From Gammaproteobacteria bacterium (GTDB lineage Bacteria; Pseudomonadota; Gammaproteobacteria; Pseudomonadales; Oceanobacteraceae): DNA of 64,000 nucleotides. The DNA is taken from the NCBI GenBank assembly GCA_013373125.1, contig JABXIK010000075.1, positions 11,845-75,844 on the forward strand, read 5' to 3'. This document shows, piece by piece, positions 1 through 64,000 of the stretch. The notes beneath the pieces were generated by a model that had not been told where the DNA came from, made no database searches, and was given only the letters and a program-made list of their open reading frames with translations. Positions within the stretch are counted from its first letter, which is position 1, and each line of letters begins with the position of its first letter. The position numbers were made by a program, and so were the translations under genes.

Positions 1-466
1 GCTGAGAATATTCAATATTTTGTAAGCTGGGTTGTTTTTCCAGCGGCCACTTCAGTGAGAGCTCGGTTCTTGTAGACTGGCTTTGAGTTGCAGTTAATTC
101 ATCATGTTGAAGTGAGTTGGCAAGCTCGGGGTTTTTATTGATTATTTGTAGAAGGGTGTTTGCTTTCTCAGCTGATAAGCCTAGAAAGCCCTCGACACCA
201 GAAAGGCTATTGAATTCTCTGAGGGCTAAAGTGATGCTGGTAAATACTAATAGCGCAAGAACAAAAGTTAGTCCTAGCTCTTTATAGCCTAAGTGGTGTC
301 TTAAAATATGGTCGTGTGATGACTCTAAGCGCTCAAGGCGTTTTTCCATATGGGTGACACGGTTACTGAGTCCTAGTAAGAATCTCGCGCTGCCTTTAGG
401 TTGGGATTTTAAGTTGATGGTTTTATTACTATCATCACTTTTTACGAGTCTAGGTTGCGATAACAT
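1..466 (-). CDS. Hypothetical membrane-anchored protein, 3' end runs off the window
   Basis: Manual translation from ATG at 466 is open to position 1 (MLSQPRLVKS...LGLTFVLALLVFTSITLAL...), with one hydrophobic segment; not in the supplied ORF track. Confidence 0.6.
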   Translation of the reverse strand, partial: MLSQPRLVKSDDSNKTINLKSQPKGSARFLLGLSNRVTHMEKRLERLESSHDHILRHHLGYKELGLTFVLALLVFTSITLALREFNSLSGVEGFLGLSAEKANTLLQIINKNPELANSLQHDELTATQSQSTRTELSLKWPLEKQPSLQNIEYSQ

Positions 467-608
467 AAGCTTGCTTCTGTAAAATGCTTTGAAGATGAAA
501 AGCATAATGTTTGCCAAGTTTTAAAAAGGCTCTATTTTCTAGGTTTGCGTAAGCTTATTCGTTAAATTGCGGCAAAAGATTTCCCTATTAGGCAATAAGG
601 GCAGAAAA

Positions 609-1067
609 ATGAAGGTTTTATTTGTTTGTCTTGGCAATATATGTCGATCACCTTCCGCTGAGGCGGTAATGCGGTCTCTAGTGGCAACTTCGAAATTGGA
701 TATGCAGATTGATAGTGCCGGCACTGCGGCCTATCACATAGGTAAAACACCAGATGAGCGCTCCCAAGCGGCTGCATTGGAGCGCGGCATTTCTATGCAG
801 GGGCAATTTGCTCGCCAAGTATCGCAAGATGATTTTTATGAGTTTGATTATATCTTTGCTATGGATCGCTCTAATTTGGCTGATCTAGAAAGTGTTAGGC
901 CTGCGAACGGGTCAGCTCAATTAAGATTATTTCTTAAAGAATATGGCAGTATGGGATACGAAGAAGTCCCTGACCCTTATTATGGTGGTCAAAAGGGGTT
1001 TGAACTGGTTTTGGATTTATTACAGGATGCGTGTCAGGCATTTCTAAGTGAGAAGTTGAAAGAATGA
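609..1067 (+). CDS. Low-molecular-weight protein-tyrosine phosphatase
   Basis: VCLGNICRSP P-loop and DPYYG motif; start moved to ATG 609 (MKVLFV). Confidence 0.95.
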   Translation: MKVLFVCLGNICRSPSAEAVMRSLVATSKLDMQIDSAGTAAYHIGKTPDERSQAAALERGISMQGQFARQVSQDDFYEFDYIFAMDRSNLADLESVRPANGSAQLRLFLKEYGSMGYEEVPDPYYGGQKGFELVLDLLQDACQAFLSEKLKE

Positions 1068-2071
1068 ATATACAGCAAAACGTTGCGTTAAAAACGTTCA
1101 ATACACTGGGTGTAAATGCCTTTGCTGAATATATGACTCAGGTAAGCAGTATCGATGCCCTCAAGGAAGTCATCGAATATGCAAGTGATTCCAATTTACC
1201 TATCAAGGTGTTAGGCGGTGGCAGTAATGTGGTGTTAGCAAATGAAGTTTCGGGCTTGGTATTGCAATACACAAATGACTCACTAGAAATGTTAAGTGAG
1301 GATGAAGAGTATGTTTTGGTTCGTGTAGGTGCGGGCTTGAACTGGCATGAATGGGTTATGAGTTCGCTCAGTAAAGGCTGGTTTGGTTTACAAAATCTAG
1401 CCTATATTCCAGGCTTAGTGGGTGCGGCGCCGGTACAAAATATTGGTGCTTACGGTGTAGAAGTAAAAAGTGTGATTCGTTTGGTTAGAGGCGTCATGCT
1501 GGATACAGGTGAGGAATTTGAGTTGAGCAATGAAGCTTGTCAATTTGCTTACCGTGAAAGCATTTTTAAGCATGAATTAAATGAAAAAGTATTAATTACA
1601 TCCGTGGATTTTAGACTGTCTAAAACCCCACAAGTGGATGTTAGTTATGCGCCTCTGGATCAAATGGCTAAAGAACAGGGAATGCCAACACCGCTCACTT
1701 TGGCAAATTGGGTGATCGAGGTGCGTAAAAGTAAATTGCCTTCACCGGATATTCTGCCCAATGCAGGGTCTTTCTTTAAAAACCCAGTCATTACCTTTCA
1801 GCAGTTTGATCGACTGTCCGAGCAGTTTGATCATGTGCCAAGTTACCCGCAAAAAGAGGGTGTTAAAGTGCCTGCAGGTTGGTTAATTGATCAAATGGGG
1901 TTTAAGGGTAAATCATTTGGTCCGGTGAGTGTACATAAGCAGCAAGCCTTGGTGCTAATTAATGAGGGTGGCAGTGGGGAAGATGTATTAGCTGCTGCGC
2001 AACAGATTAAGCAGGCTGTATTTGACAGGTACGGGATTGCTATAGAGCAAGAGCCAAGAATTTTTCAGTGA
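1064..2071 (+). CDS. murB: UDP-N-acetylenolpyruvoylglucosamine reductase
   Basis: LGGGSN, IPGLVGAAPVQNIGAYG, GSFFKNP and C-terminal EQEP motifs. Confidence 0.97.
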   Translation: MNIQQNVALKTFNTLGVNAFAEYMTQVSSIDALKEVIEYASDSNLPIKVLGGGSNVVLANEVSGLVLQYTNDSLEMLSEDEEYVLVRVGAGLNWHEWVMSSLSKGWFGLQNLAYIPGLVGAAPVQNIGAYGVEVKSVIRLVRGVMLDTGEEFELSNEACQFAYRESIFKHELNEKVLITSVDFRLSKTPQVDVSYAPLDQMAKEQGMPTPLTLANWVIEVRKSKLPSPDILPNAGSFFKNPVITFQQFDRLSEQFDHVPSYPQKEGVKVPAGWLIDQMGFKGKSFGPVSVHKQQALVLINEGGSGEDVLAAAQQIKQAVFDRYGIAIEQEPRIFQ

Positions 2072-2099
2072 CTCTCTTAAATCAAAGGTGAGGCGTAAT

Positions 2100-2126
2100 A
2101 AAAAAGGGACCCTTGGGTCCCTTTTA
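2100..2126. terminator. Bidirectional intrinsic terminator between murB and rne
   Basis: AAAAGGGACCC-TT-GGGTCCCTTTT between convergent genes. Confidence 0.85.
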
Positions 2127-2127
2127 T

Positions 2128-4632
2128 TTAAGAGTTTGACTCTTGCGTTTGCTGTGCTTCGCGTTCGCGAGCTTCAGCTTCTAAACGGCGACGTTTAACT
2201 TCCCTAGGGTCGTTGTAAGCGCGTTTAGGTGCAGAGTTAGTTGGCGCCTCTGCAGCTTCAGTCGCTGCTGTGGTTACTTTAGGCTCGGCAGGTGCGATAG
2301 GGGCAACTTCAGCTTCCACCTTCTTTTCAACAGGCTTGGCAGTTTCAACTTTAGCGATAGGTGCTTCCGTTTTAGGTGCTTCTACTGTATTTGCCGAGTC
2401 GTCCAGTTTAGCAGGCTGCTCTTGAGCTGCCTTATTTTCAGTTGTTTTTACTTCAGCTTGTTGCGCTTGAGTTTCAACTGCTTTTGGTTGTTCAGCTTTA
2501 ACAGGCGCGGCTTCTTTCGCTGATGTGTTTTCAGCGGCAGTGCTAGTTGCCTTGATGTTCTCTGGTTTAGCTTCGGCAACCGGTGTCTTGGTTACTTCTT
2601 TTTCTGTAGCGGCAGGCTTGGCAGCTACTTCTTCCACTTTACGAGCAACATTTTCATCCAGCTTGCTTGGCTGCTGATTGCGATTGCGACGACGTGCATT
2701 GCTTTGATTGCGATTATCATCGCGCTCGCTGCGGTTTTCGTTGCGTTCATTGCGGTTTTCGCTACGCTCGCGACGTGGGCGTTCGTTACGGCTTTCCGCT
2801 TGTTGCTTGTCATTGTTGCGCGTATTGCGAGTGTCTTTTTTGTTGTCGTTACGACGGTTGTTGTTGCGATTGTTTTGGCGTGGGTTGTTGTTGCGACCAT
2901 TGCCACTGGCATTGCGGTTACGGTTGTTGTTCTTGCCGTTACCTTTTTTGCCTTTTTGCGCAGGTTTTTCATCCGCTTCAAATAAGCTAGAAATAGCAGA
3001 AGCTAGTTTGCTGAATAGGCCTGGTTCTTTTGCTGCTTTAGGGGCAGGGGCGCGAGCAGAGGAAACCGCTTGTACGGCTGCCGATTCTTTTTTCGCTAGT
3101 GTGCTTTGTTCTACGGCTAATTCTTGCTCGTAGTTGATCTCAAAGCTCACTTGGTCAACTTGATTGTCGCCAGTGCGAACGCGAGAAACTTCAAAGTGTG
3201 GCGTGTGGAAGTTTGGATTCGGAATGATCAGAATCTGTGCTTCGTGGCGCTTCTCAATGGCCATAACATCGGCGCGTTTATCATTGGTTAAGAAGTAAGC
3301 CACTTCAAGTGGCACTTCTGCGCGAACTTGAGCTGTATTGTCTTTGCTGGCTTCTTCTTCGATTAAGCGTAAAAGAGAAAGGCTCAAAGAGCGCATATCA
3401 CGGATAAAGCCTGTGCCTACACAGCGAGGGCAAACATGACCGCTGGTTTCGCCAAGAGATGGGCGCAAACGCTGACGAGACATTTCTAATAGACCAAAGC
3501 GAGAAATGCGACCTACTTGAACGCGCGCGCGGTCAATTTCTAGTGCATCTTTAACGCGATTTTCCACTTCACGTTGATTCTTATTAGACATCATGTCGAT
3601 GAAGTCGATAACAATCAAACCGCCGATATCGCGAAGGCGTAATTGACGTGCAATCTCATCAGCCGCTTCAAGGTTTGTGTTCACGGCGGTGTCTTCGATG
3701 TCAGAGCCTTTCGTTGCACGAGAGGAGTTGATATCGATAGAAATCAAGGCTTCAGTGGTATCAATAACAATGGAGCCACCGGAAGGTAGTTTCACTTCAC
3801 GTTGGAATGCGGTTTCGATTTGCGCTTCGATTTGATAGCGGCTGAATAGCGGAGTGCTGTCTTCGTAAAGCTTAATTTTGTTTTCGTACTGCGGCATAAC
3901 GTGCTGTACGAAGCTGAGGGCTTCTTCAAATACTGCTTTGTCATCGATTAGCACTTCGCCAATGTCTTGGCGTAGGTAGTCGCGAATAGCACGAATAACC
4001 ACGTTGCTTTCTTGCAGTAGAAGGCAAGGAGCTTTACGGTTTTCGGAAGCGCCTTTGATGGAGTCCCAAAGAAGGCATAGGTAATCCAAATCCCATTGTA
4101 GGTCTTCAGCGGCACGACCAATACCTGCGGTGCGCACAATCACGCCCATGTTGTTAGGTACGGTAACGTCACGCATGGCGTCACGAATTTGGTTACGCTC
4201 ATCGCCTTCAATGCGGCGAGAAATACCACCAGCGCGCGCGTTATTTGGCATGAGTACCAAGTAGCGACCGGCAAGGCTGATCATAGTAGTCAAAGCTGCG
4301 CCTTTGTTGCCGCGCTCTTCCTTGTCTACTTGAACGATGACTTCTTGGCCTTCTTCGATGACATCTTTGATGTTCGGGCGACCAGAGGCATTGGACTTAA
4401 AATATTCGCGAGAGATTTCTTTTAGAGGAAGGAAACCATGACGTTCAGCGCCAAAGTCCACGAAAGCAGCTTCTAGGCTAGGCTCTATGCGGGTAATCTT
4501 ACCTTTATAGATGTTGGCTTTCTTTTGTTCTCGGGTTGTAGGTTCAATATCTAAATCGTACAGGCGTTGGCCATCAACTAGCGCAACACGCAACTCTTCT
4601 GATTGAGTTGCGTTAATTAGCATTCTTTTCAT
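2128..4632 (-). CDS. rne: Ribonuclease E
   Basis: [31 protein letters not shown]-terminus, catalytic domain, Arg/Asn-rich disordered tail, C-terminal RAYNDPRE motif. Confidence 0.99.
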
Positions 4633-4699
4633 TAACTTCTAGAGCTCATATTTATGTGGTTCTGATGGAACACAAGGGTTGAGCTAATCAAAATATTTA

Positions 4700-4840
4700 T
4701 GCGTGCTTTGCGTGGATTTCTATACCGACTCTGGATTGACTGCTTCCACGCAGGGGTGTCTAGCTCTATTTATCGTGAATTTGCTAACACCGACACGAAA
4801 CATAAGCTGATTTAGCAAGACCCCTTGCTTAATCAGAACG
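4700..4840 (-). promoter_or_regulatory. Structured rne 5' leader, probable autoregulatory UTR hairpins
   Basis: Inverted repeats TGCGTGGA/TCCACGCA (~4709-4752) and TGATTTAGCAAG/CTTGCTTAATCA (~4809-4836) upstream of rne; structured rne leaders are known in gammaproteobacteria. Confidence 0.5.
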
Positions 4841-5041
4841 TATCATTTTTCTTATTTAGCGGTGATTTTTACCGCTAAATGCCAAAATTCCGGGAAGTTT
4901 ATATCTAACATTCCCAAACTTACGTTATCATCCGGGCCCAATGTTGTATGGGGCGCTTTAGCCCTGGGTACGACCGGAATGGCTGAATATAGCAAAGATT
5001 GGCAAGGCGTCAAACCGGTTTTTCTTAACTACGAGTTTTAT

Positions 5042-5998
5042 ATGTCTGAAAATTCTAAACGTGGTGTCATTTTCGAGGAAGTCAGCCTAGATTATGCTGG
5101 CCAGCGCCTTGATAACTTTTTGATGTCGCGGATTAAGGGTGCGCCTAAGTCATTGATCTATAGGATCATTCGTAAAGGTGAGGTACGTGTGAATAAAGGC
5201 CGCACCAAGCCGGATTACAAGCTAAAAACAGGGGATTTGGTACGAATCCCGCCTGTTCGAGTCAAAGAAGAGAATAAAATTGAGAATGTCCCAGATCGGT
5301 TGGCTGCGGACATAGAGTCGGCCATTTTGTTTGAAGATGATTATCTAATTGCCGTAAACAAGCCTCGGGGTATGGCGGTTCACGGTGGTAGTGGTATCAG
5401 CTTGGGGCTGATTGAGGCTCTGCGAGTCATTCGTCCGGATATTAAGCGCTTGGAGTTGGTTCATCGCTTGGATCGAGATACCTCTGGCGTGATCTTGGTG
5501 GCTAAAAAGCGCTCGGTTTTGGTAGCGTTGCATGAAATGCTGCAAAAGAAATCCGGCATTCAAAAACGTTACTGGGCTTTGGTGTATGGTTCTTGGCCTA
5601 AGCACATGAAAGATGTAACAGCACCCTTAATAAAGAATGAATTGCAATCAGGTGAGCGCATTGTCAGGGTGTCTCAGCAAGGTAAGCCTTGTCATACCCG
5701 TTATTCTTTGGAGCGTCGCTTTGAAGGATATACCCTGGTAAATGCGGAGCCAGTAACAGGGCGAACCCATCAGATTCGCGTGCACTGTCAGTTTTCAGGC
5801 CATGCTATTGTGGGTGACGAGAAATATGCAACGGATGATGAGTTGAAGCAAGCACGTCAGCAAGGCGCGAGACGTCTATTTTTGCACGCAAAGTCATTAC
5901 GATTTGTGCATCCGCAAACGAAAGAAAACCTGTTGTTAGAGGCGCCCATTGATTCAGCATTTGATGCGTTTTTGAATGCTTTAGCGCCCATTAATTAA
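5042..5998 (+). CDS. rluC: 23S rRNA pseudouridine(955/2504/2580) synthase
   Basis: S4 domain (GQRLDNFL) and HRLDRDTSG catalytic motif; divergent from rne; start moved to ATG 5042. Confidence 0.95.
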   Translation: MSENSKRGVIFEEVSLDYAGQRLDNFLMSRIKGAPKSLIYRIIRKGEVRVNKGRTKPDYKLKTGDLVRIPPVRVKEENKIENVPDRLAADIESAILFEDDYLIAVNKPRGMAVHGGSGISLGLIEALRVIRPDIKRLELVHRLDRDTSGVILVAKKRSVLVALHEMLQKKSGIQKRYWALVYGSWPKHMKDVTAPLIKNELQSGERIVRVSQQGKPCHTRYSLERRFEGYTLVNAEPVTGRTHQIRVHCQFSGHAIVGDEKYATDDELKQARQQGARRLFLHAKSLRFVHPQTKENLLLEAPIDSAFDAFLNALAPIN

Positions 5999-6022
5999 TT
6001 GCAAACTGATATTGAAGATTGA

Positions 6023-6718
6023 ATGAAATATAAAGCGATAGTGTTTGATTGGGATGGAACCTTGGTTGACTCGGCTAGTCGTATCGTCGAATCCATGCAA
6101 TGCGCAGCGCAAGACCATGATTTGCCATTTCGAAATGAATTTGAAGTGAAGCAAATAATTGGCTTGGGTTTGCCTGAGGCCATTGCTACTTTGTGGCCGG
6201 AAATTGATAGTGAGCGAGCTTTGATTAAGTCAGTGGCAAAACAATATGGCGTGCATTATATGGCTGAGCAGCGTGCGGAAATGGTGTTGTTTGATTATGC
6301 CCATGAATTGTTTGAGGTGATTAGGAAAAGTGGTTTGAAGTTGGCGGTTGCCACTGGTAAGGGGCGTGAAGGGTTGAATCGCGCCCTTGAAGAATTTCAG
6401 CTTGGCCATATTTTTGATGACACTCGCTGCGCTGATGAAACCAAATCAAAGCCACACCCGCTAATGTTGCATGAATTATCGAAGTCTCTGGAAGTGGATG
6501 TGGAACATATGCTGATGGTGGGGGATACCCAGTTTGATTTGGATATGGCGCACAATGCAGGCATGGATTCCGTTGCTATTACTCATGGCGCCCATGCTGT
6601 TGATAAGTTGAAATTAAGTCAGCCTTTGCACATGGTAAATAGCCTTCAAGAGTTGGCAAATTGGCTTGAAAATCAAAAACAGAGTTCAAATACAGTATTA
6701 AACATTGAAGTTAATTAA
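6023..6718 (+). CDS. HAD-IA family hydrolase (phosphoglycolate phosphatase-like)
   Basis: FDWDGTL, KPHP and VGDT motifs; usual neighbour of rluC. Confidence 0.9.
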   Translation: MKYKAIVFDWDGTLVDSASRIVESMQCAAQDHDLPFRNEFEVKQIIGLGLPEAIATLWPEIDSERALIKSVAKQYGVHYMAEQRAEMVLFDYAHELFEVIRKSGLKLAVATGKGREGLNRALEEFQLGHIFDDTRCADETKSKPHPLMLHELSKSLEVDVEHMLMVGDTQFDLDMAHNAGMDSVAITHGAHAVDKLKLSQPLHMVNSLQELANWLENQKQSSNTVLNIEVN

Positions 6719-6726
6719 GGGTTGTT

Positions 6727-7698
6727 ATGTATCAAGATCCAGTGGAACGTCCGCAGTCAGATAAAGAATGGAAGCTCATCGAAAAGGTGGTGGGCAGCAT
6801 CAATGTGGAGCAAAGAAGAGCCCGTCGTTGGGGGATATTCTTTAAGTTAATGACATTCGCGTATCTTTTTATTGCGTTAGCGATTTTTGCGCCAAATAGT
6901 ATTGATACTAAAGATATGGGTGTGGACGGAGAGTTTACAGCCTTAGTTGAAGTAAAAGGTGTTATTGCAGATGGCGAAGAAGCTTCTGCCGATTTAATCG
7001 TGACGGGTTTGCGTAATGCCTTTGATGCCGAGGGCACAAAAGCGGTTGTGTTGCGCATAAACAGTCCAGGTGGCTCACCGGTTCAGTCTGGTTATGTGTA
7101 TGACGAAATTATGCGCTTACGCAGTTTGCATCCAGAAGTACCTGTGTATGCGGTTATTTCAGACTTAGGAGCCTCTGGAGCATATTACATTGCCGCTGCT
7201 GCCAATGAGATTTATGCCGATAAGGCCAGTTTGGTGGGCTCCATTGGGGTGGTGGGCTCGGGCTTTGGCTTTGTGGATGCTATGGATAAGTTGGGCGTTG
7301 AGCGCCGTCAGTTTACAGCGGGTGAGCACAAGGCGTTCCTAGATCCATTTACGCCCCTAAATAAAGAAGAAAAGGTGTTCTGGGAAGGGGTGTTGGCTAC
7401 GACTCATAAACAATTTATTGAGCAGGTGAAAAAGGGTCGAGGCGACAGATTGGCGCAAGATGCTAAGCTGTTCAGTGGTCTGGTTTGGACTGGTGAGCAG
7501 GCTCTGTCTCTGGGCTTGGTGGATGGTCTTGGGAGCTCCAGTTATGTGGCTCGCGAGCTGGTTGGGGCAGAGAAAATCGTGGATTTCACACCTCAGCCAA
7601 CCCCGTTTGAGGCCTTGGTTGGGCGTCTTGGCGCATCCATGGGCAAGTCAATTGCATCAGCATTTGGCGTGTCGGGCACCCCAATTAGTCTAAAATAG
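6727..7698 (+). CDS. sppA: S49 family signal peptide peptidase
   Basis: INSPGGSP, ASGAYYIA and GSIGV motifs; N-terminal TM segment. Confidence 0.9.
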   Translation: MYQDPVERPQSDKEWKLIEKVVGSINVEQRRARRWGIFFKLMTFAYLFIALAIFAPNSIDTKDMGVDGEFTALVEVKGVIADGEEASADLIVTGLRNAFDAEGTKAVVLRINSPGGSPVQSGYVYDEIMRLRSLHPEVPVYAVISDLGASGAYYIAAAANEIYADKASLVGSIGVVGSGFGFVDAMDKLGVERRQFTAGEHKAFLDPFTPLNKEEKVFWEGVLATTHKQFIEQVKKGRGDRLAQDAKLFSGLVWTGEQALSLGLVDGLGSSSYVARELVGAEKIVDFTPQPTPFEALVGRLGASMGKSIASAFGVSGTPISLK

Positions 7699-7757
7699 AG
7701 GTTTGTGCTTGATTTTACTTGAAAAATCGTCAAATAGTTTTGACATAATCTGACCTC

Positions 7758-8291
7758 ATGAGTACCATTGCGCGCACTATGAACCAGGGTTTATTTCCAG
7801 TACGAGTCGATCCGCTCAAAAGCGTGGAGCAAGAAGCTGAATTCAGCGGTTCCATTGCGGTCTCCAAGTTAGAGCGTTTACAGGACTTTCTACAGGATGA
7901 CAGTGGTGAAGCTCAAGTTGAGATTCAATTTGGGCACGATGAACAAGGCACTGCCTTGTTGCGTGGTAAGTGTCACGCCCATGTACGCATGACGTGTCAG
8001 CGCTGCATGAACCCGGTTGAAGTGGCATTAGCTACTGACTTTGAGCTCGGCATCGTTTTTAGCGATGAACAGGCTAAGCACCTGAATAAGCAATACGAAC
8101 CTGTTATTGCGGATTCAGAATCCTTGGAACTGTTACCCGTGATTGAAGATGAGTTGATTTTGAGTTTGCCTATGTATGCCTACCACGAAAAATGTGGTGA
8201 TCATGACCTAGTGCATACCCAAGAAGAACCACCGGTTGAAACAGAAGCGCCGAACAATCCGTTTAGTGTGCTTGAGCAATTAAAGAAATAG
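7758..8291 (+). CDS. yceD: YceD/DUF177 family ribosome-maturation protein
   Basis: CQRC motif, [16 protein letters not shown]-terminus; directly upstream of rpmF. Confidence 0.92.
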
Positions 8292-8304
8292 TAGGAGAGC
8301 CCGA

Positions 8305-8484
8305 ATGGCTGTTCAAAAGAGCAAAAAATCTCGTTCACGTCGCGGTATGCGCCGTTCTCACGATGCACTAACTACTCGTGCATTGTCTATCGATCCAACT
8401 TCAGGTGAAACTCACATCCGTCACCACGTGACTGCTGATGGTTTCTACCGCGGTCGTAAAGTTGTTGAAGTTCAAGACAACTAA
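8305..8484 (+). CDS. rpmF: 50S ribosomal protein L32
   Basis: Manual translation [23 protein letters not shown]...[15 protein letters not shown] (59 aa) with a GGAG RBS; below the ORF-track cutoff. Confidence 0.98.
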
Positions 8485-8486
8485 TT

Positions 8487-9485
8487 ATGGTCACCATTGC
8501 CATTGACGCAATGGGCGGGGATCACGGTCCCCGCGTGACTGTTCCCGCAGCGTTATCCTCTCTCGAAAAACATCCCGATTTATCTATTATCCTTTTTGGC
8601 AATCGCGCCAAGTTAGATCCTTATTTACACCAATCTACTGCTAGTTCTCGTTTGAAGATTGTTCATACCGATGAAGTAGTCAGTTGTGGTGAGCGCTCTT
8701 CTGCTGCATTACGTAAAAAGCAATCCTCCATGCGTTTGGCCATTGACGCGGTACGCAATGAAGAAGCGCAGGCTTTGGTGAGTGCAGGTAATACAGGTGC
8801 TTTGGTTGCCATTTCTCGGTATGTACTTAAAACCATTTTAGGTATTGATCGCCCTGCATTGATCGCTCGTTTGCCTCATATTTCTGGTTTTAGTTATATG
8901 CTGGATTTAGGTGCCAATGTGGAAAGCGATTCTGAAAACTTACACCAGTTTGCAGTGATGGGCAGTGCCTATGCGTCTGCAATTGGTGGGGTTAAAAATC
9001 CTAAGGTGGCGTTGTTAAATATTGGTAGCGAAGAAATCAAAGGTAATGAGGATATCCGTTTAGCCAATGCGTCGTTAAAAGAATCAGAAGCGCTTAACTA
9101 TGTGGGTTATGTAGAAGGGGATGACTTATACAAAGGCATTGCGGATGTTATTGTGACCAATGGCTTTGCGGGCAATATTGCATTAAAAACCAGTGAGGGT
9201 TTGCTTAAGTACATTGTGCAGGTGATTCGTGAAGCGTTTCAAAAGAATGTATTCACGCGATTGGTTGGCATGATTGCCGTTCCTATTTTAGATAGCTTGC
9301 GCTTGGCGTTTGAGCCGGACCTTAAAAGTGGCGGCGTGCTGCTGGGTGTTCAAGGAATTGTTGTGAAAAGCCATGGTAAATCTCAAGCTGCGGCCTTTTC
9401 AAGCGCCATCGATGGTGCGTATTTACTGGCGAAGAACAAATTATTACAACAAATAGCTGAAATGCTCGACAGTGAAATGTTATAA
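8487..9485 (+). CDS. plsX: Phosphate acyltransferase
   Basis: IAIDAMGGDHGP, SAGNTGAL, GNIALKTSEG and KSHG motifs. Confidence 0.97.
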   Translation: MVTIAIDAMGGDHGPRVTVPAALSSLEKHPDLSIILFGNRAKLDPYLHQSTASSRLKIVHTDEVVSCGERSSAALRKKQSSMRLAIDAVRNEEAQALVSAGNTGALVAISRYVLKTILGIDRPALIARLPHISGFSYMLDLGANVESDSENLHQFAVMGSAYASAIGGVKNPKVALLNIGSEEIKGNEDIRLANASLKESEALNYVGYVEGDDLYKGIADVIVTNGFAGNIALKTSEGLLKYIVQVIREAFQKNVFTRLVGMIAVPILDSLRLAFEPDLKSGGVLLGVQGIVVKSHGKSQAAAFSSAIDGAYLLAKNKLLQQIAEMLDSEML

Positions 9486-9540
9486 AACCCGTCTTAAATA
9501 AAAAATATTCTTCTCTTCTAAAAATAATGCCATTCAGGAA

Positions 9541-10461
9541 ATGAATATGTACAAGAACGCCGTCGTTTTCCCCGGACAAGGCTCTCAAAGTGTTGGTATG
9601 TTGGCCGACATTATCTCTGAATACTCAGTTGCAAAAGAAACCTTACAGCAAGCAGACGAGGTTTTAGGTTTTAAATTAAGTGATTTAATTTTAAATGGAC
9701 CAGCTGAAGAGCTTAATAGCACCAATAATACACAGCCTGCATTAGTTGCTGTGGAGGTTGCTACGTGGCGTGCACTGAATGGTGCGATTAAAGCGGATGT
9801 TATGGCGGGTCACAGTTTAGGTGAATACTCTGCTTTGGTATGTGCGGGTGCTTTGAGCTTTAAAGATGCGTTGTTATTGGTGCGTCGTCGTGGTGAGCTT
9901 ATGCAAAAAGCCGTGCCCAATGGTGTGGGTGCAATGGCTGCCATCCTGGGTATGGAAGACGAAAAAGTGGAAGCTGTGTGTCTTGATTGTGCACAAGGTC
10001 AAGTCGTGCAGGCGGCGAATTACAATAGCCCAGGCCAGTTAGTAATTGCTGGGAATAAAGAAGCCGTCGAGCGCGCAGTTGTAGCGTGTAAAGAAGCCGG
10101 TGCTAAGCGTGCCATGTTGTTGCCGGTAAGTGGGCCGTTCCATAGCGCATTAATGGAGCCGGCTGCCGTAGAATTTAAGTCGTACTTAGCTGACTTTGAA
10201 ATTAACAATCCAAGCATTCCTGTGCTGCAAAATGCCACTAACACATTCGAGCAAGATGCTCAGCAAATTCGTGAAAATCTCGTTAAGCAAATCGCAAGCC
10301 CGGTACGTTGGACGCAATCTGTATTACAGCTAGCTGACAACGGGGTGGAAAACCTGATAGAAGTAGGTCCAGGTAAGGTATTAACCGGTTTAAATAAACG
10401 AATTGCGAAACAGCTAAACAGTCAAACCGTGCATTCGGTGGAATCTCTACAAGCTGTTTAG
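9541..10461 (+). CDS. fabD: Malonyl-CoA:ACP transacylase
   Basis: FPGQGSQ, GHSLGEY and PVSGPFHS motifs. Confidence 0.98.
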   Translation: MNMYKNAVVFPGQGSQSVGMLADIISEYSVAKETLQQADEVLGFKLSDLILNGPAEELNSTNNTQPALVAVEVATWRALNGAIKADVMAGHSLGEYSALVCAGALSFKDALLLVRRRGELMQKAVPNGVGAMAAILGMEDEKVEAVCLDCAQGQVVQAANYNSPGQLVIAGNKEAVERAVVACKEAGAKRAMLLPVSGPFHSALMEPAAVEFKSYLADFEINNPSIPVLQNATNTFEQDAQQIRENLVKQIASPVRWTQSVLQLADNGVENLIEVGPGKVLTGLNKRIAKQLNSQTVHSVESLQAV

Positions 10462-10471
10462 GGGAATATAT

Positions 10472-11197
10472 ATGCAACAATCCATCGCCGTTGTAACAGG
10501 TGCTAGTCGAGGTATTGGTCAAGCCATTGCTCAAGCATTGGTGGAAGCGAATTATTTTGTGGTGGCCTCGGCCACGTCTGAGTCCGGTGTAGCCGCAATC
10601 CAAGAATATTTGGGTGAGAAAGGTACGGCTTTCGTACTGAACCTTGCAGACAAAGATAGTTGTGCGCAATTTACTGAGCAGGTAAACGCCCTGGGTGCTG
10701 TGTCTGTGTTGGTGAACAACGCAGGTATTACTAAAGATACTCTTATGTTGCGCATGAAGGACGAAGATTGGGATAGTGTAATTGAAACCAATCTGAGTGG
10801 AGCCTTCCGTCTGACTAAATCCTTCTTGAAGGGCATGATGAAGCAGCGTTGGGGTCGTATAGTTAATATCAGCTCTGTTGTGGGTGCCATGGGTAATCCA
10901 GGTCAAGCTAACTACTGTGCATCTAAGGCAGGTATTGAAGGGTTTACCCGTTCGCTGGCGTATGAGCTGGGTAGTCGTGGTATCACTGTGAATGCGGTTG
11001 CCCCTGGGTTTATCGCCACAGATATGACTCATGAGCTTACCGAAGATCAAAAGCAAGCCATGATGGCCAATATCCCGCTAGGACGTTATGGTGAAGCGGA
11101 TGAAATTGCCAAGGCTGTACGCTTCTTGGCGTCAGATGATGCTGCTTACATCACAGGGCAAGTATTGGGTGTGAATGGCGGCCTAAATATGGGATAA
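10472..11197 (+). CDS. fabG: 3-oxoacyl-ACP reductase
   Basis: TGASRGIG, NNAGIT and YCASK SDR motifs; fab operon context. Confidence 0.98.
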   Translation: MQQSIAVVTGASRGIGQAIAQALVEANYFVVASATSESGVAAIQEYLGEKGTAFVLNLADKDSCAQFTEQVNALGAVSVLVNNAGITKDTLMLRMKDEDWDSVIETNLSGAFRLTKSFLKGMMKQRWGRIVNISSVVGAMGNPGQANYCASKAGIEGFTRSLAYELGSRGITVNAVAPGFIATDMTHELTEDQKQAMMANIPLGRYGEADEIAKAVRFLASDDAAYITGQVLGVNGGLNMG

Positions 11198-11431
11198 AAT
11201 CGCCAGTGGGGATGATATTCTGGCCGTAATGAGCTAGTTTTGTTTCCATTAAGATTTTAAATGCTTAATAATCAAGGTGTTAAGAGCAAAATATGGCTCT
11301 GTGAAGCATTTGTGATTTCTACCTACTTGGCGGTAAACTTAGGTTTACCCCTGATTAAAGAGGGGTATAATACTGCCCTCAATTGGTCAGGCCTTGTAGG
11401 GCACACAAGCTCTATATAATAAACAGGATAA

Positions 11432-11668
<237 letters not shown>

Positions 11669-11686
11669 TTGTTAAGCGCCGATGTC

Positions 11687-11715
11687 AAAGCCGCCCCTCA
11701 ATAGGCGGCTTTTTT
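11687..11715 (+). terminator. Intrinsic terminator after acpP
   Basis: AAAGCCGCC-loop-GGCGGCTTTTTT. Confidence 0.8.
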
Positions 11716-11758
11716 GTTTCTACCAATTGATGCAAATAAATAATAAGAAGGAAGGGCT

Positions 11759-12988
11759 ATGGCGAAGCGTCGTGTTGTTGTAACCGGAATAGGGGCGGTG
11801 ACGCCACTAGCGAATGATGCAAATGCAACTTGGCAGGCTTTGATTCAAGGCAAGAGTGGCATTGAAACCATTACCCATTTCGATCCTTCTGCATTGGCCA
11901 CGCAATTCGCGGGCACGATCAAAGATTTTTCGCTAAACGACGTGATCACACCTAAAGATGCCAAGAAGATGGATATCTTTATCCAGTATGGTTTGGTTGC
12001 GTGTGCCGAAGCCGTGGTTCAGTCTGGCTTGTTAGAGGCAGGTTACGATTCTGATCGCATCGGTTGTGCGCTAGGTTCTGGCATTGGTGGTTTAAGTACC
12101 ATTGAAGCCAACCATTCCCAATTATTAAATTCTGGCCCACGTCGCGTGAGCCCGTTTTATATCCCGGCATCCATTGTGAATATGCTGTCAGGCCATTTGG
12201 CTATGTTGTACGGTTTCACAGGCCCCAATTTTGCTATTTCTACTGCGTGTACCACAGGAACTCATAATATTGGTTATGCGGCGCGTACCATTGCTTATGG
12301 CGATGCAGATGTGATGATTGCCGGTGGTGCTGAAGCAGCGTGTACGCCAAGTGGTATGGCAGGTTTTTGTGCGGCACGAGCCATGTCGACACGCAATGAT
12401 GATCCGAAAAAAGCATCGCGCCCATGGGACAAAGACCGTGATGGTTTTGTGTTAGGTGATGGTGCGGGTGCATTAGTTTTAGAAGAGTATGAAGCAGCGA
12501 CAAAACGTGGTGCTACCATTTTGGCTGAAATCTCTGGCTTTGGTATGAGTGACGATGCGTTTCATATGACGTCACCACCAGAAGATGGCAGTGGCGCTGC
12601 TAAGGCCATGAAAAATGCTTTGAACGATGCAGGCTTAAGCGGTGCTGACATTCAATATGTGAATGCCCATGGAACCTCCACACCTGCCGGTGACGTGGCC
12701 GAAAGTCGCGCCATTGAATCAGTAATTGGACAACAGGTTTTAGTGTCTTCAACTAAATCCATGACAGGGCATTTATTGGGTGCAGCCGGTGCCATCGAAG
12801 CCATATTTTCTATTCAGGCGCTTATGAATAATAAAGTGCCACCGACCATCAACTTAGAAAACTTAGAAGATGGCTGTCACCTAGATTACGTGGCGAATAC
12901 CGCCCGCGATGTGGAGTTGAAGCATGTTCTCAGCAATTCATTTGGGTTTGGTGGTACCAACGGATCAATTATCTTCAGTAAGGTTTAA
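11759..12988 (+). CDS. fabF: Beta-ketoacyl-ACP synthase II
   Basis: [21 protein letters not shown] and SNSFGFGG motifs. Confidence 0.98.
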
Positions 12989-12994
12989 CGCACT

Positions 12995-13828
12995 GTGTGG
13001 GTCATTGATAACCAGGATTATTTAGGCAAGCTGGATGGTTGGAATCGTTCAGCGCAATTCGCGGATGGTTTGTTTGAAACCATGCGAATTCATGATGGAA
13101 AGATTCTTGGTTTGCCTCAACATGTTGCGCGATTATCCAATGACCTTGCGCGCTTGAATATTCAACCACCGGCTGGGGATTTATCCGATTTATTATCCAG
13201 TTATGCGCACACCATGGCGGACATGTCTCACGTGGCGGATGGTGTGATGAAAGTCATCATTAGTCGTGGTGATAGTGAGCGAGGATATGGCTATCACGAT
13301 GAAATCAAACCCCATATTACGGTGTTTTATAATCAAGCTGCTCAATTACCGGATAGCGTGTACACCAAGGGAGTGGATGTTGTTTTGCTGCAAACTCAGT
13401 GCGCGATTCAGCCTCAGCTAGCGGGTATAAAACATTTGAATCGCTTAGAAAATGTACTGGCCAAAAAAGAGTTAGGCACACAAGCATTTGAAGGCTTAAT
13501 GCAAAATCATCTAGGTTTGATTATTGAAGGCGCCATGTCCAATGTGTTTTTTGAACACCAAGGGCAATTAATCACCCCTAAATTAACGCTTTCCGGCGTA
13601 GCAGGTGTCATGCGTCAGCATGTATTGGCATTTGCTGATAAACTGGGCGTCAAAATTGAAATTCGCGATATTAGTATTGATGAATTAGCTGGCTTTGAGC
13701 ATGGTTTCTTGAGCAATAGCGTCATGGGTATTGTGCCGGTTAAATCATTAATGCAGCGTGATGTGAAGATAGGAAAATTAACCATGCAGTTGTTAAAGGC
13801 ATGGCAGTCAGGAGTTATTTATGAATAA
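12995..13828 (+). CDS. pabC: Aminodeoxychorismate lyase
   Basis: DGLFETM, IKHLNRLENV and SGVAGVMR motifs; canonical position after fabF. Confidence 0.93.
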   Translation: MWVIDNQDYLGKLDGWNRSAQFADGLFETMRIHDGKILGLPQHVARLSNDLARLNIQPPAGDLSDLLSSYAHTMADMSHVADGVMKVIISRGDSERGYGYHDEIKPHITVFYNQAAQLPDSVYTKGVDVVLLQTQCAIQPQLAGIKHLNRLENVLAKKELGTQAFEGLMQNHLGLIIEGAMSNVFFEHQGQLITPKLTLSGVAGVMRQHVLAFADKLGVKIEIRDISIDELAGFEHGFLSNSVMGIVPVKSLMQRDVKIGKLTMQLLKAWQSGVIYE

Positions 13829-14840
13829 GAGCATGAAATTATTAGTACAAATGCTAATTATTTGGATGTTGGCTCTTATGGTTTATGGGGTGTATCAATT
13901 ACAGCGACCTCTTGCTATTGAAGAAAATAAAATAGTTAGCTTAGAAAAGGGCAAACCCTTATCGAGCTTCTTTTCAAAATTAGAAAGCGAAAAGTGGATG
14001 CAGGATGGTCGCTGGATCATGCTCATTGCTAAAGTAACCGGCAAAGCACGCTTAGCAAAAGCAGGTGAATATGAATTAACCCCAAATATGAACAGCTGGG
14101 ATATTTTAGATTTATTGGTCTCGGGCAAAACCGTTCAATACAAAATTACGCTGGTAGAGGGGCAAAACGTGCGCGAAATGTTGGCACGCATTGCTGCTCA
14201 CGATAAATTAATTCAAGACTTGCCTTCAGATATCAATGAACTGATGCCTTTCTTGGGATTAGAAGGGCATCCTGAAGGGCGCTTCTTCCCAGATACTTAT
14301 TTATTTCACTCGAATACTCGTGCTTCCGAAATATTAGTGCGCGCGCAAATTCGTTTAGAAACGGTTTTAGCGGAAGAGTGGCGTGAGCGAGAAGAAAACC
14401 TGCCGTATAAAACACCGTACGAAGCATTAATCATGGCTTCTATTGTAGAAAAAGAAACCGCCGTGCCAGCAGAGCGCGAACAAATTGCAGGTGTATTCGT
14501 ACGACGCTTGCAAAAACGCATGCGCTTAGAAACCGATCCAACGGTTATCTACGGATTAGGTGAGCGTTATAAGGGCAATATTCGTAAAAAACATCTACGC
14601 GAATTAACGCCATACAATACTTATCGCATTAAGGGTTTGCCGCCGACACCGATTGCCATGGTGGGGCGTGAAGCCATTTACGCGGCACTGCACCCTGCCG
14701 ATGGTGAGGAATTATTTTTTGTGGCGAAAGGGGATGGCAGTCATCAGTTTTCCGCCACCTTAGAAGAGCACAATAAAGCCGTGCGCCATTACCAAATTTA
14801 CAAGCGTAGTGAAGACTACCGCTCAACACCTGCGGACTAA
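13821..14840 (+). CDS. mltG: Endolytic transglycosylase
   Basis: EGRFFPDTY, ASIVEKET, LETDPTVIYG and PPTPIA motifs. Confidence 0.97.
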   Translation: MNKSMKLLVQMLIIWMLALMVYGVYQLQRPLAIEENKIVSLEKGKPLSSFFSKLESEKWMQDGRWIMLIAKVTGKARLAKAGEYELTPNMNSWDILDLLVSGKTVQYKITLVEGQNVREMLARIAAHDKLIQDLPSDINELMPFLGLEGHPEGRFFPDTYLFHSNTRASEILVRAQIRLETVLAEEWREREENLPYKTPYEALIMASIVEKETAVPAEREQIAGVFVRRLQKRMRLETDPTVIYGLGERYKGNIRKKHLRELTPYNTYRIKGLPPTPIAMVGREAIYAALHPADGEELFFVAKGDGSHQFSATLEEHNKAVRHYQIYKRSEDYRSTPAD

Positions 14841-14844
14841 GTGT

Positions 14845-15465
14845 ATGAAAGGCCGTTTTATTACCATCGAAGGCATTGAAGGTGTGGGCAAAACCACCAA
14901 TATTCAATTTATTCAAGATTGGTTAACGACAAACAAAATTGAATTTATTTCCACCCGCGAACCTGGCGGCACGGAGTTGGGTGAACAACTGCGCAATTTA
15001 TTACTGCACGGTGGTCATGTATCCAATAACGCAGAATTGTTAATGATGTTTGCCGCCCGCGCTCAGCATTTAGATGAAGTGATCAAACCTGCTATTGAAT
15101 CTGGTAAATGGGTTATCTGTGATCGCTTTACGGATTCGACTTATGCTTACCAAGGTGGAGGCCGTCAGATGGATGTGGCGACCATTTCGCAGCTAGAAGC
15201 GCTGGTTCATGGTGCGTTTCAACCGCACATGACACTGTTGCTAGATGCACCGGTTGAAATTGGCCGAGCGCGTGCGGCAAAACGCGGCGCGGCGGATCGT
15301 ATCGAAGCAGAAGATTTAGCCTTTTTTAATCGCGTGCGCGATATGTTTTTAAATCGGGCTAAACAAGCCGAGCGTTTTCAAATCGTGGATGCCACGCAAG
15401 ATTTATCCAGCGTGCAACAGCAAATCCAAGTGTGTTTACAGACGTTACTCGAGTCACCTCAATGA
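14845..15465 (+). CDS. tmk: Thymidylate kinase
   Basis: FITIEGIEGVGKTT, TREPGGT and CDRF motifs; start moved to ATG 14845. Confidence 0.97.
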   Translation: MKGRFITIEGIEGVGKTTNIQFIQDWLTTNKIEFISTREPGGTELGEQLRNLLLHGGHVSNNAELLMMFAARAQHLDEVIKPAIESGKWVICDRFTDSTYAYQGGGRQMDVATISQLEALVHGAFQPHMTLLLDAPVEIGRARAAKRGAADRIEAEDLAFFNRVRDMFLNRAKQAERFQIVDATQDLSSVQQQIQVCLQTLLESPQ

Positions 15466-16469
15466 AAGTTGCCAGCGCCTTACCTTGGATCGCTCCCATC
15501 AGTGAGCAAATCTTGCAGCAATATTCCAAGCAACGATTGGGTCATGCACTTTTATTAGTGGGGCAAGAAGGTCTTGGCAAACGTGTGTATTTGCGCGAAT
15601 TGAGTCAGCTTTTGTTGTGCTCGCAATCCCAAGGAACACCCTGTGGTGAATGTTCTAGCTGCCATTTGTTTAATGCAGGCACACACCCCGATTTGCTAAT
15701 GGTGGAGCCCGAAGAAAAGGGCAAACAAATTAAAATCGAGCAGGTGCGTAAAGTCACCGAATTTGTAAATACCACTGCACAAAAAGGCCACAATAAAGTG
15801 GTTTTGCTCGGTCCGGCAGAAGCTATGAATGTGAACGCATCGAACGCGTTGCTTAAAAGCTTAGAAGAGCCCAGTGCCAATGTGACGCTATTGCTATACA
15901 GTCACCAGCCCAGTGGTTTGTTAGCCACTATCAAAAGCCGTTGTCAGCACTTTGCAGTGCATGGGCCAAGTTTCAATGACGGTTTAATCTGGTTGCAGCA
16001 AAATAGCCAGGCTCAACTAAACGATCAAACCGCTGCCAGCGTGTTAAGACTTGCAGCCAGTGCTCCGCTAAAAGCCATCGAAATGATCGAACAAGATGTG
16101 CATGTTCAATATATGCAGTTTTGTCAAAACATGGTGGACCTACAAAACCGCCAAGTGCAATGGAATGACCTATTAAGCAAATGGAAAAACTGGGATATGC
16201 AAAACATCTTACAGTGGTTTTATGGGTTACTATTGGACGCGCAGAAACAAAAAGCCGGTTTGAGTGCAGATGGCTTAGCCATGGCCGAACTAGCGGGGCA
16301 AAGCCAACAAGTGGCGCGCCAAGCTCAGTACGGCCAGATCGAACAAGCATTAACCCGACTCAGCGAAGCGCAACAAGCGTATCGCAGTCAGGCAAACCCA
16401 AATACCACCATGATGACAGAAGCCTTGCTCATTGACTGGTTGGGTTTATTGGGGCAATCTGCCCATTAA
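15462..16469 (+). CDS. holB: DNA polymerase III delta' subunit
   Basis: Zn motif CGECSSC, THPD, NALLKSLEEP and TIKSRC; start at ATG 15462 overlaps the tmk stop. Confidence 0.95.
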   Translation: MKVASALPWIAPISEQILQQYSKQRLGHALLLVGQEGLGKRVYLRELSQLLLCSQSQGTPCGECSSCHLFNAGTHPDLLMVEPEEKGKQIKIEQVRKVTEFVNTTAQKGHNKVVLLGPAEAMNVNASNALLKSLEEPSANVTLLLYSHQPSGLLATIKSRCQHFAVHGPSFNDGLIWLQQNSQAQLNDQTAASVLRLAASAPLKAIEMIEQDVHVQYMQFCQNMVDLQNRQVQWNDLLSKWKNWDMQNILQWFYGLLLDAQKQKAGLSADGLAMAELAGQSQQVARQAQYGQIEQALTRLSEAQQAYRSQANPNTTMMTEALLIDWLGLLGQSAH

Positions 16470-16500
16470 TTTGCAGTATTAGAATAATAAAGGTCTAGAT

Positions 16501-16848
16501 ATGGCGCCTAAATTAGGGCCGGGTAACGGCATTTTATCCTTAACCATCAAAGATAAGGCAGTTTTGTACGCTGCCTACATGCCATTTATCAAGCACGGTG
16601 GGTTGTTTATTCCTACCAACAAAAATTACGCCATGGGCGATGAAGTATTCATGCTTTTGAACCTAATGGACGAGCCTGAAAAAATCCCGGTGGCGGGCAA
16701 AGTGATTTGGATTACCCCAAAAGGGGCGCAAGGCAATAAAGCCGCTGGTGTGGGTGTGCAGTTTGCGGAAAACAACACAGCGCGCAATAAGATTGAAACC
16801 CATTTGGCAGGGGCGTTAAGTTCGGATCGACCGACGCATACGTTGTAA
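16501..16848 (+). CDS. pilZ: Type IV pilus assembly PilZ-domain protein
   Basis: LYAAYMPFIKHGGLFIPT...GKVIWITP; canonical position after holB. Confidence 0.95.
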   Translation: MAPKLGPGNGILSLTIKDKAVLYAAYMPFIKHGGLFIPTNKNYAMGDEVFMLLNLMDEPEKIPVAGKVIWITPKGAQGNKAAGVGVQFAENNTARNKIETHLAGALSSDRPTHTL

Positions 16849-16852
16849 ATTT

Positions 16853-16878
16853 AAAAAGCCGGTTCGCCGGCTTTTTTT
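16853..16878. terminator. Bidirectional intrinsic terminator after pilZ
   Basis: AAAAAGCCGG-TTCG-CCGGCTTTTTTT. Confidence 0.9.
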
Positions 16879-16880
16879 AT

Positions 16881-17034
16881 GGGTGAGTGAGTTCAATTTT
16901 TTAAACCGTTCGCACTGAGCAGCGAGGAACGAGCGTAGTCGAAGGGTGGCTGTCTATAAGCGCAAGTGCGTCTTACGAATAGCGTTAATTATTTGAGGTT
17001 TCGCATTTTGGATAATTAAATCCAGCACGGTTTT
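16881..17034. repeat. Copy 1 of a ~155-bp imperfect direct repeat
   Basis: Aligns to 17289-17441 at an offset of ~408 bp (shared GTTCGCACTGAGC...GCGAGGAACGAGC...GTCGAAG...CGCAAGTGCGT...GCGTTAATTATTTGAG...GCACGGTTTT). Confidence 0.95.
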
Positions 17035-17288
17035 TTCTTCTCGGGATTGCATCCCGGACCCTGCTTCGAGGCTCGCCTCACAGTGAATTAGATTGTGGTT
17101 ATGCGGCGTTCGGAGGCCGCATATTGTTATCGACTCGTGTCTGGTTGCCGGTTGGTTCTGAAACAACATTGCTTGTACGAGAGTGTCCCGCGCCCGATAA
17201 ACGGTTGTTCATTAAAACCGTTTTCCCTGAGCTAGTAGGAACCTGCACCCAGAATGCCCCGCGAACGAAGTGAGTGTTTTGGGTATGC

Positions 17289-17441
17289 GGGTGAATGTGA
17301 TTGATTTTTAAAACAGTTCGCACTGAGCGCGAGGAACGAGCAGTCGAAGTGTGGCTAATATCTAATTCGCAAGTGCGTTTTACGGATAGCGTTAATTATT
17401 TGAGTTTTCGCATCTTGGATGATTAAAGCCTGCACGGTTTT
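17289..17441. repeat. Copy 2 of the ~155-bp imperfect direct repeat
   Basis: See copy 1; overlaps the 3' half of the 51-aa ORF. Confidence 0.95.
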
Positions 17442-17510
17442 CTTATTGTATTTCAAGTACTCTGCCCACTTGATTGCCCCTTGCTGTATAAAAAAAGGAC
17501 TTTTGCCCAT
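17355..17510 (-). pseudogene. 51-aa ORF at the integron-integrase position: probable intI remnant or replacement microprotein
   Basis: Starts MGKSPF (resembles IntI N-termini) with an AAGGA RBS; lies just downstream of a LexA box and divergent from attI; no tyrosine-recombinase catalytic residues. Confidence 0.45.
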
Positions 17511-17533
17511 AATCTTTCCTTGCAGTAAAGAAT

Positions 17534-17549
17534 CTGTATAAATAAACAG
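17534..17549. promoter_or_regulatory. LexA (SOS) operator in the integrase-type promoter
   Basis: CTGT-ATAAATAA-ACAG matches CTGT-N8-ACAG exactly; LexA boxes are established features of intI promoters. Confidence 0.9.
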
Positions 17550-17806
17550 TATATTTGAGATTATGAAAGAAAATAGCAAGATGAGGCACGAAAAATCAGA
17601 AAAAAAGTTCTCATTTTTACCTATTCAATAAACGAAAAATACTTTAGATTCAATGGCTTATTAAAATCGCGTCCGAAATCATGAGACCCCATGATTTCGG
17701 ACAAAAGCGGCATGCTCATTTTTATTGGACATAATAAGACGAGAATCAGCTTTAGTGCTTATTAATCAAGCATTTATAGGGTTCTTGAAAGGTTGATTGA
17801 AAATGC

Positions 17807-17840
17807 AAAAATGAGCATGCGCACGATTAAAATGTTAAAT
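17807..17840 (+). other. attI recombination site (core GTTAAAT at 17834-17840)
   Basis: GTTAAAT is the exact reverse complement of the first cassette's inverse core ATTTAAC (18426-18432) but is not preceded by an attC hairpin; left boundary is approximate. Confidence 0.8.
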
Positions 17841-17846
17841 TTAAGT

Positions 17847-18425
17847 ATGAGAAATATGAAAAATATATTAGTTACCTTACTTTTTCTGATGTCTGTAAAA
17901 GTGACAGCTGATGTGGGAAAGCAAGCCTATGACTTAGTAAATTCAGGGGATGTGCAAAAAGCAATTGAATTGCTTTCTAAGAAAGAACATAAAGAAAAGC
18001 CTGAAGCTTTATTCATGATGGGAATGATTTACGACTCAGGAAGAGGTGTTGAAAAGGATATAGTAAAAGCCTCAAATTACTATGAGCGTGCTGCAAAGAA
18101 AGGGAATGCCGTAGCTCAATTTTATATTGGTATGTTTTATAAAGATGGTGTTGGCGTTGAAAAGGACTCGGAGAAGGCAATATATTGGCTTCGAAAAGCT
18201 TCTGAGCATAAAAATACTAGAGCGATGGGTATGTTAGCTGCATTACTAGCAGCTCCAGAAAAAGGAGATTTGATAGAGGCTTATGCATGGGCACATATCG
18301 CCGCAAAGTATGACGCAGTACAAGCCCAAACATCAGCTAGAAAAGTAATTGAACATTATTTAACGAAAGAACAGATAGCCGAAGCAAAGTTGTTAATTAA
18401 AAAAATTGAATCTAATTGGAATTAA
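17847..18425 (+). CDS. Cassette 1: secreted Sel1-like repeat (tetratricopeptide) protein
   Basis: ALFMMGMIYDSGRGVEKDIVKASNYYERAAKKG and AQFYIGMFYKDGVGVEKD Sel1 repeats; signal peptide; start moved inside the cassette. Confidence 0.9.
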   Translation: MRNMKNILVTLLFLMSVKVTADVGKQAYDLVNSGDVQKAIELLSKKEHKEKPEALFMMGMIYDSGRGVEKDIVKASNYYERAAKKGNAVAQFYIGMFYKDGVGVEKDSEKAIYWLRKASEHKNTRAMGMLAALLAAPEKGDLIEAYAWAHIAAKYDAVQAQTSARKVIEHYLTKEQIAEAKLLIKKIESNWN

Positions 18426-18486
18426 ATTTAACAAGGCGCTCAAGCAAGGACGCAGCAAAGCTGCGCCGCTTAGCTTGGCGTTATTT
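18426..18486 (+). repeat. attC1 (61 bp)
   Basis: ATTTAAC...GCTCAAGC/GCTTAGC...GTTATTT. Confidence 0.93.
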
Positions 18487-18503
18487 GGCAACTGGAATCT
18501 AGT

Positions 18504-18812
18504 ATGAGAAAAGTTATTGGTTTAATTCCAGGTATTAGCTTCTTTATATATTTCGTAGCTACGTTTGATGAAATTAAACTATCAATTTTGATGGGAGCTT
18601 TAGCTCAATCTATTGCAGTGGGTAGTATTGGGTATTTCTATTTTAATGCTCCAGCTGGAAGGCATCATACTGAAACTGCTTTCGGAATAACGGGTAAATA
18701 TAGAAACCCGATACACGGAACAATTATACCTGCCAAAACGGCAGTGATTGTCATTGCCATGATTATATTGTCCTGCATTTTAGGTCTAATTTTTAATCGC
18801 TATGGCTATTAA
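18504..18812 (+). CDS. Cassette 2: hypothetical membrane protein (about 3 TM)
   Basis: 102 aa with hydrophobic segments, between attC1 and attC2. Confidence 0.75.
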   Translation: MRKVIGLIPGISFFIYFVATFDEIKLSILMGALAQSIAVGSIGYFYFNAPAGRHHTETAFGITGKYRNPIHGTIIPAKTAVIVIAMIILSCILGLIFNRYGY

Positions 18813-18815
18813 TGC

Positions 18816-18875
18816 AAATAACAAGGCGCTTAAGCTTTGGACGTGCTCCGCACGCCGCTTAGCTTGGCGTTAACT
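18816..18875 (+). repeat. attC2 (60 bp)
   Basis: AAATAAC...GCTTAAGC/GCTTAGC...GTTAACT; very similar to attC1. Confidence 0.93.
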
Positions 18876-18896
18876 CTTCGTGCATTAAGGATAGAT

Positions 18897-19418
18897 ATGC
18901 GAATTTTCTATAGTTTATTACTTCTCTGTTTTTCTCAATTTGTACTTGCTGATTGGAAGGTCCAAGGAATTAGAATGGCCTGTGGAGATGATTTTAAGGT
19001 GCTCTCTCACAATCTAATTAACAAAGAGCCTAAAGAAGAGCTATATGAAGACATTGATGGCTCTTGGCTAGTTTTTAGAGCTCAAGAGAAAGAATTAGAA
19101 TGTAGCCTGAATGGCCTAACAATCAAAAGTAAAGTCACAGGAAAAAAGTCTTCTGCGCGAGGAGCTTGTGGCTCCGCAAAAGGAGCGAGCTTAAGTCTAA
19201 CGATTAATGGATTAGAAATTTTAAAGAATTCATTAATGAATAATGAGTGCTATCAATCAATTGATAAAATTGAAATCAGTCCTCAAAAAATTACAATTTG
19301 TGGCCATCAAGGAAATGGTAAGGCACAGGAATGCTTTGATAGCAGCTGGGAAAATATCAGTGATATGCAATTACCGCTTTCCCCATTTCCAATTAGTAAG
19401 TTAAAAAATCAAGAATGA
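18897..19418 (+). CDS. Cassette 3: secreted Cys-rich hypothetical protein
   Basis: Signal peptide MRIFYSLLLLCFSQFVLA; several Cys in the mature part; supplied start 18837 lies inside attC2. Confidence 0.8.
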   Translation: MRIFYSLLLLCFSQFVLADWKVQGIRMACGDDFKVLSHNLINKEPKEELYEDIDGSWLVFRAQEKELECSLNGLTIKSKVTGKKSSARGACGSAKGASLSLTINGLEILKNSLMNNECYQSIDKIEISPQKITICGHQGNGKAQECFDSSWENISDMQLPLSPFPISKLKNQE

Positions 19419-19521
19419 GTTAACAAGTGGCAGCAACGGACTTGCAAAAGTGTCACTCGTTTTGCCAAAAAGCCGGCAAAACCAGCGCCACTTTTGCAAG
19501 CCGCTGTGCCAGGCGTTAGCT
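19418..19521 (+). repeat. attC3 (104 bp)
   Basis: AGTTAAC...CTTGCAAAAGTG/CACTTTTGCAAG...GTTAGCT. Confidence 0.92.
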
Positions 19522-19538
19522 GTATAAAAGGATATGAT

Positions 19539-20021
19539 ATGAAATTAACACTTGGAAAAACTAGGTGGCAAAGATTTGAGAGTATTGCTCTTCTTGTTTT
19601 GATTTTCTTGGGTCTATCTGGATATGGCGTGTTTAAACATTTTGCCTCAGGAGTAACTTCCTCAGGTGAAGATTCAAAGCAATATGTAGAAGCTTATATT
19701 GCAAGTTCTCTAGAGAAAGAAATTGAGTGTAATTGGGCGGGTTATGCGCAAAGCAGAAAGACCGATCTTAAACAAGTTTTCGTTCAATGCCGTCCTCTTA
19801 ATAATATACCGGTCGAGATTAATAACGAAGAGCAATTACATAAAGCTATTGATGAGTATGTTGTCTCGCCTGCAATACACTCTTTGCCTATGGATGAGGG
19901 GCTTTCTATCGTTACGATTATGCAGATAGATAAAGCAACAGTAACTTGTAACGATATCAGGAAAGGAAAAATAGTTAACCAGTGGATAGATACCTATGAG
20001 AACTATTGCTGGCCACTTTAA
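19539..20021 (+). CDS. Cassette 4: membrane-anchored hypothetical protein
   Basis: N-terminal TM segment; start ATG 19539 after AAGGA. Confidence 0.78.
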   Translation: MKLTLGKTRWQRFESIALLVLIFLGLSGYGVFKHFASGVTSSGEDSKQYVEAYIASSLEKEIECNWAGYAQSRKTDLKQVFVQCRPLNNIPVEINNEEQLHKAIDEYVVSPAIHSLPMDEGLSIVTIMQIDKATVTCNDIRKGKIVNQWIDTYENYCWPL

Positions 20022-20024
20022 ATC

Positions 20025-20072
20025 AGCTAACAAACAAAGGCAGCGGATAAACCGCTGCTTTGGGCGTTAAAA
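20025..20072 (+). repeat. attC4, minimal 48-bp site
   Basis: AGCTAAC-AAACA-AAGGCAGC-GGATAAACC-GCTGCTT-TGGGC-GTTAAAA. Confidence 0.88.
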
Positions 20073-20077
20073 ATCGT

Positions 20078-20380
20078 ATGAATACGGAAGCGCTAAACAA
20101 AGTATTTGAAAGAGTCGCGGTAGCTTTGGAAACTGTGGAGATAGACCAATACTTTTGCGATCCACGTGGTGGGTTCTTATCAATCTTACAAGGAACACGC
20201 ATTTTCTTGCGGAGAGAGAGCTACCCAGAACAAATTGAGTCTCTGGCTAATTCACACCTAGACCAGTGTGAACTATTGCTAAGGGAAGTTACCGAAAATG
20301 GAGTATCTAGTACTTCAAAAAACGAGGCTTTCCGCCTAGCAAAACAAATTAGGGAGCAGCAGTGGGGCCAAACTTTTTAA
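20078..20380 (+). CDS. Cassette 5: hypothetical cytoplasmic protein (100 aa)
   Basis: ORF fills the cassette; stop TAA lies within R'' TTTTAAC. Confidence 0.75.
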   Translation: MNTEALNKVFERVAVALETVEIDQYFCDPRGGFLSILQGTRIFLRRESYPEQIESLANSHLDQCELLLREVTENGVSSTSKNEAFRLAKQIREQQWGQTF

Positions 20381-20518
20381 CAAGGCCAGGCAGGATGCTC
20401 CGGGCCTTCGGCCTTCCGCGGGATAGCGTACCTTGGGCACGTTTTGCGCGGGTCGCTGCGCTCCCAGTTTCGCGAAAAACGTGTACAAGGTAAGCTGCCC
20501 CTGCTGGCGGCGTTACAT
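20375..20518 (+). repeat. attC5 (144 bp, GC-rich)
   Basis: TTTTAAC...branched palindrome (TACCTTGGGCACGTTTT/AAAACGTGTACAAGGTA)...GTTACAT. Confidence 0.9.
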
Positions 20519-20533
20519 TTCTAAGGATATGCA

Positions 20534-21181
20534 GTGACCTCCGATTGGCAGGATTATATTAAGGCTAGAAAGAACGGCTTAAAAAAGCAGTGGAAAGCAC
20601 TGCTTGCAGAGAGGGTCAGTTATATTGATTCCCTTGATGCTGATAAACAAGCCGAATACTTGAATAACCTTTGCCATCATTACTTTGATCTCGGCGCGAC
20701 AGAAATTCCTATTCAGCATCCTGATATCTGGAACAAGATTCTTGAAGCTTGGAAAGTAGCTAATATTTGGGAGAATAGTATCTATCTTTTTTGGCTTGCA
20801 AAGGCATTAACTTCTACGACTGGAAGCTTCAAAGGTGCATATCTGCTATTAAATAAAGATCCTATAGATATATTGAGTAGAGTAATGGAGCTTGACTCAA
20901 ATAACTTTGAGGCAAAGAAAATCTTATTTAAGCAACACCTGCACACTTTAGATTTTGGTATGCATTCAATTGATACTGGAATGGTAATCGAAAAATATGT
21001 AGGTGATGAGGCAATCACGGAATGTGAAAAACTCATAAAAATTGAACCTAATTTAAAACATTGTAAATCTAGATTTGGTGGTGATTTCGAATACTACAAA
21101 AGCAGGTTTTTAGCTTGGTATGAATATTCGAAAGAAGATACAAAATTAGACTTCGATGATTGGTATAAACAAAAAATGTAA
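20534..21181 (+). CDS. Cassette 6: hypothetical cytoplasmic protein (215 aa, probably helical)
   Basis: GTG start 6 nt after AAGGA; stop within R'' ATGTAAC. Confidence 0.8.
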   Translation: MTSDWQDYIKARKNGLKKQWKALLAERVSYIDSLDADKQAEYLNNLCHHYFDLGATEIPIQHPDIWNKILEAWKVANIWENSIYLFWLAKALTSTTGSFKGAYLLLNKDPIDILSRVMELDSNNFEAKKILFKQHLHTLDFGMHSIDTGMVIEKYVGDEAITECEKLIKIEPNLKHCKSRFGGDFEYYKSRFLAWYEYSKEDTKLDFDDWYKQKM

Positions 21182-21247
21182 CAATACGTTGGTGTACGCC
21201 CCTTCGGGGCTGGACGGCTACGCCGCCCCACAACATTGGCGTTAGCG
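21176..21247 (+). repeat. attC6 (72 bp)
   Basis: ATGTAAC...GCCCCTTCGGGGC...GGCTACGCC...GTTAGCG. Confidence 0.92.
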
Positions 21248-21257
21248 AGTAGAACTA

Positions 21258-21677
21258 ATGAGAATGATTAGATATTTAATTGCAGTATTACTAGCTGCTT
21301 CATCTATTTGCTCCAAAGCTGAAGTATTTACACCCGTCGGTACTTTTAGTGACTTGAAATGTATTGAATCACAAGGTGATGTTCTTGGGGTTGAAATATC
21401 ATTTATCCCAGGCTTCAAAGATTCACGATATGAGTATTATGCTTTGGTTCAATTTGCGGAAGGTGTCGCAGCTAAACCAGAGTATGTACCTGTAAAAATG
21501 GTCAAGGATGAATTTTCATTTCTGGTTAATTATCTTGGATACTTTGATGTAACCGTTGAAGGTAAAATTTCAAGCGACCGCTTGATTGGTAAAATCAGCG
21601 CACCACTAAAACAAGAGATTGAATTGAAAAGACAAGTTAGCTTCTGGAATAGAGGTGGGTCTCAGTGTATTCGCTAA
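21258..21677 (+). CDS. Cassette 7: secreted hypothetical protein
   Basis: Signal peptide; stop within R'' CGCTAAC. Confidence 0.8.
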   Translation: MRMIRYLIAVLLAASSICSKAEVFTPVGTFSDLKCIESQGDVLGVEISFIPGFKDSRYEYYALVQFAEGVAAKPEYVPVKMVKDEFSFLVNYLGYFDVTVEGKISSDRLIGKISAPLKQEIELKRQVSFWNRGGSQCIR

Positions 21678-21747
21678 CAAAGCCAGCCAAAATCGCCAGC
21701 AAGCTGGCTGGACTCGTTTCACTCGCCATTGCTGGCAGGCGTTAGGT
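21672..21747 (+). repeat. attC7 (76 bp)
   Basis: CGCTAAC...GCCAGCAAGCTGGC...GTTAGGT; near-identical to attC12, similar to attC10. Confidence 0.93.
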
Positions 21748-21763
21748 TCATCAAGGAAGTCCA

Positions 21764-22564
21764 ATGCGAAGAAATCGAAATATAAGCAATATAATAGGTG
21801 GTGGACCTGCTTTAGATCTCGTTTCAACAGTTGAAAGATTTGTATATAGAACCCCTATAGATAGAAATGAAGAACTACATTTTGAAGAGTTAGATCAAGA
21901 TTTGCTTCAATATGCGCTTGATGCAGAACAAATATCTGAAAATACGGCCTTGCACAAGGTATTAAGTGATTTAGCGTACATTGACTTCTACTTATATCTT
22001 TATGATGACCTAGATTGGGTTAGTGAGTATACGGACTTTTCAGAGTATGCAATCACCATGTTTAAACATATGAATATAACTGTGCCTAGAGAGTTTAATA
22101 GAAAGTCAGCAGAAGGAATTATCGAGGCGAGAGACTTACATCGAGATTTATTTCTTTCCGGCCTGCAAACTTTTGTAAACTCAGCCTTTGCTCACTTATG
22201 GTATAGAAAAGCGTTCTTACATGATTTCAACGTTAGATTGGCAGAGAAGATCGCTCCTTTGTTAAAGTCCGACTTTCCATGTCTAGAGCAGGATGGAAGG
22301 CTGGCAAGGGCGCAGCATTTCAATAAATGGGTTCGTGATTTAATACTAAATCGAGAGGGCGGGCTTTGCCATTATTGTAGCCAGCCAGTAGCAATACCTT
22401 CGCTGCCCAACCAAACCTACGACATTGATCATATGGTTCCCATCGCACGAGGCGGAACAAATGACCCTACTAATTTGGTTTTATCATGTTCAAAATGCAA
22501 CAACAAAAAAAGAGCCAAGGTTCAATCAGTACCAGACACTTTTGCCTGGCCAGAGAGAACCTAA
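21764..22564 (+). CDS. Cassette 8: HNH endonuclease (C-terminal HNH domain)
   Basis: CHYC...DIDHMVPIARGGTNDPTNLVLSCSKCNNKK is a classic Zn-bound HNH motif. Confidence 0.9.
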   Translation: MRRNRNISNIIGGGPALDLVSTVERFVYRTPIDRNEELHFEELDQDLLQYALDAEQISENTALHKVLSDLAYIDFYLYLYDDLDWVSEYTDFSEYAITMFKHMNITVPREFNRKSAEGIIEARDLHRDLFLSGLQTFVNSAFAHLWYRKAFLHDFNVRLAEKIAPLLKSDFPCLEQDGRLARAQHFNKWVRDLILNREGGLCHYCSQPVAIPSLPNQTYDIDHMVPIARGGTNDPTNLVLSCSKCNNKKRAKVQSVPDTFAWPERT

Positions 22565-22618
22565 CAAATCAAAGCACTCGGACGCAGCAATGCTGCGCCG
22601 GTGTTTGAGGCGTTATAA
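22559..22618 (+). repeat. attC8 (60 bp)
   Basis: ACCTAAC...AAAGCACT/GGTGTTT...GTTATAA. Confidence 0.92.
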
Positions 22619-22624
22619 ATCAAC

Positions 22625-23053
22625 ATGAAAAAATTACTATTTTCTTTAATGTTTCTTTCACCTAGTTTGTATGCTTGTGAAATACCACTGGGTAAATATA
22701 TCGCGATTACAGAAACTGAGTATTCACTTGAGCTTGAACTTAAAGCTGATGGGCTTTACACGTTTTATCATAAAAATTGGCTCCCAGGAGGCCTTCATCA
22801 TGTTGGTGAAGAGCACATTTATAAAGGGTTATATGTCTGTACTGCTAATAAGCTTATTCTCGTTTACACAGACATAAGCGAAAAATTAATAGGCACATAT
22901 ATTGAGCGGTCTCTGAAAGATGAAGGTTTTCCTCTGGAGGTGGGGGAAACAAAAGTTTTAGATTTTACTGGGGCACCCGAAACAAAAAGTGTTGTCACTG
23001 GTTGGTACTATTGGCCGGAAAGCTATGTTCAAGAGGCTTCTGAAAATTTATAA
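22625..23053 (+). CDS. Cassette 9: secreted hypothetical protein
   Basis: Signal peptide MKKLLFSLMFLSPSLYA-C; stop within R''. Confidence 0.8.
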   Translation: MKKLLFSLMFLSPSLYACEIPLGKYIAITETEYSLELELKADGLYTFYHKNWLPGGLHHVGEEHIYKGLYVCTANKLILVYTDISEKLIGTYIERSLKDEGFPLEVGETKVLDFTGAPETKSVVTGWYYWPESYVQEASENL

Positions 23054-23176
23054 CAAAGCCATCATGCGTCGCCAGCAAGCTGGCTGGACAAATTTTCCTT
23101 CGTTTGTTTTGTGGCTTAACGCTACGCTACCACAAAACAATCAACTCCAAATTTGCCGCATATGGCGGCGTTATGA
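23048..23176 (+). repeat. attC9 (129 bp)
   Basis: TTATAAC...TTTGTTTTGTGG/CCACAAAACAA...GTTATGA. Confidence 0.92.
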
Positions 23177-23188
23177 GGCAGAGCTGAT

Positions 23189-23482
23189 TTGAAGCTTTTA
23201 TTTTACTTTATAAATATCGCTTTAATTTTAAGTGTGTTGGCTTGGCCATATGGCATATTAATCAGCACATTTATGTTTAGCGACCCAAGTATTACTTATA
23301 CAATTAGTCACGAAATTTTAGGTTATTGGATTATATTTTATCCCGCACTTGTCTATATCGGGAGCACTCGTTTTTTCAAAAAACGAAATATTGAACCCAT
23401 TTTAAAATTATCAGGATATACTGTCATTTCAGCCTTAGGACCTATTCCGTTTTTTATTTTGTATCTTTTAAATGTTCACTGA
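23189..23482 (+). CDS. Cassette 10: hypothetical membrane protein (about 3 TM)
   Basis: TTG start; hydrophobic segments. Confidence 0.7.
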   Translation: MKLLFYFINIALILSVLAWPYGILISTFMFSDPSITYTISHEILGYWIIFYPALVYIGSTRFFKKRNIEPILKLSGYTVISALGPIPFFILYLLNVH

Positions 23483-23516
23483 ATTTTCAGTGTACTCAGA
23501 AAATAGATTTTAAATC

Positions 23517-23590
23517 TCATAACAAAGCCAGCCAATTCGCCAGTAAGCTGGCTGGACACGTAAACTCGCCATTGCTGGCAGGCGTTAGGT
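23517..23590 (+). repeat. attC10 (74 bp)
   Basis: TCATAAC...GTTAGGT; same family as attC7 and attC12. Confidence 0.92.
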
Positions 23591-23595
23591 GAACA

Positions 23596-23898
23596 ATGGA
23601 TAATCAAGCAAAGGCGCTAGCCGCAATAAAGGAAGCTTCTGGCACGGAGTTAGGTGAATATAGTGTTGATGAATTTATTTCACACCATCTAGAGGAATTG
23701 CCAGCCGATTACTGGAAAAAGCATTTAGGTACAACCTCTCCGACTACTGAAAGTGTCATTGGGCTGCTTGTTTTACGCAGCAAGTGGGATGATTCTGAAG
23801 TATATGATTTTACTCTCCCCGAAGAGGTTACAGATTATGTTGTTAGCGTATCATTTGACGACGACGGTGAAATTGAAGATATAACAATGGAAAGTTAA
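23596..23898 (+). CDS. Cassette 11: small acidic protein, DUF2004-like
   Basis: C-terminal DFTLPEEVTDYVVSVSFDDDGEIEDITMES resembles DUF2004 as recalled from memory, not searched. Confidence 0.55.
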   Translation: MDNQAKALAAIKEASGTELGEYSVDEFISHHLEELPADYWKKHLGTTSPTTESVIGLLVLRSKWDDSEVYDFTLPEEVTDYVVSVSFDDDGEIEDITMES

Positions 23899-23902
23899 GT
23901 TC

Positions 23903-24003
23903 ACCTAACAAGTCATTTCAGCAGGACAAAAAACAGCTGGTTTTTGCTCGTGCCTCGCTAATTTTAACCAGCTATTTTGTTGCCTCTGAATGAGGCGTTA
24001 ATA
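23903..24003 (+). repeat. attC11 (101 bp)
   Basis: ACCTAAC...AGCTGGTT/AACCAGCT...GTTAATA. Confidence 0.92.
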
Positions 24004-24011
24004 GTATAAAT

Positions 24012-24437
24012 ATGATATTTACATTCCCTAAAAACGTAGCTTCAAAAGCTCAAAGTAATATCCGCTGGTTAATTTTAGTTTGGATTGTACTCTTGGGTTT
24101 CATGATAGGAACATCGCCAAAGGAACAAGGAGAGATGCCTAGTCTATTTAATGCTATATCATCAGCATTATTTAGCTTTTGGTTCTTTGTTTTATTTTCT
24201 ATAGTTATTGCCGTTTCATACTTTAAGGAAAAACCTGGAATCCCCGTGAGCTCTTTTTGGGTGCAAGTAACTAGCTCTAATTGGTACGTTAAGCTATCAA
24301 GTTCTAGCATTCTTTCATGGCTTAATAAGAAATGGAGTCAATTTGCGTATTTAATGTTTTTATTAGTATTCTACGCGATGGGTTTATTCGGATTATTTAC
24401 ACTTTTTTTCATTGTATATGGTTATTCAGAAATTTAA
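24012..24437 (+). CDS. Cassette 12: hypothetical membrane protein (about 3 TM)
   Basis: Hydrophobic segments; ORF fills the cassette. Confidence 0.75.
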   Translation: MIFTFPKNVASKAQSNIRWLILVWIVLLGFMIGTSPKEQGEMPSLFNAISSALFSFWFFVLFSIVIAVSYFKEKPGIPVSSFWVQVTSSNWYVKLSSSSILSWLNKKWSQFAYLMFLLVFYAMGLFGLFTLFFIVYGYSEI

Positions 24438-24448
24438 TTTCAAAGCAC

Positions 24449-24524
24449 TATTAACAAATCCAGCCAAAATCGCCAGCAAGCTGGCTGGACTCGTTTCACT
24501 CGCCTTTGCTGGCAAACGTTATTT
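24449..24524 (+). repeat. attC12 (76 bp)
   Basis: TATTAAC...GTTATTT; near-identical to attC7. Confidence 0.92.
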
Positions 24525-24533
24525 ATCGCGGTA

Positions 24534-25142
24534 ATGATACTCGTTAGGGTTATAGGTATGATTTATTTTCGATTTCTTCTTATTTTAGTTTTTTTTAGTG
24601 GTGTTGGTGCTTGTGCATATGGTCCAACTAATAATGTCGATTTTAATAATAAAATTAGTTTAAAAGATTTAGATGGCTCTTATGAGAATGAAATGGAAAC
24701 TACAGAAAATAACTTGAACCTATTTTCTGCATACATATGGCCATACCCCGAAAATCTACAATATAAAGAGCTTTTGGCTCTTTCAAATAAGCACAAAAAT
24801 ATAGATCTTATAAATATATCACTTTTAGGGTCTGAACTAATATTCGAAGCTATTGATAATAATTGTGTAATATTAAAGAAAAGTATCAATGTTCATTATC
24901 GATTTGAAAGTGGACAATTTAAATTAGAGTCAAGTTATAGCAATTGGAGTGAAGTTCATATAGGCCCAAAATTTAATAAGAAAACTATTGGATTGGATCT
25001 TAATGATTATGCCAAACTGAGAAGCTTAGACCGTGCTGGAGGGTTAGCATTTTGGGTTATTCCATTTGCAATATTCGAATCAAGAGATTATAGAATTAAA
25101 AGAGTTTCTGAAAAGCATTCATTCGCTGAGTGTAAAACTTAA
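24534..25142 (+). CDS. Cassette 13: putative lipoprotein
   Basis: Hydrophobic leader ending GVGA-C (lipobox-like); true start may be 24558. Confidence 0.72.
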   Translation: MILVRVIGMIYFRFLLILVFFSGVGACAYGPTNNVDFNNKISLKDLDGSYENEMETTENNLNLFSAYIWPYPENLQYKELLALSNKHKNIDLINISLLGSELIFEAIDNNCVILKKSINVHYRFESGQFKLESSYSNWSEVHIGPKFNKKTIGLDLNDYAKLRSLDRAGGLAFWVIPFAIFESRDYRIKRVSEKHSFAECKT

Positions 25143-25206
25143 ACTATTGGCATAAGTAATCGTTAATGTGTCAAGTACAAAAAGTACGCAGTATAAGCTT
25201 CAAACT

Positions 25207-25254
25207 AAATAACAAATCGTTCTTGCGGATGAACCGCAAAACTAGGCGTTAGGA
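25207..25254 (+). repeat. attC13, minimal 48-bp site
   Basis: AAATAAC-AAATC-GTTCTTGC-GGATGAACC-GCAAAAC-TAGGC-GTTAGGA. Confidence 0.9.
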
Positions 25255-25260
25255 ATACTT

Positions 25261-25602
25261 ATGTTGGATACTGAACGTTCAATATTAATTTGGTTTAGTG
25301 TTGCTATGATTCCCACTGTGATCTATTCAATAATTCAGATTGCCTTTTACAGTGGTTTAAAAAATAATTTCCCTAAGCAATGGGAGCACGCTGGCCGACC
25401 TACAATATGGTCTGACGGTAGCTGGGTCACTTCCGGTCATGTTATTGATTACCTGCGAAATGAAAAGTTTAGAGAAAGTAATGACACACTAGGTATGGAA
25501 TATTGTAGGAATAATAGAAAAGCTATGATTCTAAGTTATTGGCTATCTATATATTCATGTGGCGCATTCTTTATTTTTCTTCTTATTACTGCATATTGGT
25601 AA
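25261..25602 (+). CDS. Cassette 14: UspB-like two-TM membrane protein
   Basis: Size (113 aa), topology and the pattern LKNxxP...YL...KFR...D...C..NR...IL parallel E. coli UspB; aligned by eye. Confidence 0.55.
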   Translation: MLDTERSILIWFSVAMIPTVIYSIIQIAFYSGLKNNFPKQWEHAGRPTIWSDGSWVTSGHVIDYLRNEKFRESNDTLGMEYCRNNRKAMILSYWLSIYSCGAFFIFLLITAYW

Positions 25603-25615
25603 CACAAGTGGCTAC

Positions 25616-25699
25616 TCCTAGCAAAGCAAGGCACAACCGCACAGCGAGCTGTGCTGGACTCACTCATACTTCACTCGCCTGTGCTTGCGGGCGTTACAA
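25616..25699 (+). repeat. attC14 (84 bp) with mutated inverse core
   Basis: R'' reads TCCTAGC instead of TCCTAAC; R' is GTTACAA. Confidence 0.85.
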
Positions 25700-25705
25700 G
25701 GCACA

Positions 25706-25993
25706 ATGAAATTAAGAGCCTGAGTTCATTTGTTAACTTCATTTACCTTCATGTCTCTATTGGGGATGGAGTTTATAGCTTTTCTAATAGCTAACTTTTT
25801 CGACGGAGTATGGGTTTTAATTGTTGCGGGCCAATTGATACTTTTGACTTTAGCTGTATTTTGGATGCACAAAGTAACATCTATTAAATGTGTATCTTGT
25901 GGGAAGCCTTATGGAGTATTGATTGGTATAGAGTGCTGGCCATCCTTACCACCTAGGTGCCAAAGTTGTGGAAGTGATATGGATGCCTTGTAA
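25706..25993 (+). pseudogene. Cassette 15: membrane protein with C-terminal CxxC...CxxC; in-frame TGA at codon 6
   Basis: ATG AAA TTA AGA GCC TGA GTT CAT TTG... is in frame with the supplied ORF 25730-25993. Confidence 0.65.
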
Positions 25994-26058
25994 TAAAAAA
26001 ATGATCGCCCTAAGAGCTGGACTTCACTACGTTCGGCCCATTACTAAGGGCGCTACGA
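25988..26058 (+). repeat. attC15, degenerate terminal site (71 bp)
   Basis: R'' TTGTAAT (AAC to AAT) and R' GCTACGA (GTT to GCT); internal CACTACGTTCG module retained. Confidence 0.7.
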
Positions 26059-26066
26059 ATTAAAAC

Positions 26067-26312
26067 ATGCTTAAAAAACTAAACCAATTACTAGAATCCA
26101 TTCCATATCCGCTCTTACTGGTCATGAGTGTGTTTATGTTGATCGCGCCCATTCAGCCTGAGCCGCACTTAGTGCAAAAGTTTCATTGGTTGGTGAAGGG
26201 GTTACCGTTTAAGGCGATTGATGTGTTTGATGTGTTCTGGCACTTGTTGCCATTGTTTCTGTTAGGGTTGAAATTTTTCTTGGCTAGGCATTATCAACGG
26301 CCTCACTCTTAA
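26067..26312 (+). CDS. Small conserved-looking membrane protein
   Basis: PxxPEPHLxxK...IDVFDVFWH pattern; no downstream attC, so treated as chromosomal. Confidence 0.7.
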   Translation: MLKKLNQLLESIPYPLLLVMSVFMLIAPIQPEPHLVQKFHWLVKGLPFKAIDVFDVFWHLLPLFLLGLKFFLARHYQRPHS

Positions 26313-26324
26313 AGCGCGAGCGTA

Positions 26325-27347
26325 TTAACGTTCACGCTCACGAAATTCTCCGGGTGTCATACCCAGCCAGCTTTTAAAACTACGATGAAATGATCTTGGT
26401 TCGCTAAAACCTAAGCGCGCGGCAATGTCTTGAATAGAAAGTTCGCTGCTAATGAGTAAATGTTTGGCTTGTTCTTGGCGAACGTCATCTAAAATATTTT
26501 GGTAGCTGGTGTCATGCTGTTGCAGGCGACGTTGCATGGTGCGTTCTGACATGCCGAGACGTTTGGCCACCATTTCTTTTCGAGGGATGCCTTCTACTAA
26601 TAATCCCTTAATCACATTTTTGGTTTGCATGGGTAATGGCTGTTTGTCGCTGATGTTGGCCATTAATATGTCGGCGTGATTTTCTAGGGTTTTTAGCAGT
26701 TGTTCGTCGGGTTGGCGCATGGGTAGGGCCAGTAGTTTTTGATCAATGATCAAAGAGCTGTGGTCGCAGTTAAATTCCATGGGGCACTGAAACATGCTTT
26801 GAAATTGCAACATGGCATTGTGATCCGGTTGCGGAAATTCAAAATAGATTTTGCGGGGATTGCCGTTGGGTTTGTCGGTAAGAAAGCGGGCAAAGTTAAT
26901 CCACGAGCCCAGTACGTTGGCGATCATATGTGGGCGCACCGTTGGGTCTGGGTAGTGGCAGTGCCAACGCATTTCGATGGCGCCATCGTCTTGTGAGAGA
27001 ACTTCTGTGTGTCCCATGTCGCCCACTAAGCGCTCATAGGTGGGGGTGATCTTGATGGCTTCTTTAAGGCTTTTGCAATTCATTACCATGTAGCCTAAAA
27101 CACTGTAGGAGCCTGCTTGCACGTAGCGCGAGCTTTTTAAACCAAAGCAGGGGTCTTGTGTGGCGCGGGCTAGATAAGCCAGAACACGCTGAAACTCTTC
27201 GCCTGTGATGCGCTTTACATCATTATTTAAGACTTCCAAGCTCACGTCGTTTGCGTTGAGCACGTGGGCAGGGTCTAGCCCATAGTCGGCAGCGGCTTTT
27301 AGATATTGCAATATGGCCGGTGATGAAGCATAACCTAGGTGATTCAT
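26325..27347 (-). CDS. AraC-family regulator (long N-terminal ligand domain; GliR/PA3027-like)
   Basis: C-terminal double HTH (VAKRLGMSERTMQRRL...LGFSEPRSFHRSFKSWLGMTPGEFR); divergent from the AGPS operon. Confidence 0.92.
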   Translation of the reverse strand: MNHLGYASSPAILQYLKAAADYGLDPAHVLNANDVSLEVLNNDVKRITGEEFQRVLAYLARATQDPCFGLKSSRYVQAGSYSVLGYMVMNCKSLKEAIKITPTYERLVGDMGHTEVLSQDDGAIEMRWHCHYPDPTVRPHMIANVLGSWINFARFLTDKPNGNPRKIYFEFPQPDHNAMLQFQSMFQCPMEFNCDHSSLIIDQKLLALPMRQPDEQLLKTLENHADILMANISDKQPLPMQTKNVIKGLLVEGIPRKEMVAKRLGMSERTMQRRLQQHDTSYQNILDDVRQEQAKHLLISSELSIQDIAARLGFSEPRSFHRSFKSWLGMTPGEFRERER

Positions 27348-27508
27348 GGCGAATAAAGTTCTCTTATGATTATTCTGACTTTATTTGTACGGACGATGGC
27401 ATTTTATGACAGTGTATCCAAATGAGCCAACGTTATGATGGCTGCCATAATAACGTCAGATAAAATACGCGTCTATTTCTTACAAAAATAAATCTTTAGG
27501 AGTGGGTT

Positions 27509-29113
27509 ATGCGCCGCTGGAATGGTTGGGGTGATGATGGTTTTGAAATGGCCACCCCAGAAAATGGTATTCGCTATTTAAATAGTAAAGTGGCGGCCGG
27601 TACTGTGTTGCCGGATGCTGATTTACAAGATGTGTGTGCGCAAGTGCCTGCCACCAGATTGCCTCAGCATCCGTTAATTAGCACTAAAGCCGAAGATCGT
27701 GTGCGTCATGCGCGTGGCCAAAGTTTGCCAGATTGGTTAGCAATGCGAAGCGGTGATTTTGGTGTATTCCCTGATGGTGTGAGCTTTCCGCAAAGCACTG
27801 AACAAGTGGAAGAGTTACTACAGTTTGCGTATTTGCATGATATCGAAGTCATTCCTTATGGTGGGGGGACCAGTGTGGCGGGGCATATTAATCCGCTGCA
27901 AAGTGAGAAACCTGTGTTGACCATCGACATGGGTCACATGAATACCTTGTTAGATTTAAATACCGATAGCCAAATCGCAACGTTTGGTGCAGGTGTGCCT
28001 GGCCCTCAAGTGGAAGCCCAGTTGCGTGCGAGGGGTTACACCTTGGGCCACTTCCCGCAATCGTGGGAGTTGTCTACGTTAGGTGGTTGGGTGGCGAGCC
28101 GTTCTAGTGGTCAGCAGTCTTTGCGTTATGGCCGCATCGAGCAAATGTTTGCTGGTGGCACCATGGTTACGCCAAAAGGACGATGGGATATTCCTACCAT
28201 TCCTGCATCATCTGCAGGGCCTGATGCGAGAGAAATGGTGTTAGGTAGTGAAGGCCGCATGGGCATCATTACCGAAGTGAAAGTACGTGTTACGCCTTTA
28301 GCTCAACAAGAAACGTTTTATGCTGTGTTCTTACCGAGCTTTGAAGCCGCAAAAAATGCAGTACGAAACATCGTACAAAACAAAATTCCGCTTTCTATGT
28401 TACGTGTGAGTAACGCGCTTGAAACAGAAACCCAGCTAAAATTAGCCGGACATGAAACGTTAATTGCATGGCTTGAACGTTACTTGTCATTGCGTGGCGT
28501 GGGAGAAGGAAAGTGCTTGTTAACCTTTGGTGTAACCGGTAACAAACAACAAAACAAAGTTTCTCTTAAGCAGGCGTTTAAAATATTTAAACAGTTTGGG
28601 GGCGTTAAAGGCCCGGCAATGATGGGCGAAAAGTGGGCGGAGAATCGCTTTAAATTCCCTTATTTGCGTGAAAACTTATGGCTTGAAGGCTATGCGGTGG
28701 ATACGTTTGAAACCGCAACCGACTGGCATCGCGTAACCGATTTAATGAACGCCATGGAAGACAGTGTGCGCACAGCGCTGAGTGAAGAGGGCATTGTGCC
28801 TCATGTTTATACTCACTTGTCGCACATGTACACCCAAGGTTGCAGCATCTACACAACTTATGTGTTTCCAAATGCGGACAGCTATGAAGCGACTCTTGAG
28901 CGTTGGAAAAAAATCAAACACGCTGCCAGTACCACAGTGGCAAACGGTCATGCCACCATTAGTCACCAACATGGTGTAGGTAAAGATCATGCGCCGTATA
29001 TGCCAGCTGAAAAAGGCGAACTGGGTATGCACAGTATTCAAGTGTTGGTCGATGGCTTTGACCCCAAACAATTACTCAATCCGGGCACGCTGTTAGAGCG
29101 TCACCCTAAGTAA
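27509..29113 (+). CDS. Alkylglycerone-phosphate (alkyl-DHAP) synthase-like FAD oxidoreductase
   Basis: PYGGGTSV, GHFPQSWELSTLGGWVASRSSG, HMYTQGCSIY and SHQHGVG parallel the eukaryotic AGPS motifs. Confidence 0.88.
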   Translation: MRRWNGWGDDGFEMATPENGIRYLNSKVAAGTVLPDADLQDVCAQVPATRLPQHPLISTKAEDRVRHARGQSLPDWLAMRSGDFGVFPDGVSFPQSTEQVEELLQFAYLHDIEVIPYGGGTSVAGHINPLQSEKPVLTIDMGHMNTLLDLNTDSQIATFGAGVPGPQVEAQLRARGYTLGHFPQSWELSTLGGWVASRSSGQQSLRYGRIEQMFAGGTMVTPKGRWDIPTIPASSAGPDAREMVLGSEGRMGIITEVKVRVTPLAQQETFYAVFLPSFEAAKNAVRNIVQNKIPLSMLRVSNALETETQLKLAGHETLIAWLERYLSLRGVGEGKCLLTFGVTGNKQQNKVSLKQAFKIFKQFGGVKGPAMMGEKWAENRFKFPYLRENLWLEGYAVDTFETATDWHRVTDLMNAMEDSVRTALSEEGIVPHVYTHLSHMYTQGCSIYTTYVFPNADSYEATLERWKKIKHAASTTVANGHATISHQHGVGKDHAPYMPAEKGELGMHSIQVLVDGFDPKQLLNPGTLLERHPK

Positions 29114-29132
29114 ATATTGGAATAGGAATATC

Positions 29133-30725
29133 ATGGATACATGGCAGTCACCTGAACGTCTACAAACGCTAGCAACCATTAAGCGTACAACGCAGTGGGA
29201 TATGTTAGTGATTGGCGGTGGTATTACGGGTGTGGGGATTGCGCGTGAAGCTGCGCGCCAAGGATTGTCCGTTTTACTGTTGGAGCAAAAAGATATTGCG
29301 TGGGGGACGTCCAGTCGTTCCTCAAAAATGGTCCATGGTGGCTTACGATATTTAGCTTCAGGCAATTTAAAGTTAACCAGCCACTCAGTGAAAGAACGCG
29401 AGCGCTTAATGGATGAAGCGCCGGGCTTGGTGGATTTAATGGCATACAGCTGGCCTCATTACAAAGGGCAGTTTCCTGGGCCTAAAGTATTTTCGATTTT
29501 ATTGGCTTTGTATGATCGCTTTGCTGGGCAAAAGTATCGTCACTTTATTGATAAGCAAGAAGCGCTGTATGAGTTACCCGGCTTAAGTGAAGACGGTTTA
29601 TTAGGCGCGACTCGTTTTGCCGATGCGGTGACGGATGATTCACGTTTGGTCATGCGTGTCTTAAACGAAGCGCATAATGATGGCGCCATCAGTTTGAATT
29701 ACTGCCAAGTAGATGAAATGCAGTATCAAAATGATCGCGTCAGTGGTGTTATTGCAACCGATCAAGTAACTGGTGAGCGTTATGAAATTTCAGCTAATGT
29801 CGTAGTGAGTGCCACAGGTGCTTGGGCAGATAAATTTCGTAAGCAGCTTGGGCAAGAAGGAAAGATTCGCCCATTACGTGGCAGCCATTTAATGATCCCG
29901 GCTTGGCGCTTGCCTTGTGCTCAATCTATTACCCTTAAGCATCCGGTAGATGGACGCAGTATGTTCATTTATCCATGGGAAGGATTAACTGTCATTGGCA
30001 CCACGGATTTGGATCATCCTGAGGTGGATAGTACAGAGCCAAGTATTCAGCCTGCCGAAGTGGATTATTTACTAAAAGCGGCAAATCACCTGTTTCCAAA
30101 ATCGAATTTAGAAAAGACCGATATCGTGGCAACGTTTGCCGGTGTACGCCCCATTGTATCGGGTGGCGCATTGAATCCTTCTTCAGAAAAACGTGATCAC
30201 AGCATTTGGGATGACAAAGGACTCATTACCGTCAGTGGCGGTAAATTGACCACGTTCCGTTTGATTGCATTGGATGTTTTAAAAGCGGCCAGTGTGTACT
30301 TCAAACAGCTGAACTATAAAGATTTAGGTCAACGTATTTTTAATGATGCAAAAGCATCGTCACAACAGTTCTCTTTACTTGAAACACAATGGCAACGTCG
30401 CTTATTAGGCTTTTATGGTCAGCAAATTGATGACGTGTGTGAGTGTGCGCAAGAAGAAGGTTGGGCTTTAGTGCCAGGCACCATGACGTATTGGGCGCAA
30501 GTGCGCTTTGCCGCACGTAGCGAGTTTGTTGTGAATCTAGATGATTTATTACTGCGTCGTACTCGCATTGGCTTGTGTGTGGGCGAAGGTGGTCGAGCGT
30601 TCGAAGAAAAAATAAAACATATTTGTCAGCAAGAGTTGCAATGGGATGACGCCCAATGGCAGCAGCAGTGGCAAAACTATTTGGCCGTTTGGCAGCGTTA
30701 TTATTCGTTGCCAGAAAGTGCATAG
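29133..30725 (+). CDS. Glycerol-3-phosphate dehydrogenase/oxidase family (GlpD2-like)
   Basis: IGGGITG, GTSSRSSKMVHGGLRYL, IGTTD, GVRP and GGKLTTFR motifs. Confidence 0.92.
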   Translation: MDTWQSPERLQTLATIKRTTQWDMLVIGGGITGVGIAREAARQGLSVLLLEQKDIAWGTSSRSSKMVHGGLRYLASGNLKLTSHSVKERERLMDEAPGLVDLMAYSWPHYKGQFPGPKVFSILLALYDRFAGQKYRHFIDKQEALYELPGLSEDGLLGATRFADAVTDDSRLVMRVLNEAHNDGAISLNYCQVDEMQYQNDRVSGVIATDQVTGERYEISANVVVSATGAWADKFRKQLGQEGKIRPLRGSHLMIPAWRLPCAQSITLKHPVDGRSMFIYPWEGLTVIGTTDLDHPEVDSTEPSIQPAEVDYLLKAANHLFPKSNLEKTDIVATFAGVRPIVSGGALNPSSEKRDHSIWDDKGLITVSGGKLTTFRLIALDVLKAASVYFKQLNYKDLGQRIFNDAKASSQQFSLLETQWQRRLLGFYGQQIDDVCECAQEEGWALVPGTMTYWAQVRFAARSEFVVNLDDLLLRRTRIGLCVGEGGRAFEEKIKHICQQELQWDDAQWQQQWQNYLAVWQRYYSLPESA

Positions 30726-30764
30726 TAAACAATAAAAACAAGAAAATAGATTTCAGGTTGATTC

Positions 30765-32324
30765 ATGCAGTCGCAATACATTCTCACCATTGATAATGGC
30801 ACGCAAAGCGTTCGTGCTTTGCTGTTCGACTTACAAGGTCAGTTAATGGCAAAAGGTAAGGTTGAAATAGAACCTTACTTTTCTAAGCAGCCCGGCTGGG
30901 CTGAGCAAGATCCTGAGTATTATTGGCAATGTGCAGGGGAAGCCTGCAAGGCCCTTTGGGCTGAGACAGATATTTCGCCTGAATCGGTAATCGGTGTGGG
31001 GCTGACTACACAACGGGGCACCATGATCAACTTGGATCAAGATGGTAAACCGTTAAGGCCAGCCATTATCTGGTTGGATCAACGTCAAGCTGAAATAGAA
31101 AAGCCTATTTCTGGTTTATGGGGCATTTTGTTTAAAGTTTTGGGCTTGAATCCTGTGATTCATGGATTTCAACGCAAGGCACAAGCTGCATGGATCGAGC
31201 AAAATCAACCGGATATCTGGCATAAAACCCATAAGTTTTTATTGTTAAGCGGCTACTTAACTTATCGCTTAACGGGTGAGTACAAAGATTCTGTGGGGTG
31301 CACGGTTGGGTATTTACCGTTCGATTATAAACATCACAAGTGGGCCGCAAAAAGTGATTGGAAGTGGCAAGTAGCCAACGTTGCAGATGACATGTTGCCA
31401 GAGCTGGTTAAACCCGGTGAACAGCTTGGGCGTTTAACCCAAGACGCAGCTGAGCATTTAGGTTTGCCTGTGGGCTTGCCTTTGATTGCATGTGCATCGG
31501 ATAAGGCGTGTGAAGTGATTGGCAGTGGAGCATTAGACCCACACATTGCCTGTTTAAGTTACGGCACCACGGCTACGATTAATACCACGACAAAAAAATA
31601 CGTGGAGCCTGTGCAGTTTATTCCACCTTATCCAGCGGCAATTCCCAATGCTTACAATACCGAGGTCATGATTTATCGTGGTTTTTGGATGGTGAGTTGG
31701 TTTAAAAAACAATTTGGTTTGCGTGAACAACAAATAGCCGACGATCGAGGTGTCGCCCCTGAAGTGTTGTTTGATGAATTGGTGAATTCGGTTCCGGCGG
31801 GTTCCATGGGGTTGATGTTGCAACCTTATTGGTCTCCGGGTACGCGCATTCCGGGGCCTGAAGCAAAAGGAGCGGTTATCGGGTTTGGTGACGTGCACAC
31901 GCGTGCGCACTTGTATCGCTCTATTTTGGAAGGTTTGGCTTATGGTTTGCGCGAAGGCAAAGAGCGTATAGAAAAGCGCAGTGGCACCAAGATTACAAAA
32001 TTGCGCATCAGTGGTGGCGGTAGTCAAAGTGATGCTGCCATGCAATTAACGGCCAATATTTTTAATTTGCCGGCAGAGCGCCCGAGTACTTACGAAACAT
32101 CAGGCTTGGGTGCAGCGATTAATGTGGCGGTCGGTTTGGGGCGTTATTCAAATTACGAACAAGCCATTGATCAGATGACATCAGTAGGACAGGTGTTTGA
32201 ACCGGATTTTCAAACCAGTCGTTTATATGATCAATTATATAAAAATGTGTATTTGAAAATGTATAAACGCTTACAACCCTTGTATCGGCAAATTAAAGAA
32301 ATCACGGGTTACCCAAAAGCATAA
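30765..32324 (+). CDS. FGGY-family carbohydrate kinase (glycerol-kinase-like)
   Basis: IDNGTQSVRA, PGWAEQDP, SYGTTAT and SGGGSQS motifs. Confidence 0.92.
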   Translation: MQSQYILTIDNGTQSVRALLFDLQGQLMAKGKVEIEPYFSKQPGWAEQDPEYYWQCAGEACKALWAETDISPESVIGVGLTTQRGTMINLDQDGKPLRPAIIWLDQRQAEIEKPISGLWGILFKVLGLNPVIHGFQRKAQAAWIEQNQPDIWHKTHKFLLLSGYLTYRLTGEYKDSVGCTVGYLPFDYKHHKWAAKSDWKWQVANVADDMLPELVKPGEQLGRLTQDAAEHLGLPVGLPLIACASDKACEVIGSGALDPHIACLSYGTTATINTTTKKYVEPVQFIPPYPAAIPNAYNTEVMIYRGFWMVSWFKKQFGLREQQIADDRGVAPEVLFDELVNSVPAGSMGLMLQPYWSPGTRIPGPEAKGAVIGFGDVHTRAHLYRSILEGLAYGLREGKERIEKRSGTKITKLRISGGGSQSDAAMQLTANIFNLPAERPSTYETSGLGAAINVAVGLGRYSNYEQAIDQMTSVGQVFEPDFQTSRLYDQLYKNVYLKMYKRLQPLYRQIKEITGYPKA

Positions 32325-32533
32325 AATAAAATTCTCCAAGGCGATGCAAATCGCCTTTTTTGATTCTTTTCTAATCAATTTTCTAATATTCATTTGTGCA
32401 CTTTTCACATTTTTGCCGATTGTTAAACACAATTTGGCGCATTTGGTGTATTCTTCGCCGCTTTTGAGCTTGGTCAAAATAAGCCATTGGGTTTTTCTTG
32501 ATCAAAAAAACAGCGAAGGAAACCGTGTTTGTG

Positions 32534-34285
32534 ATGGTTAAAAATAAAATAGCGAAATCGATTCAAGCTGGATTGTTGGCATCAGGTCTGCTGACAGCTG
32601 TGTCTTCCCATGGTGTTGAGTTCTTCATGGATGTAGAAGGCAGTTTCACTTCTCAATTATCCATTGGTTCCAGCTGGCGTGTAAGTGATCAAGATGAGCG
32701 CTTGTTAGCACCAGGTAACAATAATGATGGCAATGCGAACTTTGAAAAAGGCGATGCTTTTTCACAAATCTTTAAAGGCAGTCATGACCTGCATTTGCGT
32801 AGCGGTAATCACGGTGTATTTGTACGCGGTAAATATTGGCACGACTTCGCATTAGAAGAGGGTGAATTTGATCATGGTCATTCTGCTAATGGTTTTACAT
32901 CTGAAGAAAAATTAAACGATAAAGAGTTTAATGAGCTTTCAAAGTTTTCAGGCGCTGCGCTTTTAGACGCGTATGTGTACGGCATGTACGAAATCGGTTA
33001 CACACCCATTGATGTGCGTTTAGGTCGCCAAGTGGTGAGTTGGGGCGAAAGCACATTTATTTTAGGCGGTGTGAATTCCATTAACCCTGTGGATGTGAAT
33101 GCGTTTCGTCGCCCAGGTGCTGAGATTAAAGAAGGTTTGTTGCCGGTTAACATGGCGTACGTGAATATTGGTTTAACCGAATTTTTGTCTATGGAAGCCT
33201 TTTATCAATTGGAATTCCAAGAGACGGTAATTCCAGGTTGCGGCACTTACTTCGCGTTTAACGACTACGCCCCAGAGGGTTGTAATCAAGTTATTTTAAC
33301 CTCAGATGCTTTAGCTGGTTTGGGTGATGCTCAGCGTTCTGCAGGTGGTTATGTGATTATTCGTGATGCAAATGGTAACCGCTTGGCTAAGGATGAAGGC
33401 CAGTACGGTATTGCTTTTCGTTATATGAGCGAAGCACTAGGTGATACGGAATTTGGTTTTTATGCCATGAACATTCACAGCCGTTTACCTGTGGTTAATG
33501 GTATTAAATCTGCGACTTGGGGCGCAGCCGCGAGTCCTTCAGATGCAGATCAACTGACAGCCATTAACAATAATAAAGACGGTACTTTTTATTATGTAAC
33601 GTACCCTGAAGATATTCAGTTAGCGGGTTTAAGCTTTTCAACCAATGTAGGCTCCATGGCGGTGTCTGGTGAAATTAGTCATAAAAAAGATGTGCCACTA
33701 CAAATTAACGCCACCATGTTGTTAGGTGCAGGTTTAACGGGTTTGTCTACGTCAACTAAGTTGATGGCGGATGTGGCGGCAACGGCAAACGGTGCGGACT
33801 TTGAAGGCTATCGCTTGTTTGATGTGAGTCAGGCACAATTCACCATGTTGCAATTTTTTGATCGATTCTTAGGTGCAAGCCGCTATACCTTAATTGCAGA
33901 AGCCGGTTACACCTTTATTCATGACTTTGATGAAAGTGATGATGCGATTAAATTCAGTCGTGCGGGTGTATTTGATGGCGAAGAGGGTGGTTTTGTGACA
34001 GAACGCTCTTGGGGCTATCGCGCTCGTTTAGTAGGCGAATATAATAATGCATTTGCAGGTGTGAACTTAAAACCAACCTTGGCGTTTTCTCACGATGTAG
34101 AAGGCTTTGCGCCACAGCCAGGTGGTGCATTTAAAGAAGGTGAACAATCTGTTGGTTTCACTTTGCAAGCTGACTACGCGTCTATGTACAGTGCCAGTGT
34201 GTCTTATACCGAATACATGGGTGGTGATTACAGCCTAACGTCTGATCGTGATTTTGTTTCTGTCAGTATGAGCGTACAGTTCTAA
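32534..34285 (+). CDS. DUF1302-family outer-membrane beta-barrel protein
   Basis: Signal peptide; NDGNANF, GRQVVSWGES, NPVDVNAFRRPGAEIKE and DRDFVSVSMSVQF (terminal Phe). Confidence 0.88.
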   Translation: MVKNKIAKSIQAGLLASGLLTAVSSHGVEFFMDVEGSFTSQLSIGSSWRVSDQDERLLAPGNNNDGNANFEKGDAFSQIFKGSHDLHLRSGNHGVFVRGKYWHDFALEEGEFDHGHSANGFTSEEKLNDKEFNELSKFSGAALLDAYVYGMYEIGYTPIDVRLGRQVVSWGESTFILGGVNSINPVDVNAFRRPGAEIKEGLLPVNMAYVNIGLTEFLSMEAFYQLEFQETVIPGCGTYFAFNDYAPEGCNQVILTSDALAGLGDAQRSAGGYVIIRDANGNRLAKDEGQYGIAFRYMSEALGDTEFGFYAMNIHSRLPVVNGIKSATWGAAASPSDADQLTAINNNKDGTFYYVTYPEDIQLAGLSFSTNVGSMAVSGEISHKKDVPLQINATMLLGAGLTGLSTSTKLMADVAATANGADFEGYRLFDVSQAQFTMLQFFDRFLGASRYTLIAEAGYTFIHDFDESDDAIKFSRAGVFDGEEGGFVTERSWGYRARLVGEYNNAFAGVNLKPTLAFSHDVEGFAPQPGGAFKEGEQSVGFTLQADYASMYSASVSYTEYMGGDYSLTSDRDFVSVSMSVQF

Positions 34286-34301
34286 TGACAATTTAAAGTA
34301 C

Positions 34302-34335
34302 CAATAAAAAAGGGCCTGTTGGCCCTTTTTTATTG
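34302..34335. terminator. Bidirectional intrinsic terminator
   Basis: Perfect 15-bp inverted repeat CAATAAAAAAGGGCC-TGTT-GGCCCTTTTTTATTG. Confidence 0.92.
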
Positions 34336-34342
34336 TGTGGCA

Positions 34343-35563
34343 TTAAGCGGTTTGCATAACGTCATTTTGTTTTTGAATTTGGTAGAGCCAAATAAAAGAG
34401 ATGATACCTAAAGCCAGTATTGTAAAGCTTAACCAACTTGGGGCAGTGACAACCCAGATCGAGTTGGCGAGTAAGCATGCATATTTAATCAGCTCCAATA
34501 CTAAACTGTGTTTATGATTCTCTTGCATACGACCTAAGCTGTATAAACCTAACGCCAACGTTAAGCCCACAGAAAAATGTTGGTACATGGCCAGCTCTTT
34601 CACGTTATGCATGAGCAAAAATACACCTAATGTCACGACGGCTAATTGTACGATGGCGTACCATTTGGCAGATAGGCTCAGTGGTGTGTCATATTTTTCT
34701 ACGGCCCCATTGCTCTTGATAAGCGGGTATTTGGCTTCCACATCCGCTGGACGATAGCCTGTACGGCGAAACCAAAGCGTGAATTTATCTTTCCAATTAT
34801 TGGTGCGCCAAGCATCTTTGCAAAGGGATGTCACAAAGTGCAGATTCCCCCAGATTGGGTTCCAACTGGCCAGTTGAGTGCTGATGCCAAAAATGACTTT
34901 TTCGTTAACCAATTCCGGTTGGAACGTTCCAAAGATTCGATCCCATAAAATGAAAACGCCGCCATAGTTTTTGTCTACATACACTTTATTTTTAGCATGA
35001 TGAACACGGTGATTACTTGGGGTTACAAAAATAAACTCGTACCAGTTTGGCATTTTATCAATGGCTTGAGTGTGTACCCAAAACTGATAAAGCAAGTTCA
35101 ACGAACCAACGGCCACTAGAACCACAGGCGGGAAGCCCATAAAGGCCAGTGGTATGTAGAATACCCATCCAATGACATTAGGAACGCTGGTTTGGCGTAG
35201 TGCGGTTGTGAGGTTATATTCTTCGCTGGAGTGGTGGATCACATGACTGGCCCAAGAAATATTCATGGTATGGCCAATGCGATGCACCCAGTAATAACTG
35301 AAATCATACAGCACAAATGCGGCTAACCAAGTCCATACATTGCTTTGCCATTCGAACAGGGCAAAGTCTTCATAAAAATACACATAAAATGAAAACGGCA
35401 CGGCTGCATAAAGAATTTGCGTGATGCGACTCATAATGCCCATGGCTAGGGAGTTGATCGCATCATTGAGGCGATACACATTTTGCTTTTTATATGTGGT
35501 CCAAGCGAGCTCAAGCACTATGAGCACAAAGAACACAGGAATGGCCATTAAAATATAATTCAT
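34343..35563 (-). CDS. Alkylglycerol monooxygenase (AGMO/TMEM195)-like di-iron membrane hydroxylase
   Basis: YYWVHRIGH, HVIHHSSEEYNLTTALRQ, QFWVHT, TPSNHRVHH, DKNYGG and WDRIFGTF, plus the AGMO-type C-terminal TM extension (KWYAIVQ...SLG...LELIKY); start moved to 35563. Confidence 0.82.
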   Translation of the reverse strand: MNYILMAIPVFFVLIVLELAWTTYKKQNVYRLNDAINSLAMGIMSRITQILYAAVPFSFYVYFYEDFALFEWQSNVWTWLAAFVLYDFSYYWVHRIGHTMNISWASHVIHHSSEEYNLTTALRQTSVPNVIGWVFYIPLAFMGFPPVVLVAVGSLNLLYQFWVHTQAIDKMPNWYEFIFVTPSNHRVHHAKNKVYVDKNYGGVFILWDRIFGTFQPELVNEKVIFGISTQLASWNPIWGNLHFVTSLCKDAWRTNNWKDKFTLWFRRTGYRPADVEAKYPLIKSNGAVEKYDTPLSLSAKWYAIVQLAVVTLGVFLLMHNVKELAMYQHFSVGLTLALGLYSLGRMQENHKHSLVLELIKYACLLANSIWVVTAPSWLSFTILALGIISFIWLYQIQKQNDVMQTA

Positions 35564-35673
35564 CGTTATTCTCGTTATTATTTTGATGAGTTTATCTTTG
35601 TAGATTGGACTGAAACCCACAATGACCCTAGGGGTCACATAGTGATCCTAGGTGCCATTTATGGGGTTTAAGG

Positions 35674-36243
35674 TCATATTGGCTTGGTATTGAGGTGGCG
35701 ACTGCTTAAAGTGATCAGAACGTAAAAGCTGCTTAAACACAGGTGGAAGACCCCAATTCGCAGGCTTTCATCTTGAATGATGGCGCCCCAGACAAGGGTG
35801 CTAAGTAACAAGATAACTCCGGCTATCCCCATGTAGAGTGCTTGCATATTCTGACGAACCTTAAAGATCAAAACCAAGCTGAGTATCACGATATAGGCAT
35901 CGCTGATGATGCCGATTGGGGTTAAGTAGTTAATTACAGTGAAGATGAGCGCAAGGCCCACCAAACCATAGGGCAGAGCTCTAGGCGTTAGAGTTTGCCA
36001 GAGTAGAGCGATAAGGAAGCTGGCCATGGCGAAGTGTTTGCCCGCAAAGCTCAGTTCTTTGTGCCACTCTAGAGTATTGGCAAGTTCGAGATAACGTAGT
36101 AAACCCATAACTGCTGCACCAAAGGTGATGCCTAAAGCGACATAGATTAGTGGGTGACGTTTTTGTTGGGCGCCTTGTTTTGCTGAAAATAATAAGGCGC
36201 TTAATAGCAAGAGTTCAGATAGGCCGGCAATGTACATAATCAT
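35674..36243 (-). CDS. Hypothetical polytopic membrane protein (about 6 TM)
   Basis: Almost entirely hydrophobic 189-aa ORF. Confidence 0.8.
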   Translation of the reverse strand: MIMYIAGLSELLLLSALLFSAKQGAQQKRHPLIYVALGITFGAAVMGLLRYLELANTLEWHKELSFAGKHFAMASFLIALLWQTLTPRALPYGLVGLALIFTVINYLTPIGIISDAYIVILSLVLIFKVRQNMQALYMGIAGVILLLSTLVWGAIIQDESLRIGVFHLCLSSFYVLITLSSRHLNTKPI

Positions 36244-36296
36244 CTCTTATTTTTATTTATTGCCAGCCTACTGGGCTTTGGAATATAAGAATAGGT

Positions 36297-37232
36297 TTAA
36301 CTTGGCCGAGTTGGGTTGAGTGTGGTTGGAGCCAAGTTGATCAGGTCAGCCAGTGCAACTATGCATATTAAGAAAAGGACTAAGAAACCTAAGCCCATCC
36401 AAAAATAGCGCTTAGCGATGCCAGTTTGATCATCTGTGCCAATGATGTATGGCAAGCCCTTATGTTTTTCCATGATGTGCTGTTCTGGTTGAGACGCTAA
36501 TTGATCTTTAATGTCTTGAGCTTCTAGTTGGGCGGCTAAGCGTACCAATTTCCACTCTTTCATATCTAAAGAGCCGTCGCCATTGCGATCGAAACGCGCT
36601 AACAGTTGATCGTAATCTTTTTTCCAAGTGGCAATGAGTTTATTCACCGCAGAATCGTGTTTGTGAGAATCTATGGCTCTTAGGGTTTTGAAATAACCCA
36701 ATGCATAAATAGGGCTGCTTTCAATAATGAGCTCTTCCGTATATCGATAGTCGCCAAATTGTAAAAAGCTTTCTTTGCGTTTAATACTCAATTCTGTGGG
36801 ATAGGGTGAGCTGCCACTCCAAGTGGATTTTAACGATGTGTGAATGCTGGCGCCTTTAATACTTAGCATGCATTGACCCGTTGGGTCTTCCATTAAAATT
36901 GGGCCTGGATGTTGCCCCCGTTGAATGGTTCGCCAACTGGTGGTTTTGCCATTATCTTCTTTACGTTCGATAGAAAATCGATACCACAGGCAGGGTGTGC
37001 GAGACAGTGGCGATAAAATCGGGTGTTTGAGTGTGCGACCAATGCCTTCGAGTTCAACAAAGCCTTGGGCCGCCGAACGAATTTTAGACGTGGGAGTGTC
37101 TTTAATTAAGCGAGCAATGCGCAGGTGATGCGCGAAAAACCATAAACTGCCAATAGAAAATAAAATGACAAAGGCTAATGCCCCCCAATACACGGGGGGA
37201 TCAAGTTGTTGAACAAATTGAGCTGATAACAT
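36297..37232 (-). CDS. GIDE-domain-like membrane protein with an EF-hand
   Basis: TPTSKIRSAAQGFVELEG...YTEELI pattern; canonical EF-hand loop DRNGDGSLDMKE; TM segments at both ends. Confidence 0.7.
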   Translation of the reverse strand: MLSAQFVQQLDPPVYWGALAFVILFSIGSLWFFAHHLRIARLIKDTPTSKIRSAAQGFVELEGIGRTLKHPILSPLSRTPCLWYRFSIERKEDNGKTTSWRTIQRGQHPGPILMEDPTGQCMLSIKGASIHTSLKSTWSGSSPYPTELSIKRKESFLQFGDYRYTEELIIESSPIYALGYFKTLRAIDSHKHDSAVNKLIATWKKDYDQLLARFDRNGDGSLDMKEWKLVRLAAQLEAQDIKDQLASQPEQHIMEKHKGLPYIIGTDDQTGIAKRYFWMGLGFLVLFLICIVALADLINLAPTTLNPTRPS

Positions 37233-37234
37233 GT

Positions 37235-37810
37235 TTACGAGTTGAATAACTGCTTGATATTAACGTCTTGTTTCTCGCTGTCACTGAATTCTAATAAATC
37301 AGCGGCTTTGAAGTTGAATTTTTTGGCAATGATCACATCAGGGAATTGCTCGATGCGCACATTATTTTGGTTTACAGCATCATTATAAAATTCACGACGA
37401 TCAGCAATGCTGTTTTCAAGTTGGCTAATGCGACTTTGTAATTGTTGGAACGAATCATTGCTGCGTAATTCCGGGTACGCCTCAGCTAGCGCGAATAATT
37501 GACCCAGACCGGCACGTAACGTGTTTTCGGCTTTACCAAGGGCTTTCATGTCTTGATCTTGTTGTGCATTGTGCACTTGGGATCTCGCTTTGATGACTTT
37601 TTCGAGGGTTTCGGTTTCAAATTTCATGTATTGCTGGCAGGTGGAAACCAATTTAGGTAGCTCGTCATGGCGCTGTTTGAGTAGTACATCGATATTAGCC
37701 CAAGCTTTGCTTACGCCATGCTTCAAATTTACGAGGCTGTTGTATATGAGAACGCCATAGACCAGAAGGGCGATAACGACGGCAAGTATGATCCATTGGT
37801 TGGTAGTCAT
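37235..37810 (-). CDS. LemA family protein
   Basis: YNSLV...WANIDVLLKQRHD, AEAYPEL and RREFYNDAV motifs. Confidence 0.95.
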   Translation of the reverse strand: MTTNQWIILAVVIALLVYGVLIYNSLVNLKHGVSKAWANIDVLLKQRHDELPKLVSTCQQYMKFETETLEKVIKARSQVHNAQQDQDMKALGKAENTLRAGLGQLFALAEAYPELRSNDSFQQLQSRISQLENSIADRREFYNDAVNQNNVRIEQFPDVIIAKKFNFKAADLLEFSDSEKQDVNIKQLFNS

Positions 37811-37902
37811 AGTTTTTATACTCCTTTAATGCAGGCTAAAGGCTACCAGAAACAGATGAAATGCCAATCAATAATACGTAGGTAAAAGGTGAAAATGTGA
37901 GA

Positions 37903-39126
37903 TTAGTGAAGCGCTTCTATTTGCCCGTCAGCTTCTAATAAAGTGTCTTTATAAAGCTCGTTCATGGTTTCAATGTCTAAGCCGTACTTAATCAGAGTGG
38001 CTTCGTTAATGTCGTTCAGTCGACCTTCTTGGAAGCATTTGGCGGTTTCTAGAGCCAACCCCAGAGAGCCTTGGTTATTCATCAGGGCTTTTACCATAGC
38101 AGGGGGTAATTTTAGGCTTTTAATGATTTCAAGAATCGGGCGGTCGATAAATGCGTCTAATAAAGAGAATAAGCCGACGGTGTAATAATCAAAAATAGAG
38201 AACTCCCCAATCTTTTCACCTAATTTTTGACACAGAATGGCTCTTTCTAAACTGGTTTGACGCAGCGCTAAGGGCTTGTCTTCAAGGGTGCCCAGTGCAA
38301 TGAGTATCACCCAGCTGCGAATGTGATTAAAACCAAGTAAAGAAATGGCTTGCTGTAATGACGTACATTTTTGTACCCGAGCAAAGGCTGCGGAATTCAC
38401 CAGCTTTAATAGCTTGTATCCCATCTGAGGGTCTTGGCTGAGTGTTTCGGTCAGTTGTGCGGCGGTCACTTCAGGGTCTTGAATTTCCTTTAATAGCTTG
38501 AGGACCACGAGTTTGTTGTCTGGTATCACCTTGCCTTCAATGTTCTGCGGTTTGCTCAAAAAATAACCTTGGAAAAACTCAAATCCCAAACCTTTGCAGA
38601 ATTCGTACATTTCATGGGTTTCAACTTTCTCGGCTAGCAACGTCATTTTGCGTGGAATGAAGACCTTCGCAAAACGCTCAATTTGCTGTTTGGATAGGCT
38701 AAGCACATCAATTTTTACTATGTCCACCAAGTGTAAAAGCGGGGCACTGTTGTGATTTAAAATGAAATCATCCAAGGCCAGTTTGGCACCTTGAGACTTG
38801 GCATAGTTAAGCGCCTTTATTAGGGCGTCATCTACTTCAATGTCCTCAAGAATTTCAATGACAAATTGCTTAGGATCGAAGGGCGGTAATTCTAATATAA
38901 GCTTTTTGGTGAAATTGATATAAGCAGGGTGCTGACCACAGATACTCTCTAAACCAGCTTCTCCAAAGGCGTTCAGGATCACCTGGCTGGTGGCTTTGTC
39001 ACCACAGGTAAAATCGGCCCCTTCACTGTGTGTGTGGCTTCTAAAAAGTAACTCGTAGGCGGCTATTTCTAATTCTGTGTTGTAGATTGGCTGCCTTGCG
39101 AGTAATACATGACTTTCTTGGCCCAT
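37903..39126 (-). CDS. EAL-HDOD domain protein (YuxH/CdgJ-like)
   Basis: ARQPI...YELLFR, LALDDF, LAEKVET and FQGYF, followed by HDOD (DPQMGYKLLKLVNS...GLFSLLD). Confidence 0.92.
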   Translation of the reverse strand: MGQESHVLLARQPIYNTELEIAAYELLFRSHTHSEGADFTCGDKATSQVILNAFGEAGLESICGQHPAYINFTKKLILELPPFDPKQFVIEILEDIEVDDALIKALNYAKSQGAKLALDDFILNHNSAPLLHLVDIVKIDVLSLSKQQIERFAKVFIPRKMTLLAEKVETHEMYEFCKGLGFEFFQGYFLSKPQNIEGKVIPDNKLVVLKLLKEIQDPEVTAAQLTETLSQDPQMGYKLLKLVNSAAFARVQKCTSLQQAISLLGFNHIRSWVILIALGTLEDKPLALRQTSLERAILCQKLGEKIGEFSIFDYYTVGLFSLLDAFIDRPILEIIKSLKLPPAMVKALMNNQGSLGLALETAKCFQEGRLNDINEATLIKYGLDIETMNELYKDTLLEADGQIEALH

Positions 39127-39229
39127 GAGTATCCTGATTGTGCTCTCTACTTATAGAGCTTAGTAGAAAGTGGGCAAAGCTGTACCTTGGGCTACACTAA
39201 ATAATAGAGTGTTTACAGGGTGTAACGAT

Positions 39230-40162
39230 ATGTCAGGTGTGTTGTCTAACGTGGACTCGCGGACCAAGCTGGTAGGGCAAAACCGGCTGGAATTGCTGTT
39301 ATTTAATTTTGGCCGGGGTCAGTCATACGCCATCAACGTCTTCAAGATTCAAGAAGTACTGCGCATGACCCATCTTACGAATATTCCAGATTCACACCCT
39401 GTTGTTAGAGGGGTTACCCATCTACGTGGGCATACCTTACCTGTGGTTGATCTAAGCCATGCCATTGGCATGCGCCCTATAGAAATGAATGAAGATACCA
39501 CTATGATCGTGACGGAATACAACCGTACGGTGCAGGCCTTCTTGGTGGATGGGGTGGAACGCATCGTGAATATGAACTGGGAAGAAATCATGCCGCCGCC
39601 AAAAGGTACTGGGCGCTCCCATTATCTTACTGCTATCACTAAAGTGGACGGCAAGATCGTTGAAATCATCGATGTAGAGAAGGTACTAGCCGAGATTGTT
39701 CCTTATCAAACTTCCGTCAGTGCAGAGGTGGTTGACTTAGATGTCATGACCCGTGCAGCGCAATCAGGCTTGAAAGTGTTGGCAGTGGATGATTCACCGA
39801 TTGCCCGTTCACAGGTGAAAGAAACGCTAAACAGTATTGGTATCGAAGTGATTCAAGCCTGTGATGGTTTAGAGGGCTTACACATTCTCAAGAAATTGGC
39901 ATCTGAGGGGCCCATTAATAGTCAGCTGTTAATGGTGATCACCGATGCAGAAATGCCCTCAATGGATGGGTATATGCTAACCACTGAGATTCGACAAGAT
40001 GCCAATCTTAAAGATTTGTATGTGGTATTGCACACCTCACTCAGTGGTAGTTTTAACGAAGCCATGGTGGAGAAGGTGGGCTGTAATGCATTCTTATCCA
40101 AGTTTCAGCCTGATGGTTTAGCACAAGCGGTTGAAGTGCGAGCGAAACAATTATTTGGCTAA
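39230..40162 (+). CDS. cheV: Chemotaxis coupling protein CheV
   Basis: CheW domain (NRLELLLF...INVFKIQEV) fused to a receiver domain (VDDS, TDAEMP, KF); start moved to ATG 39230. Confidence 0.96.
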   Translation: MSGVLSNVDSRTKLVGQNRLELLLFNFGRGQSYAINVFKIQEVLRMTHLTNIPDSHPVVRGVTHLRGHTLPVVDLSHAIGMRPIEMNEDTTMIVTEYNRTVQAFLVDGVERIVNMNWEEIMPPPKGTGRSHYLTAITKVDGKIVEIIDVEKVLAEIVPYQTSVSAEVVDLDVMTRAAQSGLKVLAVDDSPIARSQVKETLNSIGIEVIQACDGLEGLHILKKLASEGPINSQLLMVITDAEMPSMDGYMLTTEIRQDANLKDLYVVLHTSLSGSFNEAMVEKVGCNAFLSKFQPDGLAQAVEVRAKQLFG

Positions 40163-40187
40163 AAGTGAGTTAAATAGCAGTAAATTT

Positions 40188-40215
40188 AAAATAGGGCTTT
40201 AAGCTCTATTTTTTT
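40188..40215 (+). terminator. Probable terminator after cheV
   Basis: AAAATAGGGCTT/AAGCTCTATTTTTTT hairpin followed by a T tract. Confidence 0.5.
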
Positions 40216-40248
40216 GCGTATAATTTGCGGCAACTAAGGAGAGCCGCC

Positions 40249-41043
40249 ATGTATATTAGCCAGTTGTATCAGTATCCCGTTAAATCATTAAAAGGCAGGG
40301 AAATGTCGTCAATGGAGATTGATGATTTTGGCCCTAAGTGGGATCGCCGTTGGATGCTGGTGGATGAAAAAGGCCGCTTTGTTACGCAAAGACAGTGTCC
40401 AAAGATGGGACAAGTGGGCGTAACGGTTTTATTGGATAAAGTGGTATTTGATTTTCAACAAGAAACCCAATCTCTATCTTTGGATCAAGCCCAAGGAAGT
40501 ACGACTCAGAAATTGGTGAATGTTTGGGATGATGCTGTTTTAGGTAATCCTGTGGAGCATGAAGTTAACCAGTGGCTGAGTGACAAGTTGCAGCGACACG
40601 TTCAGTTGATTTTTATGCCGCAGGCGACATTGCGTCAAGTGGATACAGAATTTGCACAACAAGGCGATCGTGTGAGCTTTGCTGATGGCTTTCCTTTTTT
40701 GATTCTTAGTGAGGCCTCTATTGAATTTATGTCCGAAAAAGTAGGGTTTGAATTATCCCCATTACGATTTAGGCCCAATATTTTGGTGTCAGGATGTGAA
40801 GCTTTTGCGGAAGATGCTTGGAAGCGGATTGCGATTGGTGACATTGAATTTGAAATAGTGAAACCTTGCTCTCGATGTGTGATTCCTACATTGGATTTAG
40901 CCACCAGTGAAAAGCAACCAGAAGTTATGAAGGCGTTATTGGCTCATCGCAAGCAAGGTAAGCACGTAATGATGGGGCAAAACGCAATTCATAGACAATT
41001 AGGGGACATAACGGTTGGTCAAGAGGTTAAGGTGTTGGCTTAG
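40249..41043 (+). CDS. MOSC domain protein (YcbX-like, molybdenum cofactor)
   Basis: YPVKSL, DRRWML, FADGFP, RFRPN and KPCSRC motifs. Confidence 0.93.
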   Translation: MYISQLYQYPVKSLKGREMSSMEIDDFGPKWDRRWMLVDEKGRFVTQRQCPKMGQVGVTVLLDKVVFDFQQETQSLSLDQAQGSTTQKLVNVWDDAVLGNPVEHEVNQWLSDKLQRHVQLIFMPQATLRQVDTEFAQQGDRVSFADGFPFLILSEASIEFMSEKVGFELSPLRFRPNILVSGCEAFAEDAWKRIAIGDIEFEIVKPCSRCVIPTLDLATSEKQPEVMKALLAHRKQGKHVMMGQNAIHRQLGDITVGQEVKVLA

Positions 41044-41046
41044 CAC

Positions 41047-41646
41047 CTAAAATAATTCAACTTCATCGCCACTTTGCTGATCTTTGCCCTTGTCCTGTTG
41101 GTCAAAGTGGTGACGATAAATATCCAGTGCTTCCTCGATGCTGTGACCACGCAGTATATGTTCGAACATGATGCGCTCGGCATCCATGGTGTAAGAACCT
41201 TTGATTTTATCTTGTAATTGTTTCCATGATTCTGGGTTGTATAGAGCGTCTTTTTTGCTGATTAAAGCACCTAGCTGATCCAGTGAGTGGCAGACGTGAT
41301 CTAAGCGTTGACTGATGCGATCATAGAATTGAAAGGCAATGACGGCGTTTTGCACGTTATCTTGAAGATTGCCAGTGGTTTCATCAATGACCGATTTGTA
41401 ACGATCAAGATTATCCGGGGTTACTTTGTGGGTGAGGTTGCGAATGCGTGAAAGATATTCTGCCATTTCAGTGAACGAGGCAGATAGTGCGCCGACACTT
41501 TGCTCACCATCTTTCATGGAGGATTCCACTTGCGCAACTGCCAAAGCCAGCATGGTGATGGTTTCTTTAATTTGGCTCCAATCTAAATCTGGATTGTGGA
41601 CGCTAGAGCCATGTTGACTGATATCGTAACGTTTACCGGATTTCAC
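41047..41646 (-). CDS. Chemotaxis-associated helical protein, CheZ-like
   Basis: FQFYDRISQRL (DxxxQ) motif and C-terminal EVELF. Confidence 0.5.
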   Translation of the reverse strand: MKSGKRYDISQHGSSVHNPDLDWSQIKETITMLALAVAQVESSMKDGEQSVGALSASFTEMAEYLSRIRNLTHKVTPDNLDRYKSVIDETTGNLQDNVQNAVIAFQFYDRISQRLDHVCHSLDQLGALISKKDALYNPESWKQLQDKIKGSYTMDAERIMFEHILRGHSIEEALDIYRHHFDQQDKGKDQQSGDEVELF

Positions 41647-41681
41647 GCTAGTTGTCCCTTTATCTGCTAATTAAAGAATAG

Positions 41682-43637
41682 TTAACCTTTGTCGTTTTGC
41701 TTCATATTTGCATCAGAGATTTTAAGCTCTTCCGGTTGTAATTGTGCCCATGCACTAATGGTTGAGTCATCCAGTATGGGCTGAAGGTATCCAAGGCGAT
41801 AGGAGTAAATCGTGCTGTAGGTTAAAACCCTTTGTACATATTCCTTAGTTTCATTAAAAGGAATTTGTTCAATCCAAATATCTAGGGGGCCGGTGTTTTT
41901 CTTAAGCCAACGTTTCACATTACCAGGCCCTGCATTGTAGGCGGCGGTGGCTAAAATACGATTGCCGTCAAAGCGTTTTAATAAGGAATGTAAATAGTGA
42001 CTGCCAAGCTGAATGTTGTAGCTTGGATCGGTTAAACGCTTAGATGAATAAGCAACCCTCATACGACGAGAGATGGTACGTGCCGTACTGGGCATGAGTT
42101 GCATTAATCCAGTAGCTCCCACTGGGCTGCGCGCGTCTTGCATGAATGCACTTTCTTGACGAGCAATACCGTATATCCAGTTTTTATTAATATTATTTTT
42201 CTTAGCCGCTAGGTCAAATAAATGGTCGTGAGCCAATGGGAAACGTAATTGCAGGTCATGCCAGCTCTTGATTTGTGCGAGGCTCATAATGGCGCGATCA
42301 GGCCATTCCAATCGGGCTGCTAAAATTGCTAACGCTTGTTTACCATCTACATTTTGTTGATCGAAGACAGCTTGAAATTCACGACGAGCGGGCACAATGC
42401 GACCAAGATCAAATAAGGCTAAGGCGCGTTTGATGCCGGGTTCTAGTTTAATTCTTTGCATAATAGAAGCGGGCACATGGGTTGGCGCATGATTCATGCT
42501 AGCGCTCACCCCCAGTTTTTGACTGGCCATAAACCCGTAATAATCACGGTGTAGCGCGGCCGTTTCATAAAATGGTCGACTTTGTTTTAAGGAAGCGCCT
42601 AATGAGGACAGGGCTCGTCCTTGCCAATATTGCCACTTAGGCTCTTGTTTAAACGGTTCATCGGTTAATTTAAATAAATGCGTATAAAGTGGCCAGTTTT
42701 GTGATGTGATGGCACCTTGAAGAAAATCTTGTTGTAACTCTTCTGATAGTAATCGGTTGGATTGAGCGATTTCATACCACTCATAAATGTTGCTAGGTGA
42801 TTGTAGGGCACTGGCATGTAATGCAGTTTTTCTTAATGCTTGCTTTTGCTCTTGGTCTAACCCATTAAATACTTTGTGGTTGGCATAGCTAAGCAAAAAT
42901 TCAGGGTGTTTTTTTAGTACTTTATTAAGCACCATGAAACGTACTTGTGGGGTTTGTTCTAAAGCATTTTTTTGCGTGAAAATCATATTTGGATGACGCC
43001 AAAAATATTCCACGACCTTGGCTTTTGCTAAATAGCTACTATCCATTCTGCGCTTTAAATAACGTACTAATTTATGCTGACGCTTGGGTAGGGCGTTAAT
43101 CATACGCTGGTAAATCAAATCTTGGCTTAAGTAACCATAGCGTTTCCAACCTGCAAATAATTTGTCGCAGGCTTTTGGTAGGGATACGCCCATCAACCAG
43201 ATCTCTTGGCCTTCGCGAATGGCATCGAATTGCTTTTTAGTCTGCTCTAATGCTTTAACCCGCTGGCATTGCAGCGATAAATTTGATGTAGGTTGATAGT
43301 AAGAAAGAAATAAATTCCATTCTTGGCGTCGAGCGAGATAAGACAGCCAGCGTTTTCGCAATTGAATGGCTGGAGGTTGCTCTGCATATTCTTTAAAAAA
43401 TTGATCAATTTCAGTGATGGGTTTCTTATGAAATTGAGTTTGTAGCCATCTGGTTTCTAAGTAGGGGGCAAGAGGGTGGTTGTGTAGCTTCTCAAAGGCT
43501 AGTTTGAATTGGCCATATTGGCGTTTCTGTAGAAATTTCTCTGCTTTTAAGAAATCATCTTGGCCTGGGGTCATAGCCAAAGCGCTGGAAGATAGCACCA
43601 CCAGCCAACATCCAATTGTCTTTACCCAATTCCCCAT
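41682..43637 (-). CDS. slt: Soluble lytic murein transglycosylase (Slt70-like)
   Basis: IARQESAF, GATGLMQLMP, AAYNAGPG and ETKEYV motifs; signal peptide from ATG 43637. Confidence 0.93.
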   Translation of the reverse strand: MGNWVKTIGCWLVVLSSSALAMTPGQDDFLKAEKFLQKRQYGQFKLAFEKLHNHPLAPYLETRWLQTQFHKKPITEIDQFFKEYAEQPPAIQLRKRWLSYLARRQEWNLFLSYYQPTSNLSLQCQRVKALEQTKKQFDAIREGQEIWLMGVSLPKACDKLFAGWKRYGYLSQDLIYQRMINALPKRQHKLVRYLKRRMDSSYLAKAKVVEYFWRHPNMIFTQKNALEQTPQVRFMVLNKVLKKHPEFLLSYANHKVFNGLDQEQKQALRKTALHASALQSPSNIYEWYEIAQSNRLLSEELQQDFLQGAITSQNWPLYTHLFKLTDEPFKQEPKWQYWQGRALSSLGASLKQSRPFYETAALHRDYYGFMASQKLGVSASMNHAPTHVPASIMQRIKLEPGIKRALALFDLGRIVPARREFQAVFDQQNVDGKQALAILAARLEWPDRAIMSLAQIKSWHDLQLRFPLAHDHLFDLAAKKNNINKNWIYGIARQESAFMQDARSPVGATGLMQLMPSTARTISRRMRVAYSSKRLTDPSYNIQLGSHYLHSLLKRFDGNRILATAAYNAGPGNVKRWLKKNTGPLDIWIEQIPFNETKEYVQRVLTYSTIYSYRLGYLQPILDDSTISAWAQLQPEELKISDANMKQNDKG

Positions 43638-43708
43638 ATGAATCTCCCCTTTACTCAATTTCAGCATAGCTGAAATTTGAAAGAGGAGATGCGTTTTAGG
43701 TCTCTATT

Positions 43709-46700
43709 TTATATAGCGTTTTGTGCTAACAGAGCTTCTTTCCTTTTGAGTTTCTTTTGGTCATTAAGTACCAAAAGGCAAGGCGTGAGCATTAATGTGA
43801 GCACGGTAGCAAAGCTTAAGCCGCCCGCAATGGCGGTTGATAGTTGAGTCCACCATTGTGAACTGGGTGCGTCTACCAGTATTTCGCGACCAATTAGGTC
43901 AATGTTTAGCTGATACACCATAGGGATTAGGCCGCAAACCGTGGTGATGGTCGTCAGCAATACTGGGCGTAAACGTTGTGCACCGGTTCTCAGTGCCGCA
44001 TCGACAGGATCTAGGCCTTCTTTCTTTAATCGAGCGTAGGTGTCGATCAGAACAATGTTGTTGTTCACCACTATGCCGGCAAGGGCGATCATACCTACAC
44101 CACTCATTACGATGCCAAACGGCTCGCCACGAATCATTAGACCCATGTAGACACCCGCAAACGATAAAACGATGGCGCTCAAAACCAAGCCTGCGCGATA
44201 GATGCTGTTGAATTGCGTAACCAGAATGACCACCATCATAAAAATGGCAAAGAAGAAGGCTTGAATAAGGAAAACACCTGTTTCAATTTGATCTTCTGCG
44301 TCCCCTTTAAAGCGATAACTGACGCCCATGGGTAATTCAGCCTCTTTTAGAGCGGCTTCAATTTTTAGGCGTTTTTCATTGGCATTCACGCCATCGATCA
44401 CATCGGCTTCAACCATGTAGCGGATATTATTACCGGTACGAATGAGGTTGCCACTTTGTTGCTTGGCTACTTTTTCGGTGAAGCTGCTGATAGGGACGAG
44501 TTCACCTTGGGTTGATACGCGTAATTCGTCTAGCTGATCCAGATTACGACTGGTACTTGGTAGCCTTAAACGGATATCCACTTCATCATCCGCATCATCA
44601 GGGCGGTAAGCACCCAGGTTAAGCCCAGATGTCACCATTTTTACCAAGCTGCCGACGCTTGCGATGCTGGCCCCCATACGGCTGGCGGCTTCGCGATCCA
44701 CGTCTAATTCCCATTCGATACCCTCTAATGGGCGACTGTCTTTGATGTCGCGCAGCTCCGGGTCTTTTTCAAATTGCTTGCGAATTTTTTCAACTACCGC
44801 GAGAAGAACAGGATCATATGAACCAGAAAACTCTAGTTGTATGGCCGCGCCGCCGGCAGGGCCATCTTCTTTCTTTTTGGTTTCAATGATGACACCAGGA
44901 ATATCCTGAGTACGAAGGCGAATGTCTTCCAAAATATCTTTAGCTAATCGGCGCTCTTGCCAATCTTCAAGTTCAAGCTGAACACGACCAACCAAATCTA
45001 CCGCGCTGCTGCCATCATTCGGTGGGGTTATAAATGTGCTAGTGTAAAGCGTTTTGATTTCGGCCATGTCATAAACCCGTTTCTCAACGTTTTTAACCAG
45101 CAGGTCTCGCTCCTCTAGCGATAAATTACCTCGGGCACGAACATCAATCACCGCGATTTCAGCATCCACATCAGGGAAAAATTCCACGCCTTTACCTAAA
45201 AACGAATAGGTAAAGATCGTAACAACCATAATACCAATAATGCTCCATAAGGTTTTACGTGGGTGTTGCACTAGCACACTTAAAATGTGGACATATTTAC
45301 CGGTAAATCCATCCAAATCTTTTAAATCACCGGTTTCAGACGCTTCCATGGATTTTAAAGATTTATCGGTAATGGCGCCCGGTTTTCCTAACCATGCGCC
45401 GAGGGCTGGAATGACGATCAAGGCCATGATTAAAGATGCACTGAGTGTTATTAGAATCGTAATGGGGATGTATTTCATAAATTCCCCCATGATGCCTGGC
45501 CAGAAAATAAGCGGTAAAAATACGGCCAGTGTAGTGGCAGTGGAGGCAGTAATAGGCCAAGCCATGCGTTTAGCAGCTTCGCGGAAAGCATGAAATTTAG
45601 GTGTGCCTTCTGCCATGCGGCGATCGGCATATTCGGTCACTACTATGGCGCCATCCACTAACATGCCCACACTTAAAATCAACGCAAACAGCACCACCAT
45701 ATTTAAGGTGTAACCCATCAGGCTAAGTACGAGAATGCCCATGAGAAATGAGCCTGGAATGGCTAAGCCTACAAGTAAAGAAGAACGTCCGCCTAAAAAG
45801 GCTACGATGATGATCATCACTAAAACAGTGGCGAATAACACATTGTTAAATAAGTCATCGAGAGTGCGTTTAATTTCTTTAGACTGATCTTGATTGAAGC
45901 TCACTTCAATGCCATCTGGCCAGTTGGCTTGTTCTTCTTTTACAACGCGTTTTACTTCATCTAATGTCTCGATGATATTGGCGCCTAAACGTTTGGAGAC
46001 TTCGACAGCCAGAGCAGGCTTGCCATTAATGCGTGCTTTGCTTTGAGGATCTTTATAAGTGCGTTGACCAATGGCAATGTCTGAAAAGCGAACCACTTTT
46101 TCTCCTACCACTTTAATCGGCATGGATAAAATGTCTTGTGTGCTTTCAATTAAACCCGGTAATTTAACTGCAAATCGACCAGCGCCTGTATCTAGATTGC
46201 CAGCAGCAACTAATTGATTGTTGTTATTGATTAAATTAAAAAGAGTCGCTTGATCGATGTTGTAACTGTCTAGCTTGGCAGGATCAATGATGATTTCCGC
46301 AACTTCTTCACGATCTCCTTGAATTTTTGCTTCGAGTACACCAGTTAACGCTTCCAGTTTGTCACGTAAATCTTTGGCGATGGCAAATAATACGCGCTCA
46401 TCCACATTACCAGCTAAACCCACCACCATAACTGGAAAAAGCGATAAGTTGATTTCCATGACTTTCGGTTCGTCTGTGGTTTGTGGTAATTCGCCTTTTG
46501 CAGCGTCCACGGCTTCACGAACATCCACTAAGGCTTCGTCGATATCGACATCGCTGTAAAATTCTAACTGAATGGAAAGATGACCTTCCGTAGCGGTGGA
46601 TACGATTTCTTTTAAACCATCCAGTGATTTCAACTCTTTGTACATAGGTTGATATAAAAGCCGGTCAGCGTCTTCTGGACTGATACCTTCATGGTTGATG

Positions 46701-46846
46701 GAAACATAAACATTAGGTATTTGAACGTCAGGAAAGCTTTCTTTAGGTATCGTAATAAACGAAATAGTGCCCACAATCATTGCAAGGCTGAATAACAAGA
46801 CAACCGTTCGGATGCGACTCAGTGCAGCGTTAATCAATGCATTCAT
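43709..46846 (-). CDS. RND efflux transporter permease subunit (AcrB/AcrD/AcrF family)
   Basis: 1045 aa; GMLVDGAIVV, GIVVNNNIVL and RLRPVLLT motifs. Confidence 0.95.
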   Translation of the reverse strand: MNALINAALSRIRTVVLLFSLAMIVGTISFITIPKESFPDVQIPNVYVSINHEGISPEDADRLLYQPMYKELKSLDGLKEIVSTATEGHLSIQLEFYSDVDIDEALVDVREAVDAAKGELPQTTDEPKVMEINLSLFPVMVVGLAGNVDERVLFAIAKDLRDKLEALTGVLEAKIQGDREEVAEIIIDPAKLDSYNIDQATLFNLINNNNQLVAAGNLDTGAGRFAVKLPGLIESTQDILSMPIKVVGEKVVRFSDIAIGQRTYKDPQSKARINGKPALAVEVSKRLGANIIETLDEVKRVVKEEQANWPDGIEVSFNQDQSKEIKRTLDDLFNNVLFATVLVMIIIVAFLGGRSSLLVGLAIPGSFLMGILVLSLMGYTLNMVVLFALILSVGMLVDGAIVVTEYADRRMAEGTPKFHAFREAAKRMAWPITASTATTLAVFLPLIFWPGIMGEFMKYIPITILITLSASLIMALIVIPALGAWLGKPGAITDKSLKSMEASETGDLKDLDGFTGKYVHILSVLVQHPRKTLWSIIGIMVVTIFTYSFLGKGVEFFPDVDAEIAVIDVRARGNLSLEERDLLVKNVEKRVYDMAEIKTLYTSTFITPPNDGSSAVDLVGRVQLELEDWQERRLAKDILEDIRLRTQDIPGVIIETKKKEDGPAGGAAIQLEFSGSYDPVLLAVVEKIRKQFEKDPELRDIKDSRPLEGIEWELDVDREAASRMGASIASVGSLVKMVTSGLNLGAYRPDDADDEVDIRLRLPSTSRNLDQLDELRVSTQGELVPISSFTEKVAKQQSGNLIRTGNNIRYMVEADVIDGVNANEKRLKIEAALKEAELPMGVSYRFKGDAEDQIETGVFLIQAFFFAIFMMVVILVTQFNSIYRAGLVLSAIVLSFAGVYMGLMIRGEPFGIVMSGVGMIALAGIVVNNNIVLIDTYARLKKEGLDPVDAALRTGAQRLRPVLLTTITTVCGLIPMVYQLNIDLIGREILVDAPSSQWWTQLSTAIAGGLSFATVLTLMLTPCLLVLNDQKKLKRKEALLAQNAI

Positions 46847-46848
46847 GA

Positions 46849-47988
46849 TTAATTGGCCTCACTTGTTTGTGCATTGTCCGCGGTGGCTTGTTTGGCGATG
46901 CCTTCGGGTGCAATAGGCGTTTTGAAAACGGGATTTACTTTCTCGCCAGCACTGACAAAACTTTGCCCTACAACGATTAAATCCGCTGGATTGGGTAAAC
47001 CTGAAACCCAAACCCCTTGTGCTTCCGCTTTAACCAATTGTACTGGAGCAAACTCAACCTCTTGATTGTTGTTGACCAGTTTCGCACCTAATAGGCCGTT
47101 TTCATTTAAAGATAAAAGGGCAGGTGAAATAAATACACCATCGGTTGCATCTAATGGAATCGATATGTTGGCAGTCACGCCATCTGCTTGGCGTTCACTT
47201 GGGTTAGGGATTTCCAGTTCCACCGCGAAGGTGCGGGATGCTTTATTGGCTGTGCTGGAAACGTAGCGAATACGGCCTTCCATTGTTTTGCCATCAAGAG
47301 TTTTACCAAAGGCTTTTATCCCTGGTTTGATTAGGTGTAAATCTTTTTCGGCGGCAAAACTTTTAATGATGAATGGATTAAAATCCATGACTTCAATGAT
47401 GGGGTCGCCACTTCTTAAATAACTACCAACCTCCACTTGGCGGTTTTCTAAAATACCACTAAAAGGCGCGCGAATTTTTGTAGCGGCCAATTCAATAGTA
47501 AGTAGCTCAAGTTGAGCTTTAGCCGCTTCTAATTCGGCTTCGCTGGCGGCCAAGCGCGTTTCATTTTGCAGACCTTTACCAATCAGTGATTTGTTCGCTT
47601 TGTGTTCCAGGGTTTTTTGTTTTACCACTGCCTTTGCTTGATTTAACTGTTGGACTTTACCTTTTGGGTCGATTTCAAGAATGAGTTGGCCTTTTTTTAC
47701 GAAGTCACCTTCACGATGGTGAATGGCGGTTACTTTTCCAGCGACTTCGCTGCTGATCAAAACATGACTAGAAGGCGCGGTTTCGCCATGAATGATGAGT
47801 TCTGGGGTGATGGATTTTGCGTGGAAGCGTTCTACTTGCACGCTGAACAAGGTGTCGGATTCATTTTTAACGGGGGCTTCAATAGCCACCTTGTCATCAG
47901 AAGAAAAAATACCGCTTAGCATCCATAACGAGATAAAGGCAAAGGAGCCAATGGCAATGGCGGGACCTTTTTGTAGCTTCATGTACAT
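46849..47988 (-). CDS. RND efflux periplasmic adaptor (membrane fusion protein)
   Basis: N-terminal anchor, lipoyl-like halves (IRAPFSG), adjacent to the permease. Confidence 0.93.
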   Translation of the reverse strand: MYMKLQKGPAIAIGSFAFISLWMLSGIFSSDDKVAIEAPVKNESDTLFSVQVERFHAKSITPELIIHGETAPSSHVLISSEVAGKVTAIHHREGDFVKKGQLILEIDPKGKVQQLNQAKAVVKQKTLEHKANKSLIGKGLQNETRLAASEAELEAAKAQLELLTIELAATKIRAPFSGILENRQVEVGSYLRSGDPIIEVMDFNPFIIKSFAAEKDLHLIKPGIKAFGKTLDGKTMEGRIRYVSSTANKASRTFAVELEIPNPSERQADGVTANISIPLDATDGVFISPALLSLNENGLLGAKLVNNNQEVEFAPVQLVKAEAQGVWVSGLPNPADLIVVGQSFVSAGEKVNPVFKTPIAPEGIAKQATADNAQTSEAN

Positions 47989-48179
47989 TTGTCCTAAATG
48001 TGTGAGAGATATGATTATTTTAATGGCGGAACAGAATATAGGACATTCTCAGACCGCGGAAATATAAAAGTGTTCTGAAATAGGAACAATACTCTAATTT
48101 GGCCGAATTGCACCCTCGTTCCCGCTAGGTTTGTTTTGCCGTACAATGCCGCGTTTTAAAGGTTGTTGGATTGACATAT

Positions 48180-50099
48180 ATGGCAGTCGTTATTCTGGAT
48201 AACGTGGGATTGCATTACGGCGAGCAGGTTTTGCTTGATGGCGTAAATTTGACCATCAATGAGCGTGACCGCTTGTGCTTGGTAGGACGTAATGGCGCGG
48301 GTAAGTCTTCATTGATGCGCTTACTGCTGGGCCAAAACTTGCCTGACTCTGGTGTGGTGCGTGTGGCAGATGGTTGTACCCTTGCGGAACTGCCTCAGAG
48401 CTTACCGGCTGCGGATGAGCGTAATGTAATGGACGTGGTGCTGAGCGGCAAAGCCGAACTCGGCCAGGTGCTGCATGATTATCATGAGCTGAGTATGACG
48501 GCCAGTACCGATGCGGATATGAAGCGACTAGAGCAGCTTCAGGCTCAAATCGAAGCGCAAGATGGCTGGATGCTGCAACAGAAAGTCGATGCCATAGTTG
48601 AAAAACTGAACCTGCCAAAAGAAAAGACCATGGCAGAATTGTCCGGTGGGTGGCGACGTCGTGTCATGTTAGGACGAGCACTCTTAAGTGAGCCGGATTT
48701 ATTATTATTGGATGAACCAACTAACCATTTAGATATTCCGGCTATTGAGTGGCTGGAAGAGCAGTTGGCGGATTTTCCGGGTGCGGTTTTGTTTGTAACC
48801 CACGATCGTGCCTTCATGGAGAAAGTTGCTAAACAAGTGTTGGATTTGGATCGTGGCAGTATTTATCGCTATGACGGCTGTGACTATGAAGGCTTGGTAG
48901 ATTGGCGCGAAAAACGCTTGGAAGATGAAGAAAAAGAAAATGCCCTGTTTGATAAGCGTTTAGCGGAAGAAGAAAAATGGATTCGTCAGGGCATTAAAGC
49001 GCGTCGTACTCGTAACGAAGGCCGTGTACGTGCGTTAAAGGCTATGCGTAATGAGCGTAGTGCGCGTGTGGATCGTCAAGGGAAAGCAGACTTCAGCATG
49101 GATGTGTCGGATAAGTCCGGCAAGATCGTAATTGATGCGCGTAATGTGAGTTATGGCTATGAAGGTAAAACATTAATCAACGATTTTACCAGCTTGATTC
49201 AACGAGGCGATCGAATTGGCCTTTTGGGCGTGAATGGTTGTGGTAAGAGTACATTATTACGTCTGTTACTAGATCAGCTGCAACCTCAGTCAGGGACAAT
49301 TAAGCAGGGTACAAAACTTGAGATTGCCTATTTTGATCAGCTACGTGCCGAATTGGATTTAGAAAAGAATGTGGTCGATAACCTAGCAGAAGGGCGTGAG
49401 TTTATTGATACCGCAGGTGGTTCACGACATATCTTAAGTTATTTAAGCGATTTCTTGTTTACTCCTCAACGTGCTCGCACACCGGTAAAAGCATTATCGG
49501 GTGGTGAAACCAGCCGCGTAATGTTAGCCAAACTGTTTAGTAAGCCTTCCAATATGCTGGTTTTGGACGAGCCCACGAACGACTTAGATGTTGAAACCCT
49601 AGAAATGCTGGAAAACCGTTTAATGGATTATCCCGGTACGCTTTTAGTTGTGAGCCATGACCGTTCATTTTTAGATAATGTGGTGACATCACTTTATGCC
49701 TTTGATGGTGATGGTGAAATCTCTGAGCATGTGGGAGGGTATAGTGAATGGTATGCCCGTGGACATAGATTAAAAGATGAAGATGTTTCTGTTCGCCAGC
49801 AAGCCAAGCAAGCGGCTCAAGCTAAAAAGGAAGTAGCACAAGAAACCGTTAAACCTAAGCCTGCCAAAAAGCTAAGTTATAAATTGCAGTTAGAACTGGA
49901 TGGTTTGCCAGAAATTATCGAAGGTTTGGAAGCCGCTGTAGAAGCATTATCAGCCGAAACTTCGGGTGCTGACTTTTATGTAAAAGACACGGACTACGTG
50001 ACGCAAACATTGGCTAAATTAGAACAGACCCAAGCTCAGTTAGATGAAAAAGTTGAGCGTTGGATGGAACTAGAAGCCATGAAAGAAGGGGATGCTTAA
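48180..50099 (+). CDS. uup: ABC-F family ATPase Uup
   Basis: Two ABC domains (GRNGAGKS, GVNGCGKS), QGIKARRTRNEGRVRAL linker, C-terminal KLSYKLQLEL coiled coil. Confidence 0.96.
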   Translation: MAVVILDNVGLHYGEQVLLDGVNLTINERDRLCLVGRNGAGKSSLMRLLLGQNLPDSGVVRVADGCTLAELPQSLPAADERNVMDVVLSGKAELGQVLHDYHELSMTASTDADMKRLEQLQAQIEAQDGWMLQQKVDAIVEKLNLPKEKTMAELSGGWRRRVMLGRALLSEPDLLLLDEPTNHLDIPAIEWLEEQLADFPGAVLFVTHDRAFMEKVAKQVLDLDRGSIYRYDGCDYEGLVDWREKRLEDEEKENALFDKRLAEEEKWIRQGIKARRTRNEGRVRALKAMRNERSARVDRQGKADFSMDVSDKSGKIVIDARNVSYGYEGKTLINDFTSLIQRGDRIGLLGVNGCGKSTLLRLLLDQLQPQSGTIKQGTKLEIAYFDQLRAELDLEKNVVDNLAEGREFIDTAGGSRHILSYLSDFLFTPQRARTPVKALSGGETSRVMLAKLFSKPSNMLVLDEPTNDLDVETLEMLENRLMDYPGTLLVVSHDRSFLDNVVTSLYAFDGDGEISEHVGGYSEWYARGHRLKDEDVSVRQQAKQAAQAKKEVAQETVKPKPAKKLSYKLQLELDGLPEIIEGLEAAVEALSAETSGADFYVKDTDYVTQTLAKLEQTQAQLDEKVERWMELEAMKEGDA

Positions 50100-50588
50100 A
50101 TGGGAATCTGGTTCGCAATTATATTGGTGACTTTAGTGGTTGTGGGTAGTGTGGTTTGGATACGTCCAAGCCCGCGTGATCAGAAGCTTGCAAAGTGGCG
50201 TCGGGACGCCATTGTTGCTGGTATGAAGGTGCGTATGCAGACGCTCAAGGCAGAGCCTAAAAACAGCGGTATTAGAGACGATGTCAGTGGCGTGACGTAT
50301 GAGTGGTTTAATCCTCAATCAGATAAAAAAGACACATCATCTTGGGCGGTTGTTAAAACACAAGGATGGTTGACGGATCATTTGCCGGAAGGTTGGAGTT
50401 GGTACAATGAGATACCCGCTAATGTGGAAGCGCAAAAGATCAATGAAATTATTAATGCCGCGCCATATGCCTTGAATGCTTTGGAGAGAACCCCAATTTC
50501 AAGCCGAATAATTTGGGATGAAAATGGGGCAGAATTTGATGCTCAGGTTTTAAAAGCTTACTTGCAACAACTGCAGGCTATTTCTTAG
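50100..50588 (+). CDS. Hypothetical membrane-anchored protein
   Basis: N-terminal TM followed by WIRPSPRD; coupled to uup. Confidence 0.8.
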   Translation: MGIWFAIILVTLVVVGSVVWIRPSPRDQKLAKWRRDAIVAGMKVRMQTLKAEPKNSGIRDDVSGVTYEWFNPQSDKKDTSSWAVVKTQGWLTDHLPEGWSWYNEIPANVEAQKINEIINAAPYALNALERTPISSRIIWDENGAEFDAQVLKAYLQQLQAIS

Positions 50589-51411
50589 CTTGTAGTTGTT
50601 GGCTGTAAAACTCTTCAATTGTTTCTAGGTCGCTGGTAATGCGATCGCCATAGCTACTTACAATGAATGGCACAGCATTTTCGTTGTAATTAGCAATGGA
50701 TTTGGCAATGAATTCCCATTTCACTTCTACTTGGTCCACTAGTTTAAAGATTCGACGTTCGCTGGTGCCTTCTGTTTTTAATTTTTGTAGTAGCGCAGAG
50801 AATTTTTTGCCTTGGTTGTCCATGCCGCCTTCATTGATGGTGATGACGTTTACTTGGCCAAGGCTTGAGGTGCTACGAGCCGCATATTCTGCCGTTACGG
50901 TTTGAATGATGATGCCCATATCCCGAGTATATTGAGTGAATTGAGATAATTTAATGCCGCTTTCACTGATTAAAGCATCGTAAACGGCACCAAGGCTATT
51001 GCTTAATGCAACGGCTTCATCACTCAGTTCTGAAACTAGGCGGGCATTTGCATAGCCTTGTGTTAAGAAATCAGCACGGTTAGTTTCAAGTAATCTTTTA
51101 TAGCTTTGCCACTTACTGATAGCAGTAGCAAGAGTAGATAGTTTGGCAGAAGGGGCGCCGCTATCTGTAATTTGAGTTAGGCGGTGTTCAAATTGCTTAA
51201 CATTGGACTCGATTTCTCGGTTGTAACGGGAATCACCTTCTAGACCACTAAACATGTAGTAATCACTGAGGATGGCGTAGGCCAATGTGCGCATTTCATA
51301 AATGCGTTTTAAGGTCTCTGGGGTGTTTGCATCAGCGGTGGCTGGATTGGCAGCTAACAAGAAGCTTAAAGCAATCGTACTGCACGCCAATTTCAGGGCT
51401 TTTTTTATCAT
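50578..51411 (-). CDS. Secreted helical protein, possibly a duplicated PilJ/NarX-like sensor domain
   Basis: Signal peptide; two similar helical halves; family assignment is a guess. Confidence 0.6.
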   Translation of the reverse strand: MIKKALKLACSTIALSFLLAANPATADANTPETLKRIYEMRTLAYAILSDYYMFSGLEGDSRYNREIESNVKQFEHRLTQITDSGAPSAKLSTLATAISKWQSYKRLLETNRADFLTQGYANARLVSELSDEAVALSNSLGAVYDALISESGIKLSQFTQYTRDMGIIIQTVTAEYAARSTSSLGQVNVITINEGGMDNQGKKFSALLQKLKTEGTSERRIFKLVDQVEVKWEFIAKSIANYNENAVPFIVSSYGDRITSDLETIEEFYSQQLQAKK

Positions 51412-51738
51412 TTTGTATCCTGAGGGCATCTTTTTTTATTTTTGTGACAGTTTGCTTAATTTTAGCCATAAGTCAAAGGGGAGTTCGGCCTTATATTGCT
51501 TTTGTTTATAAATAATGGTCTGTAATTCCATTTATCTGCCATTTCGCCCCTAAAATCTATGGGATTAGCACGATAATCTCAGCATTTTTACCTACTATCG
51601 TCTATGGTCATATATGCCAATACACACCCATACGGCAATTTGCTTTGGGTGAAAATTATACGATTTCAAAGGGATTTTCAGTAAAAAATACGGAAATGGT
51701 TGACTTTTATGGCCAGATTTACGAAGGTTCCGCTACCA

Positions 51739-51760
51739 AATTCAAACGGGCGTATGAATT
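51739..51760. promoter_or_regulatory. Putative PsrA (TetR family) operator upstream of fadBA
   Basis: Palindrome AATTCAAACG-GG-CGTATGAATT resembles the PsrA CAAAC-N4-GTTTG site known at fadBA in Pseudomonas-like bacteria. Confidence 0.7.
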
Positions 51761-51902
51761 AGGTTAGTTGGGTGTTTTTTAACCAAATGCCCGTAACGTA
51801 GCAGATTTGTTATTTAAGGCACTTGCCAAGCCTCAGGTTTGCCAAGTTCTTTTTCAAACAAGGCTGTGTTCACTCAGCTAAATATAGCGTGGAGATGTGT
51901 TG

Positions 51903-55255
<3,353 letters not shown>

Positions 55256-55299
55256 GTTTTCTTAAAGACGTATAGAGAAGTTAGCTTCTCTATTTGAAG

Positions 55300-55330
55300 A
55301 AAAGGCTGAGTGACGACTCAGCCTTTTTTT
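55300..55330 (+). terminator. Intrinsic terminator after fadA, preceded by a second 9-bp hairpin at 55272-55293
   Basis: AAAAGGCTGAGT-GACG-ACTCAGCCTTTTTTT. Confidence 0.9.
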
Positions 55331-55352
55331 ATGAGTATAAGAGATTGGTTTT

Positions 55353-55565
55353 ATGATTGAGCATGGGATTTATCAGCATTATAAAGGTCCTTTGTACAAG
55401 GTTATCGGTTGTGCCCAGCACAGTGAAACGGAAGAATGGTTAGTTTATTATCAGGCTTTGTATGGAGAGTATGGCTACTGGGTGAGGCCATTGGATATGT
55501 TCAAGCAGGTTGTGGATGTTGAGGGTAGGGAAGTTCCTCGTTTCAAATTGATTAAGAAAGATTAA
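55353..55565 (+). CDS. DUF1653 domain protein
   Basis: GIYQHYKG, HSETEE, YQALYG, WVRPLDMF and PRF motifs. Confidence 0.93.
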   Translation: MIEHGIYQHYKGPLYKVIGCAQHSETEEWLVYYQALYGEYGYWVRPLDMFKQVVDVEGREVPRFKLIKKD

Positions 55566-56347
55566 TCTTTTCGTGCTTTGCCTGCCATAACATTAAGATC
55601 CGCTGGTAAGCCAAATTCGTCCACTGCTTTTTCATCGGCTAGATTTTTATCTAGTTTTTCTTTGATTACATTGCCAAATAAAGTTTGATTTTTTTCGGTG
55701 ATATTGCGGATGTGTTCGTGTTTGCCTTCAAAATTTAAATCCGACTCTATTAATATTTTTTTTGCGTATTTGTAATAATTGGTCGCCACGGCTGGATTTT
55801 TCTTTTCGCCAGCAAGGTCGCCCATTTTTTCAAAGGTTGTAACTTCTAATTGCAAAAGAGTGAACTTTAAATACTCTTGCATACTCATAAATGACTCTTT
55901 GCTAACAATATTTTTGCTGGCACACACTCTGAGAATTTTACTGGCTTTTTTAAACGCCATTTTACAGCGCTTTATTTCTGCATCGCTGTTTAGCTCGATG
56001 ATACTATCGCTAGGGGTGAATTGAGAGCGAAGTAGTTCGCCCCGAGAAATGAGTTTTTCTGTATCGATTTGTGGCGTCAGTTGTTCTCTTTGGTGGATAT
56101 AGGTTAAGTAGTATTGAATCAGTGCGTCAATGATGTCACCGTTATTGATGTAATCACAAATAGTAGTAGTGGTCTCTAGAATGTCATTGGCTCGATCTAA
56201 GAGTCGCTTAGACCTTTGTGCTAGAACGCGCCGTTCCTCTTCGCGTTGGGCGGCACGATGGGCGATAACGATAGCCGTTATGGCCACAATAAGAATGATA
56301 GATATCGCTAAATATGCCATAAAGTTTGCATAATCCATTTTTAACAA
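55562..56347 (-). CDS. Hypothetical membrane-anchored helical protein next to topA
   Basis: N-terminal TM; 261 aa; divergent from topA. Confidence 0.8.
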   Translation of the reverse strand: MLKMDYANFMAYLAISIILIVAITAIVIAHRAAQREEERRVLAQRSKRLLDRANDILETTTTICDYINNGDIIDALIQYYLTYIHQREQLTPQIDTEKLISRGELLRSQFTPSDSIIELNSDAEIKRCKMAFKKASKILRVCASKNIVSKESFMSMQEYLKFTLLQLEVTTFEKMGDLAGEKKNPAVATNYYKYAKKILIESDLNFEGKHEHIRNITEKNQTLFGNVIKEKLDKNLADEKAVDEFGLPADLNVMAGKARKD

Positions 56348-56516
56348 CTAGAACCTTGTTTAAGTGTAGCAGCTGTATTGAGCATGAATGCGTACAAAAA
56401 ATAAGCATTTTACGTCTTGCTTGGCACTTTATAGGGTTTTTACTTGACCGATGAAAACCTGAGCCTTATATATGGGCCAGCCAAATTTAGGACGTACCTA
56501 GGGAATAGCAAGGTAT

Positions 56517-59228
56517 ATGGGAAAATCGCTCGTAATTGTCGAATCACCGGCAAAAGCCAAAACAATTAATAAATATCTCGGCAATGACTATATTGTGAAG
56601 TCCTCTGTGGGCCATGTTCGGGATTTGCCTACAGGTGCGAATAAGCAACCTGTGGATGCGAAAGAACGTGCTCGCCAAGCAGCGATTACTCGAAAGCTTT
56701 CGCCTGAAGAAAAAATCATACATAAAAAGAAGAAAGACAAAATTAACCTCATTAACAAAATGGGTGTCGATCCTGAGCATGATTGGAAGGCTCAGTATGA
56801 AATTTTGCCTGGCAAAGAAAAGGTTGTGGCTGAGCTGCAAAAATTGGCGAAAAATGCCGATACCATCTATCTCGCAACGGATTTGGATAGAGAAGGGGAG
56901 GCAATTGCTTGGCATTTGAAAGAAGTGATTGGAGATACCGGCGCGAAATATAAGCGTGTGGTTTTCAATGAGATTACCAAGACTGCCATTACTCAAGCCT
57001 TTGAAAAGCCATCTGAGTTGGATTTGAACCGAGTAAATGCACAACAAGCCCGTCGCTTTTTGGATCGCGTTGTGGGCTTTATGGTTTCTCCGTTGTTATG
57101 GGCGAAAATTGCCCGTGGTTTATCTGCTGGACGTGTACAGTCAGTGGCCGTGCGCTTGGTTGTTGAGCGTGAAGCAGAAATCAGAGCGTTTGTGCCGGAA
57201 GAATATTGGGAAACGTTTAGTCATCTTAATTCAAAAGAAAACGATGCCATTCGTTTCCAAGTGACAAAAGAAGCGGGCGAAGAGTACAAACCGACTAATG
57301 AGACTTCGGCTATGGCGGCGGTGGCAAAACTTCAAAGCCAGCCTTATGAAATCGTTCAGCGAGAAGATAAGCCTACCAAATCAAAACCAGCCGCACCGTT
57401 TATTACGTCTACGTTGCAGCAAGCGGCGAGTACGCGTTTAGGATTCAGCGTTAAGAAAACCATGATGATGGCCCAGCGACTGTATGAAGCGGGTTATATT
57501 ACATACATGCGTACCGACTCTACCAACCTGAGTAAAGAAGCGGTTGAAGGGGCGCGAGAATACATCGTTTCTAAGTTTGGTGATAAATATTTGCCGGATC
57601 AGCCACGTATATATAGCAGTAAGGACGGCGCACAAGAGGCGCACGAGGCGATTCGTCCTTCTGATGTACGTATGAGTTCAAACTTGTTGAACGCTATGGA
57701 GCCAGACGCTCACAAGCTCTACGATCTAATTCGAAATCGATTCTTAGCTTGTCAGATGGCTGATGCAGAATTCACCAGTAGTACCCTAACCGCTAAATGC
57801 GGTGATTTTGAGCTGAAAGCAAAAGGCCGTGTGATTCGCTTTGATGGTCATATGGCTGCCATGAGTGCGGTATCAAAAGGGGATGATGATAAGGTACTGC
57901 CGGATTTAAAAGCGGGTGATGTTTTAGATCTTGATCATGTTGAGCCAAAACAACACTTTACCAAGCCAACCGCGCGTTACAACGAAGCCAGCTTAGTCCG
58001 TGAATTAGAAAAGCGTGGTATTGGTCGTCCATCAACTTATGCATCTATTATTTCTACCATTCAAGATCGTGGATATGTGCGACTTGAAGGTCGTCGATTC
58101 TATGCAGAAAAAATGGGTGAGATTGTTACGTCTCGTTTAGAAGAGAACTTTAATGATCTGATGGATTATGGTTTTACGGCCAATATGGAAGAGCAATTGG
58201 ATGATATTGCTGAAGGTCGTGAAGAATGGAAAAAGGTGCTGAATAAATTCTATGATGACTTTTCCATTAAGTTAGATAAAGCCAGTAATGATGATGGCAT
58301 GCGTCTTAATTCACCTGTGCCAACAGATATTGAGTGCCCAGAGTGTGGTCGTCATATGATGATTCGTACCGGCTCTACGGGTGTGTTTCTAGGCTGTGAA
58401 GGCTATGCCTTGCCGCCGAAAGAACGTTGCACCAAAACCATGAATCTCACACCAGGCGATGAAGCCATCAGTGCAGATGATGACGAAGAAGCAGAAAGCC
58501 GTCGCTTGCGTGAAAAGCGTCGCTGTAAAATTTGCAGTGCAGCGATGGAGAGTTACCTGTTAGATGAAAAACGCAAATTGCATATCTGTGGTAATAACCC
58601 AGATTGTGCCGGTGTTGAAGTCGAAGCGGGCGAATTTAAAATCAAAGGCTACGAAGGACCAACTCTAGAGTGTGATAAGTGTGGCAGTGAAATGCAGCTT
58701 AAAAACGGTCGTTTTGGTAAGTACTTTGGTTGCATGAATGAAGAATGTAAAAATACTCGTAAGCTGTTGAAGAATGGCCAGCCAGCGCCACCTAAGATGG
58801 ACCCAATTCCGTGTCCTGAATTGCAATGCGAAAAAGTGGATGACACATATGTGTTGCGTGATGGGGCGGCAGGTTTGTTCTTGGCTGCCAGTCAATTTCC
58901 TAAAAACCGTGAAACTCGTGCGCCTAAAGTGTTTGAGCTGATTCCACATAAATCTGAATTGCCTGAGAAGTATCATTACTTGTTAGAGGCACCTCTGAAG
59001 GACAGCGATGGTAATGACGCTACCGTACGCTATAGTCGTAAAACGGCTCAGATTTACGTGGCATCTGATAACGAAGAGGGTAAGGCTACAGGTTGGAGTG
59101 CGTTTTATGAGGATGGTAAATGGGCGGTAACCGAGAAGAAAACCTCGGCGAAAAAAACCTCTGCCAAGAAAACGTCCGCTAAAAAGACCAGTGCAAAAAA
59201 GAAAACCTCGGCTAAAAAAGCCAAGTAA
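56517..59228 (+). CDS. topA: DNA topoisomerase I with Zn ribbons and a Lys-rich repeat tail
   Basis: [33 protein letters not shown] and C4 Zn fingers. Confidence 0.99.
59136..59228 (+). repeat. Coding tandem repeat (KKTSA)x5 at the TopA C-terminus
   Basis: [30 protein letters not shown], encoded with varied synonymous codons. Confidence 0.95.
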
Positions 59229-59242
59229 TTATTAAGATCGTG

Positions 59243-59271
59243 AAAAACCCAGCATGATTGCTGGGTTTTTT
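59243..59271 (+). terminator. Intrinsic terminator after topA
   Basis: AAAAACCCAGCA-TGAT-TGCTGGGTTTTTT. Confidence 0.9.
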
Positions 59272-59289
59272 GCTTTTGGAGGCAAAGAA

Positions 59290-59700
59290 ATGAATACCAA
59301 AATTTATAAGCGAGTCTTGTCGTTAGCAGAAAGTTTATTAAAGGCTGCGAATAAACAAGATCAAGTGACGTTTGATGCTTTATATGCAGAATTAGAAAGT
59401 ATTTGTAAAGAGCATGAAGGCCAGGAAAAAGACCACCCAGTGCAATGGGAGACTCTGGGAGACTTCACTGAAGATTATGCCAAGGCAGCAAAGATTTATC
59501 GAAAAGCATTGGCGTTAGCAGATGCCATTGAGTCAGCTGATTTCCAATCTTCAGTCGCACTTTCGTTAGCGAATATGCTGATTGAGTTAGGTGAAAAGCA
59601 AGAGGCGAAATTGGTTTTGCAAAAAGCGAAATTAGATTGTGCAAATATTGAAGATAAAGCCTTAAAAAATGAGATCCACGATTTACTAATGTCCCTATAA
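59290..59700 (+). CDS. TPR-like hypothetical protein
   Basis: WETLGDFTEDYAKAAKIYRKAL TPR-like helix pair; start moved past the terminator. Confidence 0.75.
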   Translation: MNTKIYKRVLSLAESLLKAANKQDQVTFDALYAELESICKEHEGQEKDHPVQWETLGDFTEDYAKAAKIYRKALALADAIESADFQSSVALSLANMLIELGEKQEAKLVLQKAKLDCANIEDKALKNEIHDLLMSL

Positions 59701-59704
59701 TTAT

Positions 59705-60208
59705 ATGCAGTTGGTGGATCGATATTTGGCTGGTTATTCTCCCTCAGTAAGAGATCAGGTTGTTAAGCTGATTGAGAATGAAAAATTAAGCACCTATTTA
59801 AATGCGCGCTATAGCAAGGCCCATATGGTGAAATCGGATGGTGAGTTGCGCGAATATGTTTTGAGTATAAAGAATCAATACATTAAAAAATCAGCGCCGT
59901 TAAGTAAGGTGGTTTTTGATAATAAGATTCATGTTATTAAAAATGCCTTAGGTACACATAGTTATGTGAACCGTGTTCAGGGCAGTAAAATTAAGAGCAA
60001 AAATGAGATTCATATTAGCTCGGTATTTAAACAGGCGCCGGCGGCATTTTTACACATGATTGTGGTGCATGAATTAGCGCATTTAAAGGAGAAGGATCAC
60101 AATAAGGCGTTTTATCAGCTTTGCCAGCATATGTTGCCGGATTATCATCAGCTGGAATTCGATATGCGTTTGTATTTAATCGATCAGGCTATTAATAAAC
60201 AACAATAA
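59705..60208 (+). CDS. YgjP/DUF45-family M48 metallopeptidase-like protein (UTP pyrophosphatase-like)
   Basis: IVVHELAHLKEKDHNKAFYQLC; size and N-terminus resemble YgjP. Confidence 0.88.
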   Translation: MQLVDRYLAGYSPSVRDQVVKLIENEKLSTYLNARYSKAHMVKSDGELREYVLSIKNQYIKKSAPLSKVVFDNKIHVIKNALGTHSYVNRVQGSKIKSKNEIHISSVFKQAPAAFLHMIVVHELAHLKEKDHNKAFYQLCQHMLPDYHQLEFDMRLYLIDQAINKQQ

Positions 60209-60242
60209 AGGTTATGTATTAATAGCCCAAGTGTGAATACAG

Positions 60243-60689
60243 TTAATGATGCTTGGAGGATTGCAGTTGATTGAATTGATCTTTCACTGCATCAGGTATC
60301 TCGCAGCTTTTGGCTTGGTTGTAATCATAATACACTACCAAGCCTTCACCTTTGGCAGCTAGGGTGTCTTGTTGCTCGCTATAGACGCCGTATTCCATCA
60401 CAAAACGCTTTTCTGAAATCTCTTTAATGCGAGCACCGACTAGGATTCGATCTGGGTAACTAACGGGGGCTCGAAACTGACATTGGGTACTGGCGAGAAT
60501 AGGCCCTATGTTGGTCGCCTCCATGTGTTCCATCACTCCAGTGCGTTCAAAGAAAGCCATACGAGCATCCTCGAAATATCGGAAGTACACCGTGTTATTT
60601 ACATGGTTGAATGCGTCCATGTCGCCCCAAATCACATCTTGTTTTACGATGATGTCAAACTCTTGTAAAAACGCTTGTTTGCTCGTCAT
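60243..60689 (-). CDS. Acyl-CoA thioesterase (4HBT/YbgC hotdog fold)
   Basis: WGDMDAFNHVNNTVYFRYFEDAR. Confidence 0.93.
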   Translation of the reverse strand: MTSKQAFLQEFDIIVKQDVIWGDMDAFNHVNNTVYFRYFEDARMAFFERTGVMEHMEATNIGPILASTQCQFRAPVSYPDRILVGARIKEISEKRFVMEYGVYSEQQDTLAAKGEGLVVYYDYNQAKSCEIPDAVKDQFNQLQSSKHH

Positions 60690-60698
60690 GATAAATCC

Positions 60699-61652
60699 TT
60701 AAAGAGAAAAAGCTGGCGTGTCACAGGCAATTCTATATTCCTTGATTAGGCTTGCAACCAGCTCTGCAACAGATGGGACATCCTGAATGCCTCCTACGCC
60801 ATGACCAGCGCTCCAGATGTCCTTCCAGCTATTGGTGTTGCCCAGATCTAAATCCACTTTGTCCTTACCCGTTAAAGCGCTGATATCTATACCCGCTTGA
60901 ATGAGAGAATCTTTCAAGTAATTGGCATGCACGCCAGTAAAATAATCGCTGTAGATGATGTCTTCGATCTGACTCTTGATGAGCATGGCTTTGTACTCAT
61001 TGGGTACTTGAGCCTCTTGCGTGGCGATAAATCTCGTGCCCATGTACACATAGTCGGCACCCAGAACTTCAGCGGCACGGATACCTTGACCATCATTGAT
61101 CGCGCCAGCCAATGCTAACGGGCCGTCCCAAAACGCTCTGATCTCACGAATGAGAGCAAACGGATTGAGTGTGCCGCCATGACCACCGGCGCCGGCTGCA
61201 ACCACTATTATACCGTCGACACCGGCTTCAATGGCCTTTTTTGCATGCTGGGTCTTAATGACGTCATGAAACACAATGCCACCCCAGCTATGCACATCCT
61301 TCACTATGTCACTTGGATTACCTTGGCTGGTAATGACAAATGGCACCTTGTGCTTTTTGATTAATGCATGATCGGCCATTAAGCGTGAATTAGACGGGTG
61401 GACCACTTGGTTGACAGCGAATGGGGCAACTTTTGCGTTAGGGTTGTCTTGTTTATATTGCTCAAGGCTTGTGGAAACCTCTGTGAGCCACTCATCGAGT
61501 TTTTTCTGTGGTCGAATGTTTAAAGCAGGAAAACTGCCTACAACGCCGTTTTTACAGCATTCAATCACTAATCTAGGGGTGCTAACTAGAAACATAGGTG
61601 CGCAAATAACGGGAAGAGATAATTGCGACTTTAAGGTATCGGTAGATGACAT
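60699..61652 (-). CDS. Nitronate monooxygenase / FabK-like flavoprotein
   Basis: CAPMFLVS, AGGHGG, AGAI, YMGTRFIAT and WSAGHG motifs. Confidence 0.9.
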   Translation of the reverse strand: MSSTDTLKSQLSLPVICAPMFLVSTPRLVIECCKNGVVGSFPALNIRPQKKLDEWLTEVSTSLEQYKQDNPNAKVAPFAVNQVVHPSNSRLMADHALIKKHKVPFVITSQGNPSDIVKDVHSWGGIVFHDVIKTQHAKKAIEAGVDGIIVVAAGAGGHGGTLNPFALIREIRAFWDGPLALAGAINDGQGIRAAEVLGADYVYMGTRFIATQEAQVPNEYKAMLIKSQIEDIIYSDYFTGVHANYLKDSLIQAGIDISALTGKDKVDLDLGNTNSWKDIWSAGHGVGGIQDVPSVAELVASLIKEYRIACDTPAFSL

Positions 61653-61752
61653 GGCATTTATTGTAATTATTAGTTTCCACCACTTTACCTGTTTCTAAGG
61701 GAACAGGTATTGGCTATTTATGACAAATTACCTTGTATAAAGCGCAAGTTCG

Positions 61753-61977
61753 TTAGCCGTCAGGAAAGATTTTACTGACCACTTTATGCACAAGCGGCCC
61801 GACAAAAAAGGCGATTGGATAGGCAATTGGAAAGGCTATGATAAAACTGTATGCCCAGCGAATGAAGAAGCCATCGTCTATGCCCGTATTAATGGCAACT
61901 AATACCCCTGACATGAAGAATGCCATTAGAAATGACATGCCAAAGGCGAATGCCGCCCGAAACCGTAATGATGTCAT
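61753..61977 (-). CDS. DUF2798-like small membrane protein
   Basis: MSFLMAFFMSG...W...F.IAFPIA pattern. Confidence 0.8.
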   Translation of the reverse strand: MTSLRFRAAFAFGMSFLMAFFMSGVLVAINTGIDDGFFIRWAYSFIIAFPIAYPIAFFVGPLVHKVVSKIFPDG

Positions 61978-61980
61978 GGG

Positions 61981-62745
61981 TTATCTCAATGGGGTGAGGC
62001 CGTATTTGGCCAGTAATTTTTGTAAGGTTCCATTGTTTTGTATGGCGCTAAGTAGGTGATTCATTTCTTCTGCTGTTAGGGGGCCATTTTTACGTAGTAA
62101 AACCCTGTGCTGATAGGTTTGATCGAACTTTTCTGAAATGAAAATCTTTTCGTTCAATACTGGGTTGAGTTTCATCTGGTCTTGTAAATAGGAATAAGTC
62201 GAAATCCCTAAATCCGCTTTTCCGTTGAGAACTTGATTGATCACTGTTTTCGGTGAATTGACTAATCTGATATCAAATTGCTGTTTGAGTTGGTCTGAAT
62301 CAGTAATGTTGTCAGCAAATTTATAGTGGTAGCCTAGAATCGCGACAATGCGTTTGTTGGTAAGGTTTTCAAAGTAACTTTGATTAATGCCTTTTTGATT
62401 GCGTGTAAAAAAGACTTCGCCACCGGATAAAAAGACATCACTTGATAATAGGTTGTAGTCTTGCCAGCCCCAATCGATGTTCTCAAAAAAGATGACGTCA
62501 AACATGCCGCGTTTGAAGTCGTTGTAGCGGCGCTTGGGGCTTGTAGGAATGAAAGAGAAGTGATAATCCGACTGTTGCTCGTTGAACAGTTCAATCATGC
62601 CAATGGTCAGGCCAGAGACTTGCTGGCCATGTATTTGAATAAATGGAGGGAATAAATAGCCACCCACGCGGACCTCTTTAGGGGCTGCGGCGGCAGTCGC
62701 GCTCATGGTAGTAAGCGCAATTAAGATAAGCGTGAGTCTAAGCAT
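61981..62745 (-). CDS. Periplasmic substrate-binding protein (family 3-like)
   Basis: Signal peptide, FPPF, PKRRY and ILGY motifs. Confidence 0.8.
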   Translation of the reverse strand: MLRLTLILIALTTMSATAAAAPKEVRVGGYLFPPFIQIHGQQVSGLTIGMIELFNEQQSDYHFSFIPTSPKRRYNDFKRGMFDVIFFENIDWGWQDYNLLSSDVFLSGGEVFFTRNQKGINQSYFENLTNKRIVAILGYHYKFADNITDSDQLKQQFDIRLVNSPKTVINQVLNGKADLGISTYSYLQDQMKLNPVLNEKIFISEKFDQTYQHRVLLRKNGPLTAEEMNHLLSAIQNNGTLQKLLAKYGLTPLR

Positions 62746-62808
62746 ATAAAAGATTAAATAGCATAATTTTTAAATCTAGCAGTAATTAACAATACTGCTA
62801 GTGTGGGT

Positions 62809-63666
62809 TTATGCTGCTTTTTCTTTTTTACCACTGACATTCCAGAGGCCTGCAATGATGATCAATGCGCTGCCAATTATCGTGGTTATCAGTAAGGTTT
62901 CACCCCAGAAAATCCAGCCTAAGATAGCACCATATACCACTGAGCTATAAACGTAAGGGCCAATTTGACCTGGGTTAGCTATGCGATAGGCACGAGTCAG
63001 CGCCAGTTGGCCACAAGTGGCCACTAAACCCATTAATACAATCCATGGCCATTGGTCTGCAGAAGGCCAGTATGGAGACCAAATAAGAGGTATAGCTGCC
63101 AATACAGTGCTAATGGCGCCAAAATAAAAGACGATGCGCACACTGGATTCGGTGGCACTCATGCGACGAATGGTCACTTTGGCTGTGCTGGCAAGTGCAG
63201 CGGAGGCTATGCCCACCAGAGCAACTGGCGTGAACTCATCCGTACCTGGGCGCAAGATAAACATAACCCCAATAAAGCCGATGGCAATGGCCCAGCCGGT
63301 TTTGGGCTTGATCATCTCACCTAGCCAGATGGCGGCTACAATGGGCATAAAGAAAGGACTGGTCAATTTCACTAAAAACGCTTCTGCTAAAGGCATGTTG
63401 GCAATGACATAGAAAAAGCCATACATGGCGCTTAAGCCAACTGCCGCACGTAATAAGTGAAAGTGAAGAACCTTGGTTTTTAGTTCCTGAATGCCATTGT
63501 GCATGATGATGGGGATCAGCATGACCAAGCCAAATAGATTACGGTAAAACACAATGTGTTCGGTGGGCATTTCAGCACTCAAGTGTTTAATGATGGCGCC
63601 CATGATGGATAAAAGACCTTCACCTAAGAGTATAAGCAAAGCACCTTGAACTAGGTTGTTTGGCAT
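62809..63666 (-). CDS. DMT/EamA family transporter
   Basis: About 10 TM with duplicated halves; FYRN and TSPFF motifs. Confidence 0.9.
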   Translation of the reverse strand: MPNNLVQGALLILLGEGLLSIMGAIIKHLSAEMPTEHIVFYRNLFGLVMLIPIIMHNGIQELKTKVLHFHLLRAAVGLSAMYGFFYVIANMPLAEAFLVKLTSPFFMPIVAAIWLGEMIKPKTGWAIAIGFIGVMFILRPGTDEFTPVALVGIASAALASTAKVTIRRMSATESSVRIVFYFGAISTVLAAIPLIWSPYWPSADQWPWIVLMGLVATCGQLALTRAYRIANPGQIGPYVYSSVVYGAILGWIFWGETLLITTIIGSALIIIAGLWNVSGKKEKAA

Positions 63667-63750
63667 AAAGGCTGTCTGATTCGATAGATATTAAGAGGAG
63701 GGCTATTATACAGAAGTCGCAATAATTTGATGCAAGTCAATGCTGTCTTC

Positions 63751-63779
63751 CTTGAAAAAGAATGTTGCTGTCACCATAA
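63751..63779 (+). promoter_or_regulatory. Sigma-32 (RpoH) heat-shock promoter of clpB
   Basis: CTTGAAA-N14-CACCATAA against the consensus CTTGAAA-N13-15-CCCCATnT. Confidence 0.8.
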
Positions 63780-63816
63780 CTGAGCCATAGAAAAAATATG
63801 TACGAGGAAACCTTAA

Positions 63817-64000
63817 ATGCGAATGGATAAATTCACCAGTTCCTTGCAACAAGCTTTGTCCGATGCTCAGTCTTTAGCTTTGGGGCATGATCATAATCAG
63901 ATAGATACTCTGCACCTATTGTTAGCGTTGTTGGATCAAGCGCCCGGTGGGATTCGCCCTTTATTGCAGGGATTGAATGTGCAGTTTCAGCCATTAAAAA
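63817..64000 (+). CDS. clpB: ATP-dependent chaperone ClpB, N-terminal part, truncated by the window edge
   Basis: Manual translation [39 protein letters not shown]. Confidence 0.95.

Follow-up and report, generated by a model that had tools for sequence, protein, structure and literature searches.

Repetitive extragenic palindromes, the REP and BIME sequences, are mobilised by RAYT Y1 transposases (PMC2817692, PMC3333891, PMC3116915, PMC3733652), and REPs are reported not to lie between divergent genes (PMC3733652). TIRtrons consist of Y1 transposase genes lying between terminal inverted repeats (TIRs) that carry a GGGGWSAS motif and overlap at the 3' side (PMC3733652), and they have been placed in subclass 2.1 (PMC6006769). 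Among integrons, clusters of attC sites without an integrase are known as CALINs (PMC4889954), and inactivated intI genes have been described in Xanthomonas (PMC12444791).

The locus described here lies in a 64,000-nt stretch of a gammaproteobacterial contig (JABXIK010000075.1), referred to below as the window, and bears likenesses to each of these systems. Like a CALIN, it has at least two attC sites and no IntI in the window. However, it differs from a CALIN in retaining attI, a LexA box and the intI start codon, and the gap is filled by a recurrent core together with repeat modules. As in a complete integron, the attI site is found beside the first cassette, but the intI gene is missing. 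A first-pass annotation of the window had described a duplicated, hairpin-rich element of ~155 bp in the place of the missing integrase gene. Our main reading, to which we assign a probability of about 0.55, is that REP/BIME-like modules, in part duplicated locally, form a mosaic within an integron platform that has decayed; on this reading the repeats are composite and intI was deleted from the edge of a TIRtron.

The repeat pair and its hairpin modules

The variable region follows a PilZ-domain ORF (16501-16848) and has as its left border the intrinsic terminator of pilZ (AAAAAGCCGGTTCGCCGGCTTTTTTT, 16852-16878, + strand), a hairpin that is caught inside weak Rfam matches. Two direct repeats follow on the + strand, copy 1 at 16881-17036 and copy 2 at 17289-17443. 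They are 84.6% identical over 156 alignment columns at an offset of 408 bp (BLAST E 6e-42), which confirms the two diverged direct repeats ~408 bp apart that had first been noticed. Depending on the alignment, copy 1 ends at 17034, 17036 or 17040 and copy 2 at 17441, 17443 or 17448. The 155-bp repeat has no further copy within the 64-kb window, and its left part recurs in a third, partial copy at 17212-17242 (direct-repeat family D2). The borders of the unit are set solely by the paralogy of its two copies. We found no inverted repeats bounding either copy or the whole insertion.

Copy 1 consists of a leader (GGGTGAGTGAGTTCAATTTTTT), a hairpin here called module A, and segment B; its orthologue in comparison locus L187 lies at 5801-5947. 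Copy 2 has the leader, a module A (17314-17355) and a segment B (17368-17443), and is missing the rest of the core described below. Orthologues of copy 2 are ~85% identical compared with ~90% for those of the copy 1 segment B, so that copy 2 is the more diverged. The duplication is older than the split between the window and L187, and the copies have since drifted to 85%. Both 155-bp repeats are paralogous copies of a non-coding composite segment, of which copy 1 with its core is the better-preserved version and copy 2 a partial duplicate. Judged by its sequence, the unit is a composite of a swappable REP-like hairpin module and a locus-specific, 75-nt segment B. The first-pass annotation had proposed, as one of two possibilities, a non-autonomous element processed as single-stranded DNA; the composite makeup of the unit does not support a single element. 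It resembles MITEs and elements derived from IS200/IS605 in being small, non-coding, hairpin-bearing and apparently non-autonomous, but unlike a MITE it has neither terminal inverted repeats nor a target-site duplication of its own.

Module A forms the left half of the repeat and is a hairpin of ~45 nt with the layout CTGAGC...GCGAGGAACGAGC...GTCGAAG. The long form (16906-16950, + strand) reads CCGTTCGCAC-TGAGC-A-GCGAGGAACGAGC-GT-AGTCGAA-GGGTGGC, with tandem G.A blocks and a GAA loop. Its inner hairpin, GCGAG-GAA-CGAGC, is visible directly in the sequence, and the whole module is a plain two-strand hairpin without a three-way junction. The pattern GCGAGGAACGAGC-N0-3-AGTCGAAG matches 99 stretches from at least six phyla, the taxa being Actinomycetota, Armatimonadota, Verrucomicrobiota/PVC, Acidobacteriota, and Alpha- and Gammaproteobacteria. 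Copy numbers within single genomes reach dozens of loci (Enemella evansiae), with several in MAGs of Colwellia and Bermanella and only two to three in the 64-kb window. The three closing base pairs covary, being paired in 82-86 of 87 distinct copies compared with ~39 in shuffles, and GC, CG, AT and TA pairs are all observed. On the CTGAGC strand G.T is found 19 times versus five for A.C. In low-GC genomes none of 22 intergenic copies lies between divergent genes. As far as sequence comparison reaches, module A is a multi-copy, REP-like palindrome with a covarying closing stem and a REP-like distribution, in agreement with the initial description of the GA-rich modules as REP-like.

Module A shares with REPs its form as a short imperfect palindrome, its multi-copy, intergenic occurrence downstream of genes in other genomes, and GNA loop tips closed by sheared G.A pairs. 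It also forms mosaics with other REP types, and in relatives its position is taken by genuine REPs of the GTAG and CGTC types. In the same-species contigs with identical PilZ (L081, L082 and L084) a GTAG-type REP replaces module A at copy 1, and directly 5' of segment B there are CGTC-type REPs in L185 and L202 and GTAG-type REPs in L190 and L205. L187 has a short-form module A at the copy 1 position. However, copies of module A start ...CCGTTCRYNC-TGAGC, and neither strand shows GT[AG]G or CGTC, the tags by which the described REP superfamilies are defined. The 13-nt inner hairpin is nearly identical across phyla, whereas REP families are usually species- or genus-specific, and the module is slightly longer than the typical 20-40 nt.

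Two further hairpin modules lie between the copies. Module A' (17216-17246, + strand) is a short, degenerate relative of module A (ACCGTTTTCCCTGAGCTAGTAGGAAC...) belonging to family D2, and is missing at this place in L187. The adjoining hpX hairpin (17247-17284, + strand), ACCCAGAATGC-CCCGCGAACGAAGTGA-GTGTTTTGGGT, is predicted by folding to have an 11-bp stem including three G.T pairs on the + strand. Modules related to hpX occur in L115, L202 and L205, and short matches are found in metatranscriptome contigs in other sequence contexts. Both copies of module A, A' and hpX share one orientation, on the + strand, and so differ from the alternating modules of BIMEs and REPINs, although the mosaic character is common to both.

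By tblastn with an approximate probe we found no Y1 transposase gene in the 8-kb loci carrying module A, so that its mobilisation by such an enzyme is hypothetical. The window contains no RAYT, GIY-YIG or HUH gene. A literature search by module A strings and translations found no paper. At least six phyla share this hairpin, with its up to three tandem G.A blocks, in nearly unchanged form, and it has no described family and no known mobilising enzyme.

Every stem listed in the first-pass annotation, in the spacer as well as at the closure of copy 1, is present in the sequence: CGGGAT-TGC-ATCCCG (17042-17056), ATGCGGC/GCCGCAT (17100-17123), AACGGTT/AACCGTT and ACCCAGAATGC/GTGTTTTGGGT (17247-17284). 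The wider statements about these stems hold in part. Copy 1 is indeed closed on itself by the AAACCGT/ACGGTTT stem, but this stem is weakened in copy 2 (AAACAGT) and missing in relatives without module A. The AT-rich 13-bp stem, said to be kept through G.T-compatible changes, does pair by such changes in both window copies; however, it is broken or missing in L187 copy 1, L185, L190 and L202. Compared with dinucleotide shuffles, folding of the copies and spacer gives z-scores of -0.34, +0.28 and -1.18 on the + strand and of -1.62, -0.58 and -1.02 on the - strand. Since whole copies and spacer fold no better than shuffles, the term hairpin-rich applies to the individual modules but not to the energy of the region.

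The conserved core beside integrase-less attI platforms

Segment B of copy 1 (16961-17036) is the first part of a conserved non-coding core of ~200 nt (16961-17164, + strand) that continues through the CGGGAT/ATCCCG hairpin, GCTTCG.GGCTCGCCTCAC, the ATGCGGC/GCCGCAT hairpin and GGTTGGTTCTGAAAC. A profile HMM of the core matches only the window, same-species contigs, L187, L185, L190, L202 and, in part, L205. Its six loci represent at least five species and differ in chromosomal site (pilZ-araC, aroC-MFS and others). At all of them the core stands to the left of attI, in one orientation, on a platform without intI, and it is never found at loci retaining intI. Identity across the loci is 82-97%, compared with 74-83% for housekeeping DNA. 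Between the window and L187 the core and copy 2 are 85-92% identical, and the flanking genes only 74-78% overall. Conservation above that of the flanks exceeds what passive junk would show, unless the platform was recently exchanged, and such a recent exchange could explain the identity of the core.

Two small hairpins in the core show compensatory changes, from CGGGAT/ATCCCG to CGGGGT/ACCCCG and from GGAT/ATCC to GGCT/AGCC, as would suit a structure that functions as RNA or DNA. Wobble changes fit the + strand only, and first copies retain pairing better than duplicated ones. However, the RNAalifold covariation term for the six sequences is +2.59, a net penalty. Indels in the core are large and lineage-specific, the window being without a stretch of ~60-90 nt that is found in L185 and L202. 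Across the whole window Rfam 15 gives no match at the gathering score; searches relaxed to E=10 return only chance-level matches in window positions 16700-17900 and in the longer cores of L202 and L190. ARAGORN detects no tRNA or tmRNA. Promoter and terminator scans give counts at or near the shuffled expectation, with no promoter-like site within or upstream of the unit. Metatranscriptome contigs cover pilZ but not the core and contain only modules of 35-39 nt in foreign contexts; the core sequence was found in none of the RNA runs searched. Run X1 contains alternative contigs, which possibly represent paralogues or variants from other strains. The structured non-coding RNA offered as one possibility at the outset therefore finds little support beyond the compensatory changes of two small hairpins, the covariation term, Rfam and the RNA runs giving none.

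The local ORFs have no Pfam matches. Six-frame peptides from the six loci include a recurrent minus-strand peptide, KTVLALIIQNAK.QIIN, which is interrupted by stops in L190 and L202 and whose differences are for the most part non-synonymous. The reading frame is not conserved, as the indels are not multiples of three and these stops interrupt it.

Integron remains and a TIRtron end

We identified a stump of intI at 17484-17510 on the - strand, ATG GGC AAA AGT CCT TTT TTT ATA CAG, encoding MGKSPFFIQ. This peptide matches the N-termini of intact IntI proteins in relatives (MSKSPFLNQ, MSKSIFLTQ and MGKSAFLNE), with equal spacing from the LexA box and attI. Beyond these nine codons, tblastn with an approximate IntI1 probe found no similarity to IntI in the whole window, including 16.8-17.8 kb. 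The probe is also negative in L185 and L187, and recovers IntI at 43-46% identity in other loci. In the intI promoter region, CTGTATAAATAAACAG at 17534-17549 is a putative LexA box, which we take to be a LexA site from the established SOS control of intI. Boxes resembling CTGT-N8-ACAG are found in 15 of the 28 related attI platforms, ~300-323 nt to the left of the crossover; these include all five platforms with an intact or frameshifted intI, and many of the box-negative ones are without sequence at the box position.

The attI region (17550-17837, + strand) ends in GCATGCGCACGATTAAAATGTTA, with the crossover GTTA at 17834-17837. It is 91% identical to that of L187, and homology ends exactly at GTTA. 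The attI end (...ATGCGCACGATTAAAATGTTA) occurs at 27 places in related genomes, accompanied by an intact intI at three, a frameshifted one at two, an internally deleted one at one and none at the rest; the comparison loci sharing it come from Bermanella, Thalassolituus and Oceaniserpentilla. The gene-cassette array extends over ~8 kb (17838-26060, + strand) and contains ~13 short + strand ORFs separated by attC sites that read TAACAAAGCC...GGCGTTA. We count about 12 such attC-like sites from 18429 to 25700, with no integrase gene nearby. In most Bermanella relatives the stretch from 16.85 to 26.3 kb is missing between pilZ and an araC-family gene, and related genomes have several such cassette arrays and at most one intI. 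The locus is a full integron platform that lost intI by deletion and not an array fragment. That the element stands in the place of a missing integrase gene is confirmed by comparison with loci retaining intI, nine codons, the LexA box and attI being left. Two other origins were considered and rejected: a transposon carrying the whole array, as no inverted repeats were found between the ends at 16849-17560 and 25550-26400, and a plasmid or phage, for which blastn gave no match.

The intI stump adjoins a solo right TIR (17454-17474, - strand) of a TIRtron, an element encoding a Y1 transposase termed TIRYT. It reads CAAGTGGGCAGAGTAC and is mutated relative to the CAAGGGGTCAGAGTAC of relatives, which carries the GGGGWSAS motif. 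The repeat resembles a TIRtron TIR also in overlapping the 3' end of TIRYT-like coding fragments in L001, L213 and L217. L213 has a left TIR, a C-terminal fragment of TIRYT and a right TIR, and in L001 and L217 such C-terminal fragments run into the right terminal repeat. A search for close full-length relatives of the TIRYT fragment returned three short proteins only. The window differs from a TIRtron in having this one mutated right-hand repeat with neither a left repeat nor a Y1 transposase gene, and the 155-bp unit occurs in none of the TIRtrons found here.

In the window the TIR meets intI at about codon 10; in L205 the join falls just left of the LexA box, and in L187 within that box. 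Tandem duplications ending in the TIR are found in L187 (period 164) and L205 (period ~169). The junction of one repeat to three different points of the intI region suggests deletions that started at the end of the element, and hence that the intI deletions began at the outer edge of the TIRtron. From the junction geometry alone, we infer that the deletion may have been transposase-mediated. The first-pass annotation had ascribed the loss of intI to insertion or recombination of the duplicated unit. The solo TIR at the stump does point to the end of a mobile element, but the deletion border is that of the TIRtron and not that of the unit.

Alternative readings and proposed history

The core at 16961-17164 might instead be a functional structured RNA or cis nucleic-acid element of integrase-less platforms, acting on the + strand to insulate or terminate transcription into the array or to aid recombination with a trans integrase. 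Copy 2 would then be decaying and module A a passenger. Arguments for such a role are its recurrence at six loci among at least five species, where it lies without exception to the left of attI in one orientation and never accompanies intI, its identity above that of housekeeping DNA, and the compensatory and + strand wobble changes, with first copies pairing better than duplicates. We nevertheless regard this role as doubtful. The covariation term is a penalty, minimum free energy z-scores are unremarkable, and the core carries large lineage-specific indels, has no promoter-like site upstream and belongs to no Rfam family. It is found in no RNA run, metatranscriptome contigs stop short of it while covering pilZ, and a recent platform exchange could account for its high identity. 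Less probable again is a scheme in which the core, beginning with segment B, is an undescribed functional RNA or DNA element of these platforms (an insulator or terminator, or a cis element letting a trans-encoded IntI use an orphan attI) that was recruited repeatedly beside different attI types, module A being separately the substrate of a cross-phylum enzyme that processes ssDNA or RNA hairpins.

If ordinary intergenic DNA had simply been duplicated locally in tandem, neutrally and without any mobile element, and the stems had arisen by chance on a G+T-rich strand, this would agree with the presence of two full copies only in the window, their unremarkable whole-unit folds, the absence of the core from metatranscriptome contigs and RNA runs, and the drift of copies older than the split from L187 to 85% identity. 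This reading is improbable, as module A is a covarying multi-copy family in many phyla that is swapped for other REPs within one species, the core lies at unrelated chromosomal sites, and the duplications in L187 and L205 also end at the same TIR. Occurrence at many loci, and not at the single one that had been named as the mark of a neutral duplication, largely refutes it. Nor do the repeats resemble degenerate, duplicated remains of intI or of another protein gene, an origin to which we give very little credence. In its favour, the region matches intI in approximate length and in position, and a minus-strand frame of 51 codons (17510 to ~17356), beginning at the intI start codon, stays open across segment B of copy 2. 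However, the IntI1 probe that finds IntI elsewhere is negative in the window, L185 and L187, Pfam is empty, the frame has stops in L190 and L202, and changes that compensate the hairpins alter the peptide non-conservatively. Least credible of all seems a catalytic or mobile RNA of known type, whether an attC-associated group II intron without an ORF, a hammerhead-like ribozyme or an IS605-type guide RNA. The element does start a few bases past an intrinsic terminator, a typical group IIC target, and CUGA...GAA, with its tandem G.A, is similar to a portion of the hammerhead core, but Rfam 15 gives no relevant match, module A has no three-way junction, and no TnpB, IscB or reverse transcriptase lies nearby.

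The directly observed parts of the REP/BIME-like mosaic reading are the repeats with their composite makeup, the copy number and covariation shown by module A, what is left of intI together with its LexA box and attI, and the TIR, both its identity and its three junctions. A mosaic of palindromic modules of ~600 bp fills the gap between the pilZ terminator and the intI remains, with copy 2 placed beside the solo TIR. One or more deletions from the outer edge of the TIR would have removed intI, leaving nine codons, the LexA box and attI, and the cassette array would have kept turning over, presumably via an integrase encoded elsewhere. The hairpin modules may have spread as ssDNA substrates of Y1 transposases acting in trans, and repeat modules may have recombined or slipped against one another to give the duplication. 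Apart from possibly terminating or stabilising transcripts, the repeats themselves would serve no function at this locus.

For annotation, an apparently mysterious structured element would here resolve into a mosaic of palindromic repeats, locally duplicated in part, that lies in the scar left by the loss of an integrase gene through deletion and is mostly ordinary repeat DNA except for the conserved core. A Y1-transposase terminal repeat serving as the start of deletions would be a concrete route to the inactivation of chromosomal integrons. The genomes of the Bermanella group, with several attI platforms, most of them without intI, and with cassettes that vary between related loci, would be a natural system for integrase action in trans.

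The integrase scar at the attI end

The element between pilZ and the neighbouring cassette array proves to be a genuine duplication lying within a genuine integrase scar, and is built of REP-like palindromic modules and the first part of a conserved non-coding core. The PilZ protein encoded at 16501-16848, downstream of mltG, tmk and holB, shares 99% identity with its counterpart in a Bermanella MAG, and the source is therefore a Bermanella-like gammaproteobacterium. An intrinsic terminator (16852-16878) directly follows pilZ. From ~17.8 to 26.0 kb the plus strand carries an integron cassette array of ~13 short ORFs with intervening attC sites (TAACAAAGCC...GGCGTTA), after which comes an araC-family gene on the minus strand. 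Because pilZ directly adjoins this same araC gene in most Bermanella relatives, the stretch from 16.85 to 26.3 kb is an insertion or variable region. The first cassette (17856-18425) encodes a secreted Sel1-repeat protein and that at 21764-22564 an HNH endonuclease of 266 aa; most of the remaining cassettes have no Pfam match.

The attI end is delimited by a syntenic metagenome contig (L187) with 91% identity to positions 17547-17837, where homology ends exactly at ...ACGATTAAAATGTTA. The attI end ATGCNCACGATTAAAATGTTA was found at 27 places in genomes of Bermanella, Oceaniserpentilla, Oleispira and Thalassolituus, many of which have between two and four such sites (Oceaniserpentilla sp. 4NH20-0058 has four, and the complete genome of Bermanella sp. 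R86531 two). An intact integron integrase is present at three sites (L192, L199, L206), on the opposite strand and starting 337-384 nt from the crossover GTTA; these proteins align with our IntI1 probe over 315 residues at ~44% identity. At two further sites intI is frameshifted and at one it is internally deleted, and the remaining sites with enough upstream sequence retain no IntI-coding similarity. Of the 28 related platforms, 15 have a CTGT-N8-ACAG-like box of LexA type ~300-323 nt to the left of the crossover; all five platforms whose intI is intact or frameshifted are among them. At platforms that still have intI, or a recognisable remnant of it, the box is followed by minus-strand ATG-x-AAA-AGY-...-TTY, encoding M(S/G/P/A)KS(P/I/A)F. 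No genome has more than one attI platform with an intact or near-intact intI (L188-L212, L115, L185), which suggests that orphan attI sites are served in trans.

The window retains the LexA-type box (17534-17549, CTGTATAAATAAACAG), the intI start codon (17510-17508, minus strand) and nine IntI-like codons, MGKSPFFIQ (17510 to 17484, minus strand). The IntI probe finds no similarity beyond these nine codons anywhere in the window; since the probe recovers IntI in other loci, this negative is meaningful, though weaker than that of a profile search. With the attI end, the box, the nine codons and the loci that have an intact intI, the claim of the first-pass annotation that the element occupies the place of the missing integrase is borne out. 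The start codon behind the LexA box is in frame with the antisense of the right-hand part of the second repeat, giving a 51-codon chimeric ORF (17510-17356, minus strand; MGKSPFFIQQGAIKWAEYLKYNKKTVQALIIQDAKTQIINAIRKTHLRIRY) that is probably fortuitous, but that could be an SOS-induced micropeptide or transcript.

The attI region contains two further structures. A hairpin with a conserved GAGACC-type centre (17670-17703) occupies the same position in ~20 related platforms (L185-L211), and its arms covary strongly (CCGAAATCATGAG/CCCATGATTTCGG in the window, ATAACGAG/CTCGTTAT and GATTGCGAG/CCGCAATT elsewhere). It scores as terminator-like on the minus strand and could be a regulator site, or a terminator protecting intI against antisense transcription. 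A 111-bp element with perfect 14-bp inverted repeats (GCATGCTCATTTTT / AAAAATGAGCATGC; 17710-17820) is conserved in L187. Given four alternative short contigs over 17677-17801 in one sequencing run (X1), it may be multi-copy or polymorphic.

Direct repeats and an exchangeable hairpin module

The two diverged direct repeats reported at first pass, 408 bp apart, were recovered with 84.6% identity over 156 aligned columns (copy 1, 16881-17034/40; copy 2, 17289-17441/48). In a BLAST search of the whole 64-kb window with either unit, the sole full match was the other copy (E 6e-42), and a further 31-nt partial match was found at 17212-17242. All of the stems listed earlier are present in the sequence. 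However, the copies and spacer fold no better than dinucleotide-preserving shuffles on either strand (z of -0.34, +0.28 and -1.18 on the plus strand; -1.62, -0.58 and -1.02 on the minus strand). Hairpin richness is thus a property of particular modules and not of regional energy, and the description of a hairpin-rich element holds at the level of the modules only.

The duplication is older than the split between the species of the window and of L187, as the latter carries copy 1, spacer, copy 2 and terminal repeat. Between these species the right half of the unit (segment B) is ~90% identical in copy 1, and copy 2 is ~85% identical, the latter value equalling that between the paralogous copies; hairpins are better preserved in the first copies than in the second. 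These observations fit a history in which copy 1 with the core is under constraint or undergoes conversion more often, and copy 2 is a partial duplicate that is drifting. The window spacer has an extra 96 nt absent from L187 (17212-17307), made up of further repeat modules (a short degenerate relative of module A and a hairpin module, hpX) that are present elsewhere in either orientation. In run X1, where the organism is at ~660x, several alternative contigs of single-copy depth cover 16968-17180 and 17677-17890, and in one of them a core of 91% identity runs straight into the attI end. These suggest further platforms in the same genome or population, and could be paralogues or strain variants.

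The left half of the unit, module A (16906-16950 and 17314-17355), has the form CCGTTCGCAC-TGAGC-(A)-GCGAGGAACGAGC-(GT)-AGTCGAA-G(G/T)GTGGC. An exact-pattern scan for its inner motif, using one genome per species, found 99 stretches, with dozens of loci in single genomes. Carriers include Actinomycetota (Enemella, Microbacterium, Gordonia), Armatimonadota, Chthoniobacterales and PVC bacteria, an Acidobacteriota MAG, Sphingobium, Colwellia, Neptunicella and Bermanella. The three closing base pairs around C-UGAG...CGAA-G covary, being paired in 82-86 of 87 distinct copies compared with ~39 after shuffling, with GC, CG, AT and TA all in use; G.T outnumbers A.C by 19 to 5 on the CTGAGC strand. As read from the sequences, Watson-Crick pairs in the helix alternate with tandem sheared G.A/A.G pairs below a GAA loop, with as many as three G.A blocks in the actinobacterial form. 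Among 22 intergenic copies in low-GC genomes, not one lies between divergent genes, the distribution reported for REP elements (PMC3733652). In contrast to the described REP superfamilies, which are defined by a GT[AG]G or CGTC tag, module A has neither tag. Rfam has no family for it, and our literature search found no paper with its sequence.

Module A is exchangeable at the copy 1 position. Contigs from other samples with identical PilZ fall into two groups: module A is present in L083 and L085, and in L081, L082 and L084 its place between the flanks GGGTGAGTGA and CGCAAGTGCG, which both groups share, is taken by a GTAG-type palindrome, TTCGTGTAGGGCGCATGTGAGCCCTACGAGC. In L187 a short form, CTGAGC-TT-GTCAAAG, is present here. 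Just 5' of segment B there is a CGTC-type REP in L185 and L202 and a GTAG-type REP in L190 and L205. That of L185 (2760-2834, minus strand; TGTC-TTACCCGC-GAAG-GCGGGTA-T-CCA), inserted at the start of segment B, is flanked by a 13-bp direct duplication, GCAAGTGCGTTTT, resembling a target-site duplication, which is unusual for REPs.

A conserved core beside integrase-less platforms

Rather than being a repeat in its own right, segment B (16961-17036 and 17368-17443) opens a conserved non-coding core that reaches ~17164. It is followed by the hairpin CGGGAT/ATCCCG, GCTTCG.GGCTCGCCTCAC, the hairpin ATGCGGC/GCCGCAT and GGTTGGTTCTGAAAC. In genome and metagenome collections, the only matches to the exact B pattern were L185, L187 and L186, the last being identical with contig L082. 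Over 2.4 Mb of fetched sequence, a core profile HMM identified only the window, same-species contigs, L187, L185, L190, L202 and, in part, L205. In all cases found the core lies left of an attI platform without intI, in constant orientation, at differing chromosomal sites (pilZ-araC in the window and L187, aroC-MFS transporter in L185) and beside varying attI-region sequence types. The five loci whose intI is intact or frameshifted lack the core; the neighbours of intI there are tRNA genes, dcd or other genes.

Whether the core is a structured RNA, as proposed at first pass for the whole element, has thin evidence in both directions. In favour are compensatory changes in two small hairpins (CGGGAT/ATCCCG to CGGGGT/ACCCCG; GGAT/ATCC to GGCT/AGCC), several one-sided changes that only the plus strand can accommodate as G.U pairs, and an identity of 86-92% for core and attI region when the window is compared with L187, against averages of 74-78% for flanking genes. 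However, the RNAalifold covariation term for six core sequences is positive (+2.59), and a 60-90-nt stretch of the L185 and L202 cores is missing from the window, L084 and L187. Neither a promoter-like site upstream, nor an Rfam match even with the longer versions, nor core sequence in any RNA run was found. Structured RNA is kept as a tentative reading of the core; for the rest of the element it was not upheld. A protein-coding core is unlikely, as indels are not multiples of three, a recurrent minus-strand frame is interrupted by stops in L190 and L202, and the hairpin-compensating changes give non-conservative peptide changes.

A TIRtron terminus at the deletion border

Immediately left of the intI stump is a terminal repeat (17454-17474, CAAGTACTCTGCCCACTTGAT). 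The version in relatives is CAAGTACTCTGACCCCTTGAT, whose reverse complement, CAAGGGGTCAGAGTAC, contains GGGGWSAS, the motif of the terminal inverted repeats that flank TIRYT genes in elements known as TIRtrons (PMC3733652). TIRYTs are RAYT-like Y1/HUH transposases with a C-terminal HTH domain (PMC3733652), and correspond to subclass 2.1 of PMC6006769. The repeat overlaps the stop codon of a TIRYT C-terminal fragment (...GGDRKSL.F.ENQVL*) in two contigs: L001, which at the pilZ locus is the closest relative, and L217, whose sample of origin also contains the species of the window. A decayed TIRtron in L213 keeps both repeats (ATCAAGGGGTCAGATTAC ... CAAGTACTCCACCCCCTTGAT); the integron loci have the right-hand repeat only.

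Three different junctions are seen at the outer edge of the repeat: it abuts intI codon ~10 in the window, a point within the LexA box in L187, and a point just to the left of that box in L205. Tandem duplications ending in the repeat occur in L187 (module A, B and repeat; period 164) and L205 (the 3' end of a small ORF and repeat; period ~169). From the geometry of these junctions, we infer that deletions and duplications may start at the TIRtron terminus. Elsewhere intI disappeared at different junctions: ~80 nt of decayed intI adjoin the core in L190, and the L185 junction is between module A and the attI region. Loss of intI was therefore either repeated or progressive.

Other mobile sequences were seen in these contigs. 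A ~125-bp MITE with perfect 18-bp terminal inverted repeats (GAATGGCACTAAGTTAAG) and flanked by duplicated TACTCTGACCC sits inside the TIRtron terminal repeat of L217 (355-500). A tandem array of the 9-mer CGCCTTGAT, which copies the final bases of the terminal repeat, directly follows that repeat in L001 (10625-10712) up to the contig end. The Y1 transposase encoded by L201 (12-1007; 331 aa, HYH motif) belongs to a family other than that of the TIRYT fragments and shares its contig with a frameshifted integron integrase; judged by length and taxon, it is possibly a member of subclass 2.3 of PMC6006769.

A non-autonomous element processed as ssDNA, also suggested at first pass, describes the modules and the nearby TIRtron end fairly; the 155-bp unit, which is composite, is not one such entity. 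The classes involved are already known: REP/BIME-like repeats, here in a decayed integron of CALIN type. What goes beyond the ordinary is the recurrence of the core beside integrase-less attI platforms and the conservation of module A across phyla.

What the first reader, a model, noticed from the sequence alone, without database searches (positions are those of the whole stretch)
17355..26058. Integron with attI, SOS box and 15 cassettes but no integrase at the intI position
Seen: an unbroken core/inverse-core chain from attI GTTAAAT through 15 attC sites, and a perfect LexA box where the intI promoter should be. Only ~630 bp separate the ATG at 17510 from the pilZ terminator, too short for a ~320-aa IntI, and no catalytic motifs are visible. 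The platform (attI, promoter, LexA box) is intact, so this is a decapitated sedentary integron rather than an anonymous attC cluster. It could be frozen, or still mobilised by an IntI encoded elsewhere. Thirteen proximal attC sites are still intact, which suggests a recent loss or activity in trans.
Basis: partly seen in the sequence, partly recalled or inferred. Interest (0 to 1): 0.7.

Follow-up and report, generated by a model that had tools for sequence, protein, structure and literature searches.

The report
Integron array that lost its integrase
A marine Bermanella-like bacterium carries a real integron docking site, SOS-controlled promoter and 15 gene cassettes whose integrase gene was cut off after seven codons; a sister strain keeps an intact integrase elsewhere in its genome, and sister strains carry different cassettes, so the array has probably not stood still.

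Summary
The window has a genuine attI (core 17815-17836, crossover G17834|T17835), a LexA box (17534-17549) and 15 attC sites up to 26062. No integrase lies anywhere in the 64 kb.

The attI core recurs in 49 metagenome contigs, each followed by different DNA. Close variants of it lie about 305-385 nt upstream of bona fide integron integrases in Bermanella, Oleispira, Marinomonas, Shewanella and Vibrio genomes.

Only the ribosome-binding site and codons 1-7 of intI survive here (MGKSPFF). They are base-for-base identical to an intact intI of a sister strain. Beyond codon 7, 16881-17489 is a mosaic of dispersed repeats, not a frameshifted gene. Independent assemblies reproduce the junctions, so this is not an assembly collapse.

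In two sequencing runs an intI homologue sits on another contig at the same depth as the pilZ contig. It is a complete 321-aa gene in the sister strain. Its state in the window's own strain is unverified.

Sister strains share the truncation but almost no cassettes, so the array has turned over, most simply through IntI acting in trans.

In IntegronFinder terms this is a CALIN that keeps its attI and PintI, which is a known kind of element. About two thirds of the related attI platforms with enough upstream sequence also lack a full intI.

The parts
16501..16848 (+). pilZ, the left chromosomal flank. Its bidirectional terminator hairpin lies at 16853-16878.
   Evidence: Pfam PF07238, E=1.3e-12. 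The gene order yceG-tmk-holB-pilZ is shared with Bermanella MAGs.
16881..17035 (.). Repeat R, copy A. It is a dispersed REP/MITE-like module.
   Evidence: 83-91% identical to copy B. Homologues occur in L042, L071 (three copies) and L066. Depth is about 16-18 times single copy in runs X1 and X4. Some strains carry a 41-bp variant in place of its left 70 bp.
17036..17288 (.). Element E, a 250-nt GC-rich module rich in hairpins that lies between the two R copies.
   Evidence: Homologous pieces occur in L042, L071 and L066. Its 5' part is multi-copy by depth. No Pfam or Rfam hit. Fold z-scores are only -2.7 and -1.6.
17289..17489 (.). Repeat R, copy B, plus its extension. It abuts the intI breakpoint.
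   Evidence: The unitig 17193-17519 is single copy in X1 (depth 644, no differences) and present in X4 (depth 79.5, 6 differences).
17490..17510 (-). intI remnant: start codon plus codons 2-7 (MGKSPFF). It now heads a 51-codon junk ORF (17355-17510).
   Evidence: The 30 nt AGGAAAGATTATGGGCAAAAGTCCTTTTTT are identical to the start of the intact intI in L168, and the two diverge after that. The ORF51 protein has no relatives. tblastn matches only codons 1-9.
17515..17556 (-). PintI region: ribosome-binding site (17515-17520), LexA box (17534-17549) and a -10-like hexamer (17548-17556).
   Evidence: About 90% identical over 139 nt to the promoter region upstream of an intact intI in L169, with an identical TACTGTTTATTTATACAG. 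LexA boxes lie 274-300 nt from attI in related loci.
17670..17703 (.). Conserved platform palindrome (15-bp stem, GAGACCC-type centre).
   Evidence: The same hairpin, with different but still complementary stems, occurs in related platforms.
17785..17812 (+). Candidate cassette promoter Pc (TTGAAA-16-TG-AAAAAT).
   Evidence: Consensus scan only; inferred, not shown.
17805..17840 (+). attI core (GCAAAAATGAGCATGCGCACGATTAAAATG|TTAAAT). The crossover lies between G17834 and T17835. An inverted copy of AAAAATGAGCATGC lies at 17710-17723.
   Evidence: The 20-mer at 17815-17834 occurs in 58 metagenome contigs; in 49 of them it is followed by TT and then by unrelated sequence. The 22-mer, with up to 4 mismatches, lies 305-385 nt upstream of intI in about 38 of 80 genome loci.
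17835..26062 (+). Array of 15 cassettes. attC sites: 18424-18487, 18814-18876, 19417-19522, 20024-20073, 20373-20519, 21176-21243, 21671-21748, 22559-22619, 23047-23177, 23516-23592, 23904-24004, 24448-24525, 25206-25254, 25596-25700 and 25985-26062 (degenerate).
   Evidence: One ORF per cassette, all on the + strand. Pfam recognises only Sel1 (17847-18425) and HNH (21764-22564).
26325..27347 (-). araC-family regulator, the right chromosomal flank.
   Evidence: Pfam. The protein is identical in sister strains whose arrays differ. In Bermanella L007 the pilZ-araC interval holds other genes and no integron.

Best explanation
This is an integron cassette array with its own attI site and SOS-controlled intI promoter. 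Its integrase gene has been removed from codon 8 onward and replaced by dispersed REP/MITE-like repeats (R-E-R). In IntegronFinder terms it is a CALIN that keeps attI and PintI.

The likely mechanism has four steps. DNA damage releases LexA. An integron integrase encoded at another locus of the same genome is made. It acts in trans on this locus, excising cassettes at attC sites and inserting circles at the G|TT of this attI. The cassettes nearest attI would be read from a promoter just upstream of attI. The local PintI now drives only a 51-codon junk ORF and a repeat-filled transcript that runs to the pilZ terminator.

Shown: the identity of attI, the truncation point, the absence of intI from the window, and the turnover of the array between sister strains.

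Inferred: that the intI-bearing contig belongs to the same genome, that IntI acts in trans here, the Pc promoter, and LexA binding.
For: attI. The 20-mer just 5' of the crossover recurs in 49 metagenome contigs, each followed by different sequence. Seven of those have a full intI starting about 320-370 nt away. That intI scores 379-389 bits on TIGR02249 'integron integrase', cutoff 265. The window ATG is 324 nt from the attI G. The same core lies upstream of intI in many Oceanospirillales, Vibrio and Shewanella genomes.

Truncation. The ribosome-binding site plus 20 nt of coding sequence are identical to the intact intI in L168 and then diverge. The promoter is about 90% identical to the one upstream of the intact intI in L169. 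Nothing further matches IntI.

Not an artefact. L002, L024 and L025, and X1 contigs with no differences, reproduce the junctions.

IntI elsewhere. X1 has a 52,923-nt contig at depth 662.6 and X4 a 52,541-nt contig at depth 91.6 that carry an intI homologue. The pilZ contigs have depths 660.7 and 92.5. The X4 protein, P0054, is 321 aa and carries both Pfam integrase domains; the R, K, H-x-x-R, H and Y catalytic residues are visible by eye in its sequence.

Turnover. X4 has the same truncation junction (17188-17520, 6 differences) and identical PilZ and AraC proteins. Its 8-cassette array shares only cassette 2 (99%) and the last cassette with the window's 15.
Against: Assignment of the intI contig to the same genome rests on equal depth in two metagenome runs, not on a closed genome.

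The IntI protein of the window's own strain (X1) was not found in the protein collection, so it could be broken there.

The array differences could have arisen before intI was lost. They could also have come by homologous recombination of whole arrays through the conserved flanks and platform.

The platform is multi-copy: the attI-proximal 59-mer has 3.7 times single-copy depth. A short-read assembly could therefore have joined the wrong array to this platform. The pilZ...araC synteny argues against that.

Pc and LexA binding are consensus matches only.
Confidence: 0.75

Rival explanations
1. Frozen relic. The integrase was lost, nothing acts on the array any more, and it is simply decaying, as in many Xanthomonas pathovars.
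For: There is no intI in the window. The last attC is degenerate. The intactness of IntI in the window's own strain could not be verified. Integrase inactivation is common in integrons generally (PMC3108266).
Against: Fourteen attC sites still have canonical ends and folds. Strains that share the same truncation junction and differ by about 2% in the flanks have almost unrelated arrays and different first cassettes exactly at G|TTA. In Xanthomonas the pattern is the opposite: strains with the same intI lesion carry identical arrays (10.1101/2025.06.18.660453). An intact paralogous intI is present at the same depth in the sister strain.
Confidence: 0.12
2. Satellite platform made by duplication. 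No full intI ever stood at the pilZ locus. A copy of platform + attI (+ array) from the genome's complete integron was placed here by recombination between dispersed R/E repeats.
For: The platform is multi-copy in the same runs: the attI-proximal 59-mer has 3.7 times single-copy depth, and several large contigs start or end with the attI core at single-copy depth. R/E repeats, at about 16-18 copies, flank the truncated side here and in L042, L066 and L071. The 30 nt at the intI start are identical to the intact copy. No other Bermanella genome sampled has intI next to pilZ.
Against: Only 30 nt of the intact paralogue's own platform could be compared in the same strains. The 139-nt comparison (about 90%) is to another sample. 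It does not tell paralogous duplication from ancient loss in place. This rival changes the history of the locus, not what the locus is or how it would work.
Confidence: 0.3
3. Assembly chimera. The truncated intI stub next to pilZ is real, but it was joined to the attI and array of a different integron, one that has its integrase, through the multi-copy platform.
For: The window is identical to contigs of a metagenome run. In that run the segment 17525-17675 is poorly covered and 17677-17833 occurs in at least four variants.
Against: The array's far end is joined to araC in three independent assemblies. In another Bermanella species, pilZ and araC lie 6.4 kb apart. L024 crosses from E through R-B, the stub and the LexA box to attI in one contig. 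The orientation and the single-copy depths fit.
Confidence: 0.07

Closest known systems
CALIN (cluster of attC sites lacking an integron-integrase; Cury et al. 2016, PMC4889954)
   Same: [quoted passage not shown] It is chromosomal and its cassettes are of unknown function. [quoted passage not shown]
   Different: Most CALINs (95%) have no recognisable intI remnant, and their attI status is unknown because attI could not be searched for. Here attI, PintI, the LexA box and seven intI codons are demonstrably kept.
Sedentary chromosomal integrons of marine Gammaproteobacteria (Vibrio cholerae superintegron type; LexA-controlled intI, PMC3108266)
   Same: Chromosomal site between core genes. intI promoter carrying a LexA box. 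Cassettes mostly of unknown function. Partly homogeneous attC sites. Arrays that vary strongly between strains. The family's IntI is 42-46% identical to VchIntIA and IntI1.
   Different: No integrase at the locus. Only 15 cassettes. The genome appears to hold several attI platforms.
Xanthomonas ilvD-linked integrons with inactivated intI (Gillings 2005, as cited in 10.1101/2025.06.18.660453)
   Same: A chromosomal integron whose integrase was destroyed by a deletion, with the attI side retained.
   Different: In Xanthomonas, strains with the same lesion carry identical arrays, so the arrays are frozen. Here strains with the same lesion carry almost unrelated arrays.
pMUR050, a plasmid with two class 1 integrons whose intI1 copies are inactivated (PMC3108266)
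   Same: One replicon carrying more than one integron platform, with the intI promoter regions, and in one of them a functional LexA site, kept although the intI1 genes are inactive.
   Different: That is a mobile class 1 integron on a plasmid with resistance cassettes. Here the platforms are chromosomal, environmental and scattered among core genes.

Membership tests
Complete integron | An integron-type tyrosine recombinase gene (intI) adjacent to the array | tested here: not met
   No Pfam hit in 16850-17512. No tblastn hit in 64 kb. Only codons 1-7 remain.
Complete integron | An attI recombination site at the head of the array | tested here: met
   The core 20-mer is shared with 49 metagenome loci, each followed by a different cassette. 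It lies upstream of bona fide intI genes. Recombination itself was not assayed.
Complete integron | A Pc promoter reading into the cassettes | tested here: inconclusive
   One sigma-70-like match at 17785-17812. The scan finds fewer sites than its shuffles do.
CALIN | At least two attC sites on one strand | tested here: met
   15 sites with R''/R' ends and hairpin folds. Enriched over shuffles.
CALIN | No intI within 4 kb of the cluster | tested here: met
   The nearest intI homologue is on another contig.
Sedentary chromosomal integron | A fixed chromosomal site shared by all strains of the species | tested here: met
   The same pilZ...araC site appears in assemblies from several samples. It is absent from the same interval in another Bermanella species. 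Only a handful of strains were sampled.
Sedentary chromosomal integron | A large array (more than 19 attC sites in Cury et al.) with homogeneous attC sites | tested here: not met
   15 attC sites. Only one sub-family of 3-4 sites is 89-100% alike. Lengths run from about 50 to 147 nt.
SOS-controlled intI promoter | A LexA box overlapping or abutting the intI -10 element | tested here: met
   CTGT-N8-ACAG at 17534-17549. The box is identical upstream of the intact intI in L169 and lies at an equivalent position in relatives.
SOS-controlled intI promoter | LexA binds and represses transcription | not testable with these tools
   Needs EMSA or reporter fusions.

The most novel reading that the evidence does not exclude
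This bacterium, and perhaps many Oceanospirillales, may run a 'distributed integron': one SOS-controlled integrase serving several separate attI-headed cassette arrays scattered among core genes. The integrase-less platforms would be seeded or moved by a dispersed R/E repeat family and kept because they still recruit and express cassettes.

Three observations point this way. The attI core is multi-copy at single-genome depth. R/E repeats border the truncated side in at least four lineages. Fourteen of 21 related attI platforms with enough upstream sequence lack a full intI.
Probability: 0.3. Interest if true: 0.65.

Novelty: new member of a known kind. Interest (0 to 1): 0.42.

Why it matters
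Integrase-less cassette clusters (CALINs) are about as common as complete integrons, but it is rarely possible to say where they came from or whether they are still active.

Here the origin can be read to the base: intI is cut after codon 7, and attI and the LexA-controlled promoter are kept. A natural comparison also exists, because sister strains share the same truncation but carry different arrays. That makes 'do orphan arrays still recruit cassettes at their own attI through an integrase encoded elsewhere?' directly testable.

The strongly conserved attI core of this marine family (GCATGCGCACGATTAAAATG|TT) is also a practical search handle. With it, orphan attI platforms can be found in genomes and metagenomes, which current tools do not do.

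Tried and rejected
(1) A frameshifted intI pseudogene in 16850-17510. Rejected: Pfam is empty at E up to 10, and tblastn with two classical and nine close IntIs gives only noise beyond codon 9.

(2) The 51-aa ORF as a real SOS-induced gene. It has no relatives among 5.8 billion proteins. It is best read as seven intI codons fused to repeat sequence.

(3) A structured RNA, riboswitch, group II intron or retron RNA in 16881-17441. There is no Rfam hit at gathering score, and only chance-level hits at E up to 10. Fold z-scores are -2.7 and -1.6.

(4) The R module as a degenerate attC, which would mean cassettes upstream of attI. DNA folds show two small local hairpins, not an attC-type bulged hairpin joining the ends.

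(5) R/E as a tandem duplication. Only the 155-bp R is repeated, and depth shows R and E are dispersed, multi-copy elements.

(6) An intact intI at the same locus in sister species. Other Bermanella holB-pilZ loci have no IntI and no integron.

(7) L024 as an allele of this locus. Its left flank differs from the pilZ contig of the same sample, so it may be a paralogous copy. It was used only as evidence for the junctions and for a different cassette at G|TTA.

(8) Recovering the X1 strain's IntI protein.


Full report
**Setting.** The window comes from a Bermanella-like gammaproteobacterium; its HolB is 92% identical to that of a Bermanella MAG. The locus sits between two sets of core genes. 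On the left are fabF-pabC-yceG-tmk-holB-pilZ (pilZ 16501-16848, terminator 16853-16878). On the right are an araC-family regulator (26325-27347, minus strand) and FAD oxidases. GC content falls from about 0.46 to 0.32-0.43 across 17000-26000. In another Bermanella species the pilZ...araC interval is 6.4 kb of unrelated genes with no integron.

**Checking the observation.**
- GTTAAAT lies at 17834-17840.
- A perfect CTGT-N8-ACAG lies at 17534-17549. It is the only one in 64 kb, but chance gives 0.71 per window, so its value comes from context.
- Fifteen attC sites run from 18424 to 26062. They have TAAC...GTTA ends and lengths of about 50-147 nt, and they fold as bulged hairpins. The fifteenth is degenerate.
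- A loose attC pattern finds 13 distinct sites in the array, against a mean of 3.5 per 64 kb in shuffles.
- Each cassette holds one plus-strand ORF. Pfam recognises only a Sel1-repeat protein and an HNH endonuclease, which is typical of chromosomal integrons.
- No integrase is present. Pfam finds nothing in the minus-strand frames of 16850-17512.

**Is the GTTAAAT really an attI?** The 20-mer just 5' of the crossover (GCATGCGCACGATTAAAATG, 17815-17834) was searched in the metagenome collection. About one or two chance hits were expected; 58 contigs matched. Nine are an unrelated coding sequence. In the other 49 the 20-mer is followed by TT, nearly always TTA, and then by sequence that differs in almost every contig. 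The 30-60 nt upstream fall into several diverged families. That is the signature of a conserved recombination site with variable cassettes behind it.

Seven of these contigs carry a full-length gene on the opposite strand that starts about 320-370 nt from the site. Its product scores 379-389 bits on TIGR02249 'integron integrase', cutoff 265. The window's ATG is 324 nt from the attI G. In the genome collection the same IntI family occurs in Bermanella, Oleispira, Thalassolituus, Marinomonas, Shewanella, Zobellella and Vibrio. The 22-mer, with up to 4 mismatches, lies 305-385 nt upstream of intI in about 38 of 80 of these loci. The window therefore has a canonical attI of a large marine integron family.

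**What is left of intI.** The family's IntIs begin M-S/G/P-K-S-P-F-L/I-N. tblastn with nine of them against 16850-17600 matches only MGKSPFFIQ, and everything else is noise.

The cleanest evidence is L168, a contig of a sister strain. It begins AGGAAAGATTATGGGCAAAAGTCCTTTTTT and continues as an intact 321-aa IntI. The window's minus strand is identical over those 30 nt and then diverges completely. L169 carries an IntI from the same 90%-identity protein cluster as that one. It has 139 nt of upstream sequence that is about 90% identical to window 17511-17650, including an identical TACTGTTTATTTATACAG LexA box, the -10 region and the ribosome-binding site.

So the promoter, LexA box, ribosome-binding site and codons 1-7 survive, and the gene is gone from codon 8. 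The 51-codon ORF that results has no relatives.

**What replaced it.** Positions 16881-17489 consist of two copies of a 155-bp repeat R (83-91% identical) around a 250-nt element E. None of it hits Pfam or Rfam. It does not fold like an attC, and its overall fold is only weakly better than shuffles.

Homologous R and E pieces lie on the truncated side of attI platforms in three other metagenome lineages: L042, L066 and L071, the last with about 2.3 tandem units. In the two runs that hold this organism, R/E has about 16-18 times single-copy depth and sits at the ends of many large contigs. R/E is therefore a dispersed REP/MITE-like repeat family, not a remnant of intI.

**Not an assembly collapse.**
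- Five independent assemblies with an identical PilZ continue into the same R/E sequence. L002 covers pilZ-R-E-R.
- L024 and L025 cover E-R-stub-LexA, and L024 reaches attI.
- Run X1 contains contigs identical to window 16400-17051, 17193-17519 and 17808-19600, at depths 661, 644 and 675.
- The array's far end is joined to araC in three assemblies.
- A residual risk remains. The attI-proximal platform is multi-copy, so a mis-join across it cannot be fully excluded.

**Frozen, or served in trans?** Two lines of evidence favour trans.

First, an intI homologue lies elsewhere at the same depth. When X1 and X4 were laid on a Bermanella intI locus, each showed one large contig with collinear intI matches: 52,923 nt at depth 662.6 in X1, and 52,541 nt at depth 91.6 in X4. 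The pilZ contigs of the same runs have depths 660.7 and 92.5. The X4 gene product (P0054, NCBI NVK38967.1) is full length with both integrase domains; the catalytic residues are visible by eye in its sequence. Its contig breaks exactly where the repeated platform begins. The X1 strain's protein could not be recovered, so whether it is intact in the window's own strain is unverified.

Second, the arrays differ. X4 has the same truncation junction (17188-17520, 6 differences) and identical PilZ and AraC proteins. Its flank is 97.95% identical over 11.7 kb. Yet its array starts ...GATTAAAATGTTA|AGTTTCAAGG and holds 8 cassettes, among them a TIR/SEFIR and a SUKH protein. Only cassette 2 (99% identical, at a different position) and the last cassette are shared with the window's 15. 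L024 shows yet another sequence after G|TTA.

In Xanthomonas, by contrast, strains with the same intI lesion carry identical arrays. Two alternatives remain open: turnover before the loss of intI, and homologous replacement of whole arrays.

**Wider pattern.** Twenty-one attI-bearing metagenome loci have at least 1350 nt upstream. Seven have a full intI, three a partial one, and eleven none. The neighbouring genes differ from locus to locus (TetR/OYE, ABC-F, MazG and others), and most loci keep a LexA box. Collapsing near-duplicates leaves about 5 intact lineages out of 16. The sample is biased, because the search required an exact attI core.

In X1 the attI-proximal 59-mer has 3.7 times single-copy depth. 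In X4 at least four large single-copy contigs begin or end with the attI core. The genome therefore seems to hold several attI-headed arrays but, as far as could be seen, only one intI.

**Comparison with what is known.** By IntegronFinder's definitions this is a CALIN. Cury et al. explicitly discuss loss of intI in one of several integrons of a genome, and mobilisation of CALIN cassettes by an integrase encoded elsewhere (PMC4889954). Integrase inactivation is reported as pervasive, and LexA control as ancestral (PMC3108266).

What is added here is modest. The truncation is resolved to the base. attI and PintI are shown to be retained. There is population evidence that such an orphan array keeps changing, and a hint of a multi-platform architecture.

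**Verdict.** The element is a new member of a known kind, of moderate interest.

Noticed in passing
L025 (ENA ERZ27313075 contig), equivalent to window 17545: In another strain an ISL3-like insertion sequence has landed inside the LexA box of the same truncated platform. Its end reads GGCTCTTCCCCTGACC... and its transposase starts MDQLTLYNKILQLKAPWEV. It splits CTGTATAAATAA|.
   Followed up: partly
window 17670-17703; the equivalent place, roughly 90-200 nt upstream of the attI core, in L029, L030, L043, L066, L071, L081 and others: A palindrome with a GAGACCC-type centre is kept in the platform across the family, with different but still complementary stems: ATAACGAG/CTCGTTAT, ATTGCGAG/CTCGCAAT, and AAATCATG/CATGATTT in the window. 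It may be a protein-binding site or an insulating hairpin. Its function is unknown.
   Followed up: partly
window 16881-17489; runs X1 and X4: The R and E modules form a dispersed repeat family of about 16-18 copies per genome equivalent. They sit at many contig ends and border the integrase-less side of attI platforms in at least four lineages. No transposase was linked to them.
   Followed up: partly
L085 (sister-strain array), locus 11355-17063: The sister strain's array carries cassettes for a TIR/SEFIR-domain protein (293 aa), a SUKH/SMI1 immunity-like protein (133 aa) and a 579-aa unknown protein. The window's array has an HNH endonuclease cassette (21764-22564). These look like defence or toxin-immunity cargo, as reported for other chromosomal integrons.
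   Followed up: no
L137-L139, L142, L145, L148-L150, L152 (Advenella, Paenalcaligenes, Aphodousia, Providencia; also MAG contigs labelled Bacteroidales and Oscillospiraceae): A single attI-core variant, GCATGCTTACTAATAAAATGTT, is shared by IntI loci about 59% identical to the query in unrelated gut and soil taxa. This suggests a mobile integron of the same attI family moving between hosts.
   Followed up: no
L006, last 420 nt (Bermanella MAG, downstream of pilZ): The closest sister species has no integron after pilZ. Instead it has a REP-like hairpin, a short ORF tail and at least 10 tandem CCTTGATCG units. The motif CAAGTACTCTGNCCC just before them also occurs at window 17452-17470, next to the intI breakpoint.
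   Followed up: no
L070, about 350-500 nt upstream of the attI core: In this integrase-less platform, three tandem ~47-bp REP-like units (GCTCCATGCATGGCCCTAGTACCTACATCCTTGTAGGCAACGGCAATT) take the place of intI.
   Followed up: no
L030 / L038, 381-1637 nt upstream of the attI core, minus strand: A stop-to-stop ORF of about 419 aa and unknown function occupies the position and orientation of intI, upstream of a LexA box. These two loci have the attI subtype (AATGAGCATGC) closest to the window's.
   Followed up: no
window 26067-26312: An 81-aa ORF with no Pfam hit lies between the degenerate last attC and araC. It may be a fossil cassette that has lost its attC.
   Followed up: no

Follow-up and report, generated by a model that had tools for sequence, protein, structure and literature searches.

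Two recombination sites of a cassette array, attC4 and attC13, are most probably bona fide integron attC sites and members of a discrete, widespread minimal family of 48 bp with a 42-nt core running from TAAC to GTTA, a reading to which a probability of about 0.8 is given on the comparison of sequences. The preliminary description of this DNA had taken them for minimal attC sites, nearly devoid of a variable terminal structure (VTS) and kept as a family by selection, and this view is sustained by a census of genomes and metagenomes, by the covariation of the stems, by the mobility of the cassettes, and by the occurrence of family members in complete integrons.

The two sites and their array

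The features of the window, i.e., the whole stretch of 64 kb that was analyzed, are as follows.

17491..17840, strand not assigned: integron platform remnant (intI promoter region and attI region), from similarity to loci L104, L083, and L151
17834..25699, + strand: array of 14 cassettes, each ending in an attC site; attI crossover G17834|TTAAAT; attC lengths in array order 61, 60, 104, 48, 144, 72, 76, 60, 129, 74, 101, 76, 48, and 103 bp
19516..20066, + strand: cassette 4 (TTAGCT...G), with one ORF that ends at 20021
20025-20072, + (top) strand: attC4, 48-bp minimal attC, from sequence, fold, and pattern match
20025-46, left arm of attC4: R'' 20025-31, spacer 20032-36, L'' 20037-44 (one extra G), GG 20045-46
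20047-65, apex and right arm of attC4: loop ATAAA 20047-51, CC 20052-53, L' 20054-60, spacer 20061-65
20066-72, R' of attC4: GTTAAAA, crossover G20066|TT
24519..25248, + strand: cassette 13 (TTATTT...G), with an ORF at 24534-25142 (202 aa)
25207-25254, + (top) strand: attC13, 48-bp minimal attC, from sequence, fold, and pattern match
25207-28, left arm of attC13: R'' 25207-13, spacer 25214-18, L'' GTTCTTGC 25219-26 (extra C at 25222), GG 25227-28
25229-47, apex and right arm of attC13: loop ATGAA 25229-33, CC 25234-35, L' 25236-42, spacer 25243-47
25248-54, R' of attC13: GTTAGGA, crossover G25248|TT

The coordinates, the length of 48 bp, and the division into 7-5-8-9-7-5-7 nucleotides that had been proposed for each site are exact, with attC4 reading AGCTAAC AAACA AAGGCAGC GGATAAACC GCTGCTT TGGGC GTTAAAA and attC13 reading AAATAAC AAATC GTTCTTGC GGATGAACC GCAAAAC TAGGC GTTAGGA. 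As had also been observed, the L boxes of the two sites are unrelated, each pairing with itself with one extra base in L'' (AAG-G-CAGC/GCTGCTT and GTT-C-TTGC/GCAAAAC), and the apices are near-identical, with a single differing position. Folding of the bottom strand, which the preliminary description had recommended, gives a 6-bp stem, a 5-nt loop, and one L-box bulge in both sites; the GG and CC of the 9-nt "apex" are predicted to be paired, and the true unpaired apex would be the 5-nt loop (ATAAA or ATGAA) that closes the 6-bp stem. No pairing of the R box of attC13 is predicted in the array form.

The pattern TAACAA-N11-GGATRAACC-N10-GCGTTA has two matches in the window against 0.00 expected from 100 shuffles. 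Both sites present the AAC...GTT triplets of the inverse core sites (RYYYAAC / GTTRRRY), the degenerate R/Y flanks being only partly matched, as is usual for chromosomal arrays. The natural length of attC sites is quoted as 57-141, 56-141, or 55-141 bp (PMC5027507, PMC7370490, PMC5371416), the L boxes being 14-102 nt apart or the VTS measuring 20-100 nt (PMC5027507, PMC5371416, PMC7370490, PMC4889954). The claim that 48 bp lies below the quoted minimum of about 55-57 bp holds against these ranges, and the L boxes of attC4 and attC13 are separated by 9 nt; the quoted length range, outside which both sites fall, is descriptive and states no mechanistic requirement. No description of attC sites shorter than 55 bp was found in the open-access literature.

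The platform upstream of the array retains a LexA box (CTGTATAAATAAACAG, 17534-17549) within the intI promoter region; positions 17491-17556 match, with 83% identity, the sequence at the start of intI in locus L104, and positions 17522-17838 are similar to the attI regions of loci L083 and L151. A search with IntI by tblastn found no intI coding remnant at the platform, and no tyrosine recombinase or integrase was found in the 64-kb window, either among the ORFs tested or by tblastn. With 14 attC sites and no intI within 64 kb, the array resembles the CALIN of Cury et al. (2016), defined by at least two attC sites with no integron integrase nearby, and falls within that definition, but it differs in keeping an attI region and a LexA-regulated intI promoter, and therefore represents a chromosomal integron from which intI was deleted rather than a detached array. 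With intI gone, the copies of attC4 and attC13 in the window may now be frozen. The window also has attC families in common with Bermanella, Oleispira, and Thalassolituus MAGs, a hint of an affinity to Oceanospirillales.

Cassette boundaries and movement

The match between R'' and the cassette start, which is 7/7 at both sites, had been read as a sign that these cassettes did integrate, and it does prove that the cassette boundaries are correct, but it gives no orientation, because it is symmetric under strand reversal; the orientation of the array was drawn instead from the ORFs, the attI remnant, and five complete integrons. The complementarity between R'' and the start of its own cassette is complete, at 7/7 positions, for 13 of the 14 cassettes. 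For example, the first seven nucleotides of cassette 4 in its circular form, GTTAGCT, are the exact complement of the R'' of attC4, AGCTAAC.

Runs X20, X21, X24, and X25 carry positions 24517-25250, which comprise cassette 13 and attC13, at about 99% identity and between different flanks, and in locus L094 the cassette stands between a different attC site and a different downstream cassette. Elsewhere, both of its boundaries fall at G|TT, and by this comparison cassette 13 evidently has moved as a unit between arrays. Parts of cassette 4 are present in runs X2 and X5, and the attC4 core is found with unrelated flanks on both sides in several other metagenomes, the similarity between copies ending exactly at the attC borders. 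Excision joints were looked for in other runs and were not found among the assembled contigs searched, which cannot show rare circles.

Of 187 family members, 102 are preceded within 3 kb by a CGTTA that runs into the complement of the member's own R'' triplet, where about 10 would be expected, and the median family cassette has 552 bp. Homologues of the cassette 13 protein (202 aa, with no match in Pfam) keep the same attC subtype at 50-56% identity, even though the intervening spacer is unalignable. The comparisons of cassette 13 and of the attC4 core would be consistent with recombination by IntI at G|TT.

It is very improbable that the sites are some other palindrome lodged inside arrays, for example a REP-like repeat, a hairpin acting as terminator, or a motif related to CRISPR. 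This reading draws on the identity of the apex GGATAAACC to the 3' end of type I-E CRISPR repeats, the papers on which were all that a literature search with the apex sequence returned, with none on integrons, and on the position of the hairpins directly after ORFs, as expected of terminators. Against it, there is no T-run 3' of the hairpin at either site, the ends are TAAC and GTTA, the flanking triplets follow the circular-permutation rule of cassettes, the halt of similarity between copies coincides with the attC borders, and the sites alternate with canonical attC sites, downstream of intI and in the canonical orientation. Rfam, which contains no attC family, gave no match at the gathering threshold or with E-values up to 1, apart from spurious miRNA-hairpin matches on attC3 only.

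A widespread family with one geometry

The search of genomes and metagenomes that had been suggested found independent copies in both, with many distinct sequences. The pattern used, which fixed only the ends of the site and the apex, matched 65 loci in reference genomes, at least 120 in metagenomes, and three in viral contigs, against an estimated chance expectation of about five in the genome collection; the phage collection had no family match, and the plasmid collection had only one weak 47-nt variant, on an 860-kb replicon of Pseudoalteromonas. The 198 copies collected comprise 93 distinct sequences, spread over more than 30 genera with one fixed geometry, and the 42-nt TAAC..GTTA core is present in 169 of the copies; the strict stem-bulge-stem geometry is passed by 172 of the 198. 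The core of attC4 (42 nt, 20028-20069) is identical in 20 of the copies fetched. Core variants of 41 and 43 nt are changed in the central spacer, with the 6-bp stem untouched, and metagenome relatives with apex insertions of 5 or 9 nt also exist.

The conservation of the apex is biased in this sample, because the pattern itself prescribed both the apex and the ends of the R box. Co-resident sites that are independent of the pattern include about 10 with GGATRAACC and five with related apices (GGACAAGCC, GAACAAGCC, and CGACAAACG), and all the loop variants seen keep an A at the first top-strand loop position, i.e., a T at the bottom-strand extrahelical position. A generic attC detector (AAC...GTT plus L-box pairing) was dropped because reversed sequence gave as many matches as the real one. 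Candidate "long sites with the same apex", from a scan for TAAC..GTTA hairpins with cores of 34-60 nt that scored each site on both strands, were rejected as artefacts of adjacent TAAC and GTTA.

Five intact IntI genes lie 1.6-4 kb from arrays that hold family sites and are divergent from them (loci L104, L033, L047, L042, and L062), and one further IntI gene beside such an array is frameshifted. Carriers of such sites beside an intact intI include Neptuniibacter caesariensis MED92 and Gilvimarinus agarilyticus. The integrases of the five complete integrons are 39-48% identical to each other, and that of L104 can be aligned from end to end with VchIntIA (2A3V; E = 6.5e-86), with W219 conserved.

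The covariation of the stems was assessed in 73 distinct bottom strands. The proportion of paired stem cells is 94.7%, against 75.0 +/- 0.9 in shuffles (0/500), and the covariation score is 0.456, against 0.118 when shuffled (0/500) and at most 0.141 in slid controls. Double changes occur in all nine stem pairs left free by the search pattern, and the consensus structure from RNAalifold agrees with the proposed stem-bulge-stem-loop; despite this compensatory turnover, the stem between the bulge and the loop is always 6 bp and the loop always 5 nt. Nearest-neighbour energies gave no advantage of the bottom over the top strand (mean +0.23 kcal/mol).

The preliminary description had itself named two chance deletions as an alternative, and had tied it to a lack of independent copies elsewhere; two independent deletions of longer attC sites would then have left non-functional stumps. 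The longer sites of 60-144 bp in the same array and the metagenome relatives with apex insertions would suit such an origin, but the 93 distinct sequences share one geometry across more than 30 genera, their stems covary, the cassettes bounded by family sites have moved, and the site is kept across protein divergence of 50-56% identity. The census, the covariation, and the cassette boundaries refute this explanation, which is left with an extremely small probability.

The extrahelical bases

The sites had been thought to leave no room for a second extrahelical base, a claim that fails, given that the last loop nucleotide of the bottom strand is a T that lies 6 nt 5' of the L-box bulge, within the terminal loop rather than as a bulge. 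The attC consensus is T-N6-G, with an optimal spacing of 6 nt (PMC3053210; PMC5027507), and as this spacing is kept in the family, the second unpaired base would therefore be present inside the loop. A T beside the R box was considered for the same role and dropped, being at odds with the T-N6-G literature.

The first extrahelical base has been described as "almost exclusively a G", and the family departs from this, its L-box bulge being a C in 58 of the 73 distinct members and sometimes a G. The substitution of C for G in the VCR has a 2.7-fold cost (PMC2727003), and C instead of G is tolerated or preferred by SonIntIA and IntI2* (PMC3053210).

A role of the loop T as second extrahelical base is slightly favored. 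The converse, rather unlikely, is that these are real attC sites in which the near-constant apex reflects shared ancestry only, the loop T having no extrahelical role and the L-box bulge sufficing. For short sites, the deletion of a single extrahelical base often matters little to recombination by IntI1 (PMC5027507), apex variants exist, and the conservation is in part the ascertainment artefact of the fixed apex, all of which would agree with ancestry; on the other hand, the free stem pairs have been turned over by compensation while the 6-bp stem and the 5-nt loop stayed constant, the 41- and 43-nt variants alter the central spacer and leave this stem, and the first top-strand A of the loop (the bottom-strand T) is kept in every loop variant seen.

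Proposed structure and its significance

In the structure proposed for the minimal family, the fold of the bottom strand would start with an R box made up of TAAC/GTTA, a G.T pair, and, once the cassette is an excised circle, three pairs specific to the cassette, followed by a short VCR-like central spacer with GCC opposite TTT, a lower L stem of 3-5 bp, one extrahelical base (mostly C, sometimes G), and a stem of exactly 6 bp closed by a loop of 5 nt that is rich in pyrimidines (TTTAT or TTCAT) and whose 3' T would occupy the position of the canonical second extrahelical T. Since the bulge lies 9 nt and the loop T 16 nt from the R box, as counted on the bottom strand, the site would amount to a canonical attC that stops short at its second extrahelical base, having lost the apical stem and the VTS and kept both integrase-binding boxes and both unpaired bases. 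IntI very probably treats this hairpin like a canonical site, both in binding and in cleavage. The family may conceivably represent the physical lower limit of the integron integrase substrate, in which the second extrahelical T can come from the terminal loop, although the odds are somewhat against it; if so, everything past this base would be dispensable in nature.

The attC sites are recognised by shape rather than sequence, and until now mutants and designed sites have been used to find how little shape suffices. The family may be a natural answer to the question of the minimal shape, with 48 bp, no apical stem, and a 5-nt loop, and at about 8 bp under the quoted natural minimum it suggests how little DNA an integron integrase may need. 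The accepted size range of attC sites would fall, and detection tools or filters that expect the L boxes at least 14 nt apart or a VTS no shorter than 20 nt may miss such sites and fuse neighbouring cassettes. These sites may be especially efficient and promiscuous, because they have a single possible fold, and promiscuity would fit their spread over more than 30 genera and over integrases sharing 39-48% identity. They would also provide a compact natural substrate for structures of the integrase-attC synapse and for structure-specific recombination tools.

Comparison with known attC systems

In mobile-integron attC sites, the bottom strand is the recombined strand (PMC5027507; PMC2727003). 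The smallest characterised of these, attC_aadA7 (60 bp), attC_ereA2, and attC_dfrB3, have 57-70 bp and share with the 48-bp family the R box, the unpaired central spacer, the L box with an extrahelical base, the 6-bp stem, the second unpaired T, and a tiny terminal loop. They differ in having at least 57 bp and a G as the first extrahelical base, which is mostly a C in the family, and aadA7, as read off its sequence, keeps past the T an apical stem (6 bp and a GAA loop) that the family lacks, its T lying within the 5-nt loop.

The R box and central spacer of the VCR are presumably nearly the same as those of the family (TAACAAA... / ...GGCGTTA), but VCRs have about 120-130 bp and three extrahelical bases. 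In mut22-VCR, where a 65-nt VTS was replaced by GAA, recombination was barely altered (1.6-fold; PMC2727003), and the terminal structure is therefore dispensable; as counted, this mutant retains a stem past the last extrahelical base, whereas the natural family has none.

The C as L-box extrahelical base also has a counterpart in attC_dfrA1 and the T-N6-C derivatives of Larouche and Roy (2011), which were excised as well as or better than T-N6-G by SonIntIA, IntI2*, and IntI3 (PMC3053210). Wild-type attC_dfrA1 has A-N7-8-C, is much longer, and belongs to a mobile class 1/2 cassette, while the family is marine and chromosomal.

Finally, the synthetic sites of Nivina et al. (2020) come close in their distances. 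Their proposed improved design, with a GC-rich stem, has one extrahelical base at 9 nt and the other at 16 nt from the R box, and a shift to these positions increased the recombination of some sites (PMC7439510); the same positions, 6 bp apart, are by our count the exact distances of the family. The synthetic designs keep a VTS of 3-21 nt on an apical stem, which the natural sites lack, and IntI1 recombines synthetic sites better when the apical stem around their second extrahelical base is stable (PMC7439510). Because that stem is absent, the 48-bp sites may recombine poorly with some integrases. The family is at odds with the experimental inference that a stable apical stem is needed, and it offers a natural test of two experimental rules, namely that the unpaired bases stand 6 bp apart and that they lie 9 and 16 nt from the R box.

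The 48-bp sites and their folds

The preliminary description gave two sites of one attC array a length of 48 nt and a common box parse (R'', spacer, L'', apex, L', spacer, R'), and both hold true of the two when the sequence is read directly:

20025-20072, + strand, attC4: AGCTAAC AAACA AAGGCAGC GGATAAACC GCTGCTT TGGGC GTTAAAA
25207-25254, + strand, attC13: AAATAAC AAATC GTTCTTGC GGATGAACC GCAAAAC TAGGC GTTAGGA

Within the window, a pattern made of the ends plus the apex (TAACAA-N11-GGATRAACC-N10-GCGTTA) occurs at these two sites only, with 0.00 matches in 100 shuffles. The perfect agreement of the R'' boxes with the cassette starts, also claimed at the outset, is found at both sites, R'' being the 7/7 complement of the first seven bases of its own cassette in cassettes 4 and 13. 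The bottom strand was folded, as had been proposed, and DNA parameters were used. In attC4 (-12.3 kcal/mol), a 2x2 internal loop separates the R stem from a stem of 11 bp, which has one bulged C and is capped by a 5-nt loop. In attC13, the upper stem alone folds in the array form (-7.6 kcal/mol), and the full hairpin forms with the cassette's own first bases, i.e., in the excised circle (-10.0 kcal/mol). The energy models revealed no strand bias in the folding energies of the family sites.

Type I-E CRISPR repeats (...CGGGGATAAACCG) also have the apex GGATAAACC (20045-20053; 25227-25235) as their 3' end, and all the matches to this 9-mer in the open-access literature are CRISPR papers; the likeness, one of nine letters, is probably a coincidence.

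A family of minimal sites

The same pattern, with small gap tolerances, was searched in viral contigs, one-genome-per-species reference genomes and metagenomes, which returned 3, 65 and at least 120 loci, respectively, so that independent copies, which the preliminary description had proposed to look for, do exist. Approximately five matches would be expected by chance in the genome collection (596 Gb, both strands, 9 gap combinations, 20.5 specified bases), and one match, in Phyllobacterium, is not a hairpin. The reference-genome hosts are chiefly marine Gammaproteobacteria (including Bermanella, Oleispira, Thalassolituus, Neptuniibacter, Marinomonas, Gilvimarinus, Porticoccus, Microbulbifer, Paraglaciecola and Photobacterium), plus a few Desulfobulbaceae. 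Among the matches listed, 198 copies represent 93 distinct sequences, and the core, from TAAC to GTTA, has 42 nt in 169 copies, 43 nt in 24 and 41 nt in five, the variation being located in the central spacer, which leaves the upper stem unaffected. A strict geometry of a 6-bp stem, a bulge and a 4-5-bp stem is seen in 172 of the 198, while in most of the remainder the lower L stem has the canonical 3 bp. As the search pattern itself fixed the apex, its conservation is better judged from co-resident sites in the fetched loci, of which approximately ten have GGATRAACC and five have related apices, which suggests conservation that is strong, not absolute.

The covariation of the L boxes, seen originally in the two sites, is upheld by a comparison of 73 distinct bottom strands with their column shuffles: in the strands, standard pairs occupy 94.7% of the cells, against 75.0 +/- 0.9% when shuffled (0/500), and two-sided changes number 213, against 77.7 +/- 6.7 (0/500). 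The covariation score reaches 0.456, in comparison with 0.118 in the shuffles (0/500) and no more than 0.141 for slid partners. Compensatory changes occur at all nine of the pairs left free by the search pattern, which had fixed those of the R box and the two GC pairs next to the loop; for example, one pair is AU in 34 strands, UA in 33 and CG in five, and another is GC in 41, CG in 12 and UA in 11. RNAalifold, run independently, returned the same structure.

Some relatives fall at the margins of the family. In the plasmid and phage collections searched, the family is represented by a single 47-nt variant, on an 860-kb replicon of Pseudoalteromonas shioyasakiensis (CP076682.1, 106311-106357). 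This variant is one of a group of relatives that share the R and L arms of attC4 and have apex insertions of 5 or 9 nt (cores of 47 and 51 nt); the others are in metagenome runs X2, X3, X5 and X6. The minimal form may have arisen from such relatives, or they from it. The three loci classed as viral in IMG/VR (L001, L002 and L003) have one minimal site each, and may be either phage-borne cassettes or misclassified chromosomal arrays.

Mobility of the cassettes and complete integrons

Cassette 13, including attC13 (24517-25250; 734 nt), was found elsewhere with seven differences: in metagenome runs X20 and X21, and in X24 and X25, two runs bearing an organism label. Both flanks differ in these copies, and the match is limited by the CGTT of the preceding R' and the GTT of attC13; at locus L094, the cassette lies between another, longer attC and another downstream cassette. 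The 42-nt core of attC4 is present in metagenomes from salt marsh, microbial mat, plastic biofilm and seawater, with flanks that diverge exactly at 20028 and 20069, and in one run the upstream flank differs in eight contigs and the downstream flank in 6-7. In the fetched loci, 102 of 187 members have, within 3 kb upstream, a CGTTA and, after it, the complement of their own R'' triplet, against approximately ten expected, and the cassettes so defined have 241-1850 bp (median 552 bp). Homologues of the cassette-13 protein, with 50-56% amino acid identity, still have the same attC subtype downstream (36-38 of 42 nt identical), and the spacer between stop codon and attC is unalignable; the retention of the subtype at this distance indicates that the attC13-type site is kept by selection.

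Family sites adjoin full-length IntI homologues, identified by tblastn, in the metagenomic locus L104, locus L033, Neptuniibacter caesariensis MED92 (L047), Gilvimarinus agarilyticus (L042) and Exilibacterium tricleocarpae (L062), and a frameshifted homologue in Microbulbifer echini (L021). Wherever intI is intact (five cases), it is oriented divergently from the array, and the minimal site lies on the array top strand, 1.6-4 kb downstream of intI, as roughly the third to sixth candidate attC counted by CGTT motifs. The five integrases share just 39-48% identity. The L104 IntI can be aligned end to end with VchIntIA (PDB 2A3V; E = 6.5e-86), and has the integron-specific insertion and W219, with R in place of W157, as in IntI1. 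Copy number, stem covariation, cassette mobility and intact integrons thus all bear out a selected family of minimal attC sites.

The host array and its lost integrase

18426-25699, + strand: array of 14 attC sites, attC4 being the fourth and attC13 the thirteenth
17491-17556: intI promoter remnant, 83% identical to the intI-start region of the metagenomic integron L104
17534-17549: LexA box, CTGTATAAATAAACAG
17522-17838: attI region, resembling those at other loci

The sites have, in array order, 61, 60, 104, 48, 144, 72, 76, 60, 129, 74, 101, 76, 48 and 103 bp, and the first cassette begins at G17834|TTAAAT; attC4 and attC13 are each preceded by a short + strand ORF. The array is flanked by core genes (mltG-tmk-holB-pilZ on one side, an AraC-type regulator on the other). 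The subset of window ORFs scanned against Pfam yielded no tyrosine recombinase, and tblastn of the window with IntI1 likewise none. Given the promoter and attI remnant, the absence of a recombinase from the scanned ORFs and the core-gene flanks, the array is a sedentary chromosomal integron whose integrase gene has been lost. R'' is the perfect 7/7 complement of its own cassette start in 13 of the 14 cassettes, against just 4-6/7 for the adjacent R'.

Other features of the region were also recorded. The segment between pilZ and the first cassette (16849-17840) contains integron remains (the LexA-box promoter region and the attI region) without intI, whose expected place is occupied by a tandem duplication with a period of ~407 bp (16881-17441; copies 83-91% identical), of which one part, 17235-17296, matches a Bermanella MAG contig (L005) at 92% identity. 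Cassette 14 is the sole exception in R'' matching (25597-25603; 5/7), and beyond the last clear attC, a degenerate attC-like palindrome without TAAC/GTTA (25994-26070), 78% similar to a stretch of locus L046, is probably a decayed terminal attC site. Cassette 1 (17793-18425) encodes a Sel1-repeat protein, and cassette 8 (21764-22564) a 266-aa protein with an HNH endonuclease domain; seven other scanned ORFs (cassettes 2-5, 13, 14 and the ORF after attC14) had no significant Pfam match, the scan of the cassettes having covered 1-5, 8, 13 and 14. The near-identical attC7 (21672-21747), attC10 (23517-23590) and attC12 (24449-24524), of 74-76 bp, are members of another marine attC family of very high abundance, found in many fetched loci (word depth >4000 in one run), and attC5 (144 bp, 20375-20518) is hugely repeated in marine metagenome X3 (word depth up to ~25,000).

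How the site may work

In known sites, the bottom-strand arm opposite AAC reads terminal structure, T, 6 nt, G, the rest of L'', spacer and R'', and this 6-nt spacing is the optimum for IntI1, IntI3, IntI2* and SonIntIA (PMC3053210, PMC5027507). For synthetic sites, a better design was proposed in which the two unpaired bases lie at distances of 9 and 16 nt from the R box, and moving them there increased recombination in some of those tested (PMC7439510). The arm of attC4 is 5'-(loop TTTA)T CCGCTG C CTTTGTTT GTTAGCT-3', in which, by our own count from R'', nucleotide 9 is the bulged C and nucleotide 16 the last T of the loop. The preliminary description was right about a minimal, selected family of real attC sites, but wrong in seeing no room for a second extrahelical base, given that this last T is unpaired, 16 nt from R''. 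From these two positions, the family site would be a canonical attC ending exactly at the second extrahelical base, with the apical stem absent and the T held unpaired within the 5-nt loop, where the integrase may use it as an unpaired base. The loop variants on the top strand (ATAAA, ATGAA, ACAAG and ACAAA) all begin with A, and the keeping of T at the extrahelical position would explain this A, the fixed 6-bp stem and the fixed total length. The R box and spacer (TAACAAA.../...GGCGTTA) resemble, by our own comparison, those of the V. cholerae repeats (VCR).

Comparison with known attC sites

The lengths quoted for attC sites are 57-141 bp (PMC5027507), 56-141 bp in mobile integrons (PMC5371416), or 55-141 nt, the L boxes being 14-102 nt apart (PMC7370490), and the IntegronFinder paper puts the variable terminal structure (VTS) at 20-100 nt (PMC4889954). 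The family site, in contrast, has 48 bp, with L boxes only 9 nt apart, and is indeed shorter, as first claimed, than the lowest values in these open-access papers (55, 56 and 57). The lower attC size limit of IntegronFinder is 40 bp, and such sites may therefore already sit, unremarked, in published tables.

Among 73 distinct members, the first extrahelical base is C in 58, G in seven, A in six and T in two, whereas in an alignment of hundreds of attC sites it is reported to be "almost exclusively a G" (PMC2727003); C is tolerated in VCR, at a 2.7-fold cost (PMC2727003), and is preferred by some integrases (PMC3053210). The family also has no apical stem past the second unpaired base, unlike synthetic sites, in which the stability of this stem mattered for IntI1 (PMC7439510), and the removal of the VTS from VCR had a small, 1.6-fold effect (PMC2727003). 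This family matters to integron specialists and is of use in tool design, and, as far as its sequences indicate, the minimal sites are a variant within integron attC, and not a new kind of system.
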